Source: Bacteroidota bacterium | Lineage (GTDB): Bacteria > Bacteroidota > Ignavibacteria > UBA10030 | Direction: 5' to 3' | Length of the DNA: 64,000 nucleotides | NCBI GenBank assembly: GCA_041695045.1 | Contig: JBGFRR010000128.1 | Location: 16,004 to 80,003 of the forward strand | In this document: positions 1 through 64,000 of the stretch, piece by piece | Position numbering within the stretch: the stretch's first letter is position 1 | Layout: each line of letters begins with the position of its first letter | Notes under the pieces: model-generated | Databases searched by the model: none | Told to the model about the DNA's origin: nothing | What the model saw: only the letters and a program-made list of their open reading frames with translations | Program-made: the position numbers and the translations under genes

Positions 1-1
1 C

Positions 2-844
2 GGATTCGACGAAGCGACCGTTGTCGTCGGCTACCTCGGCGAAAAGGTGAAAGAATACATCCTGAAGAACTACTCGATTAATGTGGATTTCGTCGAGCAG
101 GAAGAGCGATTGGGACTGGCGCATGCCATCTATCTTTCCCGCCACACCATTTCTCGCGACCCCGTTCTCATCATCCTCGGGGATACAATTTTTGAGGTCG
201 ACCTCAAGAAGTTGACGGCAAGCGAACATTCGGTCCTTGGGGTGAGAGAAGTCGAAGACCCGCGGCGCTTCGGTGTCGCGGAAACGGCCGACGGCTTCGT
301 TTCGAGGCTCGTCGAAAAACCGGAGAACCCCACCAGCAATCTGGCAATTGTTGGCATCTATTCTATCACCAGGCCGCAGGTGTTGGTGGACTGTCTGAAG
401 GAACTGCTCAAGAAAGACATCCGCACGAAAGGAGAATACCAGCTGACCGACGCACTGCAAATGATGATCGAGCGAGGCGAGAAGATGAAGACGTTCACGA
501 TCGAAGGCTGGTATGATTGCGGCAAACCGGAAACCCTGCTGGCGACCAATCGGCATTTGCTCGAATTGCTTCCGCCGTCCAACGTGAGCGACGGGATTGT
601 CATCAAGCAGCCGGTGTTCATCTCTCCGCGCGCAACCGTCAGGAATGCCGTCATTGGTCCGCATGCGACGGTGGCTGACGGAGCGGTCGTGGAGAACGCG
701 ATCATCCGGAACTCCATCGTGAGCGAAGGCGCGAAGGTGCGGGATGCGCTGCTGGAAAACTCGATTGTCGGCAGCAACGCCGTCGTCCAGGGGTCGTATA
801 GCCGCATCAACGTGGGGGATTCGTCCGAGCTGGAATACTCATAA
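2..844 (+). CDS. sugar-phosphate nucleotidyltransferase (NTP-transferase fold plus C-terminal left-handed beta-helix hexapeptide repeats), 5'-partial: reading frame is open to the window edge
   Basis: Translation from nt 2 ([21 protein letters not shown]...) continues in frame into the listed ORF. GLAHAIY..ILGDTIF core is typical of glucose/mannose-1-phosphate nucleotidyltransferases. C-terminus has repeated [LIV]-G-x-x-x-x hexapeptides ([29 protein letters not shown]). Confidence 0.65.
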
Positions 845-863
845 CGCAACAGCGGAGCATGGA

Positions 864-2006
864 ATGAAGTATCTCTTCACATCGGAGTCGGTTTCGGAAG
901 GCCATCCGGACAAAGTGTGCGACCAAATTTCCGACGCGGTGCTCGATGCCTTGCTCACGCAGGACCCTCGCTCGCGCGTCGCGTGCGAAACCTTCGTGAC
1001 CACCGGCCTTGTGCTGGTGGGGGGAGAGATTACGACGCGTGCGTACATCGAAATCCAGGACATCGTCCGCCAGGTTGTGCGTGAGATCGGCTACACGGAG
1101 GCGGACTATCGGTTCGATGCGGAATCCTGCTCGGTTATCTCCGCCATTCATTCGCAGTCGCCCGATATTGCCATCGGGGTGAACCGCGGCGGCGCCGGCG
1201 ACCAGGGGATGATGTTCGGCTACGCCTCCAACGAAACGCCGGAGCTGATGCCGATGCCGATCATGTTCGCGCATCAGCTCGTGCAGCGTCTTGCCGACAT
1301 CCGCAAGCGGCGCAACGGACAGATGCCCTATCTGCGGCCCGATGCAAAATCGCAGGTGACGGTGGAGTACCATGGACGCAAACCTGTGCGCGTCGACTCG
1401 GTCGTCATCTCCGCGCAGCACGACCCCGGTGTGTCGCAGAAGAGAATTCGTGAGGATGTCGTTGGTTGCGTGATCAAGAAAGTGATTCCGAAGCACTTAA
1501 TCGATTCGCGCACGCGGTATTTTGTGAACCCCACCGGCCGCTTCGAAATCGGCGGGCCGCACGGCGACAGCGGCTTGACGGGACGCAAGATTGTGGTGGA
1601 TACCTACGGCGGCCGCGCGCCGCATGGAGGAGGAGCATTCTCAGGCAAGGACCCGACGAAGGTGGACCGGAGCGCAGCGTACGCGGCGCGTCATGTAGCA
1701 AAGAACATTGTTGCCGCGGGGCTGGCGGGCGAGTGCCTCATTCAGGTTGCCTACGCCATCGGCGTTGCCAAGCCGGTCTCGCTGCACGTGCAAACCTTCG
1801 GCACGGGCGTCATTCCCGACGAGCAGATTGCTCGGATCATCCAGAAGAATGTCGATATGACTCCCCGCGGCATCATCAAGCGGTTAAATCTTCTGCGGCC
1901 GATCTATCGCAAGACGGCGGCGTACGGGCACTTCGGTCGGAGTGAGAAAGAGTTTACATGGGAGAAACTCGACCTCGTCCCGCTCCTCAAACGTGCTGTG
2001 CGATAG
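864..2006 (+). CDS. metK: S-adenosylmethionine synthetase
   Basis: [29 protein letters not shown]... and [27 protein letters not shown] signature motifs. ATG at 864 is in frame with ORF 744; GGAG-like purines upstream. 381 aa. Confidence 0.9.
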
Positions 2007-2118
2007 TGTTATCGTGGACCGCGAGAAATCCTTCGCAGCCGCATCGGCTGTTGTTCGAATCTCGTTCCTCATGCTCTGCGTGGGAACGAGACGAGAATAT
2101 CACTCCTACGGGGATTGT

Positions 2119-2148
2119 AGAGACGCGGAGCGTCTTTCTTTTTGTGTG
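2119..2148 (+). terminator. putative rho-independent terminator after metK (stem agacgc/gcgtct, then TTCTTTTTGTGTG)
   Basis: Perfect 6 bp GC-rich inverted repeat with a 3 nt loop, immediately followed by a T-rich run on the + strand. Confidence 0.4.
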
Positions 2149-2216
2149 CCGACGGGGACCCTCGGCACAAGATAAGATAAACAACGTATTCACCACTCAC
2201 ACACAGTTCTACGTCT

Positions 2217-3497
2217 ATGAATGAGAAAAAAGGAATCTACAAAGTCCGCGACCTCTCGCTTGCCGAGGCCGGCCGCCTGCGCATCGATTGGGCAGAATCC
2301 CGCATGCCCGTGCTGATGGCGCTGCGCGAGCAATACCGGAAGACAAAACCTTTCAAGGGCTTCCGCATTGCCGGCTGCCTCCACGTCACCAAAGAGACCG
2401 CAGTGCTCGTGCGGACGTTTGCCGATACCGGGGCAGAGGTCAGCTGGAGCGGCTGCAATCCGCTTTCAACGCAGGATGATGTTGCCGCTGCACTGGCCGA
2501 CGAAGGCATCTCGATTTTCGCCTGGCACGGCATGAACGTGAAAGAATTCTACTGGTGCATCGAGCAGACGCTCAAGTTCCAGCCCAACCTCACGCTCGAT
2601 GACGGCGCCGACTTAATCTTCACCATCCACAATAAATATCCTGAGATGGCGCAGAACGGCATCATCGGCGGAACGGAGGAGACGACGACCGGCGTCCAGC
2701 GGTTACGCGCGATGGCCAACGACGGAGCGCTGCGGTATCCGGTCATCGCCGTGAACGATGCGGAGACGAAGTGGGATTTCGATAACGTGTTCGGCACCGG
2801 TCAGTCGACGCTCGACGGCATTCTCCGCGCAACGAGTGTGTTGATCGCCGGTAAGAATGTCGTCGTGGCGGGCTTCGGCCATTGCGGACGCGGTGTGGCA
2901 ATGCGCGCGAAAGGTCTGGGCGCGAATGTGATCGTGACGGAGGTCAAACCCACCGCCGCGCTCAAGGCAACGTTAGAAGGCTTCCGCGTGATGCCGATGG
3001 ATGAAGCGGCGAAGGTGGGCGATGTATTTATCACGGCGACAGGCGTCAACGATGTTATCGTGGAGCGGCACTTCAAGCGGATGAAGGATGGGGCAATCGT
3101 CTGCAACACGGGGCACTACGACTGTGAGATCAACATTGAACATCTCAAGAAGTTAGCCAAGCGCGTGCGAGGGGTTCGAGCGGACAACGAAGAGTACATG
3201 CTCCGGGATGGACGGCGCATCTACCTGCTTGCGAAAGGTCGGCTTGTGAACTTAGCTGCGGCCGAGGGTCATCCGTCTGAAGTGATGGATATGTCGTTCG
3301 CCAATCAATTCATGTCGCAGTTGCGGCTGGTGGAGCTGTTCACGCAAGGGAAGCGGCTTGAGAACGGCGTCTCTACCATCCTGCCCGAGCAAGATCAGGA
3401 CATAGCGCGAGTAAAATTGCGGACCATGGGGCTTGCCATCGATACGCTGACCCGTGCTCAAGAGAAGTACCTGACCGATTACTCCGCCGGCACGTAG
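2217..3497 (+). CDS. ahcY: adenosylhomocysteinase (S-adenosyl-L-homocysteine hydrolase)
   Basis: 426 aa. N-terminus YKVRDLSLAEAGRLRIDWAESRMPVLMALRE and NAD-binding GKNVVVAGFGHCGRGVA are diagnostic of SAHH. Confidence 0.9.
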   Translation: MNEKKGIYKVRDLSLAEAGRLRIDWAESRMPVLMALREQYRKTKPFKGFRIAGCLHVTKETAVLVRTFADTGAEVSWSGCNPLSTQDDVAAALADEGISIFAWHGMNVKEFYWCIEQTLKFQPNLTLDDGADLIFTIHNKYPEMAQNGIIGGTEETTTGVQRLRAMANDGALRYPVIAVNDAETKWDFDNVFGTGQSTLDGILRATSVLIAGKNVVVAGFGHCGRGVAMRAKGLGANVIVTEVKPTAALKATLEGFRVMPMDEAAKVGDVFITATGVNDVIVERHFKRMKDGAIVCNTGHYDCEINIEHLKKLAKRVRGVRADNEEYMLRDGRRIYLLAKGRLVNLAAAEGHPSEVMDMSFANQFMSQLRLVELFTQGKRLENGVSTILPEQDQDIARVKLRTMGLAIDTLTRAQEKYLTDYSAGT

Positions 3498-3522
3498 CAA
3501 GCCAGAAACGGCTATTCATGGC

Positions 3523-3551
3523 TTGACTTTCTACAGTTGGCCGGATATATT
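3523..3551 (+). promoter_or_regulatory. candidate sigma-70-type promoter (TTGACT - 17 nt - TATATT) upstream of the Crp/Fnr gene
   Basis: TTGACTttctacagttggccggaTATATT lies about 65 nt upstream of the ATG at 3618. Match to the -35/-10 consensus with 17 nt spacing was read directly. Confidence 0.35.
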
Positions 3552-3617
3552 GATGCGCAGGTTCGACGACGGAGTGGAGCCTGCACCGGTTGAATCGCCT
3601 GTCCTCCCACACCATCC

Positions 3618-4301
3618 ATGACAGAAGAATTGAGCTTCTTACGCAACGTTCCGATCTTCGCCGACCTGGAAGATGCGGATCTCAAAAAGATCGCCAAGCT
3701 CGGTGTCCGCAAGAAGTATAAGAAAGGGAGCATCGTTGTGTTGGAGGAAGAGCTTGGGGCAGCGCTCTTTGTGATCGTGTCGGGTAAAGTGAAGGTTGTG
3801 CGGATGGATGAAGACGGACGCGAAGTCATTCTCTCGATATTCGGCCCCGGCGAATTCTTTGGGGAGATGTCATTGCTCGACGGCATGGCGCGCTCGGCCA
3901 GCGTCGTTGCCACGGCGAAGTCGGAGCTGTTCATGATCCACCGGCGAGACTTCCTCGACCTGCTGCACGACTATCCCAAAGTTGCCATCGCTCTTTTGGG
4001 TGAGTTAGCCATGCGGTTGCGGAAAGCGGACGGGCAGATCAAAAGTCTCTCGCTCAAAGACGCAGCCGGCCGTGTGGCGAATGTGCTCCTGATGCTAGCG
4101 GACGATATCGGGATGTTTCGCAAAGGGAAAGTGGAGATCGACGATCTCCCGCTGCAGCAGGATATGGCCAGCATGGCCGGGACTTCGCGCGAAACGGTGT
4201 CGCGTGTGATCCACCAGTTTATCCGCAAAGGCCATGTGCGCATGGAAGGAAACAAGCTGACCATCAACGACTACGAAGCCTTCCGTAAGCGGTATGTGTA
4301 G
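3618..4301 (+). CDS. Crp/Fnr-family transcriptional regulator (cNMP-binding domain plus C-terminal HTH)
   Basis: GPGEFFGEMSLLDG..RSASVVA cNMP-binding beta-roll motif. C-terminal SRETVSRVIHQF recognition-helix-like segment. 227 aa. Confidence 0.8.
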   Translation: MTEELSFLRNVPIFADLEDADLKKIAKLGVRKKYKKGSIVVLEEELGAALFVIVSGKVKVVRMDEDGREVILSIFGPGEFFGEMSLLDGMARSASVVATAKSELFMIHRRDFLDLLHDYPKVAIALLGELAMRLRKADGQIKSLSLKDAAGRVANVLLMLADDIGMFRKGKVEIDDLPLQQDMASMAGTSRETVSRVIHQFIRKGHVRMEGNKLTINDYEAFRKRYV

Positions 4302-4315
4302 CGCGGCCGCGGCCC

Positions 4316-5230
4316 GTGAAGGGGAAGACGAATGACGACGAGTTTATGGACGTGACGGAGGCATTGCTGCACAATCTGGACTCATCAGGAGCGGAGAGTA
4401 CGGCGGAAGGTGGCATCGCCGACCTGCATCTTCATACTACTCACTCGGACGGAGCGCTTTCTCCTCACGACCTCGTGCAGAAAGCCCGTGACGCCGGCCT
4501 GAACACTATTGCCATTACCGACCACGACAACGTTGCCGCGCTTGACGAAGCGATTGAGTGGGGCAGGAGCATGGGCGTCGAGGTCATCACCGGCCTCGAA
4601 CTCAGTGTAACGCTCAGTGAAAAGGATGTCCACATTCTCGCCTACTTCTTCGACCGTAAGAATCCAAACCTTCTCGAGTATCTCGAATTCTTCCGCCGAG
4701 AGCGCCTCAAACGTGCCGAGCGCATCGTCCAGAAGCTCAACAGCATCAACATCTCCCTCGATCTTCACGATGTTCTTGAACAGGCCGGCATCGGTTCCGT
4801 CGGCAGGCCGCATATTGCCAACGCGCTGGTCGAACAGGGGATGATCGGCTCCTATCACGAAGCATTCGAGAAGTACATCGGCGTGAACGGTCCGGCGTAT
4901 GAAGAAAAGTACCACATCTCGCCAGCCGATGCGTTCAAACTCATTGCGTCATCGGGCGGGCTTTCGTTCCTCGCCCACCCCGGCAAATACATGACCGAAG
5001 TCGAAATCTCTGCGTTGATTCAATCGGGACTCGACGGGATTGAAGTCGTTCATCCGTCGCACAGCCCGACGCTACAGGAGTATTACCGCGGCGTGGTCAA
5101 CCACTACTTTTTGCTCGAAAGCGGCGGCTCGGATTTTCACGGCGGGAAGAAGAATGACGAGTACGCGTTTGGTCATTCCGTCGTCCCCATGCACGTTGTG
5201 CATGCGATGCGGAAGCGACTCTTTTCGTGA
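4316..5230 (+). CDS. PHP-domain phosphoesterase (TrpH/YciV-like)
   Basis: DLHLHTTHSDGALSPHDLVQKARDAGLNTIAITDHDNVAAL, the PHP His-rich metal site. GTG start at 4316; alternative ATG at MDVTEALL. Confidence 0.7.
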   Translation: MKGKTNDDEFMDVTEALLHNLDSSGAESTAEGGIADLHLHTTHSDGALSPHDLVQKARDAGLNTIAITDHDNVAALDEAIEWGRSMGVEVITGLELSVTLSEKDVHILAYFFDRKNPNLLEYLEFFRRERLKRAERIVQKLNSINISLDLHDVLEQAGIGSVGRPHIANALVEQGMIGSYHEAFEKYIGVNGPAYEEKYHISPADAFKLIASSGGLSFLAHPGKYMTEVEISALIQSGLDGIEVVHPSHSPTLQEYYRGVVNHYFLLESGGSDFHGGKKNDEYAFGHSVVPMHVVHAMRKRLFS

Positions 5231-5236
5231 GGCCGT

Positions 5237-5728
5237 GTGAAGAGACGACGCACAGGACCTCGACGGTTGCTGCTTTCCGCGCGCGGGCTGCGCATCGCAG
5301 TCATCGTCAGCCGGTTCAATGAGGATATTACGGCGAGGTTATTGAACGGTGCGCAGGAGTGTCTTCGACGGCACGGTGCGTTGGAACACAATGTCGGCGT
5401 CTTCTGGTGTCCCGGTGCGTTTGAGTTGCCGCAAGTGGCGGGCGTTCTCGCCGCATCGAAGCGCTGGGATGCAATTGTTTGCTTAGGCGCGGTGATACGC
5501 GGTGAGACGGCGCACTTCGAATACGTTGCCGCCGAGGCAGCGCGCGGCATCCAGCAGGTTGCGCTTCAGTGGGGATTGCCGGTGACGTTCGGCGTGCTGA
5601 CGACGGAGAATGAACGTCAGGCAAAAGAGCGCGCCGGCGGACGCCGCGGGAACAAAGGCTGGGATGCAGCCCTCGCCGCCATCGAGATGGCAGCATGGAT
5701 GAAACAACGGACAAGAAAACACAGGTAA
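5237..5728 (+). CDS. ribH: 6,7-dimethyl-8-ribityllumazine synthase
   Basis: RIAVIVSRFNEDIT...GAFELP...AIVCLGAVIRGETAHFEYVA core motifs of lumazine synthase. GTG start as listed; the true start may be slightly downstream. Confidence 0.85.
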   Translation: MKRRRTGPRRLLLSARGLRIAVIVSRFNEDITARLLNGAQECLRRHGALEHNVGVFWCPGAFELPQVAGVLAASKRWDAIVCLGAVIRGETAHFEYVAAEAARGIQQVALQWGLPVTFGVLTTENERQAKERAGGRRGNKGWDAALAAIEMAAWMKQRTRKHR

Positions 5729-5732
5729 CGGA

Positions 5733-8030
5733 ATGATCCGAACGGTGGGGATGGTGTTGTGCGCTCTTGTGCCGATGTACGCTCAGGTCATTGCACAAGG
5801 GTCCGTGAGGATCGGACAGTGGAAAAGTTACACGGACATGAGTGCCGTGCGGGCTGCAACATTGAGCGCCGACTCGATCTGGGCGGCCACGGCCGGCGGC
5901 GTCTTCCTGTATCAGCATTCCGCCGGTCGCTTCACGACCTTTACGAACTCCGAGGGCATCAGCTCGAACGACGTCACTACCACCACCATCGACCGGCAGG
6001 GACGCGTGTGGATCGGGATGGCGAACGGCTTTGTGAATGTGTATGACCCTACGACAGAGCGGTGGACGGAGATCAGCGAGATACGCGATTCGAACCGCCC
6101 GCAAAAAGGGATACGCTGTTTCTTTGCCGTGCGGGATACGGTGTTCATCGGTACGGATTTCGGCATTGTGGTGTTCATCCCTTCGCGCTGGACGTTTGGT
6201 GATACGTATGCGAACTTCGGGTTTGCGACGCAACCGCGCGTCAACGGCCTGCTCGTGCATCGCAACACCCTCTGGGTAGCGACGGAAGGAGGTATTGCGC
6301 GGGCGTCGCTTTCACAATTGAACCTCTCCTCGCCGACGGCGTGGAGCAGATTCCTGACAGGCGCGGGAGCGGCCTCGCGCAACGTGACCTCAGTGAGTGT
6401 GTTCAGAGACACGGTGGTCTTTGGCACCGGAACTGGTCTCTGGTATTATGGCGACCCGTTCTATACCAAACCGCAGCAGTTTGAGTTCAAGCACGTCGTT
6501 GCTCTTTCCCCAGTCGGGACGTCGCTCTGGGTTCTCATCAACAATGCTCTGGGCTACGCGGTCGAGACCGTACCATCGCTGGAAGGTACACCCACCGTCT
6601 TTGCTTCATCGCCGGAAGAACAGGCAACCGCAATGCTTGTCCGTGGAACATCCGAGCTTTGGGTTGGCACAACACGGCAAGGACTTGTGCGGTGGACTGG
6701 AACCGCGTGGGAATCCAGGAAGCCCTCAGGTCCAAGATCGAATCTGTTCATCAGCGTCGCTGTCGATGACCGCGGCGCGGTGTGGGGAGCGTCGGGCATT
6801 AGCGATCGTGGCAGAGGATTCTATCGCTTCGATCCCACGCTTGAACCGGAGAACCAGTGGAAGAATTTCCACCGTGAGAACTATCCGGTGATGGCATCCG
6901 ACGACTACTATAAGGTATCGGTGGGCGCCGGGGGTTCGGTATGGGCGAGTGCATGGGGGTATGGAGTGGTGGAGGTTGTGAAGGATACCGTGAGGAGACG
7001 CATCCACGCTACGTCCAGACCGAGTCTCGCAGGGGCTGTTCCTGAAGATCCGAATTTTGTCGTCGTCGGCAGTGTCGTTTCCGATGTATCGGGCGGGACG
7101 TGGTTTGTCAATCGGTCGGCAATCAACGGCTTCTATCTTGCCCGGCTGACCGGCGACACAACGATGACCTACTTTTCGAAGACAGTGTTTCCGGCAGAGG
7201 GGCGGCTGACCAACATGGTGGTCGACCGGTTTGGCACGAAGTGGGTTGCAAGCTCCGAGCCGTTTAACAAGCCTGCAACGGGTCTGGTGTATTTCAATGA
7301 GAACCCGGCCATCGTCAGTGGAACGCAAGCGACGAACGGGTGGGGATTACTCACCGCCCCGTCGATTCCGGACAACAACGTGCTTGCGCTTGCCCTCGAT
7401 CAGCATGGCGATGTGTGCGTGGGAACGGATGCAGGAATGGTCTTGATCGTTAACCCCCGTGCGCCGCATGCTTCCGGTAGTATCAGGACGGTCAGGCCGG
7501 TGGTTGGGCAGGTGGTTCAGGCGATCGCCGTCGACGCCGTCAATAATAAATGGGTCGGCACGCGTGAAGGCATCGTCGTTACAAGCCCGGACGGCACGTT
7601 CTTGCTGCACCACTATACGGTCGAGAGCACAGGAGGCAAGCTGATCGATAACGACATCAGGTCGATTGCCATCGACCAGCGGCGCGGTATTGTGTACGTG
7701 GGAACGGAGAGCGGCCTTTCCAGCCTTGCCATCGGGCCGGTGCAGAGTGCACGCTCATACACGACATTAGAATTTGCACCGAACCCGTTCGTGCTTCCCG
7801 CAGAGCAGCAACTGGTGATCACCAATCTTGTGCTGAACTCCTCCATCAAAATCCTTTCGTCGAGCGGAGCGCTGGTGTCGGAATTCTCCGCACAGGGAGG
7901 GGGACGCGCGTTCTGGGACGGGAGGGATCGCGACGGGACGTTGGTTCCATCCGGAGTGTATTTTATTGTGGCACATGCGGAAAATGGCAATCAGGTTACT
8001 ACAGGCAAGGTTGCTGTTGTTCGAAAGTGA
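5733..8030 (+). CDS. secreted beta-propeller protein built from two-component-regulator-propeller (Reg_prop-like) repeats with a T9SS-type C-terminal sorting domain
   Basis: Signal-peptide-like N-terminus MIRTVGMVLCALVPMYAQV. Repeated ...G.VW.GT..GL.... blades. C-terminal ...FWDGRDRDGTLVPSGVYFIVAHAENGNQVT resembles type-A T9SS C-terminal domains. Confidence 0.6.
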   Translation: MIRTVGMVLCALVPMYAQVIAQGSVRIGQWKSYTDMSAVRAATLSADSIWAATAGGVFLYQHSAGRFTTFTNSEGISSNDVTTTTIDRQGRVWIGMANGFVNVYDPTTERWTEISEIRDSNRPQKGIRCFFAVRDTVFIGTDFGIVVFIPSRWTFGDTYANFGFATQPRVNGLLVHRNTLWVATEGGIARASLSQLNLSSPTAWSRFLTGAGAASRNVTSVSVFRDTVVFGTGTGLWYYGDPFYTKPQQFEFKHVVALSPVGTSLWVLINNALGYAVETVPSLEGTPTVFASSPEEQATAMLVRGTSELWVGTTRQGLVRWTGTAWESRKPSGPRSNLFISVAVDDRGAVWGASGISDRGRGFYRFDPTLEPENQWKNFHRENYPVMASDDYYKVSVGAGGSVWASAWGYGVVEVVKDTVRRRIHATSRPSLAGAVPEDPNFVVVGSVVSDVSGGTWFVNRSAINGFYLARLTGDTTMTYFSKTVFPAEGRLTNMVVDRFGTKWVASSEPFNKPATGLVYFNENPAIVSGTQATNGWGLLTAPSIPDNNVLALALDQHGDVCVGTDAGMVLIVNPRAPHASGSIRTVRPVVGQVVQAIAVDAVNNKWVGTREGIVVTSPDGTFLLHHYTVESTGGKLIDNDIRSIAIDQRRGIVYVGTESGLSSLAIGPVQSARSYTTLEFAPNPFVLPAEQQLVITNLVLNSSIKILSSSGALVSEFSAQGGGRAFWDGRDRDGTLVPSGVYFIVAHAENGNQVTTGKVAVVRK

Positions 8031-8135
8031 CTGACGGGAGGATTTGTGAATCGAGGTCCGTGACATTGTGTGAGTCGACGAAGACGTTCACCATCCACAG
8101 GATCAACCAGTTACACATACAGGGAGGGTAAGACC

Positions 8136-8432
8136 ATGGAAAACTCGTACAAAGACGAAATCTTCACCAAGCGTGTGCGGGCCGGCAAGCGCACCTACTT
8201 CTTCGATGTCAAGTCGACAAAATCGGAGAAAGACTTCTTCATCACCATCACCGAAAGCAAGCGCGTGGGAGAGCAGCAGTATGAGAAGCACAAGATCTTT
8301 CTGTATAAGGAAGATTTTGAGAAATTCCGTACCGCCCTCGTAGAGACCGTCGTCTACATTCAGGATAACCTGCTCGAGCCGCAAGCTCCAACCGACGGTG
8401 TGATGAATACCGAAGTCGAGAAGTCGTTCTAG
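8136..8432 (+). CDS. DUF3276 / PUR-alpha-like nucleic-acid-binding protein
   Basis: MENSYKDEIFTKRVRAGKRTYFFDVKSTKSEKDFFITITESKR...HKIFLYKEDFEKF, the repeated PUR-like module. ATG at 8136 is preceded by AGGGAGGG. The listed ORF start at 8070 is probably over-extended. Confidence 0.5.
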   Translation: MENSYKDEIFTKRVRAGKRTYFFDVKSTKSEKDFFITITESKRVGEQQYEKHKIFLYKEDFEKFRTALVETVVYIQDNLLEPQAPTDGVMNTEVEKSF

Positions 8433-8462
8433 TGAGTCATTGAGAACGGTCGTTTCTTCGTC

Positions 8463-8510
8463 AAGCCCTCCTTCGGATCTGCCGGATTCGAGAGGAGGGC
8501 TTTTTCTTGT
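8463..8510 (+). terminator. rho-independent terminator (9 bp stem agccctcct/aggagggct followed by TTTTTCTTGTT)
   Basis: Perfect 9 bp inverted repeat with an internal loop and a T-run, 30 nt after the DUF3276 stop. Confidence 0.55.
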
Positions 8511-8658
8511 TGCAATGCGACGTGTGCTGCCGGAATTCTCCTTGACTATCACCCCCCTTTTGGTTATCTTTTGACTGCTTTTTCTGAAAAATTGACATCT
8601 TTTCTCCGATTTTGCTGGCTGATGTATCAAGCCTCCAGCTCGGTCGGGGGCGCCTCGT

Positions 8659-9168
8659 GTGAGCGAGCTGGTTATTAACATATCGCGGTTGTCCCTTGGC
8701 GTTCACCGGTACACGCTGGAAACGACGCCGGAAGATATCGGGCTTGACGAGCGGTTTGATGCCGCCATCCGTGTTGGCGCAACGCTTGAAAAAAGCCCGC
8801 GGCAGCTCATGGCAACAGTCGAACTGTCCGCCGAAGGTACGTTCGTCTGCGACCGGTGCCTGGATGATTTTCGCCGGACGATCATGACGGGGTATGCGAT
8901 CATGTACGTCATGCACGAACATCCTGTCGAGGGGATCGAAAAGGAGCATGAGGTTCAACGTATTCATCCCGATGCGAATATCATCGACCTGGGAGAAGAT
9001 GTCCGGCAGTATATAATCCTCGCGGTGCCGCAGAAGCAGTTGTGCCGTGAATCCTGTGCTGGGTTATGCCCCATGTGCGGTGTCAACAAGAATCACACAA
9101 CGTGCACGTGTGCTGATGAGGAGATCGACCCCCGCTGGCTTACTCTGAAACAGAAGCTGAAGAATTGA
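8659..9168 (+). CDS. yceD: YceD/DUF177-family protein (large-subunit rRNA accumulation protein), the conserved partner upstream of rpmF
   Basis: Cys-rich C-terminus CRESCAGLCPMCGVNKNHTTCTC and synteny immediately upstream of rpmF-plsX. GTG start. Confidence 0.65.
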   Translation: MSELVINISRLSLGVHRYTLETTPEDIGLDERFDAAIRVGATLEKSPRQLMATVELSAEGTFVCDRCLDDFRRTIMTGYAIMYVMHEHPVEGIEKEHEVQRIHPDANIIDLGEDVRQYIILAVPQKQLCRESCAGLCPMCGVNKNHTTCTCADEEIDPRWLTLKQKLKN

Positions 9169-9195
9169 GACCATCGTTTGCAAAGGAACTGATCC

Positions 9196-9378
9196 ATGCC
9201 AAACCCGAAACGACGCCATTCCAAGTCACGCAGCCGCAAACGCCGGACCCACTACAAGGCCTCAGCACCCGCGACGGCCGAATGCCCTCAATGCCACGAA
9301 CAGAAACTCCAGCACCGAGCATGCTCTCACTGCGGTTATTACGGCGGGCGCTCCCTGTTTGTGCCGAAGGAAAGCTGA
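9196..9378 (+). CDS. rpmF: 50S ribosomal protein L32
   Basis: MPNPKRRHSKSRSRKRRTHYK... and CPQCHEQKLQHRACSHCGYY zinc ribbon. 60 aa. Confidence 0.9.
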   Translation: MPNPKRRHSKSRSRKRRTHYKASAPATAECPQCHEQKLQHRACSHCGYYGGRSLFVPKES

Positions 9379-9527
9379 GATTGCCCAAAAGAGGTGAGCG
9401 ACGCACACCACGGTGTTCCTCTACGTGTGTTCAGTCAATCCAAGAGAACCAGTCAAGTCCCGAAGAAAAACGTTTCGCCCCGTCGGTCATGCTTGCACTG
9501 TACTGATGAGTTTGTAGCGGCAATGCC

Positions 9528-10580
9528 ATGAGCCCAGAGCGAAAACTCAAGATTGTTGTTGATGCGATGGGGGGTGATTACGCCCCCGCCAACGAAGTGC
9601 TCGGCGCCCTTGCCGCGCTTGAGGAGCAGGCAGGAGAGTTTGAAATCATCCTGGTAGGAAACGAGCAGGAGATTCGCAAGAACCTCGCCGCGGCCAATGC
9701 CGCGGGAGCGGCATGCTCGGTGGTGCATGCCTCCGAGGTGGTGACGATGGAGGATTCACCAACAGCTGCGCTGAAGCACAAGAAGGACTCTTCCCTCGCT
9801 GTTGGGATGCGGCTCCATCGGGATGGTGAAGCAGACGCATTTGTGAGTGCGGGCAACACAGGCGCCGTACTTTCTGCATCGACGCTCATCCTCGGACGCG
9901 TTCGCGGCGTGAGCCGTCCGACGATTGGAGCGTTCTTTCCGTCTGAAACCGGCGTCTGCTTGCTACTCGATGCCGGTACGAATGTCGATTGCCGCCCCCA
10001 GCATCTCTATGAGTTTGCCGTCATGGGAAGCATCTATGCCAAGACGGTGATCAAGTATCATGACCCTACGGTTGGTCTTCTCAATGTTGGTGAAGAGGAG
10101 AAGAAGGGAACCGAAGTGGTGCAAGAAACCTACAGGATGCTGAAGGCAAGCCGATTGAATTTTATCGGCAATGTTGAGGGGCGGGACATTCTGAGAGGGA
10201 AGGCCCAGGTCGTTGTGTGCGATGGGTTTGTGGGAAATGTTGTGCTGAAGTTCGGGGAAAGCGTCCCCGGATTCCTGAAAAGCAGACTCCGGTCGTATGC
10301 AGAGAAAGACATCGTGCGAAAATTGCTTGTGGGATTGATGAGACGGCCGTTGAGATCATCGCTGTCCGATATGGACTATGAAGAGCATGGCGGTGTGCCG
10401 GTGCTCGGCGTGAACGGCGTCTCCATCATCGGACACGGCGGCTCTTCTCCGAAGGCAGTCAAGAATATGATTCTCAAAGCAGTCGAAGTCGCACGTGTGC
10501 AACTCAACAGGTGCATAGAAGAAGCGCTTGCGGAGTATGCTCCCCCTGTCGCAGCGCCGTCGTTGGACACTGCTGGATAG
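9528..10580 (+). CDS. plsX: phosphate acyltransferase PlsX
   Basis: [13 protein letters not shown]...GNEQEI... N-terminal PlsX signature. Synteny rpmF-plsX-fabH. Confidence 0.9.
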
Positions 10581-10602
10581 CACGAGAAGGATTGTTGCCC
10601 CA

Positions 10603-11613
10603 ATGGGAAAACGTCGAGCTACCGTCACTGCTGTCGGCCACTATGTTCCGGAAAAAGTCCTGAGCAACAAGGACCTGGAAACAATGGTCGACACGAGCGA
10701 CGAATGGATTCGCACCCGCACCGGTATTGTCGAGCGCCGCATTCTTGAGAAGGGCGCAACCTCCGACCTCTGCGTCAAAGCCATCGAGCACCTGCTCTCC
10801 AACCGAACAATCGACCCCACGGAAATCGAAGTCATCATCGTCGCTACCGTTACTCCCGATATGCTGTTCCCGGCGACGGCGTGCATCGTTCAAGACAAGA
10901 TCGGTGCGGGCAAAGCGTGGGGGTTCGACCTTTCGGCAGCGTGCTCGGGTTTTCTTTATGCGCTCACGGTTGGGGCGCAGCTGATTGAGAGCGGCACGTA
11001 CTCGAAGGTCATCGTCGTTGGCGGGGATAAGATGAGCAGCATTGTCGACTACACCGACCGCAACAACTGCATCCTGTTTGGTGATGCCGCGGGCGCAGTG
11101 CTCTTGGAACCGAGCGACGACCCCGAGTACGGTCTTATCGACCATAAGCTGTATTGCGATGGCTCGGGCGGCGCTTATCTGTACATGAAAGGCGGCGGCA
11201 GTTTGTATCCGGCATCGCACGAGACGGTCGATAAACGGATGCACTTCATCTATCAAGATGGGAAGGCTGTCTTCAAAGTCGCCGTCATCGGGATGGCCGA
11301 GGTTTCTGCCGAGATCATTGAACGCAACAATCTTACAGCCGAAGACATCGCGTGGTTGGTTCCTCATCAGGCGAACATGCGCATCATCGACGCAACGGCG
11401 GAGCGCATGGGGCTTGACCGGTCGAAAGTGATGATCAACATCGACAAGTACGGGAACACGACCGCCGCCACGATTCCGCTCTGCTTGTCCGAGTGGTGGC
11501 ATTGTGGACGATTACGAAGAGGACAGAACATCGTACTGGCGAGTTTCGGCGCCGGCTACACGTGGGGCGCTGTACTGATCAAGTGGTCGTTGGAGAATCC
11601 TGCGAAGACTTAA
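10603..11613 (+). CDS. fabH: 3-oxoacyl-ACP synthase III
   Basis: [35 protein letters not shown]...[10 protein letters not shown]... active-site Cys context. ATG at 10603 inside listed ORF 10528. Confidence 0.9.
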
Positions 11614-11760
11614 CCTGAAATGATGTCCCGAGTCAAACACGAAGTTGTTGCGATGGTCCAAGCCTTGCCGGATGAAGCGATGTACGATGAAATCATGGCG
11701 GAACAGTATTTCCGGCAACGCGTTGGTTTTTCATAACTATCTCGTTACACTATCTCATAG

Positions 11761-12672
11761 ATGAGCGTAACGGCTTTCGTTTTTCCCGGTCAGGGGTCCC
11801 AATATGTAGGAATGGGCAAGGACCTGTATGATCAGAGTCATGCAGCACGAACACTGTTTGAGCAAGCCGACCGGATCGTCGGCGTGCCGCTGAGCAAGAT
11901 TTGTTTTGAAGGGCCGGAGGACGAGCTGAAGCAAACCAGGAATACGCAGCCGGCAATTTTCGTCCACAGCGTTATCCTCACCCGGCTCTATCGTGGAACG
12001 CCGCCCGCAATGGCGGCTGGGCACTCCCTCGGTGAATACTCAGCCCTCGTTGCAGCCGGCGCATTGACATTCGAAGATGGCTTGCGACTGGTTCGCTTGC
12101 GCGGCGAGTTGATGCAGCGCGCGGGAACCGAAAACCCCGGCACCATGGCCGCGGTGATCGGCCTGCAGCCCGAAGTTGTCGATGACGTGTGCCGAAAGGC
12201 ATCAAGGGACGGAATTGTCCAGGCGGCCAACTTCAACAGCCCCGGTCAGGTGGTTATCTCTGGCTCCGTCGCGGGCGTGCAGAAGGCGATGGAATTGGCC
12301 AAGGAGCACGGTGCCAAACTCGTGAAGGAACTGCCTGTGAGTGGCGCGTTTCATTCGCCACTCATGGCGTCGGCAAAGGAAGGTCTTCGCGCTGCGCTCG
12401 AAGAGGCGGATGTTCGCGATGCCGCAATACCGGTCTATGCAAACGTTACCGCAAAGCCTGTTCAGAAGGCGGAAGAGATTCGAACACTGCTGCACGAGCA
12501 AATCACCAGCCCGGTTCGGTGGGAAGAGACCATTCTCAACATGGTTGCGGACGGAGCCGTGAAGTTCGTCGAGGTCGGCCCGGGTAAAGTGCTGCAGGGG
12601 CTCGTGAAACGAATTGCTTCAGCAGGAGAAGTGTCCGGCGTCGAGCGGTATCAGGACGTTGCGCAGGCTTAG
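11761..12672 (+). CDS. fabD: malonyl-CoA:ACP transacylase
   Basis: FVFPGQGSQYVGMG...GHSLGEYSALVAAGAL (GHSLG nucleophile elbow). Confidence 0.9.
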   Translation: MSVTAFVFPGQGSQYVGMGKDLYDQSHAARTLFEQADRIVGVPLSKICFEGPEDELKQTRNTQPAIFVHSVILTRLYRGTPPAMAAGHSLGEYSALVAAGALTFEDGLRLVRLRGELMQRAGTENPGTMAAVIGLQPEVVDDVCRKASRDGIVQAANFNSPGQVVISGSVAGVQKAMELAKEHGAKLVKELPVSGAFHSPLMASAKEGLRAALEEADVRDAAIPVYANVTAKPVQKAEEIRTLLHEQITSPVRWEETILNMVADGAVKFVEVGPGKVLQGLVKRIASAGEVSGVERYQDVAQA

Positions 12673-12691
12673 TAGAAAGGCACACGAACCG

Positions 12692-13438
12692 ATGGCTGTC
12701 TTGCAGGGTCATGTCGCACTTGTTACCGGAGGCTCACGCGGGATCGGGAGAGCGATTGCGCTCGCGTTCGCCGATGAAGGATGCAGTGTGGCATTCACCT
12801 ACAAGAGTGCAAGCTCGGCTGCGGACGAAGTGGTGAAGGCGATTGAAGCCAAAGGCCGGCGAACGCTGGCGATTCAGTCGGATGCAAAGCAGTTCGACGA
12901 TGCCGCCAAGGTGGTCGAGCAGGTCATAGCGCGGTTCCAACGGCTGGACATCCTCGTGAACAATGCCGGCATTACGCGAGACACTCTGCTCTTACGAATG
13001 TCCGAGCAAGACTGGGATGAGGTCATCGAGACGAACCTCAAGAGCGCGTTCAATTTTTCGAAAGCGGCCTGCAAGCCGATGATGAGCCAGCGCCGGGGAA
13101 GGATCGTGAACATGAGCTCCATCGCCGGTATCGTTGGGAATCCGGGCCAGACGAACTATGCAGCGGCCAAAGCCGGCATGATCGGGATGACGAAAACACT
13201 TGCAAAAGAATTAGCATCCCGTAATATTCTTGTCAACGCCGTTGCCCCCGGCTTCGTGGATACGGACATGACGCAGAAACTCAACGAGCAGCAGCGCGAG
13301 GCGTTGTTGAGCCTTGTCCCTCTCAAACGCATGGGCACACCGTCCGAAATTGCAAGCGTTGTTGTGTTCCTCAGTTCACCCGCATCCAGCTACATGACCG
13401 GACAAGTCCTCTGTGTGGATGGCGGTATGGTGATGTAA
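12692..13438 (+). CDS. fabG: 3-oxoacyl-ACP reductase
   Basis: [16 protein letters not shown] Rossmann motif, NAG, YAAAKAG catalytic Tyr-Lys. ATG at 12692 within listed ORF 12614. Confidence 0.85.
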
Positions 13439-13475
13439 CTGTTCTCACATCCAACTTACAGTAAGGAGACCTCTT

Positions 13476-13715
13476 ATGGCAGAAGTCGATGCGAAGATCA
13501 AAGAAATCATCGTGAACAAGCTTGGGGTTGATGAATCCCAGATCACCCCGGAAGCTTCCTTTACGAACGATCTCGGTGCCGATTCCCTCGACACCGTCGA
13601 GCTCGTAATGGAATTTGAGAAGGCGTTCAACGTTCAGATTCCGGACGAGGATGCCGAGAAGATTGCAACCGTCGGCGATGCCATTAAGTACATGCAGTCC
13701 AAGCTCGGAACGTAA
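13476..13715 (+). CDS. acpP: acyl carrier protein
   Basis: [16 protein letters not shown] phosphopantetheine-attachment motif. 79 aa. Confidence 0.9.
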
Positions 13716-13818
13716 CCTGCCTGCGGCGGGTAGAGCGCTGTCGTTGAGAACGGGCACTGCGGGCGCAGAGCGTCTCCGCAACGCCCACGCATGCACGATT
13801 ACACGAGGATGATCCATT

Positions 13819-15078
13819 ATGGCCTTTCATGGACAGGGACGGCGAGTTGTGGTGACAGGGATGGGTGCCGTAACACCGCTCGGCCTAACGGTTGATGAGT
13901 ACTGGAACAATCTGCTTGCCGGCAAAAGTGGCGTTGGACTCATCACCGCGTTCGATGCGTCCGGCTACGATACGAAGTTTGCCGCAGAGCTGAAGGGCTT
14001 CGATCCGCTCCGATACATGGATCGAAAGCTCGCACAGCGGTGCGACCCGTTCACACAGTACGCATTGGCTTCAACCGACATGGCAATGACCGACTGCGGG
14101 TTGAATTTGGAGAAGGAGGATCGCGAGAGAATCGGCGTCATCGTCGGTTCCGGTATCGGCGGAATGGGAACCTACCACAAGCAGCAGGAGACGATCTGGG
14201 ATAGCAAAGGCCCGCACCGGATCAGCCCGTTCTTCATCCCGATGATGATCGCCGATATTGCCGCGGGCCGCATCTCCATGCGCTACGGTCTCAAAGGGCC
14301 GAATTATGCCACAACATCGGCGTGTGCGACAGCGTCGCATGCGATCGGTGATGCATTCATCCTCATCCAGCGCGGTGACGCCGACGTCATGGTAACGGGC
14401 GGAGCGGAAGCACCGATCTGTCCGATGGGCGTGGGGGGATTCAACGCCATGAAGGCTCTCTCCATGCGCAACGATGCACCGGAAAAAGCCAGCCGGCCGT
14501 TCGACAAGGACCGCGATGGCTTTGTGATGGGGGAAGGAAGCGCCATTCTCATTCTGGAAGAATTGGAGCACGCCCGCAAACGCGGGGCGAAGATGTACGC
14601 GGAACTTGCAGGACTCGGCTTCACTGCCGATGCGCATCACATCACCGAGCCTGCGCCCGGCGGTGAGGGAGCGGTGCGGTCGATGCGCCTCGCCATCAAA
14701 GACGCCGGCCTGCAACCCGAAGACGTTCAGTACATCAACACCCACGGCACATCGACGCCGATAGGCGACAAGAGTGAAACCACCGCGATCAAGACGGTGT
14801 TCGGCCAGCACGCATACACGATGGCGGTCAACTCCACAAAATCCATGATCGGCCACTTGCTCGGCGCTGCCGGAGCGGTGGAAGCCGTGGCAACCATTTT
14901 GTCGATCGTGCACAACAAAGTCCACCCGACGATCAATCAGGACACACCAGACCCCGAGTGCGACTTGAACTATATTCCAAACCGTGCACAGGATTGGGAG
15001 ATTCACGCGGCAATCAGTAACACATTCGGGTTTGGTGGCCACAACGCCTCGTTGTTGTTCCGCAAACTCGTCAACTAA
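13819..15078 (+). CDS. fabF: 3-oxoacyl-ACP synthase II
   Basis: ATTSACATASHAIGDA active-site Cys context. HGTSTPIGD and NTFGFGGHNAS C-terminal motifs. Confidence 0.9.
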   Translation: MAFHGQGRRVVVTGMGAVTPLGLTVDEYWNNLLAGKSGVGLITAFDASGYDTKFAAELKGFDPLRYMDRKLAQRCDPFTQYALASTDMAMTDCGLNLEKEDRERIGVIVGSGIGGMGTYHKQQETIWDSKGPHRISPFFIPMMIADIAAGRISMRYGLKGPNYATTSACATASHAIGDAFILIQRGDADVMVTGGAEAPICPMGVGGFNAMKALSMRNDAPEKASRPFDKDRDGFVMGEGSAILILEELEHARKRGAKMYAELAGLGFTADAHHITEPAPGGEGAVRSMRLAIKDAGLQPEDVQYINTHGTSTPIGDKSETTAIKTVFGQHAYTMAVNSTKSMIGHLLGAAGAVEAVATILSIVHNKVHPTINQDTPDPECDLNYIPNRAQDWEIHAAISNTFGFGGHNASLLFRKLVN

Positions 15079-15108
15079 CGGCGGGTTGCACGGGGGTTGG
15101 AGTGAACC

Positions 15109-15945
15109 TTGTTCAAAGCAGTCCTGCATACACTGGCGACAGTCGTTGGTCTGAGAGGCAGGCAGAGCGCTCGCGTTCGCGAGCTCATGCAGCACCTCAA
15201 GCAGATACACGGGGGGAAGGAATTCGATGTCGCCAGGTTCGCACGCGCCATCGGCTACGCGCCGCACAACTGGGATCTCTTCTACGAAGCCCTCCTGCAT
15301 CGTTCCTTCCTGCAGTACGTCGACCGATCTTGGCAGTCGAACGAGCGTCTCGAATTCCTCGGCGACGCCGTCTTGAGCTTCATCGTGACCGACGACCTCT
15401 CTGCCACAAACCCCACGATGGAAGAAGGAGAGCTCACGAAGATCCGGTCGAGGCTCGTCAATCGGAAGATTCTTGCCCAGCGCGCCCGTGAGCTTGGACT
15501 GACCGAGTTTCTGTTATTAAGCCCCAGCGCTGCACAATCCATCGATAGCGGCTTCGAATCCATCCTCTCGGACGCCTTCGAAGCGATTGTCGGCGCCATC
15601 TATCTGGACGGCGGCATCCACGCGGCGCGAACATTTGTACGAACCACGCTCCTTGCCGACCGGGACATTATGGTCATCGCCCTCACGGACGACAACTACA
15701 AGAGCGCACTGCTGGAATACTCGCAGGGGCACGCGATGGGAAGCCCCCGCTACAACGTGCTGAAGGAGGAAGGGCCTGACCACGACCGTCGCTTCACCGT
15801 TGAAGTACTGCTCGGTTCATCCCACTTTGGTGTTGGCACCGGCAGAAGTAAACGAGAGGCCGAACAGGCCGCGGCTGCACAAGCGCTGGAACGCATCCAA
15901 CAGGAAACGAATACGCATCCCCACAAAGAACAAAATGAACGCTGA
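15109..15945 (+). CDS. rnc: ribonuclease III
   Basis: [15 protein letters not shown] RNase III signature; C-terminal dsRBD. Alternative start at ATG 15187 (MQHLKQ...) would give a more typical length. Confidence 0.8.
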
Positions 15946-18820
15946 ATTTCAATCCCGTCACATCGGTCCACAAGAAGACGACCTCGCCGCCATGCTTGAA
16001 GTGGTCGGCTCGGAATCGCTCGACCAACTCATCGACGAAACAATCCCTCCGGAAATTAGGCTGAACGATCCGCTACAACTGCCGCCGGCGATGACGGAAT
16101 ATCAATACCTGCGCGCCATGAGGGAGCGGGCGATGAAGAATACCGTTCTCAAGTCGTACCTCGGCCAGGGTTACTACAACTGCATCGTGCCGAGCGTCAT
16201 CCAGCGCAACGTTTTCGAAAACCCCGGCTGGTACACGCAGTACACACCGTATCAAGCGGAGATATCGCAGGGAAGGCTTGAAGCGCTTCTGAATTTCCAG
16301 ACGATGGTAAGCGACCTGACCGGCATGGAGGTCGCCAACGCGTCGCTCTTAGATGAAGGGACGGCTGCCGCCGAAGCCATGGCGATGGCGTACACCATCG
16401 TCAGCAAGCGACAGAACGGAACGCCCGCAACGAAATTCTTTGTGTCCCACCGATGCTTCCAGACGACGATTGATGTGGTGCTGACACGCGCTGAGCCGCT
16501 AGGGATCGATGTTGTGGTCGGTGATCATGAGAAAGCAGAGCTCGACGCCTCGTACTTTGGCGCGCTGCTGCAGTTTCCGACTGATGACGGCGAGGTGCTG
16601 GACTATCGTCCGTTTGTGCAGAAACTTCATGAGCTTGGCGGGATGATCGTTGTTGCCGCCGACCTCCTCTCGCTCGCGCTCCTGACGCCGCCGGGCGAAT
16701 GGGGTGCGGATATCGTCGTGGGGAACAGCCAGCGTTTCGGCGTACCAATGGGGTACGGCGGGCCGCATGCCGCGTACTTTGCCACGCGCACGGAGCATAT
16801 CCGCTCAATGCCCGGCCGCATTATCGGTGTTTCGGTGGATGCACACGGGAACCGCGGCTACCGGATGACACTCCAAACGCGCGAGCAGCATATTCGTCGT
16901 GAAAAAGCGACGTCGAACATCTGCACGGCTCAGGCATTGTTAGCCATCATGGCCGGCATGTACGCTGTTTACCACGGCCCGAAAGGAGTTCGCGCCATCG
17001 CCGAGCGCGTACATCGCATGGCCGCGACCCTTGAGGCTGAGCTTCAGCGGCTCGGCTACAAACAGCTGAACAGCGTTTTCTTCGACACGCTCCGCATTGA
17101 CGCAGGCGACGCTTCCGCCGCGGGCCGCATTCACAACCTCGCGCTCGAGGCCGGATACAACCTGCGCGCCATCCCGCCAAAGGCGGGACACATCGGCATT
17201 GCGCTCGATGAGACAACGCTTGAGGAGGATATCGAAATACTCTTTAGCGTCTTCGCGAAGGCGAAAGGAGCGAGTGCTGTGGGAAAGGGAAACCACGCCG
17301 AGACGAACAACGCTTTCCCCGAGCCGTTCCGCCGTCGCTCACCATATCTCACGCATCCCGTCTTTTTGCGCTATCATTCCGAAACGGAGATGATGCGCTA
17401 CATCAAGAGCCTTGAGAACAAAGACCTCTCACTGATGCATTCGATGATCCCCCTTGGCTCCTGCACGATGAAACTCAACGCCGCCACGGAGTTGATGCCC
17501 GTGAGTTGGCCGGAGTTTGCTCATTTGCATCCGTTTGCTCCCATCGAGCAGGCGCGTGGGTATCAGGAACTCTTCCGTGAGTTGGAGGAGTATCTGTGTG
17601 CGATGACAGGACTTGCGGGCGCTTCCCTGCAGCCGAATTCCGGTGCGCAGGGGGAGTTTACCGGCTTGCTTGTCATCCGCGCGTATTATGCCGACCGAGG
17701 AGAGAAGCAGCGTAACGTGGCACTCATCCCTTCTTCCGCACACGGCACGAATCCTGCCAGCGCAGTGATGGCCGGGATGCAGGTCGTGGTCGTGAATTGC
17801 GATGACAGAGGGAACATCGATGTCGACGATTTGCGCGCGAAGGCTTCGGCACATCGCGATAGACTTGCTGCGCTCATGGTGACGTATCCGTCAACATTCG
17901 GAATTTATGAAGAGCACATCAAAGAGGTCTGCGCCGTTGTCCATGAGTACGGCGGGCAGGTCTATATGGATGGCGCAAACCTCAACGCGCAGGTTGGGCT
18001 GTCGAATGCGGGCGTCATCGGTGCGGATGTTTGCCACATCAATCTTCACAAGACGTTCAGTATTCCTCATGGCGGCGGCGGTCCGGGTATGGGACCCATC
18101 TGCGTCGCAGAGCATCTTGTCCCGTTTCTGCCGGGTCATTCTGCGGTGAAGGGGCAAAGCGGCAAAGCGATTCGCGCGGTCGCGTCGGCCCCGTGGTCGA
18201 GTGCCAGTATTCTGCCCATCTCGTACGGCTACATCCGGTTGCTTGGCGCTGAAGGATGCACCGAGGCAAGCCGCTATGCCATCCTCAACGCAAACTATCT
18301 GAAACGGAAACTCGAGACACACTATCCCGTGCTGTATGAAGGAAGGAACGGCCGCGTGGCGCACGAGTTCATTCTCAACACGAAGCAGTTTAAGGACGCG
18401 GCAGGAGTTGATGTTGAAGACATCGCCAAACGGTTGATGGATTACGGCTTTCACGCACCGACCGTCTCGTTCCCTGTTGCGGGAACGTTGATGATCGAAC
18501 CGACGGAAAGCGAGTCGAAGGAAGAACTCGACCGCTTTGCCGACGCGTTGATTGCCATCCGCAGCGAAATCCAAGAAATCATCGACGGCGTGGCTGACCG
18601 GAACGATAACGTCCTCAAAAACGCTCCACACACCGCGCAGGCGATTGCCGTCGATGCCTGGACGCATCCCTACGGCCGTGAGAAGGCGGCGTATCCGCTG
18701 CCGTTCGTGCGGGAGCGGAAATTCTGGCCGCCGGTGGGGAGAATCAACAACACGTACGGCGATCGCAACATCATCTGTACCTGTCCACCCCTCGAAGCAT
18801 ACGCCGAGGAAACTGCCTGA
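15935..18820 (+). CDS. gcvP: glycine dehydrogenase (decarboxylating), single-chain P-protein
   Basis: 961 aa from [22 protein letters not shown]... PLP-dependent fold motifs ([11 protein letters not shown]..., [16 protein letters not shown]). The ATG overlaps the rnc stop by about 11 nt. The listed ORF start at 15800 is over-extended. Confidence 0.85.
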
Positions 18821-18845
18821 ATCCGCCGAAGGCGGAGAAGCAACC

Positions 18846-19283
18846 ATGCCGGTCGAACGCGACGACATCCTCCGAGAAATTCTCGCCAATGCGAAGACCA
18901 TTGCAGTTGTCGGCGCCTCACAGAAACCGTGGCGGGACAGCAACAGCATCGCGCAGTTCTTGATGAATCGCGGGTACGCGGTCTTTCCGGTCAACCCGAA
19001 GTACGATGAAGTCCTCGGGGTCAAGTGCTACGCGTCGTTGCGTGATGTTCCCGAACAGATCGATATTGTCGATGTGTTTCGCCAGTCCGATGCTGTTCCC
19101 GAGATTGTCGATGAAGCCCTTGCTGTCGGTGCGAAGACGCTCTGGCTTCAGCTCGGTGTTGTCCATGAAGAAGCGGCTCGCCGCGCCGAACAGGCGGGAT
19201 TGAACGTGGTGATGGACCATTGCATTGCTGTTGCCTATCGTCGGTTGATGAACCGTTCACAGGCAGTGGGGAAGGGGACGTGA
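18846..19283 (+). CDS. CoA-binding domain protein (YccU-like)
   Basis: ILANAKTIAVVGASQKPWRDSNSIAQFLMNRGYAVFPVNPKY... Rossmann-like CoA-binding signature. ATG at 18846 within listed ORF 18552. Confidence 0.6.
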   Translation: MPVERDDILREILANAKTIAVVGASQKPWRDSNSIAQFLMNRGYAVFPVNPKYDEVLGVKCYASLRDVPEQIDIVDVFRQSDAVPEIVDEALAVGAKTLWLQLGVVHEEAARRAEQAGLNVVMDHCIAVAYRRLMNRSQAVGKGT

Positions 19284-19293
19284 TCGAAGAGAC

Positions 19294-20586
19294 GTGAGAG
19301 GCTTGTTCGTTCATATTCTCTTATTGGCGGCGATGAGGCTGTCGATTGCGCAAGAGGTGCCGGAAGAGCGCTTGATCGTGCATGAGGTTGTTGTAACCGG
19401 CAACGAAGTGACGAAAGACTACATCATCCTGCGCGAGATGAAGCTCAGGCCTGGCGTGGAAGTGACACCCGAAGTCCTTGAGCATGACCAGAAACGCATC
19501 TACAGTTTGGGTCTCTTCAACAAGGTGGATGTTGCCGTGCGCGAGGAGAGCGCAAAGGCGACAGTTGTCGTGACGGTCGATGAGCGGTGGTATTTCTTCC
19601 CGTTTCCTGTCTTCGGGTTCCGGTTCCGTGACCCGAAAAATATTTACTACGGTGTAGGCGTCCTGCACAATAACGTGCGCGGGCGAAACGAGAAACTCTT
19701 TGCCTCGTTTGCCCTCGGTTTCGACCGGTGGGTACAGGTCGTCTATCAAAACCCGAAGCTCACGGACGGTAATGATATTTTCTTCCGCGGTCAAGTCATG
19801 TACGCCAAGGTACACAATCTCAGCCGGACCAACGGGATGTACAATCAGATCAATTTCAAATCCAGCCTCATGGTCGGAAAGCGTTACGGTCTGTATCAGA
19901 CTCTGCTCGGATGGATAGACTACGACGTCTGGACCATCTCCAACCCCGGCCTTCAACGCACCGTCTCTCCCGACGGACAGGACGCGTTCTTCACCCTCGG
20001 CGCCAATTATATGTTTGATTCACGAGACGTGCGCGAGTATCCGACCGGCGGTGCGTTTGTGAGTCTCTCAGCGCGCAAGCATGGATTCGGTGAATCGGAC
20101 ATGGATCTCTTCCGCTACGGCTACGATGCGCGGGTGTTTGTGCCGCTCATGGATGGTGTTACGTTGGCAACGCGGTCGTTTGCGAGCTTCATCAGCGGCG
20201 GGATTGTTCCGACGTACCGCAATGTCTACTTCGGTTACGACGAACGCATTCGCGGACATTTCCACACCGTGCTCGAAGGAGAAAATATCTTCGGCCTTAG
20301 CTCTGAAGTTCGGATCCCGCTTCTGCATCCTCGTTATTATCAACTTCCTTTCGAATTCATCATCCCTCAGTTCAGAACGCTCCGGTACGGCTTATATGCG
20401 GGAGTGTTTTTCGATGCTGGAAAGATATGGTATCGCAGTTCCTCATTCGGAAACGTACCCTGGTATGCCGGATACGGCGGCGGGCTGCACATTCTGTTGC
20501 CCTACAGTATGGTCGTCCGCACGGAATACGGGATCAGTCTTGAGGGGAAGGGGGAGTTCATTCTCGACTTTGGCGTGTCGTTTTAA
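19294..20586 (+). CDS. Omp85-family outer-membrane protein (single POTRA plus bacterial surface-antigen beta-barrel)
   Basis: Signal-peptide-like start. POTRA-like VVTGNEVTKDYIILREMKLRPG. C-terminal aromatic-rich beta-strands ending ...ILDFGVSF. Confidence 0.6.
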   Translation: MRGLFVHILLLAAMRLSIAQEVPEERLIVHEVVVTGNEVTKDYIILREMKLRPGVEVTPEVLEHDQKRIYSLGLFNKVDVAVREESAKATVVVTVDERWYFFPFPVFGFRFRDPKNIYYGVGVLHNNVRGRNEKLFASFALGFDRWVQVVYQNPKLTDGNDIFFRGQVMYAKVHNLSRTNGMYNQINFKSSLMVGKRYGLYQTLLGWIDYDVWTISNPGLQRTVSPDGQDAFFTLGANYMFDSRDVREYPTGGAFVSLSARKHGFGESDMDLFRYGYDARVFVPLMDGVTLATRSFASFISGGIVPTYRNVYFGYDERIRGHFHTVLEGENIFGLSSEVRIPLLHPRYYQLPFEFIIPQFRTLRYGLYAGVFFDAGKIWYRSSSFGNVPWYAGYGGGLHILLPYSMVVRTEYGISLEGKGEFILDFGVSF

Positions 20587-20588
20587 GT

Positions 20589-21305
20589 ATGGATTACTTC
20601 TACGTCGACTCGAAGAACATCCACGGCACAACGTTGCTCATTATGGATGATGAGTTCAAGCATCTCGCGCGTGTCCTGCGGAAGAACGTAGGGGAGCACA
20701 TTCGCGTTACCGATGGGAACGACCGCATGTTCACGGCAATCATCCGGTCGTTCGACCATGATGCGGCTGAGTGCGAGATTGTGGAAACGCGAACGCGCGT
20801 CAACGAACCGACGGTCGATATAACGGTTGCGATGTCGTTGCTCAAGAATCCCGGACGGATGGATTTCTTCGTCGAGAAGGCGACCGAGTTTGGCGCACGG
20901 ACGGTCATTCCCCTGCTCTGTGAACGGACGATTCCGCAGCGGGAAAAACACAGCAGGCTCGAAAGCATTGCTCTTGCGGCGATGAAACAATGCGGACGCT
21001 CGTACCGGCCGCGCATCTTTGTGCTCACGCAATTTGAAACGCTCGTGAGAAACTCGGCCGCCTACGACGTGAAGCTCATTCCCCACGAACAAACTGAGCA
21101 ATCGCAGTTTATCGGCACGGTGCTGCGCCACCACCCCTCGGCGCGGTCGGTGCTCATCGTCATCGGACCGGAAGGGGGCTTCACGAACGACGAGCTTGCT
21201 CTCGCTTCGGCAAACGGCTTTGTGCCGATCTCCCTGGGCGCCCGACGTTTGCGCTCGGAATCCGCAGGACTGTACGCGCTCGCATGGCTGGGTGGTGGGT
21301 GGTAG
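20589..21305 (+). CDS. rsmE: 16S rRNA (uracil1498-N3)-methyltransferase
   Basis: RsmE/DUF558 features: N-terminal PUA-like region, VLIVIGPEGGFTNDELALA...ISLGARRLRSE motif. Confidence 0.8.
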   Translation: MDYFYVDSKNIHGTTLLIMDDEFKHLARVLRKNVGEHIRVTDGNDRMFTAIIRSFDHDAAECEIVETRTRVNEPTVDITVAMSLLKNPGRMDFFVEKATEFGARTVIPLLCERTIPQREKHSRLESIALAAMKQCGRSYRPRIFVLTQFETLVRNSAAYDVKLIPHEQTEQSQFIGTVLRHHPSARSVLIVIGPEGGFTNDELALASANGFVPISLGARRLRSESAGLYALAWLGGGW

Positions 21306-21522
21306 GGGCAAGGGGCGGGAGGTCAGCTTGCTCGCCGAAGTGTTTTTTAACGTAGGCGGGAGATCAACCCGTCGTGGCGCTAAGGCGCCCACAGTTGTTC
21401 GGGAGTGCCCCGCTCTAAAAACGAGCGGGACAGGCAACTCCCTCACAACTTTTAGAGTGAGCCTCTGGCTCAAGTCTATGGCTGAGTAATCCCGAGGATA
21501 GACTGAAGAAGAGAAGAAGACT

Positions 21523-22863
21523 ATGAAAATCATCATCGTTGGAGCAGGAGAGGTTGGATTTCATCTTGCGAAGATTCTCTCGCAGGAGAAGCACGACATT
21601 ATCGTCATCGATAGGGATGCAGAACGCATCGGACGCGTCAATGAAGCGCTGGATGTGATGACGGTTGTCGGAAGCGGCAGTCAGCTCAGTTGCTTGGAGC
21701 GCGTGGGAGTGAAGGACGCGGACATGCTGATCGCCGTCACGTCCATCGACGAAGTCAATCTCACCTGTTGCTTATTAGCACACAAGTTGGGGGCGAAGAA
21801 GATCATCGCCCGCGTCAACGACCCGGAGTTTCTTTCCGCCGAAAGCCCGTTGTTCCCCGAAGATTTCGGCATCGACCTCGTGATCTATCCCGAAGGGCTG
21901 GCGGCGCAAGAGATTGTCCGCCTTATCCGTCGTTCTGCCGCAACCGATGTGTTGGAGTTTGCCGAGGGACGCATCCAGCTGATCGGTATCCGCGTGGATG
22001 ACGGCAGTCCTCTCATCAACCGCAAGCTGCGTGATATCGTTGCAGGGTATCGGGAAGTACCGTTCCGCGCTGTTGCGATCCATCGCGGTATTCGCACGAT
22101 CATCCCAACCGGCGACGATGTGTTCCGCAAGGGTGATCAGGCATTTGTAATCTCGAAGGTAGAGCGTGTTCAGGAGATGCTGAGAATCTCGGGGAAGGAC
22201 ACAACGACCTTCGAGCGCGTGATGATCCTCGGCGGCGGACGAATCGGTCAACACGTGGCGGAAGAATTGCAGAGCGAAATGTCCGTCAAGCTCATCGAAT
22301 CCAGCAAAGAAACCTCCCAGCGGCTTGCCGATACGCTCCGCAAGACGATGGTGATCCAGGGGGAAGGGAAGGACCTCGACCTCCTTGCCACCGAGGGCAT
22401 CATGGATATGGATGCCTACATTGCGACGACACGCGACGAAGAAGACAATATTATTTCTTGCCTCATGGCGAAGCATCTCGGCGTGAAGAAGACCGTGGCG
22501 CACGTGGAGCGGCTCGACTACATTCCACTTGCCAATACAATCGGCATCGATGCGCTCGTGAACAAGAAGCTTTCGGCTGCGAACGCGATTCTCAAGTTCA
22601 TCCGGAAGGGCGAGGTCGTTTCGGTGGCCACGCTCCACGGCGTTGAGGCGGAGGTGATCGAAATGGTTGCGCAGCAGGGGTCGGCGGTAACAAAGAAGCC
22701 GTTGCGCGAGCTGAAATTCCCGGAAGGCGCCATCATCGGTTGCGTCATTCATAACGGAAGCGTCACGATACCCATCGGCGCAACGCGCATCAATCCGCAT
22801 GACCGCGTTGTTGTGTTCACACTGCCGAAAGCGATTAAGGAAGTTGAACGGTTCTTCAGCTAA
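21523..22863 (+). CDS. trkA: Trk potassium-uptake system NAD-binding subunit
   Basis: MKIIIVGAGEVGFHLA Rossmann start and duplicated TrkA-N/TrkA-C domain layout. 446 aa. Confidence 0.85.
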   Translation: MKIIIVGAGEVGFHLAKILSQEKHDIIVIDRDAERIGRVNEALDVMTVVGSGSQLSCLERVGVKDADMLIAVTSIDEVNLTCCLLAHKLGAKKIIARVNDPEFLSAESPLFPEDFGIDLVIYPEGLAAQEIVRLIRRSAATDVLEFAEGRIQLIGIRVDDGSPLINRKLRDIVAGYREVPFRAVAIHRGIRTIIPTGDDVFRKGDQAFVISKVERVQEMLRISGKDTTTFERVMILGGGRIGQHVAEELQSEMSVKLIESSKETSQRLADTLRKTMVIQGEGKDLDLLATEGIMDMDAYIATTRDEEDNIISCLMAKHLGVKKTVAHVERLDYIPLANTIGIDALVNKKLSAANAILKFIRKGEVVSVATLHGVEAEVIEMVAQQGSAVTKKPLRELKFPEGAIIGCVIHNGSVTIPIGATRINPHDRVVVFTLPKAIKEVERFFS

Positions 22864-22866
22864 GGT

Positions 22867-24318
22867 ATGCGCCTCGTCCCCGTTCTCAGCGTTATCGGTT
22901 TTCTTCTCTGCGCTGTCGGAGCAGCAATGCTCTCAGCGCTGGCATTTTCGTGGTACTATGATGGACCGGATTTCCAGCCGATCCTTCTCTCAGGGCTCAT
23001 TACGATTGCCGTTGGCATGTTCTTGCTTCTGTTTATGAGACGACTCGACGGGGGCGAACTCCGAGTGCGGGAAGGATTTGCCGTCGTCACGTTCGGGTGG
23101 ATGATTGTTCCGCTCTTCGGTTGTCTCCCGTTCCTGCTCTCCGGCACGATTCCCTCGTTCACCGACGCTTACTTTGAGACGATTTCGGGCTTTACGACCA
23201 CCGGTGCTTCCATTGTTCCCGCCGTTGAAGCATTGCCTCATGGACTCCTCTATTGGCGCTCACTGACGCATTGGTTGGGCGGGATGGGCATCATCGTGCT
23301 CTCGATTGCCATCCTGCCGTTGCTCGGAATCGGCGGCATGCAGTTGTTTCGTGCTGAAGTAGCCGGCCCAATGAAAGACAAGCTTACTCCCCGGGTTGCC
23401 GAAACAGCGAGACTCCTCTGGGGGCTGTACGTTCTCTTGACGGCAGCACAAACGGCGCTTCTTATGGTGGGTGGAATGTCTTTTTTTGACGCTCTCTGCC
23501 ATTCGTTTGCCACGATTTCCACCGGAGGGTTTTCAACGAAGAACGCGAGCCTCGCTTCATTTGATTCAGCGTACTTCGACTGGGTTGTGGTCGTGTTTAT
23601 GTTCTTGGGGGGGACGAACTTCGCACTGCACTATGCTGCGCTCAAAGGGGACGTCAGGAGCTACTTCAAGGACAACGAGTTCGTGTTCTTCTCGGTGAGT
23701 GTACTCGTTGCCATCGCACTTGTTACCATCGCGATAGCCGGGGATACCTATGCTGGCGACCTGCTCCGCGCTGTCCGGTTTGCCGCGTTCAACGTCGTCT
23801 CGGTCATGACGTGCACCGGGTTTGCCAATGCGGACTTCGCCGTCTGGGCTCCACTGGCACAAATCGTTCTCTTCTTGGCGATGTTCCCGGGCGCTTCAGC
23901 AGGCTCGACCGGAGGCGGCATGAAGCATATCCGGGTCCTGTTGTTGTTGAAAACTGCTCTGAATGAACTGAAGAAACTTGTCCATCCCCGAGCGGTCGTC
24001 CCGATTCGATTCAACGGCAGGATGGTGGAAGTGGAAGTCCTCTTCACTATTGGCGGCTTCCTCATTCTCTACCTTGTGACGTTTTCGACGGCATCGATCA
24101 TCATAACATCGACGGGGCTGGATATTGTGACGTCCATGAGCGCTGTGGCTTCTTCGATGGCAAACATCGGACCCGGCCTCGGCTCCGTTGGCCCCATGGC
24201 TAGCTACGCTCACCTAACCGACTTTGCCAAGTGGATCCTCAGCGCCTGCATGCTCCTCGGACGTCTTGAGATTTTTACTGTCTTCGTCCTCCTCAGCTCT
24301 GCGTTTTGGAAGAAATAG
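22867..24318 (+). CDS. trkH: Trk potassium-uptake membrane subunit
   Basis: Polytopic membrane protein immediately after trkA. GFTTTGASI / STGGFST selectivity-filter-like glycine motifs. Confidence 0.85.
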   Translation: MRLVPVLSVIGFLLCAVGAAMLSALAFSWYYDGPDFQPILLSGLITIAVGMFLLLFMRRLDGGELRVREGFAVVTFGWMIVPLFGCLPFLLSGTIPSFTDAYFETISGFTTTGASIVPAVEALPHGLLYWRSLTHWLGGMGIIVLSIAILPLLGIGGMQLFRAEVAGPMKDKLTPRVAETARLLWGLYVLLTAAQTALLMVGGMSFFDALCHSFATISTGGFSTKNASLASFDSAYFDWVVVVFMFLGGTNFALHYAALKGDVRSYFKDNEFVFFSVSVLVAIALVTIAIAGDTYAGDLLRAVRFAAFNVVSVMTCTGFANADFAVWAPLAQIVLFLAMFPGASAGSTGGGMKHIRVLLLLKTALNELKKLVHPRAVVPIRFNGRMVEVEVLFTIGGFLILYLVTFSTASIIITSTGLDIVTSMSAVASSMANIGPGLGSVGPMASYAHLTDFAKWILSACMLLGRLEIFTVFVLLSSAFWKK

Positions 24319-24505
24319 CCCTCTTTATTTCCTCACACCAGCGACGGCTTTCGGGGGCGTTTGTCAAGCCTCTCTCTTAACAATTTCTTAACACTGTGCC
24401 CTTCCTGCATAACACACTCCTCGTTCGTGTGTTACTCACGCACTCCCTCTTCAGTGCGGTATATAAAGAGAAAGTAGACCCACCTATTTCATTCTGCGCT
24501 GACGC

Positions 24506-24536
24506 AACACCGTCTCCGGCGGTGTTTTTCTTTTCT
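24506..24536 (+). terminator. putative rho-independent terminator downstream of trkH (acaccg/cggtgt stem plus TTTTTCTTTTCTG)
   Basis: Inverted repeat followed by a T-run on the + strand, about 190 nt after the trkH stop. Confidence 0.4.
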
Positions 24537-24773
24537 GCGCCACTTCACGATTTCTTAACATTCAGTCCTTCCACCGTTAACACACGCGTCTATATTTGGT
24601 GCTGTGTACGGAGTGAGTGTATGGGCGATTCCCCTCCGCTGGGTTCCGAGCGTAGGGGCGATTCATGTCGAAGATCCCGCCGAAGGCGGGGAATCGCCCT
24701 TTCACAAAAAGGTAACGTCCGCATGAAGTTCACTTCACAGTCCGCCTGTATATTGCGGCAAGGAGAAGAAGTC

Positions 24774-27527
24774 ATGAACAGGAGAAAACAGTTCGGTGCA
24801 GCAATCGTCGCATGTGCGATTGCTTTGATGGGTGCGATGCTCGGTAGCGCGACGATGCCCGGTCTGCTGTCGGGACAGACGTTCGAACGAGGAGTGATCA
24901 CCGGGCGTGTCATAGACTCCGAGACGGGCGAGTCATTGATCGGAGTGAACGTCGTCATTGAAGGCACCACACGTGGCGCCGCAACGGATGTCGAGGGGCG
25001 TTTTACGATCCAGAACGTTGAGCCGGGGCGCTACACGCTTGTGGTGTCGATTGTGTCGTACGCGCGCAAACGCATCGAGAACCTCAGCGTGAAGTCGGGG
25101 CAAGCCGTCTCGCTTCATATCGTGATGACGCCGGAAGTGATCCAAACGCAGGAGGTGGTTGTCGAGGCGCGGGCTGTTCTTTCGTCTGAAGGCGCTCTCC
25201 TTGCGCAGCATCGAAAGGCGCCGGCAATCAGCGACGGCATCAGCGCCGAACAGATCAAGCGAACGCCGGATGCGACTTCGAGCGACGCGCTGAAACGATT
25301 GACAGGCATTTCGATTGTGGATAACAAGTTCATCTTTGTTCGCGGAGTCACCGATCGCTATAACCAGACGATGTTAAATGGTATACCCGTCACGAGCACC
25401 GATGCGGAAAAGAGAAGTTTTTCTTTCGATATGGTACCTGCAAACCTCTTAGAAAACACTATCGTGGTCAAAAGTGCCACGCCGGACCTCCCTGGGGATT
25501 TCACAGGTGGCTTGGTGCAACTGAATACACTGGATTTTCCCGATCAGACTGTGCTGCGTGCGAGTATTGGTTCAGCTTACAACTCCATGACAACGTGGAA
25601 GCCAATCTTTGGATCTGCATCGGGAAGAACAGATTGGCTTGGGTTTGATGACGGCTCCAGAGCATTTCCAGGGAATGGCACGAGCAGTGGAGAGCTTGCC
25701 CGCTCTTTGCCGAACAACTGGGCGCCCCGATCGTTTCGCGCACCGACAAATACAGCTTTTTCGTTCGTATATGGGAGCGTGTTTGAAGAATTAGGCGGAG
25801 AAAGCAATCAACTTGGCGTCATCACGGCGGTCACGTACCGGGGTTCTTTCCAGAGGAATGAGAAGATTATCGACGATGACGTTCATCTGAGGTATAACGT
25901 GGGAACAAAGGATGAATATTCAGTTTTGCTCAGTGCCCTGGCGAATCTAAGTTACAAGTTTGCCGAAACCCACAAGGTGAGCTTGAAGAACAACTCTATT
26001 CAGACTGGAGAGGACGAGGTAAGCAAGATTCGCTCTGAAGATAACGGGACCATGCTGGAAAACGTGTACACCATTGTCAACTGGAACCAGCGGTCGATGT
26101 ATTCGGGTCAACTGACGGGCGAACACGTGCTTTCGCAGTTGGGTGGAATTTCGGTGGATTGGCGGGCATCGCTCTCAACTTCCAAGAGCGAAGTTCCTGA
26201 TAGAAAAGAAGTGACATATTATCGGTGGCTAGGAAATACTTCGGATCCGTTTGAGGCTGCCACCAACCAGAGGTCATGGAGTAAGTTGAATGACAAGGTC
26301 GGTGCACTTGGGCTGGATATGACAGTACCACTGAATATTCTGAAGATCAAAGCCGGGTTCCAGTCAGAGTCGAAGAAAACGGACTACAGAATACGGTATT
26401 TCAATGTATCGGCGGATTATCCCGGAGGAGCCTCAAGCGATTTAACGACGCTGCCTCTGGAGAAGATTTATGACCCGGCCAATTATGGTCGAGGAAAATT
26501 CCTCTTCAACGAATCTTCGAAGGCAACCGACACCTACGATGCCGCGCAATCGCTGGCTGCCGCGTATATTATGGCCGATGTTCCGTTTGAGCTCATGAAT
26601 GAGAAATTCCGTTTTGTAGGTGGTGCCAGGCTCGAAGAATCCTCCCAGCGTGTGAATGTTCCGAGAACGCTTCTGCCGGGCGGGCCTGTGGAAACGACCG
26701 AATTGAGGAATTCCGATCTGCTTCCTTCCTTTAATTTGACCTATACCATCAATACTATCATGAACCTGCGGTTTGCCTATTCGCACTCAGTGAACAGGCC
26801 GGAGTTCCGGGAGCTCGCGCCAACGGGGTTCTACGATTTCGTCAAATACGAATCGGTGGGAGGAAATCCGAACCTCAAAAGGTCGCTTGCAAAGAATTAT
26901 GACATACGCTTTGAAATGTTTCCAGGGATTGGTGAGCTCATTGCCGTCAGCTATTTTCGAAAACAGATCGTCAATGCGATCGAAGAACAACTTGTACACA
27001 CATCGACGAGAGCGAGGTCATGGTTCAATTCTGATATCGCCGTGAATTCCGGGTGGGAATTTGAGGTGAGAAAATCACTGGGCTTCCTGGGTGGATTGTT
27101 CCAGCATTTCTCGCTCTCGTGCAACTACACTCGTGTGTATTCTGCGGTGGATTTTCTCCTGACGTCGGGCAACTCGCTTGAAACGGTCACAACGGTGAAC
27201 CAACGACCGATGCAGGGCCAATCCCCCTATATGGTGAATGCTTCACTGTTTTTCTCAGAACCATCACTCGGGACTTCAATCAATATTCTCTACAACAAAT
27301 TCGGACGAAGGTTGGACGCTGTTGGATTCCTGACTTCTGATATTTACGAAGAACCGCGAGACCTCGTGGATCTCTCGATTTCACAGCGTGTCTGGACGGG
27401 ATTCGAGGCAAAATTCACAGTCAGAAACTTGACAAACCAGAAAAGAGTTTTCACGCGTGATGGAAAGATGTACGAGCAGACGGCAAGCGGGTCGACATAC
27501 TCACTCCAATTCTCGCAATCGTTCTAA
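24774..27527 (+). CDS. TonB-dependent outer-membrane receptor with N-terminal carboxypeptidase-regulatory-like domain
   Basis: ATG at 24774 preceded by AGGAGAAG. Signal peptide. GVITGRVIDSETGESLIGVNVVIEGTTRGAATDVEGRFTI CarbopepD_reg-like fold. TonB-box/plug-like region (ISDGISAEQIKRTPDATSSDALKRLTGI). C-terminal beta-barrel ending in aromatic residues. The listed ORF from 24396 is over-extended. Confidence 0.75.
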   Translation: MNRRKQFGAAIVACAIALMGAMLGSATMPGLLSGQTFERGVITGRVIDSETGESLIGVNVVIEGTTRGAATDVEGRFTIQNVEPGRYTLVVSIVSYARKRIENLSVKSGQAVSLHIVMTPEVIQTQEVVVEARAVLSSEGALLAQHRKAPAISDGISAEQIKRTPDATSSDALKRLTGISIVDNKFIFVRGVTDRYNQTMLNGIPVTSTDAEKRSFSFDMVPANLLENTIVVKSATPDLPGDFTGGLVQLNTLDFPDQTVLRASIGSAYNSMTTWKPIFGSASGRTDWLGFDDGSRAFPGNGTSSGELARSLPNNWAPRSFRAPTNTAFSFVYGSVFEELGGESNQLGVITAVTYRGSFQRNEKIIDDDVHLRYNVGTKDEYSVLLSALANLSYKFAETHKVSLKNNSIQTGEDEVSKIRSEDNGTMLENVYTIVNWNQRSMYSGQLTGEHVLSQLGGISVDWRASLSTSKSEVPDRKEVTYYRWLGNTSDPFEAATNQRSWSKLNDKVGALGLDMTVPLNILKIKAGFQSESKKTDYRIRYFNVSADYPGGASSDLTTLPLEKIYDPANYGRGKFLFNESSKATDTYDAAQSLAAAYIMADVPFELMNEKFRFVGGARLEESSQRVNVPRTLLPGGPVETTELRNSDLLPSFNLTYTINTIMNLRFAYSHSVNRPEFRELAPTGFYDFVKYESVGGNPNLKRSLAKNYDIRFEMFPGIGELIAVSYFRKQIVNAIEEQLVHTSTRARSWFNSDIAVNSGWEFEVRKSLGFLGGLFQHFSLSCNYTRVYSAVDFLLTSGNSLETVTTVNQRPMQGQSPYMVNASLFFSEPSLGTSINILYNKFGRRLDAVGFLTSDIYEEPRDLVDLSISQRVWTGFEAKFTVRNLTNQKRVFTRDGKMYEQTASGSTYSLQFSQSF

Positions 27528-27570
27528 ATAACTACGCTTCTTCCATCAACTCTTTCTTTCCGGAGGTTTC

Positions 27571-29289
27571 ATGCGAAAGTTACCTTTACTGCTTCTGATT
27601 CTCGTCGGCGTCAGCTCGTTGTTTGCGCAGCGACCGACCGTTGTTCTGGGTCCGGGCCAAGGGACAGCAAACTTCAGAGTTCCCTTTCATCAAACCGGCC
27701 ATCGAACGTTATCCAGAGATACAACATACCTCCTCACAGGTTGGTATTTCGTTGATTCATTGGCCACCTTGACGATTCAACCGGGCACGCTGATACTCGG
27801 CGACACCGCATCGGCTGCGACGCTCATTATCAAGCGAGGTGCGAAGATTCATGCCAACGGCACACAGACTCAGCCGATCGTGTTCACGAGTTCAAGGCCG
27901 CGGGGTCAGCGGAAAGTGGGAGATTGGGGGGGCATTCTTATCCTTGGCAGCGCGCCAACCAACAAACCGACCTCTCAGCAAATCGAAGGAGGTTTTGGAA
28001 GAGCACATCCCAATACTGATGCACAGTACGGCGGCGCGAATCCTGATGACTCATCCGGCGTGTTTCGTTATGTCCGCATTGAGTTTCCAGGAATTGCGTT
28101 TGAGCAGGACAATGAAATCAACGGCCTGACGTTCGGAGGCGTCGGCAGAAAAACTCTGGTTGAATACATTCAGGTGAGCTATTGTGGAGACGACGATTAC
28201 GAATTCTTTGGCGGCAACGTTGATGCAAAATACCTCGTCAGTTGGAAAACTCTTGATGATAATTTTGACACGGATCATGGATGGTCGGGAAGGATCCAAT
28301 TCGCCTATGCAAAGAGAGACTCGACACTGTTTGACGCATCTGCCCCTGGGACCACCAACGGATTTGAATCCGACAATGAAGGATCGGCCCCGTTCACTTC
28401 AATTCCTCGCACAAGCGGGCGAGTGTCGAACGTCACCATCATTGGGCCTCAATCTGATACCTCTGGCACAGTGAACCCCAAATGGCATCACCTGGCCTTG
28501 ATTCGAAGAGGAAGCGAGTTCAGCATCTACAATTCTATCCTGGTCGGTTATCCTTGGGGCATACAGATCAGAGACACATTGACTCAACGTGCCGCGCTTG
28601 AAGGCCGACTGGAGATTCGAAATACAAGCATTCAGGCGAAGAGCAGGGTCGTCACACACGCAGGAGGGCCCATCGCCGGGTTTGATGCGGCAACATGGTT
28701 CAATACCCCTGCCTTCGGTAACAATGGTGGCACCAGTCCCCGCCAGGCAAGCGATGTCGGTTTTACTTCTGCTGCGTTTAGGTTCGATGCGACACACAAT
28801 CCCGTGCCCAGAGCAGGCTCGGAAGGAGCGACAGCGCCGGCAGCGTTCAGTGTCGGACGGTTGAGCGGAGATACCTGGTTTACGCCTGTAACGTACCGCG
28901 GCGCTTTTAACCCGGCGCTGCCGTTTAGCGCTCAGTGGACAGCCGGTTGGACCAACTTTGACCCTGTGAACACGGATTACTCTAGGGGTGTAACGAGTGT
29001 GGAACAAGTCCACGGAGCGATACCGGTTGCATTCGCGCTGGAGCAGAATTACCCAAATCCCTTCAATCCGAGTACGGTGATCCGGTATTCACTTCCCCAA
29101 GCAACTCGTGTGACATTAAAGGTGTACGACCTCATGGGGAGAGAAGCAGCTGTGCTCGTGGACCGAAACATGACGGCCGGACAATATGAGGTTGTGTTTG
29201 ATGCGAGCGAACTGCCGAGCGGCGTGTACATGTATCAACTCCGGGCGGGGGAGTTCCGCCAGGTCAAGAGGATGGTGCTTGCAAAATAA
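27571..29289 (+). CDS. secreted right-handed beta-helix-like protein with a type-A T9SS C-terminal sorting domain
   Basis: Signal peptide MRKLPLLLLILVGVSSLFAQ. C-terminal NYPNPFNPSTVIRYSLPQATRVTLKVYDLMGREAAVLV...SGVYMYQLRAGEF is a canonical T9SS C-terminal domain. Confidence 0.6.
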   Translation: MRKLPLLLLILVGVSSLFAQRPTVVLGPGQGTANFRVPFHQTGHRTLSRDTTYLLTGWYFVDSLATLTIQPGTLILGDTASAATLIIKRGAKIHANGTQTQPIVFTSSRPRGQRKVGDWGGILILGSAPTNKPTSQQIEGGFGRAHPNTDAQYGGANPDDSSGVFRYVRIEFPGIAFEQDNEINGLTFGGVGRKTLVEYIQVSYCGDDDYEFFGGNVDAKYLVSWKTLDDNFDTDHGWSGRIQFAYAKRDSTLFDASAPGTTNGFESDNEGSAPFTSIPRTSGRVSNVTIIGPQSDTSGTVNPKWHHLALIRRGSEFSIYNSILVGYPWGIQIRDTLTQRAALEGRLEIRNTSIQAKSRVVTHAGGPIAGFDAATWFNTPAFGNNGGTSPRQASDVGFTSAAFRFDATHNPVPRAGSEGATAPAAFSVGRLSGDTWFTPVTYRGAFNPALPFSAQWTAGWTNFDPVNTDYSRGVTSVEQVHGAIPVAFALEQNYPNPFNPSTVIRYSLPQATRVTLKVYDLMGREAAVLVDRNMTAGQYEVVFDASELPSGVYMYQLRAGEFRQVKRMVLAK

Positions 29290-29300
29290 GTAACCCGTCA

Positions 29301-29345
29301 TCTTCCGAAGGTTTCATAGGAATCAGCTCAACCTTCGGAAGGTTT
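29301..29345 (+). terminator. hairpin (12 bp stem cttccgaaggtt/aaccttcggaag) just after the T9SS-substrate gene; possible terminator
   Basis: Perfect 12 bp inverted repeat starting about 12 nt after the stop. The trailing GTTTG is only a weak T-tract. A third partial copy (aaccttccgaaa) lies about 20 nt downstream. Confidence 0.3.
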
Positions 29346-29518
29346 GTCCAGATGGCCGCGCGAACCTTCCGAAACAGCCAATCTTTTGCGGTGATCTGAA
29401 CCCTGCTCTCGTTCGCAGAACATTGATGGGTTGCTGTATCGTAAAATTCCACTTGACTTTACTGTAAAATTCCACTAACACCGAATACATCCACAACCAC
29501 TGCACAAGGTAAGAAGGT

Positions 29519-31768
29519 ATGCACCTTCGTTATTTGCACCTCGCCCGAATCCTTCCTTTTTTCTTCTTTGTCCTTCCACTTTTCTCGCAAGTTATTATCA
29601 AAGAGAAGATTGAAATCAAGCCTCAACTTCCCAACGCGTTCTCTAAACGTGGTGGAGTTACTTCGACGTCGGCAACCTCGTATTATGATCCACCTCCCCT
29701 CATTGTGCGGGATGGGTTACCTACATTAACTCTTCACAGTACAATTACTGTCACAGGGGAAATTGATCAAGACCCGAACAATTTTGCCGCAGGGTGGAAT
29801 GTCATGATCGTTCTCATGAAGGGCTACCAAGAACATATATTACGATGGGTAGGACGATTGCCGGCCGGGCATGGAGGTACTGTTTTTTCACATTCAGCGC
29901 CATTTTCGGGAACGTGGAGCCAAGGTGGAATTGACTTGCGGATGTATCTGTTCGATTATGCGTGGGGAAACGGCACACGTCAAGTAGCTTCCGGAGGAGA
30001 AAGTGTGGTGTTCACGGGAACGCTTCACAGTGTGCAAACATCGCTTCCCATCGCCGGACGCGCGCTGATCTCCGCAACACCGTTAGCAGATGCGCGATTT
30101 GCAGGGTGGCGACTCCATCCAGTAGACACTGTGCTTGAGTCCGGCAAGTCAAGCCGAATTGATGTGGGAACAATGAACGCCAGTGGTTGGCACTATGATC
30201 CGTTGCCGATTCCCGGCGCCGAAGCATTTGCCACAGTACAAGTAACGGGAGGAGATTACGTTTATCTTCAGTGGCTGGAGTGGAGCGGGCAAAGTACCGT
30301 TGAGGGGAAGGAAATCACGATTTCATTGGTAGATCAAGGGACGTTCCGTGGAGGAACATCGTGTTGGTTAGTCTTTGACCCATCCCGCGGCAATTTCAAC
30401 GGATTAGAAGAAGAAGTTGTAGTAACAATAGTAGGAGGAGGAAAATCCGACACTACAAAAATAAAGCTGGTGCGGGTATTGGATCATTTTGAGGTTTTGT
30501 CAGCAAAGGATACAGTTGTGAAGGGGACAACGACTCAGCTGACGGTGATCGCCAAAGATGGGGGTGGTCAGGAGATCGAGATTGATCCGGCACGAGAGGT
30601 GGTGCTGTCACTTTCGGGAGGGATGATCATCGCCGCTGCAAGCAGGCAGCAAACGAAACAAGAGAACCTCGCTTCTCCCCAAGTGCGTGCGAACATCCAT
30701 GCGGCAGATGTCTCTGCAATCTTTGGAAGCTTTGTTGTGAGCGGGACGGACACCATTCCGGATCAGGCGACGGTGCCGTATGGTATAGCACGGGCTGGGG
30801 CGGTACAGTATCTTGCTAATGGTGATATCCCAACGGGTTCGGAGCCTGAGACAATCACCATCCGGGCCGAGGCGGCTGATGATTGGACCAAGTTTGGCGA
30901 GATACAAGTGGTGGTGAAGAAGAGCGCTGCAACGATAGCACTTGATATTCCGACACCCAAAGAGATTTGGCCGACATTGCCGCAGGGGTCTGGAGGAAAT
31001 CCCGGGAAGAGGAACATCAAGGAGCACATCACCCTTACAGCTACACGAGGTGGAGTGCCTGCTGCCAATTATGAGGTCGAAATCTCAGCGACGATGGTTC
31101 TACCTTCAGGTGGGCACGAGCATACGCCGCCGCCGCCCCAAGCTTTGTTAGGGGAGTTAAAGGATATACGAACAGGCAGGAAGGGAAAAGGGACATTGAA
31201 AACAGAGACAGACACTGAAGGAAAGATTGTGCTTGAATACACAGCGCCGGAATTCAGTGGCAAGTTTGAGGTAACAGCGAAATCGACAACGGAACAAGGA
31301 GAAGATAAGGATGAGTTGACCGTGAAGGTACCTGAGTTAACGGAACTGGGGGCAAGTTCGTACTATGAATTAGTTGGCACTCCAGATAATCACAAGGGAA
31401 CCAACGATCCCTGTCGAGATGCGTCATCCTTACGGTCGTTGCATTTTCAGAATCATTATGGAACGGTGAAACTCCTTCAGGCAATTCAGAATATTGCTGC
31501 AGCGTACGCTCAGTTCCATCCCGGAATACGATTGCGAATTAATGATATGAGTCTGGAATACGGCGGATTGTTTGATATCAACAATAACTGGCAAACACCT
31601 CATCGCGGCCATCGGATTGGAGAGAATGCGGACATAGCCTTTATAGGAATCAACCGAGATAATGAGTGTGAAAATCTGAACATAAGACGTTTAGAGAGGC
31701 TGGTTCGAATACACACTCAGAATGAGCCGGTAATGGAAGGAAATCATTATCACATTAAGATGAACTGA
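29519..31768 (+). CDS. large secreted protein with Ig-like repeats and a C-terminal LAS-family (Hedgehog/DD-peptidase fold) zinc-peptidase-like domain
   Basis: Signal peptide MHLRYLHLARILPFFFFVLPLFSQ. C-terminal PHRGHRIGENADIAF (H-x6-D) and NHYH (H-x-H) about 45 aa apart match the LAS metal-ligand spacing. No T9SS C-terminal domain. Lower G+C than the flanks. Confidence 0.4.
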   Translation: MHLRYLHLARILPFFFFVLPLFSQVIIKEKIEIKPQLPNAFSKRGGVTSTSATSYYDPPPLIVRDGLPTLTLHSTITVTGEIDQDPNNFAAGWNVMIVLMKGYQEHILRWVGRLPAGHGGTVFSHSAPFSGTWSQGGIDLRMYLFDYAWGNGTRQVASGGESVVFTGTLHSVQTSLPIAGRALISATPLADARFAGWRLHPVDTVLESGKSSRIDVGTMNASGWHYDPLPIPGAEAFATVQVTGGDYVYLQWLEWSGQSTVEGKEITISLVDQGTFRGGTSCWLVFDPSRGNFNGLEEEVVVTIVGGGKSDTTKIKLVRVLDHFEVLSAKDTVVKGTTTQLTVIAKDGGGQEIEIDPAREVVLSLSGGMIIAAASRQQTKQENLASPQVRANIHAADVSAIFGSFVVSGTDTIPDQATVPYGIARAGAVQYLANGDIPTGSEPETITIRAEAADDWTKFGEIQVVVKKSAATIALDIPTPKEIWPTLPQGSGGNPGKRNIKEHITLTATRGGVPAANYEVEISATMVLPSGGHEHTPPPPQALLGELKDIRTGRKGKGTLKTETDTEGKIVLEYTAPEFSGKFEVTAKSTTEQGEDKDELTVKVPELTELGASSYYELVGTPDNHKGTNDPCRDASSLRSLHFQNHYGTVKLLQAIQNIAAAYAQFHPGIRLRINDMSLEYGGLFDINNNWQTPHRGHRIGENADIAFIGINRDNECENLNIRRLERLVRIHTQNEPVMEGNHYHIKMN

Positions 31769-31785
31769 ATGAAAGAGTATGCAAA

Positions 31786-32607
31786 ATGAGCTACATTCAG
31801 AAAGCTTTGTACCGTTTGATGCTCACCTTGACACTATCGCCCTCTAATCAGTTGTGGGCACAGGATACATTGTCTATATTCCCCTCTGCAAGGGAGATAA
31901 CTGTTTCGGTTACCGGAGTTGTGGTCAAGATGGGGCAAGAATTTCAATACTCCTATCGTGTACAAAATCATGAAGAGAGTAAGCAAAACATATTTGAGTT
32001 ATACATCCAGCATGATTCGGATGTCTACGATATCTTTGCACCGGATGGTTGGGAGGGGCTTCCGTCAAATGTTGTTAGGAGGGTTGTGATGTGGGGTTCT
32101 AATGACTCAACTTATGACATTTCACCCAAGGGTCAGTTAGGGCGGTTCGCTTTCAAAAGTCTGGGCCTTCCATCGCTTGTACTGTTCTTTGCGCGTGGTG
32201 CCTTCACGATTCCTGTGTTTCCTGAAGGCGAAGCACCGGATTCAATCGCGGGCAGCGACATCTTCGAAAACAGCGCGATTGGGAAAACGATTGGTCCCGT
32301 GCCTCCCCCCTCTCCATTCATCCCCCTCGCCTTCCTCGACACCCTCATCAGCTACACACGCCAAGCTTTTGCCCTGGGCTGGATCAAAAACCGGGACATC
32401 GTGCAAGACTTGAATGCCGAGTTAAACGACGCAAAGCGACAGCTCCGACGCAACAACAAAACAGAGGCAAAGGAAATACTCCGAGACTTTATCGACGAAG
32501 TCAAAGACTTATGGGAAGAAGAAGAGGACCAACGCCGCAAACCACTCACCAGCGAGGCCTATGCGCTGCTCAAGTTTAATGCGGAGTATCTGATCTCGAA
32601 ATTATGA
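31786..32607 (+). CDS. hypothetical secreted protein; acidic coiled-coil-like C-terminus
   Basis: Signal-peptide-like N-terminus MSYIQKALYRLMLTLTLSPSNQLWAQ. No recognisable catalytic motif. Begins 15 nt after the upstream gene's stop. Confidence 0.35.
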   Translation: MSYIQKALYRLMLTLTLSPSNQLWAQDTLSIFPSAREITVSVTGVVVKMGQEFQYSYRVQNHEESKQNIFELYIQHDSDVYDIFAPDGWEGLPSNVVRRVVMWGSNDSTYDISPKGQLGRFAFKSLGLPSLVLFFARGAFTIPVFPEGEAPDSIAGSDIFENSAIGKTIGPVPPPSPFIPLAFLDTLISYTRQAFALGWIKNRDIVQDLNAELNDAKRQLRRNNKTEAKEILRDFIDEVKDLWEEEEDQRRKPLTSEAYALLKFNAEYLISKL

Positions 32608-32675
32608 TGAAGCGCGGGGGAAGAGTGTAGAAGATAGAAGTCAGGAAAACGAATAAAGAAACACGGAGACAGAAG

Positions 32676-33314
32676 ATGAAAACAATCTGCGTTCAATCGA
32701 TTCTTTCATTACTCATTGTTCATTGTGCCTTGTCTCAGCACATCATTCCCTTTGCCTCAGCAGGCAACAGCATCGAGCTTACCATAGCCAACAGTTCAGG
32801 CGCCAATGCCGTGGAGATAGCAGTGAGCGTGCAGAACATTCCCTCATGGCTGGACTTTGCAAGCAAGGAACAAACGATTCGCTCTCTTGTTGCGGGAGAG
32901 GAACAGCTTGCGATGTTCGTGTTTGCGGTCGATAAGTCCGCGCCCATCGGCGAGGAACATCGCCTGCAATTCCGGATCAATACACAAGATGGCCAAACCT
33001 GGTCAAAAGAGATTTCCATCGTTGTCGCAGCACCGGAGACGTTTGAGCTGTTCCAGAACTATCCTAATCCCTTTAATCCTACCACAATGCTCTCCTATCA
33101 ATTGCCTGTGCCTGGAAAAGTGACGTTGAAGGTATTCAACCTGCTGGGACAAGAGGTTGCCACGCTGGTCGATGAGGAGGAACAAAGAGCGGGCTCTCAT
33201 CAGAGCGCATGGTATGCGGCGTATGCTGCAAGTGGTGTGTATGTGGCTCAGCTTGTTGTGGCAACGGTGGATGGCAATCATTCGATGCGACGGGCAATGG
33301 TTCTGGTAAAATAG
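32676..33314 (+). CDS. small secreted protein with a T9SS C-terminal sorting domain
   Basis: Signal peptide. C-terminal FELFQNYPNPFNPTTMLSYQLPVPGKVTLKVFNLLGQEVATLVDEE...SGVYVAQL is a canonical T9SS C-terminal domain. Confidence 0.55.
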   Translation: MKTICVQSILSLLIVHCALSQHIIPFASAGNSIELTIANSSGANAVEIAVSVQNIPSWLDFASKEQTIRSLVAGEEQLAMFVFAVDKSAPIGEEHRLQFRINTQDGQTWSKEISIVVAAPETFELFQNYPNPFNPTTMLSYQLPVPGKVTLKVFNLLGQEVATLVDEEEQRAGSHQSAWYAAYAASGVYVAQLVVATVDGNHSMRRAMVLVK

Positions 33315-33409
33315 CGGAGGAATGTTTATATTACAGTGTCCGCTGCATTCTTATTTGAGCGGCGCTTCGTCCTATAGGGATGGTAGAACAAGTGCAAGGA
33401 AGCCCAATC

Positions 33410-34552
33410 ATGAGAGTCGCCTATTTCAATGCAAACCTTCGTGTCGGACAGGATGGTGTGACACGGGTGATGTACAAGATGTTTGAAGGAGCAAAAGCTC
33501 GCGGCGTCGACGCCATGGCGTTTACCTCAACTCTTCCTGAACACCATCACGAAATCATCCCGATGGTCGGCGTGCCGTCGATCGCCTTACCGCTCCAGAA
33601 GGCCTATCGTCTTGCGTTGCCAGGCTCTCAGGCGTTTGTTAAGCGACTTGCGGAGTTTCGGCCTGACATTATTCACCTGAACAGCCCGTGCACGCTTGGC
33701 TTTGCAGCTATGAAGTACGCCCGTGAGTTCGGTGTGCCTGCTGTCGCCACGTACCACACGCATTTCCCATCGTATCCACGCTACTACAAGCTGAAAGGGT
33801 TTGAAAATCTTGTGTGGAGGCTCTCGCGCCGTTTCTATAATAATCTTGACCGCACGTTCGTCCCAACGATGCCGATTCTTCGTGAGCTGGAAACACATGC
33901 AATCCGGAATCTTCAGTATCTCCCGAACGGCGTCGACCTTTCGTTGTTCCATCCACGTCGAAAGTCAGAATCGTGGAGAAAACGCTTCGGACCGCGCAAC
34001 AAGCCTGTTGTCCTCTTTGTGAGCAGGTTGGTGTGGGAGAAGGATCTGCGCGTGCTCGCCGAAGCGTACGCGATTCTCCGCTCCCGTCATCTCGATTTCG
34101 AGATGGTGGTTGTTGGCGACGGACATGCACGGGTAGAGTTCGAGAAGATGATGCCCGGCGCCCACTTTCTCGGTTATCAGAGTGGAAGCGCCCTTGCCGA
34201 ATGTTATGCCTCGTCCGATGTTTTCGTCTTTCCATCGACGACAGAGACGTTTGGTCTTGTGACTCTGGAAGCGATGGCATCAGGTACCGTTCCGGTGGCA
34301 GCGAATGTTGGGGGTGCGTCGGGAATCATCGAGGATGGTATGTCCGGGTTGCTCGCTCAACCTCACAGCGGGTCGGATCTCGCCCGCAAGGTAGAATGGT
34401 TGCTCGACAATGACATAGAGCGATGGCGCATGTCGCAGCAAGCGGTTGAACGGGCGCGGCAATTCGGTTGGGATGCTATCATGGACCGACTCTTCACCAG
34501 TTACGGAGAAGTGATTGACCAGCACGAGCGCCGTCGCCGTTCGGCAGCATAG
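33410..34552 (+). CDS. glycosyltransferase family 4 (GT-B fold)
   Basis: C-terminal ...VFVFPSTTETFGLVTLEAMASGTVPVAANVGGASGIIEDGMSGLL (EX7E-like GT4 motif). ATG at 33410 within listed ORF 33380. Confidence 0.75.
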   Translation: MRVAYFNANLRVGQDGVTRVMYKMFEGAKARGVDAMAFTSTLPEHHHEIIPMVGVPSIALPLQKAYRLALPGSQAFVKRLAEFRPDIIHLNSPCTLGFAAMKYAREFGVPAVATYHTHFPSYPRYYKLKGFENLVWRLSRRFYNNLDRTFVPTMPILRELETHAIRNLQYLPNGVDLSLFHPRRKSESWRKRFGPRNKPVVLFVSRLVWEKDLRVLAEAYAILRSRHLDFEMVVVGDGHARVEFEKMMPGAHFLGYQSGSALAECYASSDVFVFPSTTETFGLVTLEAMASGTVPVAANVGGASGIIEDGMSGLLAQPHSGSDLARKVEWLLDNDIERWRMSQQAVERARQFGWDAIMDRLFTSYGEVIDQHERRRRSAA

Positions 34553-34749
34553 TGCCGTACGGCCAACGGGAGGGCCGCAGAGACAGTCGTTCCCGGGAAT
34601 CATGACATTTTCGGCGGTCCCCATCGTGCTATCGATGTCCTGAGCTTCCCACGGCACATCCATCTTCCGTTCCAATCTCCGGTCTCACCGGAAAACCGTC
34701 CCCTCCGATATCACTTTCCGGCGCGCCGTCTCTCTCCTGCCAGCGTTGT

Positions 34750-37158
34750 CTAAGGATTGATTTCCAACAAGAGCATGGTAGCCTGTGGCGAAAGGCTGAG
34801 GCGAGTAGTGCTCGTGGCGTGTGTACAGCGCAGAAGATGGGTAGGGGAGGAGGGAAGAACCCGCTTCACCCCAAAGGGGAGAAAGACTTCGATGCTCGAA
34901 GGCGCACGGTTTGCTGGGAAGGTGTTGTTGAACGCTAGGATACATCGGTGGCGAGATTCGAAGGACACGTCGCAATTGACCCGTCCGAACGCCGTAGGGG
35001 CATTGTGGATGCGAAGAGGAAGCGATTGCTTGAGGAACGGACCGGCGCCGCGGAAAATTTCGAGGGAAGTCGGCGTTTCACGAAGAAGACAGTCGCGCAG
35101 AAACAGGATAACCTCCGCCGCTGCCCACCCATGATGCCCGTCTCCCATCGATCCTCCCCCTGTCCGGGGATGGATTGCCTCGGGGAAGGAGAATGTCGGC
35201 GACGCTTGGGCAAAGACGTTGCGGGCGACCTTCCACGCTTTCTCCGGTTCTCCGATCTGCAGAAAACTGTGTGCGAGCTGCAGCGTGAGGTACGGGTTGT
35301 AGCCGGAGTGAATGATGGGATGGAAGAACCCACGCTCATCGACGAATCGTTTGTACACTTCGTGAACGGTTTCAACCGCACCGGGAAGGGGAACGTCTTC
35401 GATCGCCAGCGGGTAGACCGCACACAACGAGCCGATAGCGGACTCATCGAATGCTCGGGTCGGCGAAGCTGGGATGAGACGCCTTCCGAGTCGTTGGTGG
35501 ACGACCTCGAGTGATTGTAGGATGTCATGGGAAAACAGGCGACACTCTATGATAAAGGCGTCGGCGTCCTTCTGCTGCCCCGCTTCGTGCGCGAGAGCTG
35601 CCAGCGCACGAAGGCCGGCAAGCGACCAGAACGAATCCCAGTAATAGTGGTCGACGGTGCCAAGATGCTCTGCGCTCAGGCTTTTCGGCATCAGTCCTTT
35701 CATCGTTGTTGCCGCTGTTGAAGACGAGCGGCGCATTCGTTGGATCCATGTCCCGGCGCGCTTGAGAACCGGATACAATTGCTTGAGCCAGAGCGTTGAC
35801 CTCGCGATACGGTAGTGTTGGTGGACCATCCAGAGCACGGCCCCGTTCGAATCCCATTCGCCGTTGGGTCCTCGGAAGAATCCATCCTGGGTGAGCCGCT
35901 GTGGAAAGGAATTCATTACTCCACGCACTCGGTCGTGCAATCCCAGAACATCCAGAGCACGAAGCATCGGGACGGCGTCGCGGAACCAGAAATGGTGATA
36001 CAGGAACGGGCCCGGTGTGATGGTGTCTGCATCCTGAAGCTGAAGCAGCGTGAGTGCACTCGCGTCGAAGAGATGCTGGAGTGCTTGATCGCCGAAGTGC
36101 ATGTGTGCGCGGTGTACTTGTTCCCGTCGCCACACGTCCTTGTGCTCTTTCTTTCGGTGTTCGTAGGTCACGCGCCACGATTGTTTCACCGGCACGCGTT
36201 TCAGTACCCGCTCGCTCGCGAGCGCGATGCTGCCATGGATCGTCCCTCGGCCACCGGCGGGAAGCTCGAATCGATATCCCGCGACTGCATTGGCGAAACC
36301 TGCCTCGCACTGTATTGAAGAGGAGTGAGTTCTTGGTGACTGGACTTTCCCCATGTTCCGTGCAAACGTTGCAGTGTCTCCTTCCACCCCGCTGCCGAGC
36401 CGATGCCAGTGGGGGTCTTCTGCCAACACCACGCCCACAGCTCCATCCACGGCGATGACACGGGGGGAGGGAAATTTGATCTGCTCGATCGGCGCAACTC
36501 CTTCTGGATTGAATGGTCGAACAGCGAGACAGAGGTCGGCCCGTTGCTGGAAGAGCGAGGTGTTTTCAACTGATGCTTCGAAGAATACGACATCGGTGCT
36601 GCTGCGCGAAGCAAGAACAAAAGCTTCGAGTCTCAGAACAAAGTCTCGCCACCGAAGCGAGGTGGTCAGTCGAGGTGCAACCGGGTCGAGCCGCTGGTCT
36701 GCATGGGAAGCGAGAGACGGAAACAACACATCGTCATTGGCAACAAGCCAGGTATCGATCGACCATTCACGCGGAAGGGGCGTGAGAAGTCCTCTTGGAT
36801 CAACAATAGCTTCGTGTGTCCCGTGAGGAGTTCCGAGGGCTGTCCAGTTTCGATGAGTAATGTTCATCATGAGCGGGTTCTGAGATCGCGCGACAAAGGA
36901 TGAGCTGGAAGGGTCGAGCTGGCGGTGTACCCAGAATGGGAACACCCACTCCCGTTTCATCTGAAAGATGCCGTAATTCAGAAGCCCGCGCGTAATGACC
37001 GGAGCACTCAGTTGGAATAATTCTTTTGGAAAACCACGACCGTTGACATCACAAAGGCTGCTGGCAAGCTGGAACTGTCTGCGAGCCGACGCTGGGATAT
37101 CGAGTTGTCGGAAGACCTGGTCGAGAAGGATGGAGTTGATCGTCACGCCCATAAGCAC
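34750..37158 (-). CDS. large glycoside-hydrolase-like protein, (alpha/alpha)6-barrel type (GH15/GH63/debranching-enzyme-like)
   Basis: 802 aa. LYHHFWFRDAVPMLRALDVLGL and NGEWDSNGAVLWMVHQHY resemble the WxRD / six-hairpin glycosidase catalytic region. Last gene of the minus-strand hut array, 23 nt after the cyclodeaminase. Confidence 0.45.
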   Translation of the reverse strand: MLMGVTINSILLDQVFRQLDIPASARRQFQLASSLCDVNGRGFPKELFQLSAPVITRGLLNYGIFQMKREWVFPFWVHRQLDPSSSSFVARSQNPLMMNITHRNWTALGTPHGTHEAIVDPRGLLTPLPREWSIDTWLVANDDVLFPSLASHADQRLDPVAPRLTTSLRWRDFVLRLEAFVLASRSSTDVVFFEASVENTSLFQQRADLCLAVRPFNPEGVAPIEQIKFPSPRVIAVDGAVGVVLAEDPHWHRLGSGVEGDTATFARNMGKVQSPRTHSSSIQCEAGFANAVAGYRFELPAGGRGTIHGSIALASERVLKRVPVKQSWRVTYEHRKKEHKDVWRREQVHRAHMHFGDQALQHLFDASALTLLQLQDADTITPGPFLYHHFWFRDAVPMLRALDVLGLHDRVRGVMNSFPQRLTQDGFFRGPNGEWDSNGAVLWMVHQHYRIARSTLWLKQLYPVLKRAGTWIQRMRRSSSTAATTMKGLMPKSLSAEHLGTVDHYYWDSFWSLAGLRALAALAHEAGQQKDADAFIIECRLFSHDILQSLEVVHQRLGRRLIPASPTRAFDESAIGSLCAVYPLAIEDVPLPGAVETVHEVYKRFVDERGFFHPIIHSGYNPYLTLQLAHSFLQIGEPEKAWKVARNVFAQASPTFSFPEAIHPRTGGGSMGDGHHGWAAAEVILFLRDCLLRETPTSLEIFRGAGPFLKQSLPLRIHNAPTAFGRVNCDVSFESRHRCILAFNNTFPANRAPSSIEVFLPFGVKRVLPSSPTHLLRCTHATSTTRLSLSPQATMLLLEINP

Positions 37159-37181
37159 GAGAGTTCATTCTGTCGAACGGC

Positions 37182-37808
37182 TTACTGCATTGCTGCCTGC
37201 ACGTGGGCCAACACCTCTTTGATGGAGCGCTCCCATTGCTCCAGAATGCGGTTGGTGCTGGCGGACGTTTGCTCGACGAAAGCCTCGTCTTTCAGTGTCG
37301 CGAGGTTGATGCGCACGTTCAACGCCGCGCCAATACACGCAGCATGCAACATCGCTGCCGCAACGCCGGCGTCGGAGATTGAGTTGACATTCCCTTTCTT
37401 TGCCACGATCGTCGCGAGCGGCATCGCACGCTCGCAGAGTTGCATGACCCGCAGCGGAACCGTGGCCGCGGCTTTCGTGGCTTCCTGGATTGCAACGCTG
37501 CGCGCGAGCTGCTCCTGGTCGGTATTCTTGGGAAGCGAGAATGCCGTCATCACGCCGTTGAATGCCGTCGTGTCCTCATCAATCAGTACGGTAAACTCGG
37601 TTCGCAACTCCTCGGCTTCCTTCAACACGGCCTCCATTTCCTCCTGAACCTCCGTGTACGTTTTCTTCCCGATCGTCAACCGACACACCATCGCGGTCAG
37701 CGCGGCTCCCAACGCGCCGGCCAGCGCAGCAGCGCTTCCGCCTCCGGGCGCGGCAGAGTTCGAAGCGACTTCGGTCAAGAATCCTTCAATGGTCTTGTCA
37801 ACTAACAT
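37182..37808 (-). CDS. formimidoyltetrahydrofolate cyclodeaminase (FTCD C-terminal-domain homologue)
   Basis: All-helical protein. AAPGGGSAAALAGALGAALTAMVCRLTIGKK is the conserved cyclodeaminase glycine-rich motif. Start at the second Met of the listed ORF (MLVDKTIEGFL). Confidence 0.7.
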   Translation of the reverse strand: MLVDKTIEGFLTEVASNSAAPGGGSAAALAGALGAALTAMVCRLTIGKKTYTEVQEEMEAVLKEAEELRTEFTVLIDEDTTAFNGVMTAFSLPKNTDQEQLARSVAIQEATKAAATVPLRVMQLCERAMPLATIVAKKGNVNSISDAGVAAAMLHAACIGAALNVRINLATLKDEAFVEQTSASTNRILEQWERSIKEVLAHVQAAMQ

Positions 37809-37955
37809 ACGACCTCCAGGGTTGAAGAAGAGAACAAACTTACCACCAAGTCCCGAAGACACGAAGAGAACTGTAGCAATTCCAGAAGAATGCTTCGTGC
37901 AACCTCTGTCTTTGTTCCCTTTGACGGTGAAAGAAACGAGTTTTTCAATACGCTC

Positions 37956-38990
37956 CTAAATCATATACTCGATCACTTTCTTCTTCGGATCGAACGGCTC
38001 AAGTTGGCTGAGTCCAAGCCCATCCATGGCAAGGGTCAGAAGCTCTTTCTCGGAAAGCGAGGTTGTTGTCCCTTTTTTCTCAGCATAAAACTTGCCGGCC
38101 ATGAGGAGCGCTTGCAGCGGTGTAAGACCGACAATCTCGCTGCCGGTTGCGTCGATGCCGAGCGAGCGGGCCTGCTTCTTGACTTCTTCAAATGCGACGT
38201 GGGGCGGTGTGATGTTGAAGTCAACAAGGTTGACCGAAACCTGTGCGATGTTGAATCGCTCCAACAGCACGCCGATGGCCTTCACCGCTTTCAGTGTTCC
38301 GGGAATCTTGACGGTGTTGCCGCGCTCATCCTTTACGGGATTTCCCGCTTCGTCTTTTTGGGGTCGCCCGCTTTCGCGAATCCGCAGGGCAATCTCTTGG
38401 GCCAGCGATGAGTCCGGTGTGTTGAGGTTCACATTGTAAGCGATGAGAAATGTGCGGGCACCGGTAACGGTCGAGCCGGACTTCGCATTGAACTCGGCAG
38501 GACCACAATCGGGTTTCCAGCGTGGATCGCTGAGCTTCTCCGGCAATCCTTCGTATTCACCTTTGCGAATGTTGGCGAGGTTCTTTCGTTCCGGCGTCGT
38601 TGCCGCCGCTTCATAGAGGTAAATGGGGATGCGCAACTCAGAAGCAACGCGCTCGCCAAACTTCCGTGCCAACTGCACACAATCCTCCATCGTCACGCCG
38701 GCGATGGGAACGAAGGGCACAACGTCTGTCGCACCGATCCGCGGGTGCTCGCCTTTGTGTTGCCGCATGTCGATCAGCTCAGAAGCGGTTTGGGTCGCTC
38801 GAAACGCCGCCTCCACAACTGCATCCGGCTCGCCAACGAAGGTCACGACGGTGCGGTTGTAGTCTTTGTCCGGCTCAACATTTAACAGTTTCACGCCGGA
38901 GACCGCGCCGATGCTTGCAGCAATTGCATCGATAATGCTCTGATTCCTTCCTTCACTGAAGTTTGGGACGCATTCAACGATTCGTTGCAT
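37956..38990 (-). CDS. glutamate formimidoyltransferase (FTCD N-terminal-domain homologue)
   Basis: MQRIVECVPNFSEGRNQSIIDAIAASI...EHPRIGATDVVPFVP is the formiminotransferase N-subdomain signature. Start placed at that Met. The listed ORF to 39143 overlaps the upstream gene. Confidence 0.75.
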   Translation of the reverse strand: MQRIVECVPNFSEGRNQSIIDAIAASIGAVSGVKLLNVEPDKDYNRTVVTFVGEPDAVVEAAFRATQTASELIDMRQHKGEHPRIGATDVVPFVPIAGVTMEDCVQLARKFGERVASELRIPIYLYEAAATTPERKNLANIRKGEYEGLPEKLSDPRWKPDCGPAEFNAKSGSTVTGARTFLIAYNVNLNTPDSSLAQEIALRIRESGRPQKDEAGNPVKDERGNTVKIPGTLKAVKAIGVLLERFNIAQVSVNLVDFNITPPHVAFEEVKKQARSLGIDATGSEIVGLTPLQALLMAGKFYAEKKGTTTSLSEKELLTLAMDGLGLSQLEPFDPKKKVIEYMI

Positions 38991-39672
38991 CGTTCTGTAT
39001 GTTTGTCTTGGTGTTCGTAGGGACAGACCGGACGGCTTGCTGAAGCCGGTCGGGCCTAACGGAAGTCTTCGGAATGATGATGGCACCCTGCCTGAAATTT
39101 CCCAACACTTCCGCCTTGCCACGCAAGAACAACCGACCCACAAGCGCGCCGGTGACGGCGTCTAACTCGTCGCCGTTCATCGATGGCTTCAGTCCTTTGA
39201 GGCCCAAACGCTCGAGGCCGTGGCGAAGCCGACCGAGGCCGTCTTGTTTTCGTGCAATGTGCCAAACATCCTGCGCTGCGCCGGGATACATTTCGATGAC
39301 ACGATAGCCCCTCCGACTCAGACGCTTCCGCAGTGCAATACCGCGCACAGTCAGCGAGCGCATGGGGCCCAGCGTGATGGGGAAGAAGCGAATGCCACGC
39401 TCGAACAAGGCGCGGTCACACGGCCGGAAGTGCTCGCCATTGCGGTCGTCAATTGACCTTCGGCCCGGCGGCAAGTGAAGCGGTGCATCGATGGCTACAA
39501 TGTTCGGCGAGTGGCGCGTGATGAAGCTGAGAATCTCTTCATCCGACCTCAGCGTGGCGTACTCGGCGACCGTCATTCCCCGCAGTGCACAGATGCCGGT
39601 GTTGCGTCGCGGGCTGCCGGCGAGGTCGATGCCGACAACGACCGTCGCGTGCCGTTCAGCCTTAGAACTCAA
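38974..39672 (-). CDS. DUF429-like protein (predicted RNase-H-fold)
   Basis: N-terminal VVVGIDLAGSPRRNTGICAL resembles the RuvC/YqgF-like GIDxG start of DUF429 proteins. Start overlaps the hutI stop by about 11 nt; stop overlaps the formiminotransferase start by about 17 nt. Confidence 0.4.
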   Translation of the reverse strand: MSSKAERHATVVVGIDLAGSPRRNTGICALRGMTVAEYATLRSDEEILSFITRHSPNIVAIDAPLHLPPGRRSIDDRNGEHFRPCDRALFERGIRFFPITLGPMRSLTVRGIALRKRLSRRGYRVIEMYPGAAQDVWHIARKQDGLGRLRHGLERLGLKGLKPSMNGDELDAVTGALVGRLFLRGKAEVLGNFRQGAIIIPKTSVRPDRLQQAVRSVPTNTKTNIQNDATNR

Positions 39673-40906
39673 GAATCACTCCCCCCTTGATCACCATCGC
39701 TACGTGATTCATGCCAAAGTGGTAGGCCAAGTAGCGATAATTGGGGATTCGATACAGGATCACATCGGCTTCCTTGCCGGCCTCGACGCTTCCAACACGA
39801 TTTTCCATCTTCAGCGCAGCGGCGGCGTTCAACGTGCATGCGGTCATTGCTTCTTCCGGTGTCATCTTCATCTGTGTGCAGGCGATGGTCATCATCAGCG
39901 GGATGGAGAATGACATGCACGAGCCGGGGTTGAAGTCCGTCGCCAGTGCGACGGGAACGCCGGCTTCGATGAGCTTCCGTGCCGGTGCATACCGATGATT
40001 GAGGAAAAACGAGACCCCCGGCAAGAGGAGAGCGACAACGCCGGCTTCTCTCAGCTTCGGGATCGTTTCCTCGCCGATGTGTTCAAGGTGGTCGGCGGAC
40101 ACGGCCCCGAGTTCTGCGGCAAGCTCAGAGCCGCCGGAGGGGGTCAGCTCTTCGGCGTGGAGCTTGAGCTCGAAGCCGAGTGAGCGTGCCTGCTGAAGGA
40201 TGCGTCTCGAATCGTTGACGGAAAAATAGCCTTGCTCACAGAAGACATCGCAGAATCGCGCAAGTTGGCGCTTGGCAATGTAAGGAAGCATTCTCTCGCA
40301 TACAAGGTCGATGTAGCGGGTTGGGTCGTTCTTGTGCTCGGGCGGGATCACGTGCGCGCCGAGGAACGTTGGTACGACCGTCATGAAATGGTCGTCGGCA
40401 AGCTCGTTGATGGCTTCGAGCATCTTGATTTCGGAGTCGGGGTCTAAGCCGTAGCCTGATTTGATCTCAACGGTCGTCGTTCCGTGCTGCAACATCGCAT
40501 CGAGTCGCCGCGATGCCAACTTCTTCAGCTCCTTTTTTGTCGCAGCGCGTGTTGCCCGAACGGTGGACATGATCCCTCCGCCCTGCTCGGCAATCGCTTG
40601 GTAACTCTTGCCCGCAGTTCGCAATGCAAACTCGTCGTCTCTGCTTCCCGCAAAGACGAGGTGTGTGTGGGCATCGACGAATCCGGGCAGTGCAACATAT
40701 TCTGCGGCATTCACTACGGTTGCGTTTTTATCGAGCGTCCGGTCAAACTCATCCGCCCGTCCCACCCACGCAATGGTCTTGCCCTCAATCAGCACACTCG
40801 CATCCTCAACAATGCCGAGGTCGGCCATGGCTTCGCCTGTCTTGAACCGCGCCCCGTTGGCGCGGACGGTCACAAGTTGCCGGATATGTTCAAGCAGCAG
40901 TTGCAT
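39662..40906 (-). CDS. hutI: imidazolonepropionase
   Basis: LPGFVDAHTHLVFAGSRDDEFALRTAG...SYQAIAEQGGGI amidohydrolase metal site. Start at Met25 of the listed ORF (MQLLLEHIRQLVT). Confidence 0.85.
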   Translation of the reverse strand: MQLLLEHIRQLVTVRANGARFKTGEAMADLGIVEDASVLIEGKTIAWVGRADEFDRTLDKNATVVNAAEYVALPGFVDAHTHLVFAGSRDDEFALRTAGKSYQAIAEQGGGIMSTVRATRAATKKELKKLASRRLDAMLQHGTTTVEIKSGYGLDPDSEIKMLEAINELADDHFMTVVPTFLGAHVIPPEHKNDPTRYIDLVCERMLPYIAKRQLARFCDVFCEQGYFSVNDSRRILQQARSLGFELKLHAEELTPSGGSELAAELGAVSADHLEHIGEETIPKLREAGVVALLLPGVSFFLNHRYAPARKLIEAGVPVALATDFNPGSCMSFSIPLMMTIACTQMKMTPEEAMTACTLNAAAALKMENRVGSVEAGKEADVILYRIPNYRYLAYHFGMNHVAMVIKGGVILEF

Positions 40907-41831
40907 TGGGTGAACGCTTTCTCGCTTCGATGAAAACGTACGCCCCCTTCGAGAGACCCAGAGCCATGACGGCGTCATCCATCTTCCGGAGGAATCGTGC
41001 TGCGCGGTACCGTGCCTCTCCCGAAAGCTTCAGCTTTGCCGCTAAGTAATACCAGAAGGGGAGGAACGTGAATGTTTCAACGATATCGAAGCGCGCCGTG
41101 ATTTCCCGAAGAATCGAGTCTTGGGAAATCTCCTCAAACGGCGACTCGGAATGAAGCGTGTTGCGGTTGGAGTGCTTCAGTGCCGCCCGTTTGGACTCCT
41201 CGGTAGCCAAAAAAGCCCTGAGCCGATGACGCAGTTTCCACTTCTCCCGGTACGGCTGGAACGTTGGAAGGAGAGCATACAGTGCGGCAGCCAACAGCTT
41301 GCGAATGCGTTTCATGCCGATGAAGTCGAGTACCAACAAGCGTCCGTGCGACTTCAGTGTGCGCTCAGCCTGCACCAGGACGTGATCGAGTCGGACGAGA
41401 TGATGTAGAGCATCGTGAGCGACAACGGCATCGTATTGTTGTTCGGGGAGTGTTGAGACGTTCAGGTCGCCAACCTTAAATGTTGGAGAGTGAGGCAACG
41501 GTGTTCTGCCGATTCGTTCGCGAGCGCGGTCGATGCGCTCCGGACTTAGGTCAATGCCGTGGACGTGCAGGCCGCGCTGAGCAAGCTGAAGTGCAAGATG
41601 TCCCTCGCCGCAGCCTAATTCGAGCACAGTAGGGCCGGCGGCAACGATGCGGTCAAGGAAATGACGGAACTCGCGACCGAAGAAGATTTCAAACAGCTGC
41701 AGGTCGTGCCAGAGTTGCGGGTTGAGTGGGTCGGCGTGGACGCTGCCCCAGTGCCGCGCTTCCTGTTGGATGAGTGTCTCGTACGTGCTCACGCGGCCAG
41801 TCGTCGCGGTTCCCAGAGTGCCAGTGTGCAT
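40890..41831 (-). CDS. class I SAM-dependent methyltransferase
   Basis: VLELGCGEGHLALQLAQRGLHVHGIDLSPERI (motif I GxGxG). VLDF motif. Stop overlaps the hutI start; start overlaps the VOC gene's 3' end. Confidence 0.7.
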   Translation of the reverse strand: MHTGTLGTATTGRVSTYETLIQQEARHWGSVHADPLNPQLWHDLQLFEIFFGREFRHFLDRIVAAGPTVLELGCGEGHLALQLAQRGLHVHGIDLSPERIDRARERIGRTPLPHSPTFKVGDLNVSTLPEQQYDAVVAHDALHHLVRLDHVLVQAERTLKSHGRLLVLDFIGMKRIRKLLAAALYALLPTFQPYREKWKLRHRLRAFLATEESKRAALKHSNRNTLHSESPFEEISQDSILREITARFDIVETFTFLPFWYYLAAKLKLSGEARYRAARFLRKMDDAVMALGLSKGAYVFIEARKRSPNATAA

Positions 41832-42151
41832 CCATCCGGCGTGGCAAAGTAGGCAAACCAGCCGAGGTTCGGGATGGCGGTTTTTGGCTGGACGACCTTG
41901 CCGCGGGCTCTTCGAATCTGCTTTAACTTCTCGTCAATACTCACCACCTCGATGTGCACGAAGACGCTCGGTTTCTTCGGGATGGACTTAACTTTGTATA
42001 ACAGGCCGCCGGGTTCGTGTCCGGTTTCGATTATCATCATGTCTTTGTAGCCGACCAGCGGCTCGAACTTCCAGTTGAAGAGCTTTCCGAAAAACGCCTG
42101 GGCTTTGTTGAGGTCGGTGGTAGGAATCTCGATGAACGCGAAGTGATACAT
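41789..42151 (-). CDS. VOC-family (glyoxalase/bleomycin-resistance fold) protein
   Basis: MYHFAFIEIPTTDLNKAQAFFGKLFNWKF...GGLLYKV...HIEVVSIDEKLKQIRRARGKV is the typical betaalphabetabetabeta VOC module. 120 aa from the internal Met of the listed ORF. Confidence 0.6.
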   Translation of the reverse strand: MYHFAFIEIPTTDLNKAQAFFGKLFNWKFEPLVGYKDMMIIETGHEPGGLLYKVKSIPKKPSVFVHIEVVSIDEKLKQIRRARGKVVQPKTAIPNLGWFAYFATPDGCTLALWEPRRLAA

Positions 42152-42218
42152 GGTTGCCCACCTCCGGCGGGTGGCGAGGATGAATGCGTAAGCAAGAAAC
42201 GAAGAATCGCCTAAAGAA

Positions 42219-42410
42219 TCAAGGTTGCAGCGGTGGCGTCGGTTCGTAGCCGGGGCAAGAAAGAACAGGAAGGCGGGGATACTTGACAAATCGCGGGTCG
42301 ACATCGGCAAGCGTGCAACGATAAAACATGCTGCCGCGCGAGGTCGTGATCACCTGAGCGTGACGACAGTTCTCACACAGACCGATGGATGGATTCTGTG
42401 GTGTCGGCAT
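42219..42410 (-). CDS. small Cys-containing protein, possible zinc ribbon (C-x2-C ... C ... C); hypothetical
   Basis: MPTPQNPSIGLCENCRHAQVITTSRGSMFYRCTLADVDPRFVKYPRLPVLSCPGYE, 63 aa. Sits 16 nt after the hutU stop in the same array. Could be non-coding. Confidence 0.25.
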   Translation of the reverse strand: MPTPQNPSIGLCENCRHAQVITTSRGSMFYRCTLADVDPRFVKYPRLPVLSCPGYEPTPPLQP

Positions 42411-42426
42411 GAAGAGTTTTTCCTTC

Positions 42427-44085
42427 TTACAACATCGGAATCGTGATATCCCATCGTCGTGCATTCTCGATGGCGTGTTCATATCCTGCATCTGCGTGGC
42501 GGACGATGCCCATGCCGGGGTCGTACGTCAGTACGCGCTGTACACGCGCCGCAGCTTCTTTCGACCCGTCACACACAACCACCATTCCCGCATGGATCGA
42601 AAGTCCGATACCCACACCGCCGCCGTGGTGCACGCTCACCCAGCTTGCGCCGCCCACGGCGTTGAGAAGGGCGTTGAGGATTGGCCAGTCGGCGATGGCG
42701 TCGCTGCCGTCCTGCATCTGTTCTGTTTCGCGGTTTGGTGAAGCGACGCTCCCGCAGTCGAGATGGTCGCGGCCGATCACGATGGGCGCCTTCAGTTCGC
42801 CGTGCGCGACCATGTCGTTGAAAATCTTCCCCATCGTTGCCCGCTCACCGTACCCGAGCCAACAGATGCGCGCGGGGAGTCCCTGGAATGCGACCTGCTT
42901 TTGCGCCTTCTCAATCCAATTGCAAAGCTGCTTGTTCTCTGGGAAAGTCTCCATCACGGCGCGATCAGTGCGATAAATGTCGTCCGGGTCTCCGGAGAGA
43001 GCGGCCCACCGGAATGGCCCCTTGCCGTCGCAGAACAGCGGACGGATGAATTCGGGTACGAAGCCCGGAATGTCAAACGCGTTCTTCGCACCGTTCGTAT
43101 GCGCCTCGCCGCGGATGTTGTTACCGTAGTCGAACACGACCGCTCCTTTTCGTTGAAGTCGAAGGAGTCCCTTGACGTGCTCAACAATCGATTTCCGTGC
43201 GAGCGTAACGTACTTCTTCGGGTTCTTTGTTCGTAACTCCAACGCTTTTGCGTATGGTAAACCCGCCGGCACGTAGCCGTTCAGTGTATCGTGTGCCGAT
43301 GTTTGGTCGGTGACGACATCGGCAATGAATGTGCCCGCGGCGATGCGCGGGATGATATCGGCGGCATTCGCAAGCAACCCAACGGACAACGGCCGCTTCG
43401 TTTCCGTTGCTTCCTTGATCAGGCGGATGGCCTCGTCGAAGTCATCCGTCATCCGGTCGAGATACCGCGTGGCGAGGCGTTTTTCGATGCGTGAGCGGTC
43501 GACTTCGACGACGAGACACGCTGCGCCGTTCATCGTTGCTGCGAGCGGTTGCGCACCGCCCATCCCGCCGAGTCCTGCTGTGAGCACAAAGCGGCCGCTG
43601 AGATTTCCGCCGAAGTACTTCGCGGCGCAGGCGGCGAATGTTTCGTACGTGCCTTGAAGGATTCCCTGCGTGCCGATGTAGATCCAGCTTCCTGCCGTCA
43701 TTTGTCCGTACATGGTGAGGCCGAGCGCTTCGAGGCGGCGGAATTCGTCCCACGTCGCCCACTGCGGCACGAGCATCGCATTGCTGATGAGCACACGCGG
43801 AGCATCCGGGTATGTTTTGAAAACACCGACCGGTTTTCCGGATTGCACGAGCAGTGTTTCATCGTTTTCCAGGTAGCGCAGACTTCGCACGATGGCCTCA
43901 TAGCATTCCCAGTTGCGCGCTGCCTTGCCGGTGCCTCCGTAGACGATCAGTTCGTTCGGCTTCTCGGCAACGTCAGGGTCGAGGTTGTTCATGAGCATTC
44001 TGAGAGCAGCTTCCTGGAGCCAGCTCTTACAGGATCGTTCCGTGCCGCGTGGTGCGCGGATGATGCGGGTGGGTTTATGAGGCAT
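42427..44085 (-). CDS. hutU: urocanate hydratase
   Basis: 552 aa. [10 protein letters not shown]...[15 protein letters not shown]...[24 protein letters not shown]-binding urocanase motifs. Confidence 0.9.
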
Positions 44086-44323
44086 GAGAACATCTCGCTG
44101 TGGAAATTCGAAATACGAAACTCGAAATACGAAATAAATTCAATGCTTCATTTGCTTCAATGTAGTTTGCACCAACCGATCCCGCAGCACGAATAAGTTG
44201 TTTGCCATACTCGAAGTTCGCGGCGTTGTTCGGAAGCTTTATGACAAACTCTCCCGCCCTCCGGGCAAACGCTTCTGTTCGCTCTTCAAGGTCGTAACGT
44301 TTTGGATTTTGAGAGTTTGACAT
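44075..44323 (-). pseudogene. four-helix-bundle protein (TIGR02436-like) remnant, C-terminally replaced by repeat-derived sequence
   Basis: MSNSQNPKRYDLEERTEAFARRAGEFVIKLPNNAANFEYGKQLIRAAGSVGANYIEANEAL matches the first two-thirds of the family. The remaining 21 codons ([13 protein letters not shown]...) are encoded by the GAAAT/CGTATTTCG repeat block, and the frame ends at the hutU start. Confidence 0.45.
44093..44135. repeat. tandem CGAAATACGAAA-type short repeats
   Basis: ggaaattcGAAATACGAAActcGAAATACGAAAtaaattc. Related to the motifs at 44320-44366 and 45857-45932. Confidence 0.4.
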
Positions 44324-44366
44324 GTTTCGAATTTGTTTAGGATTTCGAAATTCGGATTTCGTGTTT
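44320..44366. repeat. TTTCGAA/CGGATTTCG short-repeat block
   Basis: atgTTTCGAAtttgtttaggATTTCGAAATTCGGATTTCGtgtttattt shares the CGGATTTCG / CGAAAT core with the other two loci. Confidence 0.4.
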
Positions 44367-44841
44367 ATTTGAAAGCGATTGCTGCAATCTCCACAATTGC
44401 TTTCCGTGGGAGATTCGAGACCTCGACGGTCGTCCGTGCGGGATAGCGTCCCTCCGGGAAATATCCGCCGTAGATTAAATTCATCTTCGGGAAGTCGTTG
44501 ATGTCTTTCAGAAACACATTGCATTGCACGACATGGCTCGAGTCGTATCCGGCTTGACGGAGAATGGCCATGAGGTTATCCAACGCCTGTCGGGTTTGGC
44601 TCTCGATGTCGTCTCCCGCTAATTGAACGGTTTCGGGATTCAGCCCGATCTGTCCCGCAACGAAGAGAAAGTTCCCTACCTTCACGGCGGGGCTGTAGGG
44701 TCCGATCACGCGCGCATCGGTAACGAACGTGCGCTCGCCGACGCGGAGCAGTTCCTCCTGAATCATCCTTCGAATGTCCTCATCGCTGTTCCCACACCCG
44801 ACGACAAGCATCGCAATGACAACTGTTACGAGAGCTTTCAT
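44365..44841 (-). CDS. RidA/YjgF-family (reactive-intermediate deaminase) protein carrying an N-terminal lipoprotein signal peptide
   Basis: MKALVTVVIAMLVVGC lipobox, then ...VKVGNFLFVAGQIGLNPETVQLAGDDIESQTRQALDNLMAILRQAG... and C-terminal ...RTTVEVSNLPRKAIVEIAAIAFK RidA signature. Confidence 0.75.
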   Translation of the reverse strand: MKALVTVVIAMLVVGCGNSDEDIRRMIQEELLRVGERTFVTDARVIGPYSPAVKVGNFLFVAGQIGLNPETVQLAGDDIESQTRQALDNLMAILRQAGYDSSHVVQCNVFLKDINDFPKMNLIYGGYFPEGRYPARTTVEVSNLPRKAIVEIAAIAFK

Positions 44842-44860
44842 AATCAGTCCCCTTTCATGA

Positions 44861-45343
44861 CTACAATTTGTACCCTATCGTGCGGAGCAGTTCTTTCCTG
44901 TGTTTGATGTCCTCATCCGTCTCAACGCCCTTGGATTGGAATCCATCTACCACACCGACGATGCCGCGTCCTTGTTCAGTCTCGGCGACGAGCACTTCCG
45001 TCGGATTCGCCGTTGCGCAGTAGATGTGGCAAACCTCCGGCACGTTCTTGATCGCATTCAGGATATTGACCGGGAAACCATTCTCCATAAAGAGAATGAA
45101 ACAATGCCCGCACGCGACTGCGAGGGCGTTCTTTTTGGCAAGGTCAACAAGGTTCTCGTCGTTACCCACCCAGCGAACAAGACATGGGCCGGATGCTTCG
45201 CAAAAGGCAAGGCCAAAGCGCATCTGTGGATTGGTTTGCACCACTGCCTCGTAGATGTCCTCAACCGTTTTGATGAAATGACTCTGGCCGAGGATGAAGT
45301 TCGTCGCTTCGGGTTTTTCAATCTTGACAGCGCTGATGTTCAT
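44861..45343 (-). CDS. PF04008-like ('adenosine-specific kinase' family) protein
   Basis: [34 protein letters not shown]...[11 protein letters not shown] resembles the archaeal/bacterial PF04008 family. Family assignment is from memory of the motif, not a search. Confidence 0.45.
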
Positions 45344-45363
45344 GGTATCTCCTGTACTGGTTG

Positions 45364-45852
45364 TCATGATCCAATGGCGTCGAAGAGATTCACCGGCAGC
45401 AGCCACGTGAGCGTTCCACTGCCGCGTTCAAGTGGTGTTGGCGACTCGATGCATGCAAGGCTTGCCTTTTTTATCTCAATGCGCGCGTTCGTGCTTTGGG
45501 CAACAAGGATGGAAGCCGTCGAGCTGAGGTGTGGCTCGTGGCCGACGAGGAGAACGGTCGTCGGAGGGGAGGAATTCAACAGGGCGAGCACGTTGGCGGG
45601 ATTACTGTCCGGCACGAGTGCTTCCGACACAATCGGTGTTGGCAGGCCAAGGGCTTGCTGGATCGCGCCCGCCATTTGCTGTGCACGCAGCAGTGGGCTT
45701 GTGATGATGCGTTCGATGGCGATGCGTTTTGCCTTGAGGAAGGTTGCTACCTGGTGTGCTTGGGTCAGGCCGAGCGGTGTGAGAGGGCGGTCGCGGTCGT
45801 GGAGAGAAGGATGCTGAACCGCATCACCGTGTCGAAGCAGAACGAGGAGCAT
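45364..45852 (-). CDS. sixA: phosphohistidine phosphatase SixA (histidine-phosphatase superfamily)
   Basis: [11 protein letters not shown] (RHG catalytic motif), [20 protein letters not shown]. Start at the internal Met MLLVLLRHG. Confidence 0.7.
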
Positions 45853-45856
45853 GTTG

Positions 45857-45932
45857 ATTGCGGATTTCGGAATGCGGATTGTGGAATGATTTTTTAATCC
45901 GAAATCCGCAATCTGCAACCCGAAATCGGATC
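45857..45932. repeat. near-perfect 14 nt inverted repeat (attgcggatttcgg ... ccgaaatccgcaat) plus a trailing partial copy, in the RR-sixA spacer
   Basis: The two arms are separated by about 28 nt (aatgcggattgtggaatgattttttaat). ...cccgaaatcggatc follows. Same CGGATTTCG/CGAAATCCG core as at 44.1 and 44.3 kb. Confidence 0.45.
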
Positions 45933-47304
45933 ACGATTTGGTAAGGTTGTATTGCTGAATCTTGGTATAGAGTGTTTTGAGACTAATACCGAGCACTTTT
46001 GCCGCAATACTTTTGTTCCAGTGCAGGTTGTTCAGGACGGCCTGGATATGCGCTTTTTCGACCTCGCGAATCGACACCGAGCTGCCGACCAACGAGCCGC
46101 CGTCGTGATGCTGCTGTTCGAACATCGGTCGGACGCCGAGCGGGAGCGCGAGGTCTTCGGGGCGGATGATATGATCGCGGCAGAGGATTGCGGCTCGTTC
46201 GATGACGTTCTCGAGTTCCCGCACGTTGCCGGGCCAATCGTATTGTGTGAGGATGTCGAGCGCTTTGGGGTCGATGCGCTTTGGTTCGCCCGCGCGGAAG
46301 CGGTTCTTGAGAAAGTAATGAACCAACAGCGGAATATCCTCCTTGCGCTCGCGGAGCGGCGGCAGGCTCAGCGTGATGACATTAAGCCGGTATATCAGAT
46401 CTTCACGGAATCGTCCTTCGGCGACCTCATGCCGCAAGTCCTTGTTGGTTGCCGAGATGATGCGGACGTCGGCTTTCATCGTTTTGTTTGCGCCCACGCG
46501 GCGATATTCGCCCGTCTGCAGGAATCGCAACAATTTCGGCTGCACAACAAGGCTGATCTCGCCGACCTCATCAAGAAAGAGCGTGCCGCCGTGAGCGATC
46601 TCCACCAGACCCGGCTTCGTGGCAACGGCGTCCGTAAACGCACCTTTCTCGTGGCCGAAGAGTTCGCTTTCGATCAGTGTTTCCGGGATCGAGGCGCAAT
46701 TGAGCGCGACGAACGGCTGGTCGTTCCGGAGACTGTTCCGATGAATGAAGTGAGCGATAAGCTCTTTGCCGGTGCCGCTTGCCCCTTGAATCAGAACGGA
46801 GGAGTCGGTTGGCGCAACCTTGGAGCAGAGCTTGAGAACCTCCAGGAACGCCTTACTGCTTCCCACGATGTCGGCGGAGAGTGCGTGGCGCTGGAGTTCA
46901 GTCTTCAGTGCCGCGTTCTCGATCATCAGCCGCTTGCGTTCCAGTGCACGGTCGATCACGGTGAGAATTTCGTCGGCGGAAACCGGCTTGTTCACATAGC
47001 TGTAGGCGCCGAGCTGCATGCACTCGACAGCAAGCTTGATATCGGACACACCGGTTACCATGATCACCGGCATATCCAGAAAATGGTCTTTGATGTATTT
47101 CAGCACTTCAAGACCGTCGACGCGAGGCATCTTCAGGTCAAGGAGCACAAGGTCGAACGATGTCGATTGGAGTTTGTTGATAGCGGCGATACCGTCGGAC
47201 GCGGTGGTGACGCTGTAGTGCTTCTGGCTCAACAAACTCGCGATGATCTCGAGGAAGGTTTCTTCGTCGTCAACAACCAGTATCGAGATCGTCGGGCGGG
47301 ACAT
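45931..47304 (-). CDS. sigma-54-dependent response regulator (REC - AAA+ sigma-54 activator - Fis-type HTH), NtrC family
   Basis: ILVVDDEETFLEII..D REC. GASGTGKELIAHFIHRNS Walker A. GHEKGAFTDAV (GAFTGA). C-terminal HTH. Confidence 0.85.
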   Translation of the reverse strand: MSRPTISILVVDDEETFLEIIASLLSQKHYSVTTASDGIAAINKLQSTSFDLVLLDLKMPRVDGLEVLKYIKDHFLDMPVIMVTGVSDIKLAVECMQLGAYSYVNKPVSADEILTVIDRALERKRLMIENAALKTELQRHALSADIVGSSKAFLEVLKLCSKVAPTDSSVLIQGASGTGKELIAHFIHRNSLRNDQPFVALNCASIPETLIESELFGHEKGAFTDAVATKPGLVEIAHGGTLFLDEVGEISLVVQPKLLRFLQTGEYRRVGANKTMKADVRIISATNKDLRHEVAEGRFREDLIYRLNVITLSLPPLRERKEDIPLLVHYFLKNRFRAGEPKRIDPKALDILTQYDWPGNVRELENVIERAAILCRDHIIRPEDLALPLGVRPMFEQQHHDGGSLVGSSVSIREVEKAHIQAVLNNLHWNKSIAAKVLGISLKTLYTKIQQYNLTKS

Positions 47305-47322
47305 CGTCGGGCGGGTGTTTGC

Positions 47323-48429
47323 TTACTTGACCAGTAGAGCGAAGAAAAAGGTGGTACCTTTTCCGGGTTCGGACTCAACCCAGATTTTTCCGTTATGCGC
47401 TTCGATGATGCGCTGACAGATAATGAGACCCAGGCCGCTTGTTGTCTTGTTGTCTTTTGTCGTCGACACAACATTCCGATAGCGGTCGAAAATGAACGGC
47501 AGTTGCTCCTTGGGAATTCCTTTGCCGGTATTGAACACGGACACAAGCACGAAATCCTGCGGTGGCTGGCCCTCTTCGACGACGAGGGCGACTGTGCGCG
47601 TCTGTGTGGCAATGGCTCCTTCGGCCGGTGTATACTTTAACGCGTTGCTGAGGAAGCTCTGAACGACTTGCTCGATCTTCTGTGCGTCGAATTCGATCGG
47701 TGGTAAATCGGGGTCCGCATGGACTTCAAGGGCTATCCTACTTGATTGCGCCGGAACGCGAAACTCCTGCACAATTTTTCCGACGACATCGGCAATGTTC
47801 CCGATCCCCTTGTTCAGACGAACACGTCCTCCCTCAAGCTTCGTGAGATCCATCATATCGTTGAGGAGGGAGATGACCTTATCGATGGACGTCATCATGT
47901 ACCCCATGAGTTCCTTCTGATGGTCGCCCAACGGTCCGGCCATCCCTTTCATGAGATAACCGATGCTCTGTTTTAACCCGGAGATAGGGTTGTGGAGGTC
48001 GTAGAGCAGTCGCGCAGTGTGTTCAGCCTGAAGCTGGCGGATGCGTTCCTCGGCGTCACGCTTCTTGATGAGGGACCGGAGTTGGGGCACAAGCTGGTCA
48101 AGATCGACAGGCTTGGTGAGGTACTCCTTTGCCCCTAACTTCATTGCCTCCACCGCCATGCTCACGTCGCTCATGCCGGTCATCATCACCACTTCGGTCG
48201 GGTTGGAATTCTTCTTGATGAACCGCAGCACTTCGAGTCCGTTTGCGCCGGGCATCTTGATATCCAGCAAGGCGATGTCGAAATCCTTTCCCTGGACCTT
48301 CTTAATCGCTTCGAGTCCGTCGGCTGCTTGTTCGACCTGAAAACCCTCGTCGCCGAGCCACGCAGCGATGGTGGTTCGCAAGGCTTCTTCGTCGTCGGCA
48401 ATGAGAACGTTGATGGGCTCTTGGTCCAT
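47323..48429 (-). CDS. hybrid histidine kinase lacking a sensor domain (N-terminal REC - HisKA - HATPase_c)
   Basis: MDQEPINVLIADDEEALRTTIAAWL...DIALLDIKMPGANGLEV REC. HTARLLYDLHNPISGL H-box. C-terminal GLGLIICQRIIEAHNGKIWVESEPGKGTTFFF. The listed ORF is extended about 800 nt upstream through hutH on the opposite strand; that extension is rejected. Confidence 0.75.
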   Translation of the reverse strand: MDQEPINVLIADDEEALRTTIAAWLGDEGFQVEQAADGLEAIKKVQGKDFDIALLDIKMPGANGLEVLRFIKKNSNPTEVVMMTGMSDVSMAVEAMKLGAKEYLTKPVDLDQLVPQLRSLIKKRDAEERIRQLQAEHTARLLYDLHNPISGLKQSIGYLMKGMAGPLGDHQKELMGYMMTSIDKVISLLNDMMDLTKLEGGRVRLNKGIGNIADVVGKIVQEFRVPAQSSRIALEVHADPDLPPIEFDAQKIEQVVQSFLSNALKYTPAEGAIATQTRTVALVVEEGQPPQDFVLVSVFNTGKGIPKEQLPFIFDRYRNVVSTTKDNKTTSGLGLIICQRIIEAHNGKIWVESEPGKGTTFFFALLVK

Positions 48430-48636
48430 AGAGCAATACTTTGTGGAGGGTGTGGGCGTTTGCTGAATCTCGAAAACGATGGTGCGATCATGAAGGAAAC
48501 CGGACCGAACAGTGTTACGTGCAAACGCGGGGAAATGATAACGAGATTCGCCCGAAAAGTCAATGCGCATGCGTGCAATTCTGTTGAATTTCTTCACTTG
48601 CTCTGCTACATTAGTGTATATTCTTACCTCCTTACT

Positions 48637-50253
48637 ATGGCTCACTACGCACTCGACGGTAACTCCCTTACTCTCGAATTGCTTCAGCATGTTGTCTATC
48701 ATGGCACGCCGATTGCACTTTCTCCGCAGGCACAGCGTCGGCTGCGCGCTTCGCGTCGGCTTGTGGAGCGTTGGGTTCACACCGGCGAGACGGTCTACGG
48801 TGTGACCACAGGATTTGGAGAATTCAGTAACGTTCGCATCAGCACACGCGATAATGAAAAACTTCAGGAAAACCTGATCCGAAGCCATGCGGCAGGCGCA
48901 GGCGAGCCGCTGCCTCCGGAGGTTGTCCGTGCAATGATGGTGCTGCGTGTGAACGCCCTTGCGAAGGGCTATTCCGGCGTACGAACGGAAACGGTTCAAC
49001 AACTGGTGAAGATGGTGAATGCCGGTGTCGTTCCCGTGATTCCGTCGCAGGGTTCTGTGGGAGCCAGTGGCGACCTTGTGCAGCTCGCGCATCTCGTGCT
49101 GTCGATGATGGGGAAGGGAAGAGTGTGGGAGTGGGATGGTAGCAGAGGGGCGAGGGAGCAAAGGGGGTGGGGAGATGGGGAGGTGGGAAGCATGAAAACA
49201 GTGAGTGCGTCGGCGGCATTGAAGAAGCATCGGTTGAAGTCGGTACGGCTAACGGCGAAGGAAGGCATCGCGTTAATCAACGGCACGCAGATGATGACGG
49301 CGTACGTTGCTCTCACCGTCTGGCATGCAAAACGGCTCCTGCGTCTTGCCGACATCGCCGCCGGGCTGAGTGTGGAGGCCTTGCGTGGAAGCGACACGCC
49401 GTTCGACGAGCGCATCCACAACCTTCGCCCGTATGCAGGACAGAAAGCCGTGGCAAAGAACCTGCGCCGGCTGATGGAGGGAAGCGAGATTCGAGAATCC
49501 CACCGCTACAATGACCCGCGTGTGCAGGATGCGTACTCGCTGCGATGCGTTCCACAGGTGCACGGTGCTTCGAGAGACGTCGTTGCCTACGTGGAGCATC
49601 TCCTCGCCATCGAGATGAACGCGGCGACCGACAACCCGCTCATCATCCCTGCCCTGACAGGTCGGGGCGTTCATCTTGAGGGGGGCAACTTCCACGGCCA
49701 GCCGATGGCGTTCGCGGCAGACTTTCTTGCCATCGCACTTTCTGAGGTGGCGAACATCTCCGAACGTCGCATCGAACGTCTCGTGAATGGATCCCTGAGC
49801 GGCTTGCCGCGGTTCCTGACGGCAAACGGTGGGTTGAATTCCGGGCTGATGATTGCCCAATACACTGCTGCCTCGATTGTATCGGAAAACAAAGTCCTGT
49901 CGCATCCTGCGAGTGTGGATTCGATTCCCACGTCCGCCAATCAGGAGGATCACAACAGCATGGGCTCGATTGGCGCGCAGAAGGCCTGGCGCGTGCTGCA
50001 GAACGTGCAGCGGGTGATTGCCATTGAACTGCTCTGTGCCGCGCAGGCGTTGGATTTTACCCGCACGATGAACAGCAAGCAACCGATGAAAGCGGGCCGC
50101 GGAACGGAAATCGCCTATCACTTTCTTCGAAAGTACATCAAGCACCTGAATGAGGACCGTGTCCTCCATCCCGATATCCAGACCGCGCTGCGGCTCGTGT
50201 TGGACAACAGCCTTCTACAGGCTGTCGAGCGCGCGATCGACAAGCTTGAGTAG
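48637..50253 (+). CDS. hutH: histidine ammonia-lyase
   Basis: MAHYALDGNSLTLELL... and GSVGASGDLVQLAH (Ala-Ser-Gly MIO-forming triad). About 538 aa. Contains an in-frame G-rich insertion (see findings). Confidence 0.85.
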   Translation: MAHYALDGNSLTLELLQHVVYHGTPIALSPQAQRRLRASRRLVERWVHTGETVYGVTTGFGEFSNVRISTRDNEKLQENLIRSHAAGAGEPLPPEVVRAMMVLRVNALAKGYSGVRTETVQQLVKMVNAGVVPVIPSQGSVGASGDLVQLAHLVLSMMGKGRVWEWDGSRGAREQRGWGDGEVGSMKTVSASAALKKHRLKSVRLTAKEGIALINGTQMMTAYVALTVWHAKRLLRLADIAAGLSVEALRGSDTPFDERIHNLRPYAGQKAVAKNLRRLMEGSEIRESHRYNDPRVQDAYSLRCVPQVHGASRDVVAYVEHLLAIEMNAATDNPLIIPALTGRGVHLEGGNFHGQPMAFAADFLAIALSEVANISERRIERLVNGSLSGLPRFLTANGGLNSGLMIAQYTAASIVSENKVLSHPASVDSIPTSANQEDHNSMGSIGAQKAWRVLQNVQRVIAIELLCAAQALDFTRTMNSKQPMKAGRGTEIAYHFLRKYIKHLNEDRVLHPDIQTALRLVLDNSLLQAVERAIDKLE

Positions 50254-50328
50254 CGCCGACGAAGTTTACTCGTTGCTCTCTGACATCTTCCATGTGCTAT
50301 TCCTCGAATTGATTCCAGAAAGGATTCT

Positions 50329-51441
50329 ATGAAGTTCAAAAAAGAATTCCTCCGGTCTCTTCCGAAAGTTCTCTTGCATGATCATCTGGACGGCGGCGTT
50401 CGTCCGGCAACGGTGGTCGAGTTAGCGAAGGAACATCGCTACACCAAACTCCCCACCACCGACCACGGCAAGCTGGCGGAGTGGTTTCACCGCGGCGCAA
50501 CGCGGGGAAGCTTACCGCTGTTTCTTGAGGGGTTCGAGCACACCTGCGGCGTCATGCAAACCGAGGATGCCCTCGAACGCGTCGCTTACGAGATGATGGA
50601 AGACATGAACAACGATGGTGTCGTCTATGTGGAGACGCGCTTTGCGCCGGTGTTTCATACGTCGAAGGGACTGCATCTCGAGACGGTCATCAAGTCGGTG
50701 TTGAAAGGGCTTGAACGTGGCCGGAACGACTTCGGCGTTGAATACGGGCTGATCCTGTGTGCGATGCGACATATGAAGCCTGCCGTTTCACAGGAGATTG
50801 CCGAACTGGCGGTCGATTTTCGAGACCATGGCGTCGTCGGCTTCGACCTTGCCGGTGAGGAGGGAGGCTATCCGCCGAAGAAGCATGTGGATGCCTTTCA
50901 TTACATCCAGCGGGAGAACTTCAACATCACCATTCACGCGGGCGAGGCGTTCGGAAAGGAATCGATCTGGCAGGCCATCCAGTGGTGCGGCGCGCATCGC
51001 ATCGGCCATGCAACGCGACTCGTTGAGGACATGAAAATCAAGAATGGGGAAGTGCTCAACATGGGCTTGCTTGCCCAGTACGTGTTAGATAAGCGCATCC
51101 CGCTCGAGGTGTGCATCACGAGCAACGTTCATACAGGAGCGGTGAAGAGTGTTGAGGAGCATCCGTTTGAAATTTTCCACCGCTACAAGTTTCGCGTTAC
51201 CCTCAACACGGACGACCGGCTCATGAGCAAGATCACGCTCACCGATGAGTATGCGACCGCGGCGGAGGTGTTCAAGCTCTCGCTCAACGACCTTGAGAAA
51301 CTCACCATCAACGCCATGAAGAGTGCGTTTATCCCCTATAAAAAACGAATCAGAATCATTTACGATGTGCTGAAGCCCGGGTTTGCCAAAGCCCGGGAAC
51401 AACTCGAACACAGGCGCGGAGAACATCGCGTCAGGAGGTAA
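50329..51441 (+). CDS. add: adenosine deaminase
   Basis: LPKVLLHDHLDGGVRPATVVELA and ...ITIHAGEAFG...HRIGHATRL metal-site motifs of the ADA family. Confidence 0.8.
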   Translation: MKFKKEFLRSLPKVLLHDHLDGGVRPATVVELAKEHRYTKLPTTDHGKLAEWFHRGATRGSLPLFLEGFEHTCGVMQTEDALERVAYEMMEDMNNDGVVYVETRFAPVFHTSKGLHLETVIKSVLKGLERGRNDFGVEYGLILCAMRHMKPAVSQEIAELAVDFRDHGVVGFDLAGEEGGYPPKKHVDAFHYIQRENFNITIHAGEAFGKESIWQAIQWCGAHRIGHATRLVEDMKIKNGEVLNMGLLAQYVLDKRIPLEVCITSNVHTGAVKSVEEHPFEIFHRYKFRVTLNTDDRLMSKITLTDEYATAAEVFKLSLNDLEKLTINAMKSAFIPYKKRIRIIYDVLKPGFAKAREQLEHRRGEHRVRR

Positions 51442-51444
51442 ACC

Positions 51445-52071
51445 ATGCATCATCAACACATTCATTGGTTAGGGCATGCAACGTTCCGGATTGAGGACGG
51501 CGCCAAGCAGATCTATATCGACCCATGGAAGCTCCCACCCGATTCCCCCAAAGCGGACGTCATCCTCATCACCCATGCGCATTACGATCATTTCTCGCAG
51601 GAAGACATCGCCAAAGTTCGCAAGGAGAGCACGGTGTTTTTCGCCCCGAAGGACGTCGCGTATCAAATCGATGCAAACGTCATCGTCACCTCGCCAAACC
51701 AGATCTATACGGTCGGTGAGTTGAAGGTAAAAACCATCCATGCCTACAACATCGGCAAGCAATATCATCCGAAGCAGAACAACTGGGTCGGTTACGTGCT
51801 GACGCTCTCGACCGAACAAAAAATTTACCACGCCGGCGATACCGACTTCACGTCGGAGATGCGAACGGTGGTAACGGATTTTGCGCTCCTGCCGTGCGGC
51901 GGAACCTACACGATGACGGCGAAGGAAGCGGCGGAAGCAGCGAACGTCTTCAAGCCGCGGGTAGTGATTCCGATGCACTGGGGTGACATCGTCGGTACGC
52001 AAGCGGATGCTGAAGAAGTGAAAAAGCTTTTCAAAGGAGAGACCCTCATCAAACAGCCTGAGCGGTCGTGA
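51445..52071 (+). CDS. MBL-fold metallo-hydrolase
   Basis: ILITHAHYDHF (HxHxDH), then H and D ligands. 208 aa. Confidence 0.7.
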   Translation: MHHQHIHWLGHATFRIEDGAKQIYIDPWKLPPDSPKADVILITHAHYDHFSQEDIAKVRKESTVFFAPKDVAYQIDANVIVTSPNQIYTVGELKVKTIHAYNIGKQYHPKQNNWVGYVLTLSTEQKIYHAGDTDFTSEMRTVVTDFALLPCGGTYTMTAKEAAEAANVFKPRVVIPMHWGDIVGTQADAEEVKKLFKGETLIKQPERS

Positions 52072-52592
52072 CAGTGGTGATGACACGGAGCATCTCGTTG
52101 CGTGTGGTTGTCGGCGGGATGTTCATAGCATTCGGCATAACGGGATGCGCACAGACGTATCCGTATCTGATCGTCACTGATGACTGCAACTGCACACACT
52201 ATCGGTATCTCGACCGAAGCTCGAAGGTCGAGTATGTCCTCTCAGGCGACTACGCCGTCAATGCACGCGTTGTATCTACCATTCGCATTACGCTCCGCAA
52301 TCTGAGCAAGGACACGCTGAGCCTCAAACAAGGCCACATCCGAGGTTCCTCGCGCAACGTCCGTTATGAGAACAACGGCCGCTACGTGCTGCTTCCGTTT
52401 GTTGATATTCTGCCGGGTGAAGAGTTTCAGATCACCCTTGCCGGTACGGACACGGAAACCGTCGCGGAACCGTGGTTCAAGATCGCCGGCGAGAGAGTTC
52501 GTGTGGAGATGAAGGGTCTTCTGCTGAAGGGGAAGATTCTGAATCCGATGGTCGTGGAGTTCATTCCAGTCAATCCGAAACTTTCGTCGTAG
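52068..52592 (+). CDS. hypothetical lipoprotein
   Basis: ...VVGGMFIAFGITGCAQTYPY lipobox-like signal. No recognisable domain. Confidence 0.35.
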   Translation: MTVVMTRSISLRVVVGGMFIAFGITGCAQTYPYLIVTDDCNCTHYRYLDRSSKVEYVLSGDYAVNARVVSTIRITLRNLSKDTLSLKQGHIRGSSRNVRYENNGRYVLLPFVDILPGEEFQITLAGTDTETVAEPWFKIAGERVRVEMKGLLLKGKILNPMVVEFIPVNPKLSS

Positions 52593-52598
52593 CAAGCA

Positions 52599-52742
52599 AT
52601 GGCAACGATCACGATCTACCAGAAGCCGACGTGCACAACGTGCCGCTCCGTCTCTCGCATGTTGACGGAGGCGGGAGTCGATGTTGAAACGGTGAATTAT
52701 TACATCGCGCGGCCGGCCGAACGCATCAAGGATTTTCTGTAG
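52599..52742 (+). pseudogene. ArsC/Spx-family (thioredoxin-fold, arsenate-reductase-like) N-terminal fragment, 47 codons
   Basis: MATITIYQKPTCTTCRSVSRMLTEAGVDVETVNYYIARPAERIKDFL* has the family's start (IYxxPxCxxCR...L...G...E...Y) but stops after about 40% of normal length, overlapping the convergent hflX 3' end. Not in the ORF track. Confidence 0.3.
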
Positions 52743-54078
52743 CCGCCTCCTCGTGGTGGACGAGGTTGACCACGCGGGCACGGTCGCGCTTCGGCAGCCG
52801 GAGCCTCAAGAGCACGGCGTTGTCATCATAGCTCTTGTCCAACACTTCCCCCACCGTGTGCAGATGCGCGATGAGCCGCTGACGGTGTTGCGACACACGG
52901 AATTGTTCCTCCACGAACTCCTCTTCCAGTAATGCCACGACGTGCTCTTTCAAACCGGAGAGGTTGATTCCTCTCGATGCACTGATGAAGACCGACCGCG
53001 GATGCTGCACCGCAAGCGCCGCGAGGATGCTGCGGTCTGCTAATCGGTCGATCTTGTTGAAGACCATCAGCGTGGGCTTCTCGTAAGCCCCCAACTCTTC
53101 GAGTGTCGCTTTCACGATGTTGACCTGTTCCTCGAAATGCGGAGCGGAGACATCAACAACGTGCAGCAGCAGGTCGGCTTCGGTTGTTTCCTCTAACGTG
53201 CTCTTGAACGACGCCACGAGGTGGGGCGGGAGTTTTCGGATGAACCCGACGGTGTCAGTCATCAAAATGTGCAGGCCGGAACCCAGGTGAACGAGCCGCG
53301 TGGTCGGATCGAGTGTTGCAAAGAGCCGGTTTTCGACGAACACGTCGGAGCCCGAAAGCACGTTGAGCAGTGTGGACTTGCCGACGTTCGTGTAGCCGAC
53401 GAGCGCCGCGCGGGTGTGCTTACTCCGCCCCTTGCGCTGCGTAACGCGTTGGCGTGCGATACGCTCGAGCTTCTCTTTCAGATGGCTGATGCGTGTCTTG
53501 ATCAAGCGGCGGTCGGTTTCGATCTGCGTTTCGCCCGGCCCCTTTGTGCCGATGCCGCCGTATTGCTTCGAGAGGTGCGTCCACTGGCGTGTTAAGCGCG
53601 GGAGCAAGTACTGAAGCTGTGCCAGCTCGACCTGCGTCTTGGCTTCATTGGTTTTTGCGCGGTTCGCAAAGATGGCGAGGATGAGCGCGCTGCGGTCGAG
53701 CACTTTACATTGTACCTCGCGCTCGATGTTGCGAACCTGCACGGCGCTCAGGTCGTCGTCGAAGATGACCAGCGGAATCTCCTGCTCGGCAACGAGCGTC
53801 TTCAGCTCTTCCACTTTCCCTTTGCCGATGAACGTGGACGGTTCGATCCGGTCCCGGTCTTGCGTTATCCGTGCAACGACCTCGGCTCCTGCGGTGTCGG
53901 CAAGGAGCGCGAGTTCGTCCAGGTATTCAACCGTCTGCCGACGACTGCTCAGCCGTGCCTGTACGCCTGCCTGGCTGGCAGGCAGGCCGGAGGGCCCCGA
54001 CTTGTCGGGGGCACGCAGGCGTGTCGAGACCCCGATGATAACGCAGCGTTCTTTTTTCGATTGGCTCAGTTCAATCAT
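52726..54078 (-). CDS. hflX: GTPase HflX
   Basis: N-terminal HflX domain. G-domain GYTNVGKSTLLNVLSG (G1), DTVGF (G3), NKID (G4). Confidence 0.85.
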   Translation of the reverse strand: MIELSQSKKERCVIIGVSTRLRAPDKSGPSGLPASQAGVQARLSSRRQTVEYLDELALLADTAGAEVVARITQDRDRIEPSTFIGKGKVEELKTLVAEQEIPLVIFDDDLSAVQVRNIEREVQCKVLDRSALILAIFANRAKTNEAKTQVELAQLQYLLPRLTRQWTHLSKQYGGIGTKGPGETQIETDRRLIKTRISHLKEKLERIARQRVTQRKGRSKHTRAALVGYTNVGKSTLLNVLSGSDVFVENRLFATLDPTTRLVHLGSGLHILMTDTVGFIRKLPPHLVASFKSTLEETTEADLLLHVVDVSAPHFEEQVNIVKATLEELGAYEKPTLMVFNKIDRLADRSILAALAVQHPRSVFISASRGINLSGLKEHVVALLEEEFVEEQFRVSQHRQRLIAHLHTVGEVLDKSYDDNAVLLRLRLPKRDRARVVNLVHHEEAATENP

Positions 54079-54081
54079 GAT

Positions 54082-56274
54082 TCACGTTCCAGTTTGCGGA
54101 AGGGTCGCAAGTTCCTTCTTACTGTTGCGCGCAATCAGCATTTCCGCAATAGCAAGGAACAACGCGGCAAGGAGAAAATGTTTCCACAGTTCCGTCCCGA
54201 AGCGCGCCTGCACCACGCGCTCCCGCAGTGCCGCCGCTGACGCCGGATGAAGCTGCGACGCTTCGATGCCGAGTCGATCAAACAGCCTGTTGACGTCCTC
54301 TTCACGTGCCGGGATGGTCCTGGACTCTGCCGGATGTATGTTGACCGGCGCAATGTGCACGGTGTCCATTCCCTGCTTGAAGACGTAGAAGCCCGGGCTC
54401 TCCGTTCCCAGTAACCGCACTCGTCGTTCCGAGCCGGTCAATGTCGGCTGCAGCATCGTCTCGATTGCCTCAGGCGATCGAACGATCCATCCGCCGCTTC
54501 CGCTTCGACTGCGGACGACCACTTCATCCCCAATCCGATGTTCCTGGAGTTGTGTCCCCTGCTGGCCAGCGTAGGAGACGGATCGATGCACGAGGGGCAC
54601 AAACAATCCCTTGAGTGGAAAGTTCGACCAATCTGTTGTGGCCGAGATTGCATATAACAACACGCGGCCGCTCTCGACGGGTTGGTCAAGCAAGAATGGC
54701 GCGCCGTTCGAGAGTCTCATCACTGGGACTCCGCCGGGGGGGGCGGCATACCGACCTGCTGCGGTGATAACCGGTGATTCAAGCATCCGCTGTGTTGACG
54801 TACGACCGCGAGGAGGCTGTGCGGGTTCCTCAAACATCCCGTGAAACAGGGGATGGCGCAAATCGACCTTATCGATCTCGAAGTGGGCGACAACATCTTC
54901 AGGCGGAACAGGTTGCCCTGTGCGTTCGATGGCTGTGAGCGAGGCAAGGTTCAGCGGGGCGGAGAAAGAATTCCGGAATGACTCCGGCTGTGTGCGGGAG
55001 CCGGGAAAGACGATCAGCCCGCCACCGTTACGGACAAACGCGTTGAGGCGGTCCGACTGTGTCGTGGTCAGTGAACCGGGGTTTGAGAAGAGGATGACGT
55101 CGGCGTCAGCCATGTCGTTCGCCGAAAGCCGTTCGGGAAGAACCTCACGCACCTGCAATGCCGTCTGGTTGTTGGCCGAGCGCGTTTCGAGCGCGAGTCG
55201 GAGATATCGAAGGTCGGACGGCGTGCCGACGAGAAGCACGCGGATGCGTTCGGGAATGCGCAGCGTAACGTACCGGCGGTTGTCGAATTCGAGGTCATCC
55301 GGCTCAAGTTCGACGATGCCCGTCAGCCAGCCCGGTGAGCGTGGGAGGACGGTGAACTCGACCTCGGCTGTGGAGCCTGCCTGGATATCGACGGTCCGCT
55401 GTGCTGTGCGCGCACCGTTGATGAAAAGTCCGACAACGTGGTTGCGAACCGCCTCGCCGCTTTCATTGCGAATCGTTGCCTGCACAATCACCTGTTTGCC
55501 GACCTCTAGAATCGTGTTGGGAATTCTGACCGTATCGATTCCAAGATTATGGAGCCGCCGAGCTCCAAGCCGAACCGGAAAGATGCGAACGGTCTCATGG
55601 AAAAGCTGTTCCTGAGCGGCGGAGGATGGTTCAATGATTCCGCGCTGAAAATCGGATATGAGATAGACCTCCTTGTTGAGGTGCGTTGAAGCTCCGAGAA
55701 GGTTCGCCGTAGCACGAAGGGCATCTTCGAGCGGAACGGTTCGGTACGATGGTTTGATCTCGTTGATCGCTGAGCGAAGCTGAAGGATGCTGCGAAACGG
55801 GCGCGGCGGTTCCTCCATTCCGTACGACGCAGCGTTCGAGAGGCGAAGGAGATATGCTTCGTCGCCGTCGTTGAGGACATCGCTCATGTCGAGTGCGGCT
55901 TGCTTTGCCTGTTGGAGGAGCTCGCCGTGCGAGTCGAGCGCCGTCATGCTGTAGGAATCATCGATAATAATGACGGCAGTTGTGCGGGCGCGCTCACCGA
56001 CGGCACCTGCCAGCGGCCCTTCGAGCGTTGGTCGCGCAAACGCCATGACAAGCGCGACGACGAGAAGCGTTCGCAAAAGCAAGAGCAGCCATTGCCGGAT
56101 TTTAATCCGGCGGATGCGCGTTTTCTGCAGTTCCTTCAAGAACGTCAGCGTGCTGAACTCGACCGTGCGCAGCTTGCGAAGGTTGAGAAGATGCAGGACG
56201 ATGGGAATTGCGGCGGCGAGAAGACCGATAAGAACTGCAGGGTTTAAGAACGTCATACCGGGAAGCCCGATCAC
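54082..56274 (-). CDS. BatA-N (aerotolerance-regulator N-terminal double-TM) plus von Willebrand factor A domain protein
   Basis: MIGLPGMTFLNPAVLIGLLAAAIPIVLHLLNLRKLRTVEFSTLTFLKELQ...IRQWLLLLLRTLLVVALVMAFARP is the BatA_N signature. TTAVIIIDDSYSM MIDAS-like vWA start. Confidence 0.65.
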   Translation of the reverse strand: MIGLPGMTFLNPAVLIGLLAAAIPIVLHLLNLRKLRTVEFSTLTFLKELQKTRIRRIKIRQWLLLLLRTLLVVALVMAFARPTLEGPLAGAVGERARTTAVIIIDDSYSMTALDSHGELLQQAKQAALDMSDVLNDGDEAYLLRLSNAASYGMEEPPRPFRSILQLRSAINEIKPSYRTVPLEDALRATANLLGASTHLNKEVYLISDFQRGIIEPSSAAQEQLFHETVRIFPVRLGARRLHNLGIDTVRIPNTILEVGKQVIVQATIRNESGEAVRNHVVGLFINGARTAQRTVDIQAGSTAEVEFTVLPRSPGWLTGIVELEPDDLEFDNRRYVTLRIPERIRVLLVGTPSDLRYLRLALETRSANNQTALQVREVLPERLSANDMADADVILFSNPGSLTTTQSDRLNAFVRNGGGLIVFPGSRTQPESFRNSFSAPLNLASLTAIERTGQPVPPEDVVAHFEIDKVDLRHPLFHGMFEEPAQPPRGRTSTQRMLESPVITAAGRYAAPPGGVPVMRLSNGAPFLLDQPVESGRVLLYAISATTDWSNFPLKGLFVPLVHRSVSYAGQQGTQLQEHRIGDEVVVRSRSGSGGWIVRSPEAIETMLQPTLTGSERRVRLLGTESPGFYVFKQGMDTVHIAPVNIHPAESRTIPAREEDVNRLFDRLGIEASQLHPASAAALRERVVQARFGTELWKHFLLAALFLAIAEMLIARNSKKELATLPQTGT

Positions 56275-56394
56275 ACCTCGTTGTTGTGAACAACATAAGC
56301 CGAAGATGCGGGAAATGCAAGCAAAGCTGATTCAGCGGAGACGATGGTCGGCAGATTGCAATTCCATTCATTATTCGGTACTTTTTCGGCCGAG

Positions 56395-59154
56395 ATGAAA
56401 ACGTGTGGTATCTATATCGTTGCTGTGGTGGTGGTCGCGACATCGTTGGCTGGAGCGCAGGCTACCGACGGAATCCGCCGTGTCTGTGTCATCCAGCCGC
56501 AGTATTCCCATGAACCGCAACGGGTACCGAGCTTTGTCCCCTTCCGTCCGTTGAAACGGCCAAAGGTTGCGCTCGTCCTCAGCGGCGGCGGGTCGAGAGG
56601 AATATCCGCTATCGGTGTGCTGAAGGTTCTCGAAGAAGCCGATATCCCCATCGACCTCATCGTGGGCACAAGCATGGGAAGCATCATCGGCGGGCTCTAC
56701 GCCGCGGGGTATTCTACGCACCAGTTGAAGGCCATGGTCGACACAACACGGTGGGATATCATTCTGAGTTTCAACGACGAAGCACGCCGGCGGGATCTGT
56801 TTCTCGACCAGAAATTAGCGGAGGATCGAAGCATCCTTGTTGTGCGCTTCGACCGCTTCGCCCCCATCATCCCCAGTGCCTACTCAACCGGCCAGACACT
56901 TCTGAATTATCTGAACATCCTCACCCTGCAAGGCATTTATCATCCCAACCCGACGTTCGACGACCTTCGCATTCCGTTCCGGGCGGTAGCCACCGACCTT
57001 GTCTCCGGCCAGCGCGTGGTGATGGACCGCGGCGACCTTGCGCTTGCCATGCGAGCAAGCATCACCGTGCCGCTGCTGTTTTCTCCCATCACACAGGATA
57101 GTATGCTGCTCGTCGATGGCGGTCTTGTCTCGAACATCCCCGCGGAAACCGCCCGTGAGTTGGGTGCCGACATCGTCATCGCCGTCGATGCGTCCAGCCC
57201 GCTCAGACCTGCCGATAAGCTGAACGCCGTTTGGGAAATTGCAGACCAGATCATGGGCGTTGTGCTGCAAGGGAAACGTGCCGAGGATTTGCGCAAAGCG
57301 GATGTGGTAATTACGCCCCCTCTCGAGAATCATCTCAGCACCGATTTCACAAGACTGGACTGGATCGTTGAACAGGGAGAGCATGCGGCGCGAGAGCACG
57401 TCGGCACCGTTCAACGCTTGCTGCACCACAGAAAGCGAGAGAATGTGTTGACAACGAGCGATCCAACGCCGTATCATCATCCTCGCGTCGATTACGACGC
57501 GGCGGTCTTAGGTTCGGAGTGGTCGGAGCGAGTGTATGAGTTTGCGCGCGCGGCTGCTCTGTCTCCCGCCGACGCGCAGTTGTTCGTCAACGAGATGTAT
57601 GAGAGCGGCGATTTTGTGGAGGTGACGATGGATGCGACAGAATATCGGGATCGGACAGTATTGCAGCTTCATGCCCGCCCGACGCCGCAGTTGCGGTCGT
57701 TGAAGATTGAAGGGACGAACGTTGTTCCCGAGGATACGATCCGCGCTGCATTCGTACAGTTCGTCGGAAGGCGGTTGAATATTTACCGGACGCAGCGCAC
57801 GTTCGAAGGTCTTCTGAGCGTGTATCGCGACCGAGGCTACTCGCTTGCTCGCATACGAAGCGTTGAGTTTGATTCGGCCACGGGCACAGGCACAGTGGTG
57901 ATTGATGAGGGGATTGTGCATCGGAGGGATATCCGTGGCACGCAGAAGACGAAGGACTACGTCATCTGGCGTGAACTGCCGTGGCGCCAGGGGGATGTTT
58001 TCGAAGTGTCGAAGGTAGTGCACGGTATTGCCAATCTCCACAGCACAAACCTCTTTGAGCGCGTTTCCATCAGTGTCGCACAAGAGGGGGAAGAGGGTGA
58101 GCGGCAGATCGTGATCATCGACGTGAAGGAGCGGAGCACGGAGCTCATTCGCTTCGGTTTGCGCGTGGACAATGAACGGAATGTCCAGCCCTCGATCGAT
58201 GTGCGGGATGAGAACTTTCTCGGGATTGGAATGGAGTTGGGGGGAAGAATCTATGGCGGTCAGCGGAACCGCGGGCTGATGGGGCAGTTCAAGGCGCGGC
58301 GGATTTTCGACACGTACCTGACGTTCGATTTCAAGGGGTACTACGCCTGGAAGGATGTCAACGTATTCGCGGATGAACACATCCCCGACCCGGCGCGATG
58401 GAACCGCGTGCGGGTTGGCGAGTACCGCGAACTTCGGTATGGTGGCTCGGCGGCATTCGGCACTCAGTTGGAACGCCTCGGCGTTGTGACGGTGGAAGTT
58501 CGGTCGGAAACGCATCGATTGTGGAGCATTGCCGAGCGGCCGATGGAAACGGAGCGCTTCCGGTTTGCGGCTATCCGCTTTGGCACGCAGTTAGACTCGC
58601 AGGACCGGTTTCCGTTTCCGCGAGAAGGCGTGTCGGTCAATTTCTTTTATGAGTCGGCCATCGTTCGCTTGAAGGAGAATGTAGGGTTTACGAAACTCTT
58701 TCTCAGTTATGAGAGTTCCTCAACATATTTCGGCAGACACACGGTGCGTCCGCGTGTCGTCTTCGGGTTTGCCGATGAAACGGCTCCCGTTACCGAGCAG
58801 TTCAGTCTCGGCGGTCAGGAGAGCTTTCACGGACTGCGTGAAGACGATGCGCGCGGCCGGCAGTTGTTCGTTGCGAGTGTAGAATATCGCTACGAGCTTC
58901 CGTTCAAAATTTTCTTCGGTACATATTTTAAGAGCCGGTATGATTTCGGGTCGATTTGGGCAGTGCCTGAGCAGATCAAACTGAGCGCACTGCGTCATGG
59001 CATCGGTGTCGGCCTGGCGTTTGATACGCCCGTCGGCCCAGCAGAGTTCAGCGTGGGGAAAAGTTTCTTCTTCCGCCGGGATTTACTCGACCGGCCGTTA
59101 AGCCTCGGGCCAACGGTGGTTGCGTTCAGCATCGGATATCCGGTCACATTCTAA
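56395..59154 (+). CDS. patatin-like phospholipase fused to POTRA and Omp85-type beta-barrel (PlpD-like, type Vd secretion architecture)
   Basis: Signal peptide MKTCGIYIVAVVVVATSLAGAQA. VALVLSGGGSRGIS (GGGxRG) and GTSMGS (GxSxG) patatin motifs. DGGLVSN catalytic Asp. C-terminal beta-barrel ending ...FSIGYPVTF. Confidence 0.7.
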   Translation: MKTCGIYIVAVVVVATSLAGAQATDGIRRVCVIQPQYSHEPQRVPSFVPFRPLKRPKVALVLSGGGSRGISAIGVLKVLEEADIPIDLIVGTSMGSIIGGLYAAGYSTHQLKAMVDTTRWDIILSFNDEARRRDLFLDQKLAEDRSILVVRFDRFAPIIPSAYSTGQTLLNYLNILTLQGIYHPNPTFDDLRIPFRAVATDLVSGQRVVMDRGDLALAMRASITVPLLFSPITQDSMLLVDGGLVSNIPAETARELGADIVIAVDASSPLRPADKLNAVWEIADQIMGVVLQGKRAEDLRKADVVITPPLENHLSTDFTRLDWIVEQGEHAAREHVGTVQRLLHHRKRENVLTTSDPTPYHHPRVDYDAAVLGSEWSERVYEFARAAALSPADAQLFVNEMYESGDFVEVTMDATEYRDRTVLQLHARPTPQLRSLKIEGTNVVPEDTIRAAFVQFVGRRLNIYRTQRTFEGLLSVYRDRGYSLARIRSVEFDSATGTGTVVIDEGIVHRRDIRGTQKTKDYVIWRELPWRQGDVFEVSKVVHGIANLHSTNLFERVSISVAQEGEEGERQIVIIDVKERSTELIRFGLRVDNERNVQPSIDVRDENFLGIGMELGGRIYGGQRNRGLMGQFKARRIFDTYLTFDFKGYYAWKDVNVFADEHIPDPARWNRVRVGEYRELRYGGSAAFGTQLERLGVVTVEVRSETHRLWSIAERPMETERFRFAAIRFGTQLDSQDRFPFPREGVSVNFFYESAIVRLKENVGFTKLFLSYESSSTYFGRHTVRPRVVFGFADETAPVTEQFSLGGQESFHGLREDDARGRQLFVASVEYRYELPFKIFFGTYFKSRYDFGSIWAVPEQIKLSALRHGIGVGLAFDTPVGPAEFSVGKSFFFRRDLLDRPLSLGPTVVAFSIGYPVTF

Positions 59155-59242
59155 GACAGGAAAGCAATCGGCTCTGCATTTTTCTTCTCTCAATCTCTTG
59201 TTCTATTTGGGCCGTCTTTCACTCATTACCAACAATCAATCT

Positions 59243-59506
59243 ATGACAACCAAACCACCACCAGCTGTTGCTGAATTCCCACTCGACTCCCTCGAAAAAC
59301 TCGCCTATGGGACCGTTTCCGATGTTGAGACTGTTGAGCCCAACGACCGCAACCGCTTAGGCTACTGCATCTGGGCATGGCTGAAGGAACGCAGCGGGAC
59401 GCTCGACGAGGCTATCCTGAACTCCGGTTCACGCACGAAGCTTCCTTTGAAGGAAATCGCCGAGCTCGTCCGGAGGCGTCTGCAGGAAAACGGTGTTGCC
59501 GTATAA
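59243..59506 (+). CDS. hypothetical small protein
   Basis: 87 aa from MTTKPPPAVAEF...; no recognisable motif. The listed ORF start at 59120 overlaps the PlpD-like gene end. Confidence 0.25.
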   Translation: MTTKPPPAVAEFPLDSLEKLAYGTVSDVETVEPNDRNRLGYCIWAWLKERSGTLDEAILNSGSRTKLPLKEIAELVRRRLQENGVAV

Positions 59507-59652
59507 CGCCGTTCTCGCATGGACTTCGACCTCAACGCGCAGCTGCTCTCGTTCATTCCGCCCCGCCTCCAGCGGGGTTGCTATCGCCGCCCACGGTGTT
59601 CTGCCGATCTTTATTTCGCTCACCGACTGGATGGCCAAGGCGCATCGCTATC

Positions 59653-60117
59653 TCACAGTTTCTCATAATCTTCAAACGTAAACCCTTCGTGCTCCTCACG
59701 GGCAACGAGCTTGTACCGTGTTCCAAGAAGATGCTCATACGGTGGGAAGTAGGTATCACCCTCCACTTCTCTGTCCACAAGCGTCAGATGCAGTTCATCA
59801 GCATGCTCGAGTAGTTGGGCGAATATCTCTCCTCCGCCGATCACAAAGACCTTTTCTTCTTTCTCAAGAGCCTGCAACGCCTGCGCGAGGGCGGGGTAGG
59901 TTTCGACATCCGGAATTGTACGTGAGGTCAGCACCACGTTGCGGCGGTTGGGAAGGGGCTTACCGAGCGACTCAAACGTTTTTCGCCCCATCAACACGAC
60001 ATGGTTGGTGGTCAGACGCTTGAAGCGCTTCAGATCTTCCGAGATATGCCAGGGGAGTTTGCCGTCGTTGCCGATGACGCGATTGCGGCTCAACGCGGCA
60101 ATGATGATGAGCTTCAT
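59653..60117 (-). CDS. folA: dihydrofolate reductase
   Basis: MKLIIIAALSRNRVIGNDGKLPWHISEDLKRFKRLTTNHVVLMGRKTFESLG is a canonical DHFR N-terminus. Confidence 0.85.
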   Translation of the reverse strand: MKLIIIAALSRNRVIGNDGKLPWHISEDLKRFKRLTTNHVVLMGRKTFESLGKPLPNRRNVVLTSRTIPDVETYPALAQALQALEKEEKVFVIGGGEIFAQLLEHADELHLTLVDREVEGDTYFPPYEHLLGTRYKLVAREEHEGFTFEDYEKL

Positions 60118-60180
60118 GAATACTTTGAAGGTCGGGCGAGGAGCAGCGAAAGCTTGAGAAAAACAAACTGGTAAGGAAAA

Positions 60181-60525
60181 CTATTTGCCAGAGTGTCTCT
60201 TCAGCCACTGCTCAAACGAGTGCTGACTTTCTCCCGAAGGTTTGCCTACGATAAGGTTTTCAATGCTAATATCTTCATCAAGGTCTGGCCAGTGGATTCC
60301 CTCATTGGCGCCGATGAATCTCCAATTGTCTCTCTCACGCTGTGTTGCGTGAATGAGCCGAGGATACCAAGCAAGGGGCAATAATATTGTTCGCCCATCA
60401 GTGAGGTCAACGGTCAAGGAGTCGTCGTTAATTCTGCCGTCTTTTATTGTTATCCTATGAGTTTTAGCTGTTAAGAAACTCATTCCATCCATGCAAAAGG
60501 ATTTCCTCTTCGAGAACAGCGACAA
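60181..60525 (-). CDS. DUF2442-domain protein
   Basis: ...LPLAWYPRLIHATQRERDNWRFIGANEGIHWPDLDEDISIENL matches the DUF2442 core (W.P.L ... ER.NW ... G.GI.WP.LDEDIS). Visibly AT-richer segment between folA and thyA. Confidence 0.5.
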   Translation of the reverse strand: MSLFSKRKSFCMDGMSFLTAKTHRITIKDGRINDDSLTVDLTDGRTILLPLAWYPRLIHATQRERDNWRFIGANEGIHWPDLDEDISIENLIVGKPSGESQHSFEQWLKRHSGK

Positions 60526-60549
60526 ATCGTTTCCTTTGGCTGATTAACT

Positions 60550-61362
60550 TCACACCGCCACCTCGAACTTGATCGGCTCGTCGCACTCGTATCCGACCAG
60601 CTCGAAATCTTCAAACCGCAGTTCGTCTACCGGCTTGCGGGTGATGATGAGGCGCGGCCGCGGTTTGGGCGTGCGCTTCAATTGCTCGCGCAGTCCGTCG
60701 ACGTGATTCACATAGATGTGGGCGTCGACGATGGTGTGGCTGAAGGAACCCAATTCGAGATTCACCTCCTGCGCGATGGCCTGCGTGAGGAGCGCGTAGG
60801 CGGCGATGTTGAACGGAATGCCGATTGCAATGTCGCCCGAGCGCTGGGTGAGATGGCAGTGCAGCCGTTCGTCTTGCACGTTAAACGCGAAGGTGTAGTG
60901 GCAGGGAGGAAGTTTGCTTGTGAGCGCGTTGCCGGGCTCCCACGCCGAAATCACCATGCGGCGGGAGTTCGGGTTCGTTTTCAGAAGTTTGATGACCTCC
61001 GCGATTTGATCAATTTCTTTGACCTCGTAATGGCCCGTCTTCGGGTTGATCTGCGCGCTCGGGAAGCGCCGCCAGTAGCGCCCGTAGGCAGTATCAAGAT
61101 TGCCGTTCTCGTCCGCCCATGCATCCCAAATCTTGGTGTGCTTGCGCAAGTTGCGAATGTGATCCTCTCCCGAAAGATACCAGAGCACTTCTTGAAGGAT
61201 TGCCTTGAAGTTCATCTTCTTCGTGGTGAGGAGCGGAAACCCCTCGCTCAGGTCAATCTTGAGATACTCTGAGAAGGTGGAAATCGTATTAACTCCGGTG
61301 CGATTCTTTTTGAGCGTCCCTTTGTTTAGGACCCGCTCGACGAGGTCAAGATATTCGCGCAT
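60550..61362 (-). CDS. thyA: thymidylate synthase
   Basis: MREYLDLVERVLNKGTLKKNRTGVNTISTF...PLLTTKKMNFKAILQEVLWYLSG...PCHYTFAFNV active-site Cys context. Confidence 0.9.
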   Translation of the reverse strand: MREYLDLVERVLNKGTLKKNRTGVNTISTFSEYLKIDLSEGFPLLTTKKMNFKAILQEVLWYLSGEDHIRNLRKHTKIWDAWADENGNLDTAYGRYWRRFPSAQINPKTGHYEVKEIDQIAEVIKLLKTNPNSRRMVISAWEPGNALTSKLPPCHYTFAFNVQDERLHCHLTQRSGDIAIGIPFNIAAYALLTQAIAQEVNLELGSFSHTIVDAHIYVNHVDGLREQLKRTPKPRPRLIITRKPVDELRFEDFELVGYECDEPIKFEVAV

Positions 61363-61479
61363 GGACTATCCGTTAGTTCACGACGACAAGAATGAATTGT
61401 GCTTTTTCGCTATAACGATTGGTCAAATATACTGCAGGGCAATGCAAAAGGCAATCTTCGACCGGAGTGGCACGACTCG

Positions 61480-62379
61480 CTACAGCGCGTAGTTGAGGAT
61501 CTTGGAAACGAGCTTGGCTGTCGTGAGGTCGGGATGATGGAGTCCCTTCATGGGCGCAAGCTCCACCACATCGAAGCCGACGATGCGTTTGGCCTTACCG
61601 ACTTTCCGCAAGCACTGCATCACCTCGTGCCAGAAGAGGCCGTTTGGCTCGGGCGTTCCTGTGGCCGGCATCATGGAGGGGTCGAAGCTATCCACATCGA
61701 ACGTAACATACACGTTATCGGTGAGGTGAGCAACGACCTCATCGTCCCAATATTTCAGCAGGCGGGTGTATTTGCCCTCCCGGATTTCATGGGCGTAGAG
61801 GGTGTGGACGCCGTGCTCGCGGATGTATTCCGCTTCCTCCTTACATTGCGCCCGGATGCCTACCTGGACGACGTGGTGCGGGTCGATGAACTCGCACACT
61901 CTGGCCATCACGCTGGCATGGCTGAACGTGTTGCCCTGATACTCGGCTCGGAGGTCGGAGTGGGCGTCGAACTGGATGACGGAGAGATTCGGATAGCGTT
62001 TCGCATGTGCCGCCACACACGCCGACGTGATCGTGTGCTCGCCGCCGAGGGTGACGATGAACTTGTTGCGCTCTACAAGGTCGTGGACGATGCCGTGCAG
62101 AAATTCGAGTGCCTGAGCGTCTTTTTTCGTGCCAAAGCGAAGCGGAGCTAGCGTCGCGATACCGACTTCTTTATAAAGCTCGCGTCCCGTTTCTTCGTCG
62201 TAGAGTTCGACGTATTGCGATGCGTGCAGGATGGCGTGCGGGCCGTTTTTCGTTCCGCCGCCGTAGCTCACCGTCGCTTCATACGGCGCAGGGAGGATAA
62301 CGACTTTCGACTTGTCGAACGTGCTGTACCGTTCTTCAATAGCGAGGAAATTCGATTTGTTGTCGAGCGTTTTGTACAT
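61480..62379 (-). CDS. arginase-family ureohydrolase, most likely agmatinase
   Basis: ...VIQFDAHSDL..., ...SFDVDSFDP... Mn-binding motifs (DAHxD, DxDxxDP). 299 aa. Substrate not resolvable from sequence. Confidence 0.7.
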   Translation of the reverse strand: MYKTLDNKSNFLAIEERYSTFDKSKVVILPAPYEATVSYGGGTKNGPHAILHASQYVELYDEETGRELYKEVGIATLAPLRFGTKKDAQALEFLHGIVHDLVERNKFIVTLGGEHTITSACVAAHAKRYPNLSVIQFDAHSDLRAEYQGNTFSHASVMARVCEFIDPHHVVQVGIRAQCKEEAEYIREHGVHTLYAHEIREGKYTRLLKYWDDEVVAHLTDNVYVTFDVDSFDPSMMPATGTPEPNGLFWHEVMQCLRKVGKAKRIVGFDVVELAPMKGLHHPDLTTAKLVSKILNYAL

Positions 62380-62493
62380 GTGCGGTTAGGGTTGATGGGA
62401 GGGGTGTCAATATAGACGAAAGGCTGAGGAAATGCAACGCCTTCGCTTGACAAAGTTCGTAATACTCGCGATAATGCGGCCGCATCCGACCTC

Positions 62494-63009
62494 ATGACAA
62501 CCGTTCAACGCACCTATCTCATCGTTGTCAGCCTCGTAACTCTGTGGTGTCTAGCCATCGTTGCCGCGCCGCTTGCGAGCGCGTGGTTGGGACGTGAACA
62601 TACAGTTGCCGCGTCCCTCTATTCATTCTTGAACCGCATCTGTCATCAGATTGCCGAGCGCTCATTCTCCATCGCCGGCGAGCCGTTTAGTGTCTGCATC
62701 CGCTGTTCGTCTCTCTACGGCGCGTTCCTCATCGGATTGTTCACTATGCCCGCGTTACCGAAGGCGCGCGTGACGAACATCCCGCCCCCGCTGTGGCTTC
62801 TCATCGCCATCGCACCTATGGTTGTGGATGTCATCCTACAGGTTTTCGGATTGCATCCGAGTACAACGTTCACGCGCATCGTCACCGGGTCGGCGGTGGG
62901 ACTGGTGCTTCCGTTCTATCTGCTTCCGCCGTTGTTCGAAGCCGTGCAGAGTTTCCGTCATCAACTCATTCATCGGGGAGGTTCAATCCATGCTCGAAAA
63001 ACCGAGTAA
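62494..63009 (+). CDS. DUF2085-family membrane protein
   Basis: LNRICHQIAERSF...PFSVCIRCSSLYGAF, the CHQ...C.RC motif of DUF2085. Several TM segments. Confidence 0.5.
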   Translation: MTTVQRTYLIVVSLVTLWCLAIVAAPLASAWLGREHTVAASLYSFLNRICHQIAERSFSIAGEPFSVCIRCSSLYGAFLIGLFTMPALPKARVTNIPPPLWLLIAIAPMVVDVILQVFGLHPSTTFTRIVTGSAVGLVLPFYLLPPLFEAVQSFRHQLIHRGGSIHARKTE

Positions 63010-63538
63010 AGTTCGGTCGGCTGCTCTTGCCGGCTCGGCCATCGGCATTGTTTCCGGCGTGCCCGGACTGAATCTAATCAACTGCTGTTGTTGCGCGGGC
63101 ATTATCCTCGGAGGAATGCTCGGCGTCTATTTGTATCGGGAGGAATTTCGTGAAGGCATGCCGCCGCTTGAGTCTTCCGACGGCCTTATCGTCGGCCTTC
63201 TTGCAGGCATCGTAGGAGCCTTCGCATCAACGGTTATGAGCCTCATGATTCTCCTGATGTTCGGTGCTGTCGAGGTCGAATTTATGCGCGGCATCATCGA
63301 GCGAGTGCTTGAATCGCTCGAAGAAGCAGGTACGCTTCCCGGTGAAGTAGGCAACGAGATCCGCCGACAGCTTGAGCAAAGCCTCGAAGAGGCCGCGACG
63401 GTTACCGGTGTCTTGGGCAGTCTGTTGATCAACCTCATCATCTATCCGATTTTCGGATTGTTAGGCGGGCTGTTGGGGTACGCACTCTTCAAGCCAAAGC
63501 CACCCCTTCAATACGTTCCACCCGCGACCATGGGATAA
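62990..63538 (+). CDS. hypothetical membrane protein with a CCCC motif in a predicted TM helix
   Basis: MLEKPSKVRSAALAGSAIGIVSGVPGLNLINCCCCAGIILGGMLGVYLY... ATG at 62990 preceded by GGGGAGG. Overlaps the DUF2085 3' end by about 20 nt in another frame. Confidence 0.35.
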   Translation: MLEKPSKVRSAALAGSAIGIVSGVPGLNLINCCCCAGIILGGMLGVYLYREEFREGMPPLESSDGLIVGLLAGIVGAFASTVMSLMILLMFGAVEVEFMRGIIERVLESLEEAGTLPGEVGNEIRRQLEQSLEEAATVTGVLGSLLINLIIYPIFGLLGGLLGYALFKPKPPLQYVPPATMG

Positions 63539-63611
63539 GAGGTGAAAGTATACCGGCGGGATGGAGAATCAGGTATGACCATCCATCGGTGGGTGAATGA
63601 CACGCGCTCGA

Positions 63612-64000
63612 CTACCGCTTCATCAACTCTAACACCGCCGTCGTGAGCGCGGTTACTCCCGTTCTGATTGCCGGTTCGGGCAGCGGCGCGAATTCACTGG
63701 AGTGCAGCGAAGGCAGCGGCTTCCCTTCCGACGCAAACCGCTGTTTTTTCTCGGGGTCCACTCCCCCTAACCAGAACAAACTGATGGGAATGTCTCCCCC
63801 CAACGCAAACCGTCCGAAATCCTCGCCTCCCATCACCGGCTCTTTCTCAACAACGTTGTCGTTCCCCAACACCTTCTGCAATGCACGCGTGAGTCGCTGC
63901 GTGAGCTGCGGGTCGTTGTAGGTGGCCGGCGTAAATTCATCCTCGTTCACCGCGACGATTGGCGCGCGCTCCTGCGGCACTCCGGCTGCCAACGCCACGT
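63612..64000 (-). CDS. M20D-family amidohydrolase (hippurate-hydrolase-like), 3' portion only; the gene start lies beyond the window
   Basis: C-terminal ...MGGEDFGRFALGGDIPISLFWLGG...LHSSEF... resembles M20D aminoacylase C-termini. Open frame reaches the window edge. Confidence 0.45.
   Translation of the reverse strand, partial: VALAAGVPQERAPIVAVNEDEFTPATYNDPQLTQRLTRALQKVLGNDNVVEKEPVMGGEDFGRFALGGDIPISLFWLGGVDPEKKQRFASEGKPLPSLHSSEFAPLPEPAIRTGVTALTTAVLELMKR

What the first reader, a model, noticed from the sequence alone, without database searches (positions are those of the whole stretch)
29519..32607. Large secreted protein with a LAS-type (H-x6-D ... H-x-H) peptidase-like C-terminus plus an adjacent secreted partner: possible cell-wall-targeting effector/immunity pair
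The 749-aa protein has a signal peptide, Ig-like repeats and no T9SS C-terminal domain. Its C-terminus, PHRGHRIGENADIAF ... NHYH, has the metal-ligand spacing of LAS zinc peptidases (M15/M74-like peptidoglycan hydrolases). The next gene starts 15 nt later and encodes a 273-aa signal-peptide protein with no domain I can recognise, the layout expected for a periplasmic immunity or cognate partner. Both lie in a visibly lower-GC island.
Basis: partly seen in the sequence, partly recalled or inferred. Interest (0 to 1): 0.55.

Follow-up and report, generated by a model that had tools for sequence, protein, structure and literature searches.

The report
Swappable cell-wall peptidase with cognate partner
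A secreted protein ending in a small MepA-like zinc peptidase that probably cuts bacterial cell wall sits next to a matched secreted partner protein, and this gene pair belongs to a large, unstudied family of shuffled cassettes that look like a toxin with its antidote, though neither activity has been tested.

Summary

The downstream protein is a signal peptide, a beta-sandwich and a FIMAH four-helix bundle. The pairing is strongly conserved: 64 of 89 LAS genes have this partner directly downstream, and 64 of 80 partner genes follow a LAS gene. Other partner genes follow C39-like or possibly SLT-like domains.

The enzyme domain and the partner's beta-sandwich diversify together (22-55% identity). 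The flanking Ig module and FIMAH stay near-identical (81-99%). This matches a polymorphic-toxin cassette.

The immunity function is inferred, not shown. An export-adaptor role for the partner remains a live rival.

Novelty: new variant of a known kind. Interest: about 0.6.

The parts
29519..29587 (+). Predicted Sec signal peptide of the 749-aa protein (about residues 1-23, MHLRYLHLARILPFFFFVLPLFS), followed by the conserved QVII(K/R)EK start of the mature protein.
   Evidence: Read directly from the sequence. The hydrophobic leader and the SQVIIREK motif are shared by homologues P0002, P0003 and P0006. No SignalP-type tool was available.
29588..30922 (+). N-terminal scaffold (residues 24-468), beta-rich. 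It is shared with only a few relatives and also occurs fused to a different C-terminal head.
   Evidence: phmmer finds it in L003, L001, L004 and L007 only. In P0006/L004 the same scaffold ends in a Peptidase_C39-like domain instead of LAS. There is no Pfam hit and it was not modelled.
30923..31333 (+). Ig-like beta-sandwich module (residues 469-605) carrying the invariant SGGH[DE]H motif (H533, H535). This is the constant arm immediately before the enzyme domain.
31334..31768 (+). Minimal LAS (MepA-like, Hedgehog/DD-peptidase fold) zinc-peptidase domain, residues 606-749 plus the stop codon. The H-x2-H-x6-D motif lies at nt 31601-31633 (H695, H698, D705). The E-x2-H-x-H motif lies at nt 31736-31753 (E740, H743, H745), four residues before the stop.
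31786..32607 (+). Cognate partner, 273 aa. It has a signal peptide (about residues 1-25), a YcnI-like beta-sandwich (residues 40-172, nt 31903-32301; the variable, class-specific module) and a FIMAH four-helix bundle (residues 180-272, nt 32323-32601; the constant module).
32676..33314 (+). Third cassette gene, a 212-aa protein with a signal peptide, a small beta-sandwich and a T9SS type-A C-terminal sorting domain (residues 129-212, nt 33060-33311).
   Evidence: TIGR04183 scores 32.6 bits against a cutoff of 23. Pfam Por_Secre_tail scores 23.6, below its cutoff of 27. Homologues that match the non-CTD N-domain lie directly after the partner in 26 of 67 partner loci with downstream sequence, and in 11 Bacteroidota/Ignavibacteriota genome loci. 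The gene is fused to the partner in Gracilimonas sp. BCB1 (L015).

Best explanation
The locus is one copy of a widespread three-gene cassette. In phyla without T9SS the cassette has two genes.

Gene 1 is a Sec-exported multidomain protein. Its extreme C-terminus is a minimal MepA-like LAS zinc peptidase. H698 and D705, plus H743 or H745, would bind the metal. The domain most likely cleaves peptide bonds of peptidoglycan.

Gene 2 is its cognate secreted binding partner. Its variable beta-sandwich is matched to the particular enzyme domain. It most likely binds and neutralises that domain, protecting the producer's own wall while the enzyme is in the periplasm. That makes it an immunity or inhibitor protein. 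Its FIMAH four-helix bundle is a constant module of unknown role.

Gene 3 is a small T9SS-sorted surface protein that may tie the complex to export or to the cell surface.

The enzyme domain and the partner's N-domain are exchanged as a unit between constant arms (the Ig module upstream and FIMAH downstream). This produces a polymorphic repertoire of cell-wall hydrolases.

Shown here: the fold, residue conservation, synteny and the mosaic pattern. Inferred: metal binding, peptidoglycan as substrate, physical binding, neutralisation, the export route and any antagonistic use.
For: LAS fold and active site.

Family size: 4506 representative clusters at E<=1e-3 and 1351 at E<=1e-30, with no curated family above threshold.

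Pairing:
- All 4 closest metagenomic homologues have a downstream partner.
- 64 of 89 LAS genes in GTDB loci have a FIMAH partner directly downstream, with gaps mostly 0-30 nt.
- A further 13, mostly Elusimicrobiota, have a second, unrelated but mutually homologous downstream family with hydrophobic N-termini.
- In the partner-centred metagenome scan, 64 of 80 partners follow a LAS gene, 8 follow an SLT-like gene and 2 follow a C39-like gene.
- The minimal 150-190-aa LAS-only proteins still carry the partner.

Co-diversification:
- Window versus P0004/P0150: Ig module 95% identical, LAS domain 24-48%, partner beta-sandwich 33%, FIMAH 81-94%.
- Within most tandem arrays: LAS 30-55%, beta-sandwich 22-49%, FIMAH 84-99% at protein level and 89-98% at DNA level. 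L030, L099 and two L050 comparisons show lower FIMAH identity.

Head swapping on one scaffold: P0006 has the same N-terminus with a C39-like head.

Other: the catalytic HxH lies 3-6 residues from the stop in 76 of 102 proteins. GC is lowest over the variable core. The cassette is absent from phage, plasmid and viral collections.
Against: No activity, binding or toxicity has been tested, and no co-fold could be run.

The partner's most conserved part is FIMAH, which is unusual for an immunity protein.

Some partners carry a T9SS CTD (L015), RTX repeats (L014) or CARDB/Ig domains (L084). These point to export out of the periplasm.

No T6SS, Rhs, CDI or other delivery genes are nearby, and flanking genes are not conserved. 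It is therefore unclear how the enzyme would reach a Gram-negative rival's wall.

The window protein itself falls below Pfam's M74 cutoff.

The gene calls behind the synteny counts are my own crude ORF calls, and some metagenome contigs are near-duplicates (for example L126/L128/L129 and L117/L118).
Confidence: 0.5

Rival explanations
1. Export-adaptor model. The partner is not an inhibitor but a carrier. The hydrolase's catalytic motif sits at its very C-terminus, so it cannot carry a T9SS sorting domain itself. The partner's beta-sandwich grips the enzyme. FIMAH docks to the small CTD protein (or is fused to a CTD), and the complex leaves through the T9SS to act outside the cell or on its surface.
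For: - A CTD gene is conserved next to the partner only in FCB-group loci.
- The partner is fused to a CTD in Gracilimonas (41.2 bits against a cutoff of 27), and a partner carries an RTX tail in a Rhodothermales MAG.
- HxH lies 3-6 residues from the stop in 76 of 102 proteins.
- FIMAH is constant within a genome while the enzyme-facing domain varies.
- FIMAH also occurs at the C-terminus of a secreted Firmicute glycosidase, where its function is unknown (PMC10167667).
Against: - Piggy-back export through the T9SS has not been described, to my knowledge.
- The pair is equally common in phyla that lack T9SS (Nitrospirota, Acidobacteriota).
- Elusimicrobiota use an unrelated partner without FIMAH.
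- Strong divergence of the enzyme-partner interface among paralogues in one genome is not required for a carrier.
- This model is not exclusive of the inhibitor model. A transit chaperone could do both jobs.
Confidence: 0.2
2. Non-antagonistic enzyme. A periplasmic or surface MepA-like endopeptidase is used for the cell's own wall remodelling, or to digest environmental peptidoglycan or peptides for uptake. The partner acts as regulator or substrate-binding subunit.
For: - MepA, the closest structural relative, is a housekeeping periplasmic enzyme (established knowledge).
- In the window a TonB-dependent receptor and another T9SS cargo gene lie directly upstream in the same low-GC stretch, as in nutrient-acquisition loci.
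Against: - Neighbouring genes, including the receptor, are not conserved in other loci. Only L010 has a receptor fragment.
- The taxonomic distribution is patchy.
- Tandem arrays hold up to three divergent pairs.
- Heads are swapped on one scaffold, and the cassettes are mosaics of constant and variable parts.
- These features are not expected of housekeeping genes.
Confidence: 0.15
3. Non-catalytic LAS domain. As is argued for the Hedgehog N-domain, the zinc site serves binding rather than hydrolysis, and the protein is an adhesin or ligand whose receptor is the partner.
For: - The protein carries Ig-like, invasin-like modules.
Against: - The candidate metal ligands and nearby residues (H695, H698, D705, H743; E/H740) are kept across about 99 homologues.
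- Alternative heads on the same system are C39-like and possibly SLT-like domains.
- MepA is the best hit by both structure and sequence profile.
Confidence: 0.04

Closest known systems
MepA, penicillin-insensitive murein DD-endopeptidase of E. coli (MEROPS M74, Pfam PF03411, PDB 1tzp/1u10)
   Different: - The domain is about 144 aa against about 240, and only Pfam profile positions 25-106 of 240 align.
- The window protein scores 20.1 bits, below the cutoff of 25.
- It sits at the end of a 749-aa multidomain protein, is always accompanied by a dedicated downstream partner, and is polymorphic and often multi-copy rather than a single housekeeping gene.
Other LAS / Hedgehog-DD-peptidase fold proteins: Sonic hedgehog N-domain, VanX (M15D), phage and VanY-type M15 peptidases
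   Different: There are no Pfam M15 hits. The sequence is closer to M74. The partner gene and cassette organisation are not features of those families.
Peptidoglycan-hydrolase effector/immunity pairs: T6SS Tae-Tai and Tge-Tgi, pesticin-Pim, colicin M-Cmi, Bdellovibrio Bd3459-Bd3460 self-protection (named from established knowledge)
   Same: A cell-wall hydrolase gene is followed immediately by a small signal-peptide protein. The pair co-varies, and pairs occur in arrays of divergent copies.
   Different: - No T6SS or other injector is present, and the enzyme has a plain Sec signal.
- The partner has a two-part build, with a variable binder plus a constant FIMAH bundle.
- The partner is sometimes fused to export signals, and a T9SS-CTD gene belongs to the cassette.
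- Neutralisation has not been tested.
Polymorphic toxin systems (Zhang et al. 2012, PMC3482391)
   Same: A constant N-terminal scaffold carries alternative C-terminal heads, LAS or C39-like. That paper lists a Tox-PL-C39-like peptidase among toxin domains. The immunity-like gene lies downstream, the sequences show recombination mosaics, and cassettes occur in tandem.
   Different: - A text search of that survey found no mention of LAS or MepA.
- Here the downstream gene also carries a constant arm (FIMAH, 89-98% DNA identity between paralogues in most arrays), so the exchanged unit is the enzyme head plus the partner's N-domain.
- The trafficking domain is only a signal peptide.
FIMAH / four-helix-bundle domain of secreted glycosidases (PF22888; NnGH92 FHB domain, PDB 7nsn, PMC10167667)
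   Different: In the glycosidase the domain is fused in cis to the enzyme, and its function is unknown. Here it sits on a separate protein encoded after a peptidoglycan-hydrolase gene.

Membership tests
Peptidase M74 (MepA; Pfam PF03411) | Score at or above Pfam's gathering threshold (25 bits) | tested here: not met
   The full-length protein gives no hit. The isolated C-terminal 149 aa score 20.1 bits, E 5e-4. Homologues P0003 (27.1) and P0004 (25.3) pass.
Peptidase M74 (MepA; Pfam PF03411) | Metal ligands His113 and Asp120 (H-x6-D) in the GG...H..H..G...D context | tested here: met
   The profile alignment to 1tzp_A puts H698 and D705 on chain residues 94 and 101, which correspond to H113 and D120. 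Both are invariant in 99 sequences.
Peptidase M74 (MepA; Pfam PF03411) | Third ligand His in a C-terminal H-x-H | tested here: inconclusive
   The H743-Y-H745 motif is present. H743 is kept in 97/98 and H745 in 84/98.
Peptidase M74 (MepA; Pfam PF03411) | Full catalytic-domain architecture of about 240 residues | tested here: not met
Peptidase M74 (MepA; Pfam PF03411) | D-Ala-meso-DAP endopeptidase activity on peptidoglycan | not testable with these tools
   This needs a sacculus digest with muropeptide HPLC-MS.
LAS / Hedgehog-DD-peptidase fold superfamily | Central beta-sheet plus helices fold shared by MepA, ShhN, VanX and DD-carboxypeptidase | tested here: met
LAS / Hedgehog-DD-peptidase fold superfamily | H-x(3-6)-D ... 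H-x-H signature, conserved in relatives | tested here: met
LAS / Hedgehog-DD-peptidase fold superfamily | Bound Zn2+ | not testable with these tools
   This needs metal analysis or a crystal structure.
Polymorphic toxin / effector-immunity systems | Alternative C-terminal toxin heads on a shared N-terminal scaffold, with recombination mosaics | tested here: met
   P0006 carries the same scaffold with a C39-like head. P0004 shares a 95%-identical Ig module followed by a LAS domain that is 24-48% identical.
Polymorphic toxin / effector-immunity systems | Small gene immediately downstream that co-varies with the toxin head | tested here: met
   64 of 89 LAS genes and 64 of 80 partner genes show the adjacency. 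The beta-sandwich diverges with the LAS domain while FIMAH stays constant. C39-type partners share only FIMAH. Elusimicrobiota use a different downstream family.
Polymorphic toxin / effector-immunity systems | Partner neutralises the toxin specifically | not testable with these tools
   This needs co-expression and binding assays.
Polymorphic toxin / effector-immunity systems | Recognisable delivery module or linked secretion apparatus (T5/T6/T7, Rhs, PAAR and similar) | tested here: not met
   The protein has only a Sec-type leader. There are no such Pfam or NCBIfam hits, and flanking genes are not conserved. The only export link is the adjacent T9SS-CTD gene.
T9SS cargo (type A C-terminal sorting domain; TIGR04183 / PF18962) | C-terminal sorting domain on the 749-aa protein | tested here: not met
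   There is no hit in either library. The protein ends in the catalytic HxH motif.
T9SS cargo (type A C-terminal sorting domain; TIGR04183 / PF18962) | C-terminal sorting domain on the 212-aa third gene | tested here: met
   TIGR04183 scores 32.6 bits against a cutoff of 23. Pfam scores 23.6, below its cutoff of 27. The NYPNPFNP motif is conserved in 16 homologues.
FIMAH domain (PF22888) | Pfam threshold and four-helix-bundle fold at the partner's C-terminus | tested here: met

The most novel reading that the evidence does not exclude
The cassette is a new kind of polymorphic cell-wall toxin system native to T9SS-bearing and other environmental diderm bacteria. CTD-less hydrolase heads (LAS, C39-like, SLT-like) would be held inactive by a matched beta-sandwich on a partner. 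The partner's genome-constant FIMAH bundle would dock onto a small CTD carrier, so the complex hitch-hikes through the T9SS. The near-identical FIMAH- and Ig-coding repeats would act as recombination arms that shuffle head-plus-antidote units between loci.
Probability: 0.2. Interest if true: 0.8.

Novelty: new variant of a known kind. Interest (0 to 1): 0.6.

Why it matters
If this reading is right, thousands of 'hypothetical' gene pairs in Bacteroidota, Ignavibacteriota, Nitrospirota, Acidobacteriota, Elusimicrobiota and other phyla encode a cell-wall-targeting enzyme and partner system that has not been studied. It is independent of T6SS and contact-dependent inhibition.

It would give:
- a new minimal LAS peptidase family, at about 144 residues the smallest MepA-like catalytic core I am aware of;
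- a first functional context for the FIMAH domain;
- a testable link between T9SS cargo genes and bacterial antagonism;
- a clear example of a variable core (enzyme head plus binder) swapped between two constant arms.

A cultured carrier, Gracilimonas sp. BCB1 (locus L015), makes experiments feasible.

Tried and rejected
- Phage endolysin or plasmid cargo: rejected. tblastn of the LAS module and of the partner found nothing in 50,697 phage records or 72,556 plasmids. Pattern scans of IMG/VR found no relatives. The window has no tRNA gene.
- Sigma-70 promoter and terminator scan of 24-35 kb: no better than shuffled sequence and uninformative for this kind of organism.
- Literature search for 'FIMAH': it returned only fimA-H fimbrial papers. 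The NnGH92 paper calls the equivalent domain a four-helix bundle of unknown function.
- Exact look-ups of P0001 and P0004 to retrieve their contigs: these failed. Cluster look-up gave no organism names. I therefore could not show that P0004/P0150 come from the same genome as the window.
- The full-length alignment A2 was too divergent to seed a locus search, so the C-terminal module alignment A3 was used instead.
- PDB sequence searches for the C39-like head of P0006 and for the SLT-like class: nothing significant.
- SLT assignment: it rests on an E..E / SYGLLQ / YNPG motif pattern that I recognised, plus one faint Pfam SLT hit (E 0.097 in 1 of 7). It is tentative.
- The small CTD protein is not a homologue of the partner (hhalign probability 0.1%).
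- The YcnI-like copper-binding idea for the partner's beta-sandwich: dropped, because the mature N-terminus has no histidine.
Full report
**Observation.** The first spans 29519..31768 (+) and encodes 749 aa. The second spans 31786..32607 (+) and encodes 273 aa. They are separated by 17 nt, not 15.

Both proteins start with a basic then hydrophobic leader. Neither Pfam nor NCBIfam finds a T9SS sorting domain in the 749-aa protein. Both flanking genes carry one: 27571..29289 (572 aa) and 32676..33314 (212 aa).

The GC dip is real. The window background is 0.566 and the 749-aa gene is 0.496. Its last 435 nt are 0.437, the lowest in the region, and the partner is 0.488. The dip extends from about 24.7 to 33.3 kb.

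**Is the C-terminus a LAS peptidase? Yes.** The full-length protein hits no Pfam or NCBIfam family. The last 149 residues hit Peptidase_M74 (MepA) at 20.1 bits, below the 25-bit cutoff. Two homologues, P0003 and P0004, pass that cutoff.

A profile of the C-terminal 281-residue module finds a single entry in the whole PDB, MepA 1tzp, at a marginal E = 0.005. It aligns GG.F....H695..H698R.G...D705 onto MepA's GGRFNGGHASHQTGLDVD. H698 and D705 fall on chain residues 94 and 101. Adding the 19-residue leader gives MepA His113 and Asp120, which I recall as its published zinc ligands.

In a 99-sequence alignment, D676, G682, G683, F685, H695, H698, G701 and D705 are invariant. N645, H646, N675, S678, L679, D686, W691, R699 and H743 are kept in at least 90%. 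H745 is kept in 84 of 98. Position 740 is Glu in 63 and His in 26.

AlphaFold2 on residues 469-749 gives pLDDT 95.5 and pTM 0.91. The model is a beta-sandwich (469-605) followed by an alpha/beta domain (606-749).

The domain is therefore a minimal LAS core closest to M74. By Pfam's own threshold and by length (about 144 against 240 residues) it is not a bona fide M74 member. I could not decide whether H743 or H745 is the third ligand, because model coordinates are not exposed by the tools.

**How big is the family?** A word-indexed search with the whole protein found only six relatives. The module profile found 328. An exhaustive HMM search of 1.84 billion representatives found 4506 clusters at E<=1e-3 and 1351 at E<=1e-30. 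That profile includes the Ig module, so the weakest hits may be Ig-only.

Source names were almost all 'hypothetical protein' or absent.

A scan of one genome per GTDB species found 105 relatives. They come from:
- Bacteroidota (Balneolaceae, Rhodothermales, Gracilimonas);
- Ignavibacteriota, Kryptoniota and Calditrichia;
- Nitrospirota, Elusimicrobiota and Acidobacteriota;
- delta- and gamma-proteobacterial MAGs, WOR-3 and others.

The catalytic HxH lies 3-6 residues from the stop codon in 76 of 102 complete proteins.

**The partner.** The 273-aa protein does carry a recognisable domain. Its last 75 residues pass the Pfam FIMAH threshold (28.6 bits against 24.8).

**Synteny.** All four closest metagenomic homologues have a partner gene 4-20 nt downstream.

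I called ORFs in 80 GTDB loci and searched them with my own HMMs. 64 of 89 LAS genes have a partner-family gene directly downstream, with gaps mostly 0-30 nt. Thirteen of the remainder, mostly Elusimicrobiota, are followed by a second family. Its members are unrelated to the partner but homologous to each other, about 205-295 aa long, with hydrophobic N-termini and no FIMAH.

I then ran a scan anchored on the partner instead (metagenome contigs, 199 relatives, 80 loci). The gene upstream of the partner was:

| Upstream gene | Count (of 80 partner genes with upstream sequence) |
|---|---|
| LAS gene | 64 |
| Third head with an E..E / SYGLLQ / YNPG pattern | 8 |
| C39-like papain-fold head | 2 |
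| Another partner gene | 2 |
| Something else or nothing | 4 |

I read the third head as SLT/GH23-like, but Pfam support is faint (E 0.097 in 1 of 7).

Partners of C39-like heads share only the FIMAH part with the window's partner. Partners of LAS and SLT-like heads share both the sandwich and FIMAH. Proteins that are little more than a signal peptide plus a LAS domain (150-190 aa) still have the partner. The association is therefore with the enzyme domain itself.

Some metagenome contigs are near-duplicates and my gene calls are crude. The counts are approximate, but the trend is not in doubt.

**A third gene.** The 212-aa gene at 32676..33314 encodes a signal peptide, a small beta-sandwich and a T9SS type-A sorting domain. 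TIGR04183 scores 32.6 bits against a cutoff of 23. It belongs to the cassette in FCB-group bacteria.

Homologues matching its non-CTD part lie directly after the partner in 26 of 67 partner loci with downstream sequence. The same holds in 11 of the Bacteroidota/Ignavibacteriota genome loci. In a few loci the gene lies directly before the LAS gene instead.

In the cultured Gracilimonas sp. BCB1, the partner and a sorting domain are fused in one protein (FIMAH 49.3 bits, Por_Secre_tail 41.2 bits). In a Rhodothermales MAG the partner ends in RTX repeats. In an Acidobacteria MAG it carries Big_1 and CARDB domains. The small CTD protein is not homologous to the partner.

**Mosaic structure. This is the most informative result.** P0004 is an NCBI protein on a different contig. 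Compared with the window protein:

| Segment | Identity |
|---|---|
| Ig module, residues 469-606 | 95% |
| Just upstream of the Ig module | 31% |
| LAS domain | 24-48% |

P0004's neighbour P0150, compared with the window's partner, is 17-34% identical over the signal peptide and sandwich. It is 81% identical over FIMAH, rising to 94% over residues 176-225 and 95% over the last 20 residues.

The same pattern holds in most tandem arrays within single genomes (L010, L011, L027, L050, L109, L157). Paralogous LAS domains are 30-55% identical and partner sandwiches 22-49%. Their FIMAH segments are 84-99% identical at the protein level and 89-98% at the DNA level. L030, L099 and two L050 comparisons show lower FIMAH identity.

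So the unit that varies is the enzyme head plus the partner's N-domain, lying between two constant arms. The window's GC minimum coincides with that variable core. In addition, P0006 carries the window protein's N-terminal scaffold with a C39-like head in place of LAS, and it too has a FIMAH partner downstream.

**Interpretation.** Three things are well supported:
- the fold and its conserved putative metal site;
- a cognate relationship between the head and the partner's N-domain;
- the polymorphic cassette character of the locus.

Peptidoglycan as the substrate is an inference. It rests on the closest relative (MepA), on what bacterial LAS enzymes generally do, and on the alternative heads. 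C39-like peptidase heads are catalogued as polymorphic-toxin domains (PMC3482391). SLT-like heads would be muramidases.

That the partner neutralises the enzyme is also an inference. It rests on adjacency, co-diversification, the signal peptide, and the fact that an unrelated secreted family occupies the same position in Elusimicrobiota. All of these are typical of toxin-immunity pairs.

Three observations argue against a simple periplasmic immunity protein:
- FIMAH is strongly conserved and homogenised within a genome.
- Some partners are fused to export signals.
- A T9SS cargo gene belongs to the cassette.

These suggest that the partner travels with the enzyme, and that FIMAH has a shared role, perhaps docking to the CTD carrier. 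The two ideas are compatible, since a transit inhibitor could also be an export adaptor. I put about 0.5 on the cognate-inhibitor model, 0.2 on a pure carrier role, 0.15 on a non-antagonistic enzyme and a few percent on a non-catalytic domain.

How the enzyme would reach a competitor's wall is unknown. No injector genes are linked, and the flanking genes are not conserved.

**Comparison with what is known.** The system works like the peptidoglycan-hydrolase effector/immunity pairs of T6SS, like pesticin/Pim, and like the Bdellovibrio self-protection pair. It is organised like a polymorphic toxin system. It differs in four ways:
- the enzyme family is a minimal MepA-like LAS core that falls below curated thresholds;
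- the partner is bipartite, with a constant FIMAH arm;
- there is a link to T9SS cargo;
- no known delivery module is present.

I found no description of it in the searchable literature. It is absent from phage, plasmid and viral collections.

**Verdict.** Novelty: a new variant of a known kind. Interest: 0.6.

Noticed in passing
window 31109-31126 (residues 531-536, SGGHEH) within the Ig-like module 30923-31333: An SGGH[DE]H motif on the beta-sandwich before the peptidase is invariant (H533) or nearly so (G531, G532, H535) in 99 homologues. It may be a second metal site, or a loop that reaches the catalytic cleft.
   Followed up: partly
L122:3969-5255, L132:2288-5263, L133:3065-4588, L137, L146, L152, L110, L135 (metagenome loci): A third class of protein lies upstream of FIMAH partners. 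It has no Pfam family. Its conserved motifs (GIPPQ.IKG..E.E, AQTR..SYGLLQ, YNPG, C-terminal YLP) look like a lytic transglycosylase (SLT/GH23), but only one faint SLT hit supports this. Its partners carry an extra N-terminal domain of about 220 aa.
   Followed up: partly
L021, L024, L025, L034, L052, L053, L054, L057, L058, L065, L069, L079 (mostly Elusimicrobiota genome loci): In these loci the LAS gene is followed by a different family of about 205-295 aa. Its members are homologous to each other, have hydrophobic N-termini, and show no similarity to the FIMAH partner. It may be an alternative partner or immunity family.
   Followed up: partly
L135:6418-8661, L104:5926-7575, L157:2231-3406 and 3903-5081, L026:7607-9460: Some partners contain two complete sandwich-plus-FIMAH units or two FIMAH bundles in one polypeptide. 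Two loci have partner genes in tandem without an intervening enzyme gene (L050, L134).
   Followed up: no
window 24723-27527 and 27571-29289: A TonB-dependent receptor (CarboxypepD_reg, Plug and barrel domains) and a 572-aa T9SS-CTD protein with no other recognisable domain lie directly upstream, on the same strand and within the same low-GC stretch. They are not conserved next to the cassette elsewhere.
   Followed up: partly
window 33380-34552: The next gene downstream is a GT4 glycosyltransferase (PF00534, 126 bits). It also passes the threshold of PF20706, 'Family 4 glycosyltransferase in conflict systems' (33.7 bits against 26). It is not conserved next to the cassette in other loci.
   Followed up: no
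window 34750-37158 (minus strand): An 802-aa ORF with no Pfam hit at E<=1e-3.
   Followed up: no
L067 (Candidatus Woesearchaeota MAG), L021 (Clostridium sp. MAG), L019 (Gloeobacteraceae MAG): LAS-module genes turn up on contigs binned to an archaeon, a Firmicute and a cyanobacterium. These could reflect mis-binning or real horizontal spread.
   Followed up: no
L015:10911-12422 (Gracilimonas sp. BCB1, NZ_JBEDYP020000006.1): A cultured isolate carries the cassette with the partner fused to a T9SS sorting domain. It is a practical organism for experiments.
   Followed up: partly

Follow-up and report, generated by a model that had tools for sequence, protein, structure and literature searches.

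A whole bacterial lineage of Ignavibacteria type was found to keep extra genes between those encoding the second and third enzymes of histidine catabolism, which is regarded as a closed textbook pathway. In the window (the entire 64-kb stretch of DNA analyzed here), these genes encode a 63-aa mini-protein with four invariant cysteines (Cys4), a 120-aa protein of the VOC (glyoxalase) fold, and a 300-aa class I SAM-dependent methyltransferase (MTase). Together they fill the space between hutU and hutI, and the sequences for the mini-protein and the MTase are joined in one continuous open reading frame (ORF) in three diverged genomes.

Organization of the hut gene cluster

The ORF list and the sequence give the gene order on the minus strand as hutU, mini-ORF, VOC, MTase, and hutI. 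The urocanate hydratase gene, hutU (42427..44085; 552 aa; Pfam Urocanase_N, Urocanase, and Urocanase_C, E 1e-62 to 1e-96), is 75-85% identical to the hutU of related loci and ends with a TAA at 42429-42427. The mini-ORF (42219..42410; 63 codons, ATG 42410 to TGA 42219) is preceded by GAAGGA and begins 16 nt after the hutU stop, exactly as stated in the preliminary description, and the VOC gene (41789..42151; ATG 42151 to TGA 41789) follows 67 nt beyond the mini-ORF stop, with GGAGG located 9 nt upstream of its ATG. The MTase gene (40890..41792) most likely starts at GTG 41792, because 33 homologs start 3-5 residues ahead of a conserved Tyr, a 92% identical homolog (P0011) begins VSTY, and the overlap between the VOC and MTase genes is likewise 4 nt in three related loci (L008, L170, and L171). 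With this start, the overlap with the VOC stop is 4 nt (GTGA), whereas the overlap of ∼43 nt described earlier arises from the longest ORF (ATG 41831). The MTase gene stops at TGA 40892-40890, and the ATG of the imidazolonepropionase gene, hutI (39662..40906; 414 aa; NCBIfam TIGR01224, 484 bits against a cut-off of 298), at 40906 lies inside the 3′ end of the MTase gene and creates a 17-nt overlap, which bears out the stop/start overlap noticed previously. This hutI start was confirmed by tblastn, in which the window HutI aligned from residue 1 or 2 in all relatives but one.

Downstream on the minus strand, a DUF429 gene (38974..39672; 232 aa; Pfam DUF429, 34.5 bits) shares 11 nt with the end of hutI and 17 nt with the likely beginning of ftcD; it is an optional operon member found in only some relatives. 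The glutamate formimidoyltransferase gene, ftcD (37956..38990; FtcD N-terminal type; Pfam FTCD_N and FTCD), likely starts at the Met at 38990, as most homolog alignments open around residues 46-52 of the longest ORF, and the formiminotetrahydrofolate cyclodeaminase gene (37182..37862; Pfam FTCD_C, 233.9 bits) probably has its true start near 37808. By Pfam and NCBIfam, HutU, HutI, glutamate formimidoyltransferase, and cyclodeaminase, all encoded on the minus strand from 37182 to 44085, constitute the tetrahydrofolate (THF)-dependent hut branch, and both HutU and the FtcD domains are canonical.

The claim of three non-canonical genes between hutU and hutI on one strand was confirmed, both in order and in the tightness of the junctions. 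No terminator-like or sigma-70-like sites were found above chance, and because the junctions with hutU and hutI are so tight, co-transcription of the mini-ORF, VOC, and MTase genes with hutU and hutI, as proposed earlier, is most likely and offers the simplest reading. Synthesis of the MTase may additionally be translationally coupled to the VOC upstream, through the GTGA, and to HutI downstream, through the 17-nt overlap.

Directly upstream of hutU, on the same strand, is a gene for a RidA-family protein (44365..44841; Pfam Ribonuc_L-PSP, 131.8 bits), and this adjacency is kept in most of the loci that reach that far. It is preceded, also on the minus strand, by genes for a PF04008 "adenosine kinase" family protein (44861-45406) and a His_Phos_1 phosphatase (45364-45918), both assigned from the ORF and Pfam, and by a putative sigma-54 response regulator (45931-47304) and a putative sensor kinase (47323-49230), both identified from synteny and a reading of the translations. 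This upstream block (44861..49230) is conserved, and the order from response regulator to hutU is the same in three relatives (L087, L088, and L170). A sigma-54 promoter was sought upstream of RidA and hutU and not found, window-wide matches being at chance level, and positions 36500-50000 contained no riboswitch or other Rfam RNA element. Motif search of the 64-kb window recovered no gene for histidine ammonia-lyase (HutH); the sole window ORF of at least 150 aa with an ASGD motif (641 aa; 48328-50253, plus strand) was rejected as hutH because it runs antisense to the kinase gene. Another part of this genome may encode HutH; in L012, L027, and L033, HutH-like ORFs are situated upstream, in the opposite orientation.

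Conservation of the extra genes across hut loci

To place the locus among its relatives, the nearest of which were Ignavibacteriales and "Bacteroidota" MAGs, two samples were used: genomes recruited with the MTase as seed, and an unbiased, hutI-seeded metagenome sample that yielded 17 hut loci of this lineage. Among the MTase-seeded genomes, 23 of 27 loci had hutI as the gene immediately after the MTase, and 21 of 24 had the mini-ORF upstream of it. Gaps between the MTase and hutI ranged from -20 to +52 nt in the relatives, with recurrent overlapping stop/start junctions, and the order mini-ORF, MTase, hutI persisted while genes for a hybrid kinase, ApbA/PanE, VOC, and DUF429 came and went. 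The mini-protein and MTase are inherited together, and vertically, across Ignavibacteria-like bacteria whose HutI proteins are only 55-70% identical.

In the unbiased sample, the mini-ORF was present between hutU and hutI in 14 of the 17 loci, the VOC in nine, and the MTase in five, and every locus contained the mini-ORF and/or the VOC. The MTase is dispensable for the histidine pathway, since 12 of the 17 loci have none between hutU and hutI. The THF-dependent hut clusters with a distantly related hutU (35-37% identity) encode the same four catabolic enzymes on one strand; however, their order is hutU, ftcD, hutI, and cyclodeaminase, and the extra genes were missing from all 22 such loci, whereas in this lineage RidA precedes hutU, and the mini-ORF and/or the VOC invariably intervenes between hutU and hutI, often together with an MTase, ApbA/PanE, or signaling genes. 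An Ignavibacteria-type cluster may be proposed from these comparisons, consisting of RidA, hutU, a variable slot, hutI, an optional DUF429 gene, ftcD, and the cyclodeaminase.

The three ORFs are almost certainly real, conserved members of the operon. The mini-ORF and MTase were recovered from the hut loci of relatives, the neighborhood check suggested in the preliminary description, but to treat the three genes as one unit oversimplifies: of the three, the mini-ORF varies least, the MTase occurs in only part of the lineage, and the VOC has a patchy distribution. Additionally, the hutU-hutI slot of relatives also holds genes for a hybrid sensor kinase, a PP2C/SpoIIE phosphatase, DUF5700, GNAT, and pilus-like proteins, and with such plainly unrelated genes there, location between hutU and hutI says little for a hut function.

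The Cys4 mini-protein

All four cysteines of the mini-protein (C12, C15, C32, and C52) are invariant and H17 is near-invariant, within the motif GLCxxCxH...RGSxF..C...D.RF.KYPRLPVLSCPGY. Homologs of the mini-ORF were retrieved at E 1e-14 to 1e-18 with 51-61% identity and 22 invariant columns, and the family comprises 2,492 clusters. No Pfam or NCBIfam model matches the mini-protein, and no PDB relative was identified by sequence profile; Pfam searches at E up to 5 with ten family members gave nothing except one stray FYVE_2 match, and Foldseek against the PDB gave no match with E below 1. The mini-protein is probably a metal-binding module, with zinc the most likely metal, and it carries no DNA- or RNA-binding signature. 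The five homologs examined from the protein-homolog search, as opposed to those of hut loci, all lie in contexts unrelated to hut, specifically beside an aldolase and protease, a pectate-lyase-like gene, citrate synthase, a TonB receptor, and an MFS transporter. Within the lineage, the mini-ORF occurs beside signaling genes in several arrangements, following a kinase in L170 and preceding a PP2C gene in group B.

The methyltransferase and its fusion to the mini-protein

The MTase matched several Pfam MTase models (cut-offs in parentheses) at E of about 1e-19, specifically Methyltransf_11 at 70.9 bits (21.2), Methyltransf_12 at 69.3 (30), Methyltransf_25 at 68.5 (27), and Methyltransf_31 at 68.3 (27). 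The alignment contains 46 invariant columns; these include, among 34 sequences, E58, G60, C61, G62, and G64 of motif I (LELGCGEG), D81, and D109-L-N111, residues that by analogy would contact SAM. The predicted structure (AF2 pLDDT 95.5) is a seven-stranded alpha/beta class I fold with a conserved N-terminal helix region and a lid insert of ∼70 aa. Also invariant are K184, R190, R202, and K253, which would suit an anionic substrate. Scores fell below the cut-offs of models for rRNA, tRNA, and ribosomal-protein MTases (CmoM, 33.3 bits against 366; PrmA, 25.7 against 269 in NCBIfam and 20.2 against 22 in Pfam) and of quinone MTase models (MenG/UbiE, 38.6 against 158; UbiG, 48.8 against 103; Pfam Ubie_methyltran, 19.6 against 20.1); the automatic JGI name of the homologs is UbiE/UbiG. 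The HMM comparison raised earlier thus places the enzyme outside the rRNA/tRNA MTases, and its best structural neighbors are small-molecule MTases.

Those nearest structures, specifically SpnF, RebM/AtmM, phosphoethanolamine N-MTases, and GPP/FPP C-MTases, together with TleD, align over ∼200 of the 300 residues at a TM-score of ∼0.5 and 14-22% identity. They have no counterpart of the N-terminal region (EAxHWG...DPxNPQIWHD) or of the ∼70-residue lid insert (…SPFEEISQ…) of the window MTase, and because of this their substrates are not transferable to it. Orthologs of equal similarity (51-55%) occur in Candidatus Eisenbacteria, where they adjoin an SLT transglycosylase gene and neither hut genes nor a mini-ORF occur within 10 kb.

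A continuous ORF consisting of the mini-protein, a linker, and the MTase was found in three diverged genomes (L033, L087, and L088/L089). Since the fused proteins are only 58-77% identical to each other, the fusion appears to be old and maintained, and the two proteins therefore very probably work as a unit, plausibly as a physical complex where they are encoded separately. Two 391-aa "long" MTase homologs (P0040 and P0058) were rejected as fusions, being over-extended calls across the mini-ORF in another frame, and an apparent fusion of the MTase to HutI in L009, L019, and L021 was likewise discarded, as a stop codon separates the two ORFs, with gaps of 12-15 nt. The fusion ties an uncharacterized, highly conserved MTase family to a large family of Cys4 mini-proteins without a Pfam model, solved structure, or known function, and provides a testable handle on both.

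Two known systems resemble this arrangement. Trm112 activates class I MTases (Trm9, Trm11, Mtq2, and archaeal Hvo_0019) as their small zinc-binding partner. The mini-protein has no Pfam, Foldseek, or PDB sequence similarity to Trm112 (PF03966), and the signs of a possible partnership of that type are indirect, namely the adjacency of mini-ORF and MTase in 21 of 24 loci and the fusion in L033, L087, L088, and L089. In TcaB9-type sugar C-methyltransferases, an N-terminal four-Cys zinc domain is present, and the fused proteins have a like architecture, a small N-terminal Cys4 module followed by a class I MTase of the small-molecule kind; neither the mini-protein nor the MTase has a Pfam match to that zinc domain, and here the Cys4 module is usually a separate gene and also occurs without any MTase.

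The VOC protein

The VOC protein matched Pfam Glyoxalase over residues 5-110 by a small margin (22.8 bits against a cut-off of 20.6), and it has six close homologs; JGI names homologs "predicted enzyme related to lactoylglutathione lyase." In length, marginal Pfam score, and homolog name it resembles single-domain glyoxalase/bleomycin-resistance VOCs; however, the usual His/Glu ligands of typical VOC metalloenzymes appear not to be conserved as a set across the hut-linked VOCs. E68 is invariant among them and E8 is replaced in two of 15 sequences, whereas the beta-1 His is absent from the VOCs of the window clade and the last-strand Glu is mostly Gln. The protein may be an enzyme that works without metal, or else a binding protein. 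Its position relative to the mini-ORF varies across the lineage, usually directly after hutU, and it may represent an older, optional companion of hutU and the mini-ORF.

Possible roles of the extra genes

A role of the extra genes in histidine catabolism is plausible, and the reading placed first here, with somewhat less than an even chance of being correct, is that they are vertically inherited hut accessory genes in which the mini-protein and MTase methylate a small molecule as a side branch or as damage control, off the main route. The two would act as one unit, made as two polypeptides in the window and as a single fused protein in a sister clade, and their target would most likely be a small molecule and not a nucleic acid. 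The intermediate of the HutU to HutI step, 4-imidazolone-5-propionate, is chemically labile, and our best guess at the substrate would be a carboxylate- or imidazole-bearing by-product arising around this step; that the substrate is related to the hut pathway at all is a tentative proposal. A conceptual analogue is the trans-aconitate MTase Tam, a class I MTase that methylates an off-pathway isomer formed as a by-product of a central pathway, although the parallel is functional speculation and the window MTase is not a member of that family (29.7 bits against an NCBIfam cut-off of 320). If the link to the labile HutU product is true, the locus would add a new case of metabolite damage control within a catabolic operon. 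A more specific version, in which the two proteins form an unrecognized two-component MTase dedicated to the HutU/HutI step and act on an imidazolone-propionate by-product or an inhibitory urocanate isomer, or in which the mini-protein is itself a methyl acceptor or switch, is unlikely; if true, it would give a new accessory branch of histidine catabolism and a first function for a family of ∼2,500 clusters of unannotated small proteins. A literature search found no paper on an MTase in a hut operon or linking Ignavibacteria to urocanate.

It is also quite possible, if short of probable, that the gap between hutU and hutI is a permissive slot and that the mini-protein, MTase, and VOC function independently of histidine, sharing the hut transcript by inheritance while, for example, modifying a common metabolite, lipid, or protein or serving in stress or detoxification. 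The Eisenbacteria orthologs without hut or mini-ORF neighbors, the size of the mini-ORF family and its five unrelated contexts, the kinase, PP2C phosphatase, DUF5700, GNAT, and ApbA genes in the slot of relatives, and the 12 of 17 unbiased loci without an MTase there all fit such passengers. However, the mini-ORF and/or VOC in 17 of 17 lineage loci, the abutment of MTase and hutI in 23 of 27 despite turnover of their neighbors, and the recurrence of overlapping stop/start junctions with hutI amount to a persistence beyond that expected of neutral passengers, part of which could be explained by shared ancestry in one lineage. If the link to the HutU product is false, the locus would still show that passenger genes can retain tight operon junctions, some of them overlapping.

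An improbable alternative to an accessory metabolic role is a regulatory module, in which the Cys4 mini-protein is a metal-thiolate switch or adaptor and the MTase modifies it or another protein, tuning hut expression or activity together with the sensor kinase, sigma-54 regulator, His_Phos_1 phosphatase, and the PP2C phosphatase of relatives. Of the extra genes the mini-ORF is the most constant, and it adjoins signaling genes (in L170 and group B), the upstream two-component block is conserved, and an enzyme-Cys4 fusion is compatible with a docking or acceptor domain; however, enzyme-substrate fusions are unusual, the mini-protein has neither a nucleic acid-binding signature nor a structural match, and the structures nearest to the MTase are mostly small-molecule enzymes.

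Still harder to sustain is a variant route, in which a cluster equipped with the extra genes would handle modified imidazole substrates such as methylated, thiolated, or betaine-type histidine derivatives. Their position inside the hut cluster agrees with it, as does the failure of the motif search to find hutH in the window, which leaves the entry substrate unreadable from this DNA. However, MTases add methyl groups and do not remove them, so the pathway for a methylated imidazole substrate suggested in the preliminary description is chemically backwards; HutU (75-85% identity across the lineage) and HutI (a TIGR01224 equivalog at 484 bits) look canonical, some relatives have HutH-like genes upstream, in the opposite orientation, and most of the unbiased loci (12 of 17) do without the MTase in the slot.

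Finally, a selfish or recently transferred insertion, also raised earlier, or a set of spurious ORFs has nothing in its favor beyond the non-canonical gene content and is effectively refuted by the comparative data, as the GC content of 40800-42450 (0.53-0.62) matches the flanks, no transposase or integrase is present among the annotated ORFs of 37182-44841 (ORF list and Pfam), PADLOC returned a generic MTase-domain match and a match of DUF429 to the candidate PDC-S44 with no defense-system architecture, and the same genes, vertically inherited and with strong protein-level conservation of the mini-ORF, VOC, and MTase, are syntenic in dozens of diverged relatives.

Gene Organization of the hut Cluster

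All relevant genes of the hut cluster lie on the minus strand in the ORF reading of the window. Between hutU (urocanate hydratase; 44085 to 42427, stop TAA) and hutI (imidazolonepropionase; ATG at 40906), three further real genes were found, specifically a 63-codon mini-ORF with cysteines at positions 12, 15, 32, and 52 (ATG 42410 to 42219), a glyoxalase-fold VOC gene (ATG 42151 to 41789; 120 aa), and a class I SAM methyltransferase gene (MTase; stop at 40892–40890). Adjacent genes are closely packed or overlap: the mini-ORF ATG follows the hutU stop after 16 nt (GAAGGAAAAACTCTTC), a 67-nt spacer with GGAGG inside separates the mini-ORF from the VOC gene, and the MTase stop falls 17 nt inside hutI, the start of which was confirmed by tblastn alignments beginning at residue 1 or 2 of the window HutI in all relatives but one.

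The preliminary description of the three genes, their order, and their tight junctions holds, except for the VOC/MTase overlap of about 43 nt, which corresponds to an alternative MTase start at ATG 41831. The true start is almost certainly GTG 41792, predicting a 300-aa protein and a GTGA stop/start overlap with the VOC gene, because the homologs begin 3–5 residues ahead of a conserved Tyr in an alignment of 34 family members, a protein 92% identical to the window MTase (P0011) begins VSTY, and VOC and MTase overlap by 4 nt in the closest long relatives. The GC content of the three extra genes is the same as that of their flanks. In scans, terminator-like and sigma-70-like sites did not exceed chance, neither RidA nor hutU was preceded by a sigma-54 promoter, and Rfam elements were absent. 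The extra genes are likely co-transcribed with hutU and hutI, and translation of the VOC protein, MTase, and HutI is likely coupled.

Distribution of the Accessory Genes

An MTase profile was used to scan species-representative genomes and recovered 28 ortholog-level MTase loci, which were mapped with window proteins and HMMs; nearly all are from Ignavibacteriales, Ignavibacteria, or "Bacteroidota" MAGs, with three from Candidatus Eisenbacteria. The MTase was directly 5′ of hutI in 23 of 27 loci, at gaps of −20 to +52 nt, the exceptions being the three Eisenbacteria loci and one other (L031), and the mini-ORF was upstream of the MTase in 21 of 24. Locus L022, from an Ignavibacterium album MAG, has the order mini-MTase-hutI. 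Only two loci split the mini-ORF and MTase by more than a VOC gene, through insertion of two genes encoding 534 and 289 aa (L017, 976–3744; L020, 1935–4694). Most relatives also carry an ApbA/PanE-like 2-oxoacid reductase between hutU and the mini-ORF (e.g., L011, L014, L015, and L019, and further L025, L028, L029, and L170), often alongside a hybrid sensor kinase of 1,000–1,400 aa (CHASE3-HisKA-HATPase-REC-Hpt in L170). Both genes are absent from the window, which either lost them or never had either.

To remove the seeding bias, metagenome contigs were sampled with the window HutI. In the 17 lineage-type loci, defined by a hutU 75–82% identical and upstream of hutI, the interval between hutU and hutI contained the mini-ORF in 14, the VOC gene in nine, ApbA/PanE in six, and the MTase in five, and either the mini-ORF or the VOC gene was present in all 17. 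Arrangements included hutU-mini-hutI, hutU-ApbA-mini-hutI, and hutU-ApbA-mini-MTase-hutI, as well as a second layout (L104, L107, L118, L120, L122, L031, and L108), hutU-VOC-mini-(MTase)-PP2C phosphatase-DUF5700-hutI, in which the phosphatase is a membrane SpoIIE/PP2C protein and DUF5700 a putative zinc peptidase. From these counts and arrangements, the extra gene present most consistently is the mini-ORF; it is often accompanied by the VOC gene, on one side or the other, and the MTase is limited to part of the lineage, where it follows the mini-ORF. None of the three genes occurred in 22 loci with a hutU only 35–37% identical, which have the order hutU-ftcD-hutI and include several from human-gut metagenomes. 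Throughout a deep lineage, the extra genes have been passed on together with the hut cluster, and the comparative genomic evidence for this is solid. A literature search found no paper describing such an MTase-in-hut arrangement, and this type of hut cluster, in which conserved accessory genes are specific to the lineage, is an undescribed variant.

Fusion of the Mini-ORF and Methyltransferase

Among the features of this cluster, the mini-protein/MTase pairing stands out as the most interesting. In a sister clade (L033, L087, and L088/L089), the two are fused in a single continuous ORF with no stop codon, consisting of the mini-protein, a 10–25-residue linker, and the MTase. The fusion loci are syntenic with the window, with a sigma-54 regulator, His_Phos_1, PF04008, RidA, hutU, the fused gene, hutI, ftcD (glutamate formimidoyltransferase), and formimino-THF cyclodeaminase. 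As the three fused proteins share only 58–77% pairwise identity, the fusion is old and maintained, and an assembly error was rejected on the same divergence. Such a fusion is classic Rosetta-stone evidence for joint action of the two proteins. The mini-protein is predicted to dock on the MTase at the N-terminal side.

Errors are common in the public gene calls for this region: the 391-aa "MTases" P0040 and P0058 were rejected as over-extended calls crossing the mini-ORF in another frame, two fused genes (P0123 and P0130) are called from an internal Met that hides the fusion, and the mini-ORF of L170 is missing altogether.

The mini-protein had no Pfam or NCBIfam match and no PDB sequence match, and its model (pLDDT 82) had no structural neighbor. 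An alignment of ten mini-protein sequences nevertheless has 22 invariant columns, including all four cysteines, which probably bind a metal. Among 1.84 billion representatives, 2,492 clusters matched its profile (E 1e-3 or better), and the best 150 of these are all short proteins. The mini-protein is a genuine representative of an extensive, unannotated family. The VOC protein, with six close homologs, scored barely above the Pfam Glyoxalase cut-off (22.8 vs. 20.6 bits), and conservation of the classical His/Glu metal ligands is incomplete across 15 hut-linked VOCs.

Possible Function of the Accessory Genes

The MTase has a confident class I fold with an intact glycine-rich SAM motif (LELGCGEG), and its nearest structures are small-molecule methyltransferases, suggesting that the mini-MTase unit methylates a small molecule. 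An anionic substrate would be compatible with four basic residues that are invariant (K184, R190, R202, and K253). The HutU/HutI intermediate, 4-imidazolone-5-propionate, is labile, as known from classical biochemistry. Our preferred, though tentative, guess is that the unit might act in a side branch or in damage control near the HutU-to-HutI step.

The leading alternative is that the accessory genes have general functions and are carried along in a permissive operon slot. The Eisenbacteria MTase orthologs are 51–55% identical, equal to many from Ignavibacteria, yet each lies directly after an SLT transglycosylase gene, and hut genes and the mini-ORF are both missing within 10 kb; the five mini-ORF homologs from a protein search all lie in unrelated contexts. 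In relatives, the hutU-hutI slot also holds unrelated genes (kinases, PP2C phosphatase, GNAT, DUF5700, and pilus-like genes), so a gene's position in the slot says little about its function. A regulatory role of the mini-protein is a minor rival. The preliminary description had also proposed a variant pathway for a methylated imidazole substrate, and a pathway for such pre-methylated substrates is chemically unlikely; its further suggestion of a selfish insertion is excluded.

Other Features of the Locus

RidA (44365–44841) is directly 5′ of hutU and is conserved beside urocanase. Farther 5′ (44861–49230) are a PF04008 "adenosine kinase" protein, a His_Phos_1 phosphatase, a sigma-54 response regulator, and a sensor kinase, and the block from sensor kinase through RidA to hutU is syntenic with L087, L088, and L170. 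A perfect sigma-54 −24/−12 consensus (TGGCACGCCGATTGCA) lies antisense within the sensor-kinase gene at 48702–48717 (+); window-wide matches with ≤2 mismatches are at chance level, so this site may be fortuitous. The 280-nt RidA-hutU spacer has low GC (0.42–0.47; window 44075–44524), and an ORF in this region partially matches the 23S rRNA intervening-sequence protein family (E 9e-4, profile positions 8–52 of 106), probably representing a decayed small passenger gene.

Downstream, a DUF429 gene (38974–39672) is wedged between hutI and ftcD, overlapping by 11 nt with hutI and by 17 nt at its other end, followed by ftcD and the cyclodeaminase gene. It is present in only some relatives, and its best PADLOC match is the candidate defense family PDC-S44 (62.6 bits). 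A motif search found no hutH (histidine ammonia-lyase) gene within the 64-kb window; in L012, L027, and L033, the opposite strand carries a HutH-like ORF upstream of RidA-hutU. Mutually similar, unannotated ORFs of ∼125 aa occur in two relatives, after hutU in L007 and in the mini-ORF/hutI interval in L129.

Follow-up and report, generated by a model that had tools for sequence, protein, structure and literature searches.

A G-rich polypurine tract in a hutH gene of the Ignavibacteria: probable by-product of loop evolution at a permissive β-hairpin tip

Histidine ammonia-lyases (HALs) have a Ser-His pair that acts as a selectivity switch, the Glu of an NQEDH motif, and a catalytic Tyr in the inner loop. 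In the enzyme of Pseudomonas putida (PpHAL) we take the corresponding residues to be Y53, H83 and E414, the counterparts of Y54, H84 and E437 in the protein described here. It is also known that lineage-specific low-complexity inserts sit in exposed loops, and that their codons are homogeneous when the insert is young.

The P. putida enzyme (1B8F/1GKM; TIGR01225) and the protein described here are homologous over their full length. Common to both are the Ala-Ser-Gly triad that forms MIO, the Tyr of TxYGxxTGFG, the Ser-His of SHAAG and the NQEDH motif. The predicted fold of our protein (pTM 0.87) and the presence of Hut genes near its own gene are further points of likeness. The difference lies between the MIO Ser and the AKEG motif, where the spacing is 45 residues in P. 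putida and 64 in our protein, in which the β-hairpin that follows the post-MIO helix has 19 extra residues, predicted to be disordered.

These residues are encoded by an unusual G-rich tract, which has much in common with the low-complexity indel hotspots found in loops of conserved enzymes. It lies at the tip of a hairpin; it is hydrophilic and composed of Gly, Arg, Glu, Asp and Ser; it is modelled with low confidence; its length varies even among close relatives; and its codon usage is biased and away from equilibrium. It differs from them in that it has no clear tandem-repeat structure, and a simple slippage origin is not demonstrated. The tract would also be counted as a potential G-quadruplex (G4) by the sequence criteria applied to bacterial genomes (PMC6539912), but its G-runs show no conservation at synonymous sites when the closest relative is compared.

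The DNA analysed (the window) is 64 kb long. The hutH gene lies on the plus strand at 48637..50253, starting from the ATG at 48637 (MAHYALDGNSLT...), and encodes 538 amino acids followed by a stop codon. The protein matches PF00221 (Pfam) with an E-value of 1.9e-194, and belongs to the hutH equivalog family TIGR01225 (NCBIfam), with a score of 663.7 bits over residues 6-535 against a cutoff of 539.15. Its best match in the PDB is the HAL 6v6h (E 1.3e-132), and 1gkm is also among the best solved relatives. The MIO-forming triad Ala143-Ser144-Gly145 (GCC AGT GGC; 49063..49071, plus strand) aligns to the GASGDL of the solved HALs, and S144 and G145 are invariant in an alignment of 36 relatives. 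The same is true of K208, E209 and G210 in the AKEG motif (A207-K208-E209-G210; 49255..49266, plus strand), which is the conserved anchor on the 3' side of the loop. The residues typical of a HAL are present, namely Y54 (in TVYGVTTGFG), S83-H84 (in LIRSHAAG) and E437 (in SANQEDH), and all of them align with their counterparts in 1gkm. In many relatives (P0007, P0008, P0015, P0018, P0044 and others) the triad is Ser-Ser-Gly rather than Ala-Ser-Gly, within the sequence SVGSSGDL.

Three further Hut genes, all on the minus strand, have their near ends 4.5-10.7 kb upstream of hutH. They encode urocanase (hutU, 42430-44085), a hutI-like amidohydrolase (39665-40978) and a formiminotransferase (37959-39143), and they therefore place hutH in the context of a working pathway. 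Judged by its sequence, the gene that bears the tract is otherwise ordinary, and probably encodes a functional HutH.

The remaining neighbours are a sigma-54 activator (45934-47304, minus strand), a hybrid response-regulator/histidine-kinase (RR-HK; 47326-48432, minus strand), which is divergent from hutH, an adenosine deaminase (Ada; 50329-51441) after hutH, and an MBL-fold protein (51445-52071) after Ada. Within positions 37959-52071 of the window, the Hut genes are thus not all together but split. The order RR/HK, hutH, Ada, MBL is kept in two relatives (L003 and L084), while L002 has the hutH-Ada-MBL part only. A minus-strand open reading frame of 635 residues (47323-49230) spans the tract, and is a trap for ORF callers, since the real gene (RR-HK) begins near 48432. 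The frame stays open because the C/T-rich antisense of a polypurine tract has no stop codons.

The tract itself occupies 49105..49195 on the plus strand, is 91 nt long and in frame in hutH, and reads ATGATGGGGAAGGGAAGAGTGTGGGAGTGGGATGGTAGCAGAGGGGCGAGGGAGCAAAGGGGGTGGGGAGATGGGGAGGTGGGAAGCATGA. Purines make up 83.5% of it and G alone 57%; there are 4 C and 11 T, and 10 runs of at least three G. It contains the most purine-rich 85-nt stretch in the 64 kb (0.847, against a mean of 0.51 with sd 0.066, so that it stands about 5 sd out), the most G-rich (0.60) and the highest 25-nt G4Hunter peak (2.64, at 49163). A preliminary description of this DNA had drawn attention to a G-rich purine tract in frame in hutH, and these maxima bear it out. 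That description is right to call the tract purine-rich, but slightly overstates the case with 'almost pure'; the peptide that it read, WEWDGSRGAREQRGWGDGEVG, is identical to residues 164-184 as found here.

The composition of the tract was compared with what its peptide requires. The 29 residues of the tract were recoded in 20000 simulations, with synonymous codons drawn by the codon usage of the window. The recoded sequences have a purine content of 0.70 +/- 0.03, and none of the 20000 reaches the observed 0.84 (z 5.2); their G4Hunter peak is 1.76 +/- 0.28, against the observed 2.64 (P 0.005). As the recodings fall short of the observed purine content, the peptide alone is not sufficient to explain the composition. 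The bias can be seen in the individual codons. All four Arg codons in the tract are AGA or AGG (AGR), a form taken by 1 of the 39 Arg codons elsewhere in the gene; none of the Gly codons is GGC, the Gly codon preferred by the genome; and the third position is a purine in 24 of the 29 codons, compared with 48% elsewhere. By codon rarity, the tract ranks at the 10.6th percentile among windows of 29 codons. This is not an extreme value, and a pause caused by a cluster of rare codons is rejected on this basis.

Counted from Ser144 to the Ala that precedes KEG, the spacing in the query is 64 residues, compared with 45 in 22 of the 76 relatives measured (species-representative loci from the genome collection). 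Alignment with the solved HALs 6v6h and 1gkm leaves 17-19 residues of the query unmatched. A figure of 19 additional residues is therefore correct, which agrees with the earlier reading of an in-frame low-complexity insertion of about this size just past the post-MIO helix.

In order to place these residues in the fold, we used an AlphaFold2 model, built with 36 relatives (mean pLDDT 80, with the pTM given above), and assigned its secondary structure with DSSP. It predicts a helix (residues 145-157; 49069..49107) running from the MIO to a hairpin, whose first arm is a β-strand at residues 162-165 (RVWE; 49120..49131) and whose second arm is a β-strand at residues 187-190 (KTVS; 49195..49206), all on the plus strand. 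The V-W/Y/F pattern of the first strand is conserved in relatives. Between the arms, residues 168-185 (GSRGAREQRGWGDGEVGS; 49138..49191, plus strand) form the extra low-complexity tip, which is predicted to be disordered (pLDDT <50) and is gapped against the solved HALs and most relatives. The model thus suggests that the extra residues extend the tip of a surface β-hairpin and are probably floppy. The 13-residue helix begins at the MIO, and the topology of the chain would put the loop at the opposite end of this helix.

In HALs of the Ignavibacteria/Bacteroidota type, this hairpin tip is a hotspot of indels. The sample used here consists of 120 protein matches and 76 measured loci (about 200 in all) from Ignavibacteria, Kryptonia and 'Bacteroidota' MAGs. 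Within it, the spacing from Ser to AKEG takes nearly every value from 45 to 66, and also 75, and the canonical value of 45 is common in the query's own clade. The query's spacing of 64 is near the long end, yet it is not unique: P0009 shares the spacing but not the sequence, which is unrelated, and longer spacings occur in P0049 and P0058 (65), L016 (66) and L057 (75). The types of insert are unrelated to each other, and include Lys/Glu-rich sequences (KGINEKSKVWEKRKGRSEKGE), Phe/Asn-rich sequences with internal repeats (L016 and L039) and an insert of +30 (L057). A rough neighbour-joining tree, constructed with the loop masked, shows that close sisters differ in loop length; in one tight clade, for instance, it goes from 18 through 25 to 31 residues. 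The preliminary description had assumed a short conserved linker at this position, whereas what is found is a β-hairpin with a tip that, within the clade, is hypervariable both in length (spacing 45-75) and in sequence. The stepwise growth from 18 to 25 to 31 is listed with P0037, P0032 and P0049. The unrelated hairpin inserts in the loop region of L016 and L039 have an internally repetitive look (DSRFKFHGSKFE... and ISNFQFPISNFE...).

A search of 5.8 billion proteins found an identical protein in an NCBI assembly, and a 94%-identical protein, also of 538 residues, on an independent JGI metagenome contig. This relative (L001; JGI 3300045482) has 92.4% DNA identity to the query across the gene, and its loop matches that of the query in length and frame and differs by 9 point substitutions across 28 codons. 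In L001 the gap from hutH to the next called gene is 361 nt (1655-2016), compared with 76 nt in the window, pointing to either a rearrangement at this site or another gene downstream. The next relatives, L002 and L003, are at 74-75% identity. Their loop is 4 residues shorter, with a similar G/R/E-rich make-up, and the fragments ...GS-RGA-REQ... in the query and ...SG-RGA-DGE... in L002/L003 indicate that the two inserts are apparently homologous. Synonymous sites between the query and L002/L003 are saturated (pS 0.74), so that if the inserts are indeed homologous the insertion is old. It had been suggested earlier that the insertion might be recent, and that this could be checked by looking for the same length in homologues; L001 has that same length, and with the shorter version in L002/L003 the suggestion can be set aside. 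The synonymous purine bias is likewise shared by the loops of L001 (z 4.1), L002 (3.2) and L003 (3.6); it is weaker in L085 and L086, and absent from the loops of L084 and L088.

On the basis of these observations, we consider it likely that the tract is a lineage-specific, hydrophilic, low-complexity extension of the permissive HutH hairpin tip, and that its composition and G4 potential are by-products of the evolution of the loop. The loop would be selected mainly for hydrophilicity and flexibility, and extra residues at the hairpin tip would be tolerated because they are disordered. Selection of this kind would lead to fast turnover among residues with purine-purine-N codons, that is Lys (AAR), Glu (GAR), Gly (GGN), Arg (AGR), Asp (GAY), Asn (AAY) and Ser (AGY). 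New Arg residues would be AGR rather than CGN because each would come from a Lys or Gly codon in one step, and would not yet have shifted to the CGN preferred by the genome. Finally, A-to-G pressure in a gene of 59% GC would make the tract rich in G (GGG, GAG, AGG, TGG). We infer this mechanism of codon turnover from the counts, all of which it fits.

Several comparisons among relatives bear on this proposal. Between L002 and L003, dN is 0.29 in the loop and 0.04 in the rest of the gene, so that the loop changes 7x faster than the rest of the protein, with an omega of 0.6; the replacements are mostly within purine-rich codons, as in AGG to GGG, GAG to AAG and GAC to GGG. In L001, two of the AGR codons are now CGR. 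Across 60 loops, which are not phylogenetically independent, G/(A+G) in the loop correlates with the GC content of the gene (Spearman 0.70, p 4e-10): relatives of low GC have Lys-rich loops, and GC-rich relatives have loops rich in Gly, Arg and Glu. As the bias occurs in two mutually saturated lineages, the 'youth' of the codons can account for it only if turnover goes on; such turnover is inferred, not directly observed.

An alternative is that the inserted peptide is itself functional, as a flexible arm rich in Trp, Arg, Gly and Glu that serves a lineage-specific protein-protein contact, tetramer packing or regulation. We regard this as unlikely, though it has the comparison with L001 in its favour. 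There, 3 of the changes in the 28-codon loop are non-synonymous and 6 are synonymous; a binomial test against neutrality gives P 0.003 for the loop and P 0.03 for the insert proper (residues 166-186), and dN/dS, at about 0.10-0.15, resembles that of the remaining gene. Both Trp residues are kept, as are most of the Gly and Arg. In the short term, therefore, the peptide is not free to drift. This is weak evidence of constraint, as the rate is estimated from nine substitutions only, and it is contradicted by the L002/L003 pair, in which the loop runs so far ahead of the rest of the protein. At longer distances neither the sequence nor the length of the loop is conserved, relatives with the canonical spacing are common in the same clade, and the segment is predicted to be disordered.

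The G4 potential of the tract raises a different possibility, namely that it is a functional nucleic-acid element kept by selection. The element would be a G4, in the non-template DNA or the mRNA, or else an SD-like or rare-codon pause, and would modulate transcription or translation of hutH, or co-translational folding after the MIO segment. The strongest potential G4 core identified by PQS regex (GGGG-N3-GGG-N6-GGGGG-N1-GGGG-N4-GGGG-N4-GGG) is at 49147..49187 on the plus strand, where G4Hunter gives its 2.64, and the tract holds six overlapping PQS starts with loops of up to 7 nt. The MFE structure from ViennaRNA with its gquad option contains a 4-tier G4 at 49147-49187 and a 3-tier G4 at 49111-49135, and the fold energy of the 91-mer is -31 vs -2 kcal/mol. 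On sequence criteria, the tract is thus the strong G4 candidate that it was first taken to be. Also in favour of such an element, in the query, L001, L002 and L003, G4Hunter reaches its maximum for the gene in the loop; the synonymous purine bias (z 3-5) occurs in two deeply diverged lineages; and there are GGAGG motifs in the tract.

The synonymous sites nevertheless argue against it. Their rate is not lowered in the loop, where dS is 0.43-0.48, compared with 0.25 in the rest of the gene. Moreover, 5 of the 9 substitutions in L001 take a G or a purine out of a run. The codon changes AGA to CGA, AGG to CGG, GGG to GGA, GGA to GCT and GGA to GAA interrupt runs of purine or G, and the G4Hunter peak of L001 is 1.96, compared with 2.64 in the query. 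No PQS was found in L084, L086, L004, L085, L087 or L088, nor, with loops of up to 7 nt, in L002; most relatives are without a PQS, and L084, L088 and most other relatives lack any G-rich loop. When the peptide is recoded at random with synonymous codons, 45% of the sequences have a G4 in their MFE structure, and the total folding energy of the tract is not unusual. Conservation of the G-runs beyond coding need is thus not seen. The rarity of the codons is unremarkable, as noted above, and no Rfam family matches anywhere in the 64-kb window, for which reason a structured RNA is also rejected. We therefore consider a nucleic-acid element very improbable. A broader form of the idea, in which polypurine G-run coding is kept by nucleic-acid-level selection in at least two deeply diverged lineages, as an intragenic G4 or pause that tunes hutH expression or co-translational folding, seems to us about as improbable; if true, it would explain why the synonymous purine bias has outlasted saturated synonymous divergence. 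The G4 potential of the tract, strong as it is in silico, is most likely incidental.

It is worth adding that G4 potential in the window as a whole is ordinary, with a PQS density of 0.84 per kb beside a bacterial mean of 1.34 per kb (PMC6539912). When overlapping hits are merged, the tract scores 1.45 with G4Hunter over 101 nt, and is the longest merged PQS in the window. The same survey reports 86 PQS scoring at least 2.0 in 5.9 Gbp. A comparison of the tract with that class was rejected as unfair, because the survey scores merged regions.

The tract had also been called a slippage hot-spot. The sole repeat found is a weak tandem repeat, TGGGGAGA x2.5 (49168..49187, plus strand; TRF score 33), and the longest homopolymer is G5. 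Alignment of one half of the tract against the other gives no more similarity than shuffled sequence (P 0.30), and the loops of the query and L001 are equal in length, in a comparison of only two close genomes. Two pattern scans of metagenomes for further close strains returned none; run locally, the first of the patterns does hit both the window and L001. An exact look-up of the query protein gave no recorded contig. We conclude that the description of the tract as a slippage hot-spot is not borne out. Origin by duplication or from a mobile element is rejected: beyond the shuffle-level similarity of the halves, no direct or inverted repeats were found flanking the tract, and no second copy was found in the 64-kb window, either at up to 3 mismatches or by blastn-short.

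There remains the reading of the tract as an assembly or sequencing artefact, or as foreign or mobile DNA inserted very recently. It appeals to a composition sharply unlike the rest of the gene and to a G5 run of a kind that is error-prone on some sequencing platforms, but is hardly credible and effectively already refuted. The independent contig L001, from a different source, carries the tract at the same length and in the same frame with its 9 point differences, so that the misassembly raised in the preliminary description is excluded. In addition, the frame is unbroken and the conserved motifs downstream are preserved, flanking repeats and a second copy in the window were not found, and L002 and L003 have shorter versions that are apparently homologous.

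The feature is thus real and conspicuous but ordinary, a lineage-specific expansion of a permissive HutH hairpin tip that did not arise recently and is not a fault of the assembly. A conspicuous G-rich tract in the gene of a conserved enzyme can be explained by ordinary loop evolution, and is of little import for biology at large. The analysis maps the hairpin as a place where HAL/MIO enzymes tolerate insertions, which may be of some use for enzyme engineering or tagging. The tract also provides a clean example of how AGR-coded Arg and purine-biased synonymous codons mark a hydrophilic loop with fast turnover, with G-richness following genomic GC.

Elsewhere in the window, the G- or C-rich spots (at 6920, 7892, 20529, 21283, 27907, 32294, 34830 and others) consist of ordinary coding sequence, with no polypurine insert comparable to this one, and a genome-wide habit of such tracts is rejected on these grounds. 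Two of the spots may be described further. The most pyrimidine-rich stretch of the window, at 32294-32346, is C-rich (G4Hunter -2.16) and encodes GPVPPPSPFIPL. It is found in an open reading frame on the plus strand (31786-32607) that also contains the rarest-codon cluster of the window, and this combination suggests that the ORF call or its frame may be wrong. The second-strongest PQS of the window (peak 2.16), at 21283-21330, is G-rich on the plus strand; it lies antisense within a putative minus-strand ORF (20583-21536), which at this point reads SRPLPLPPTTQP.
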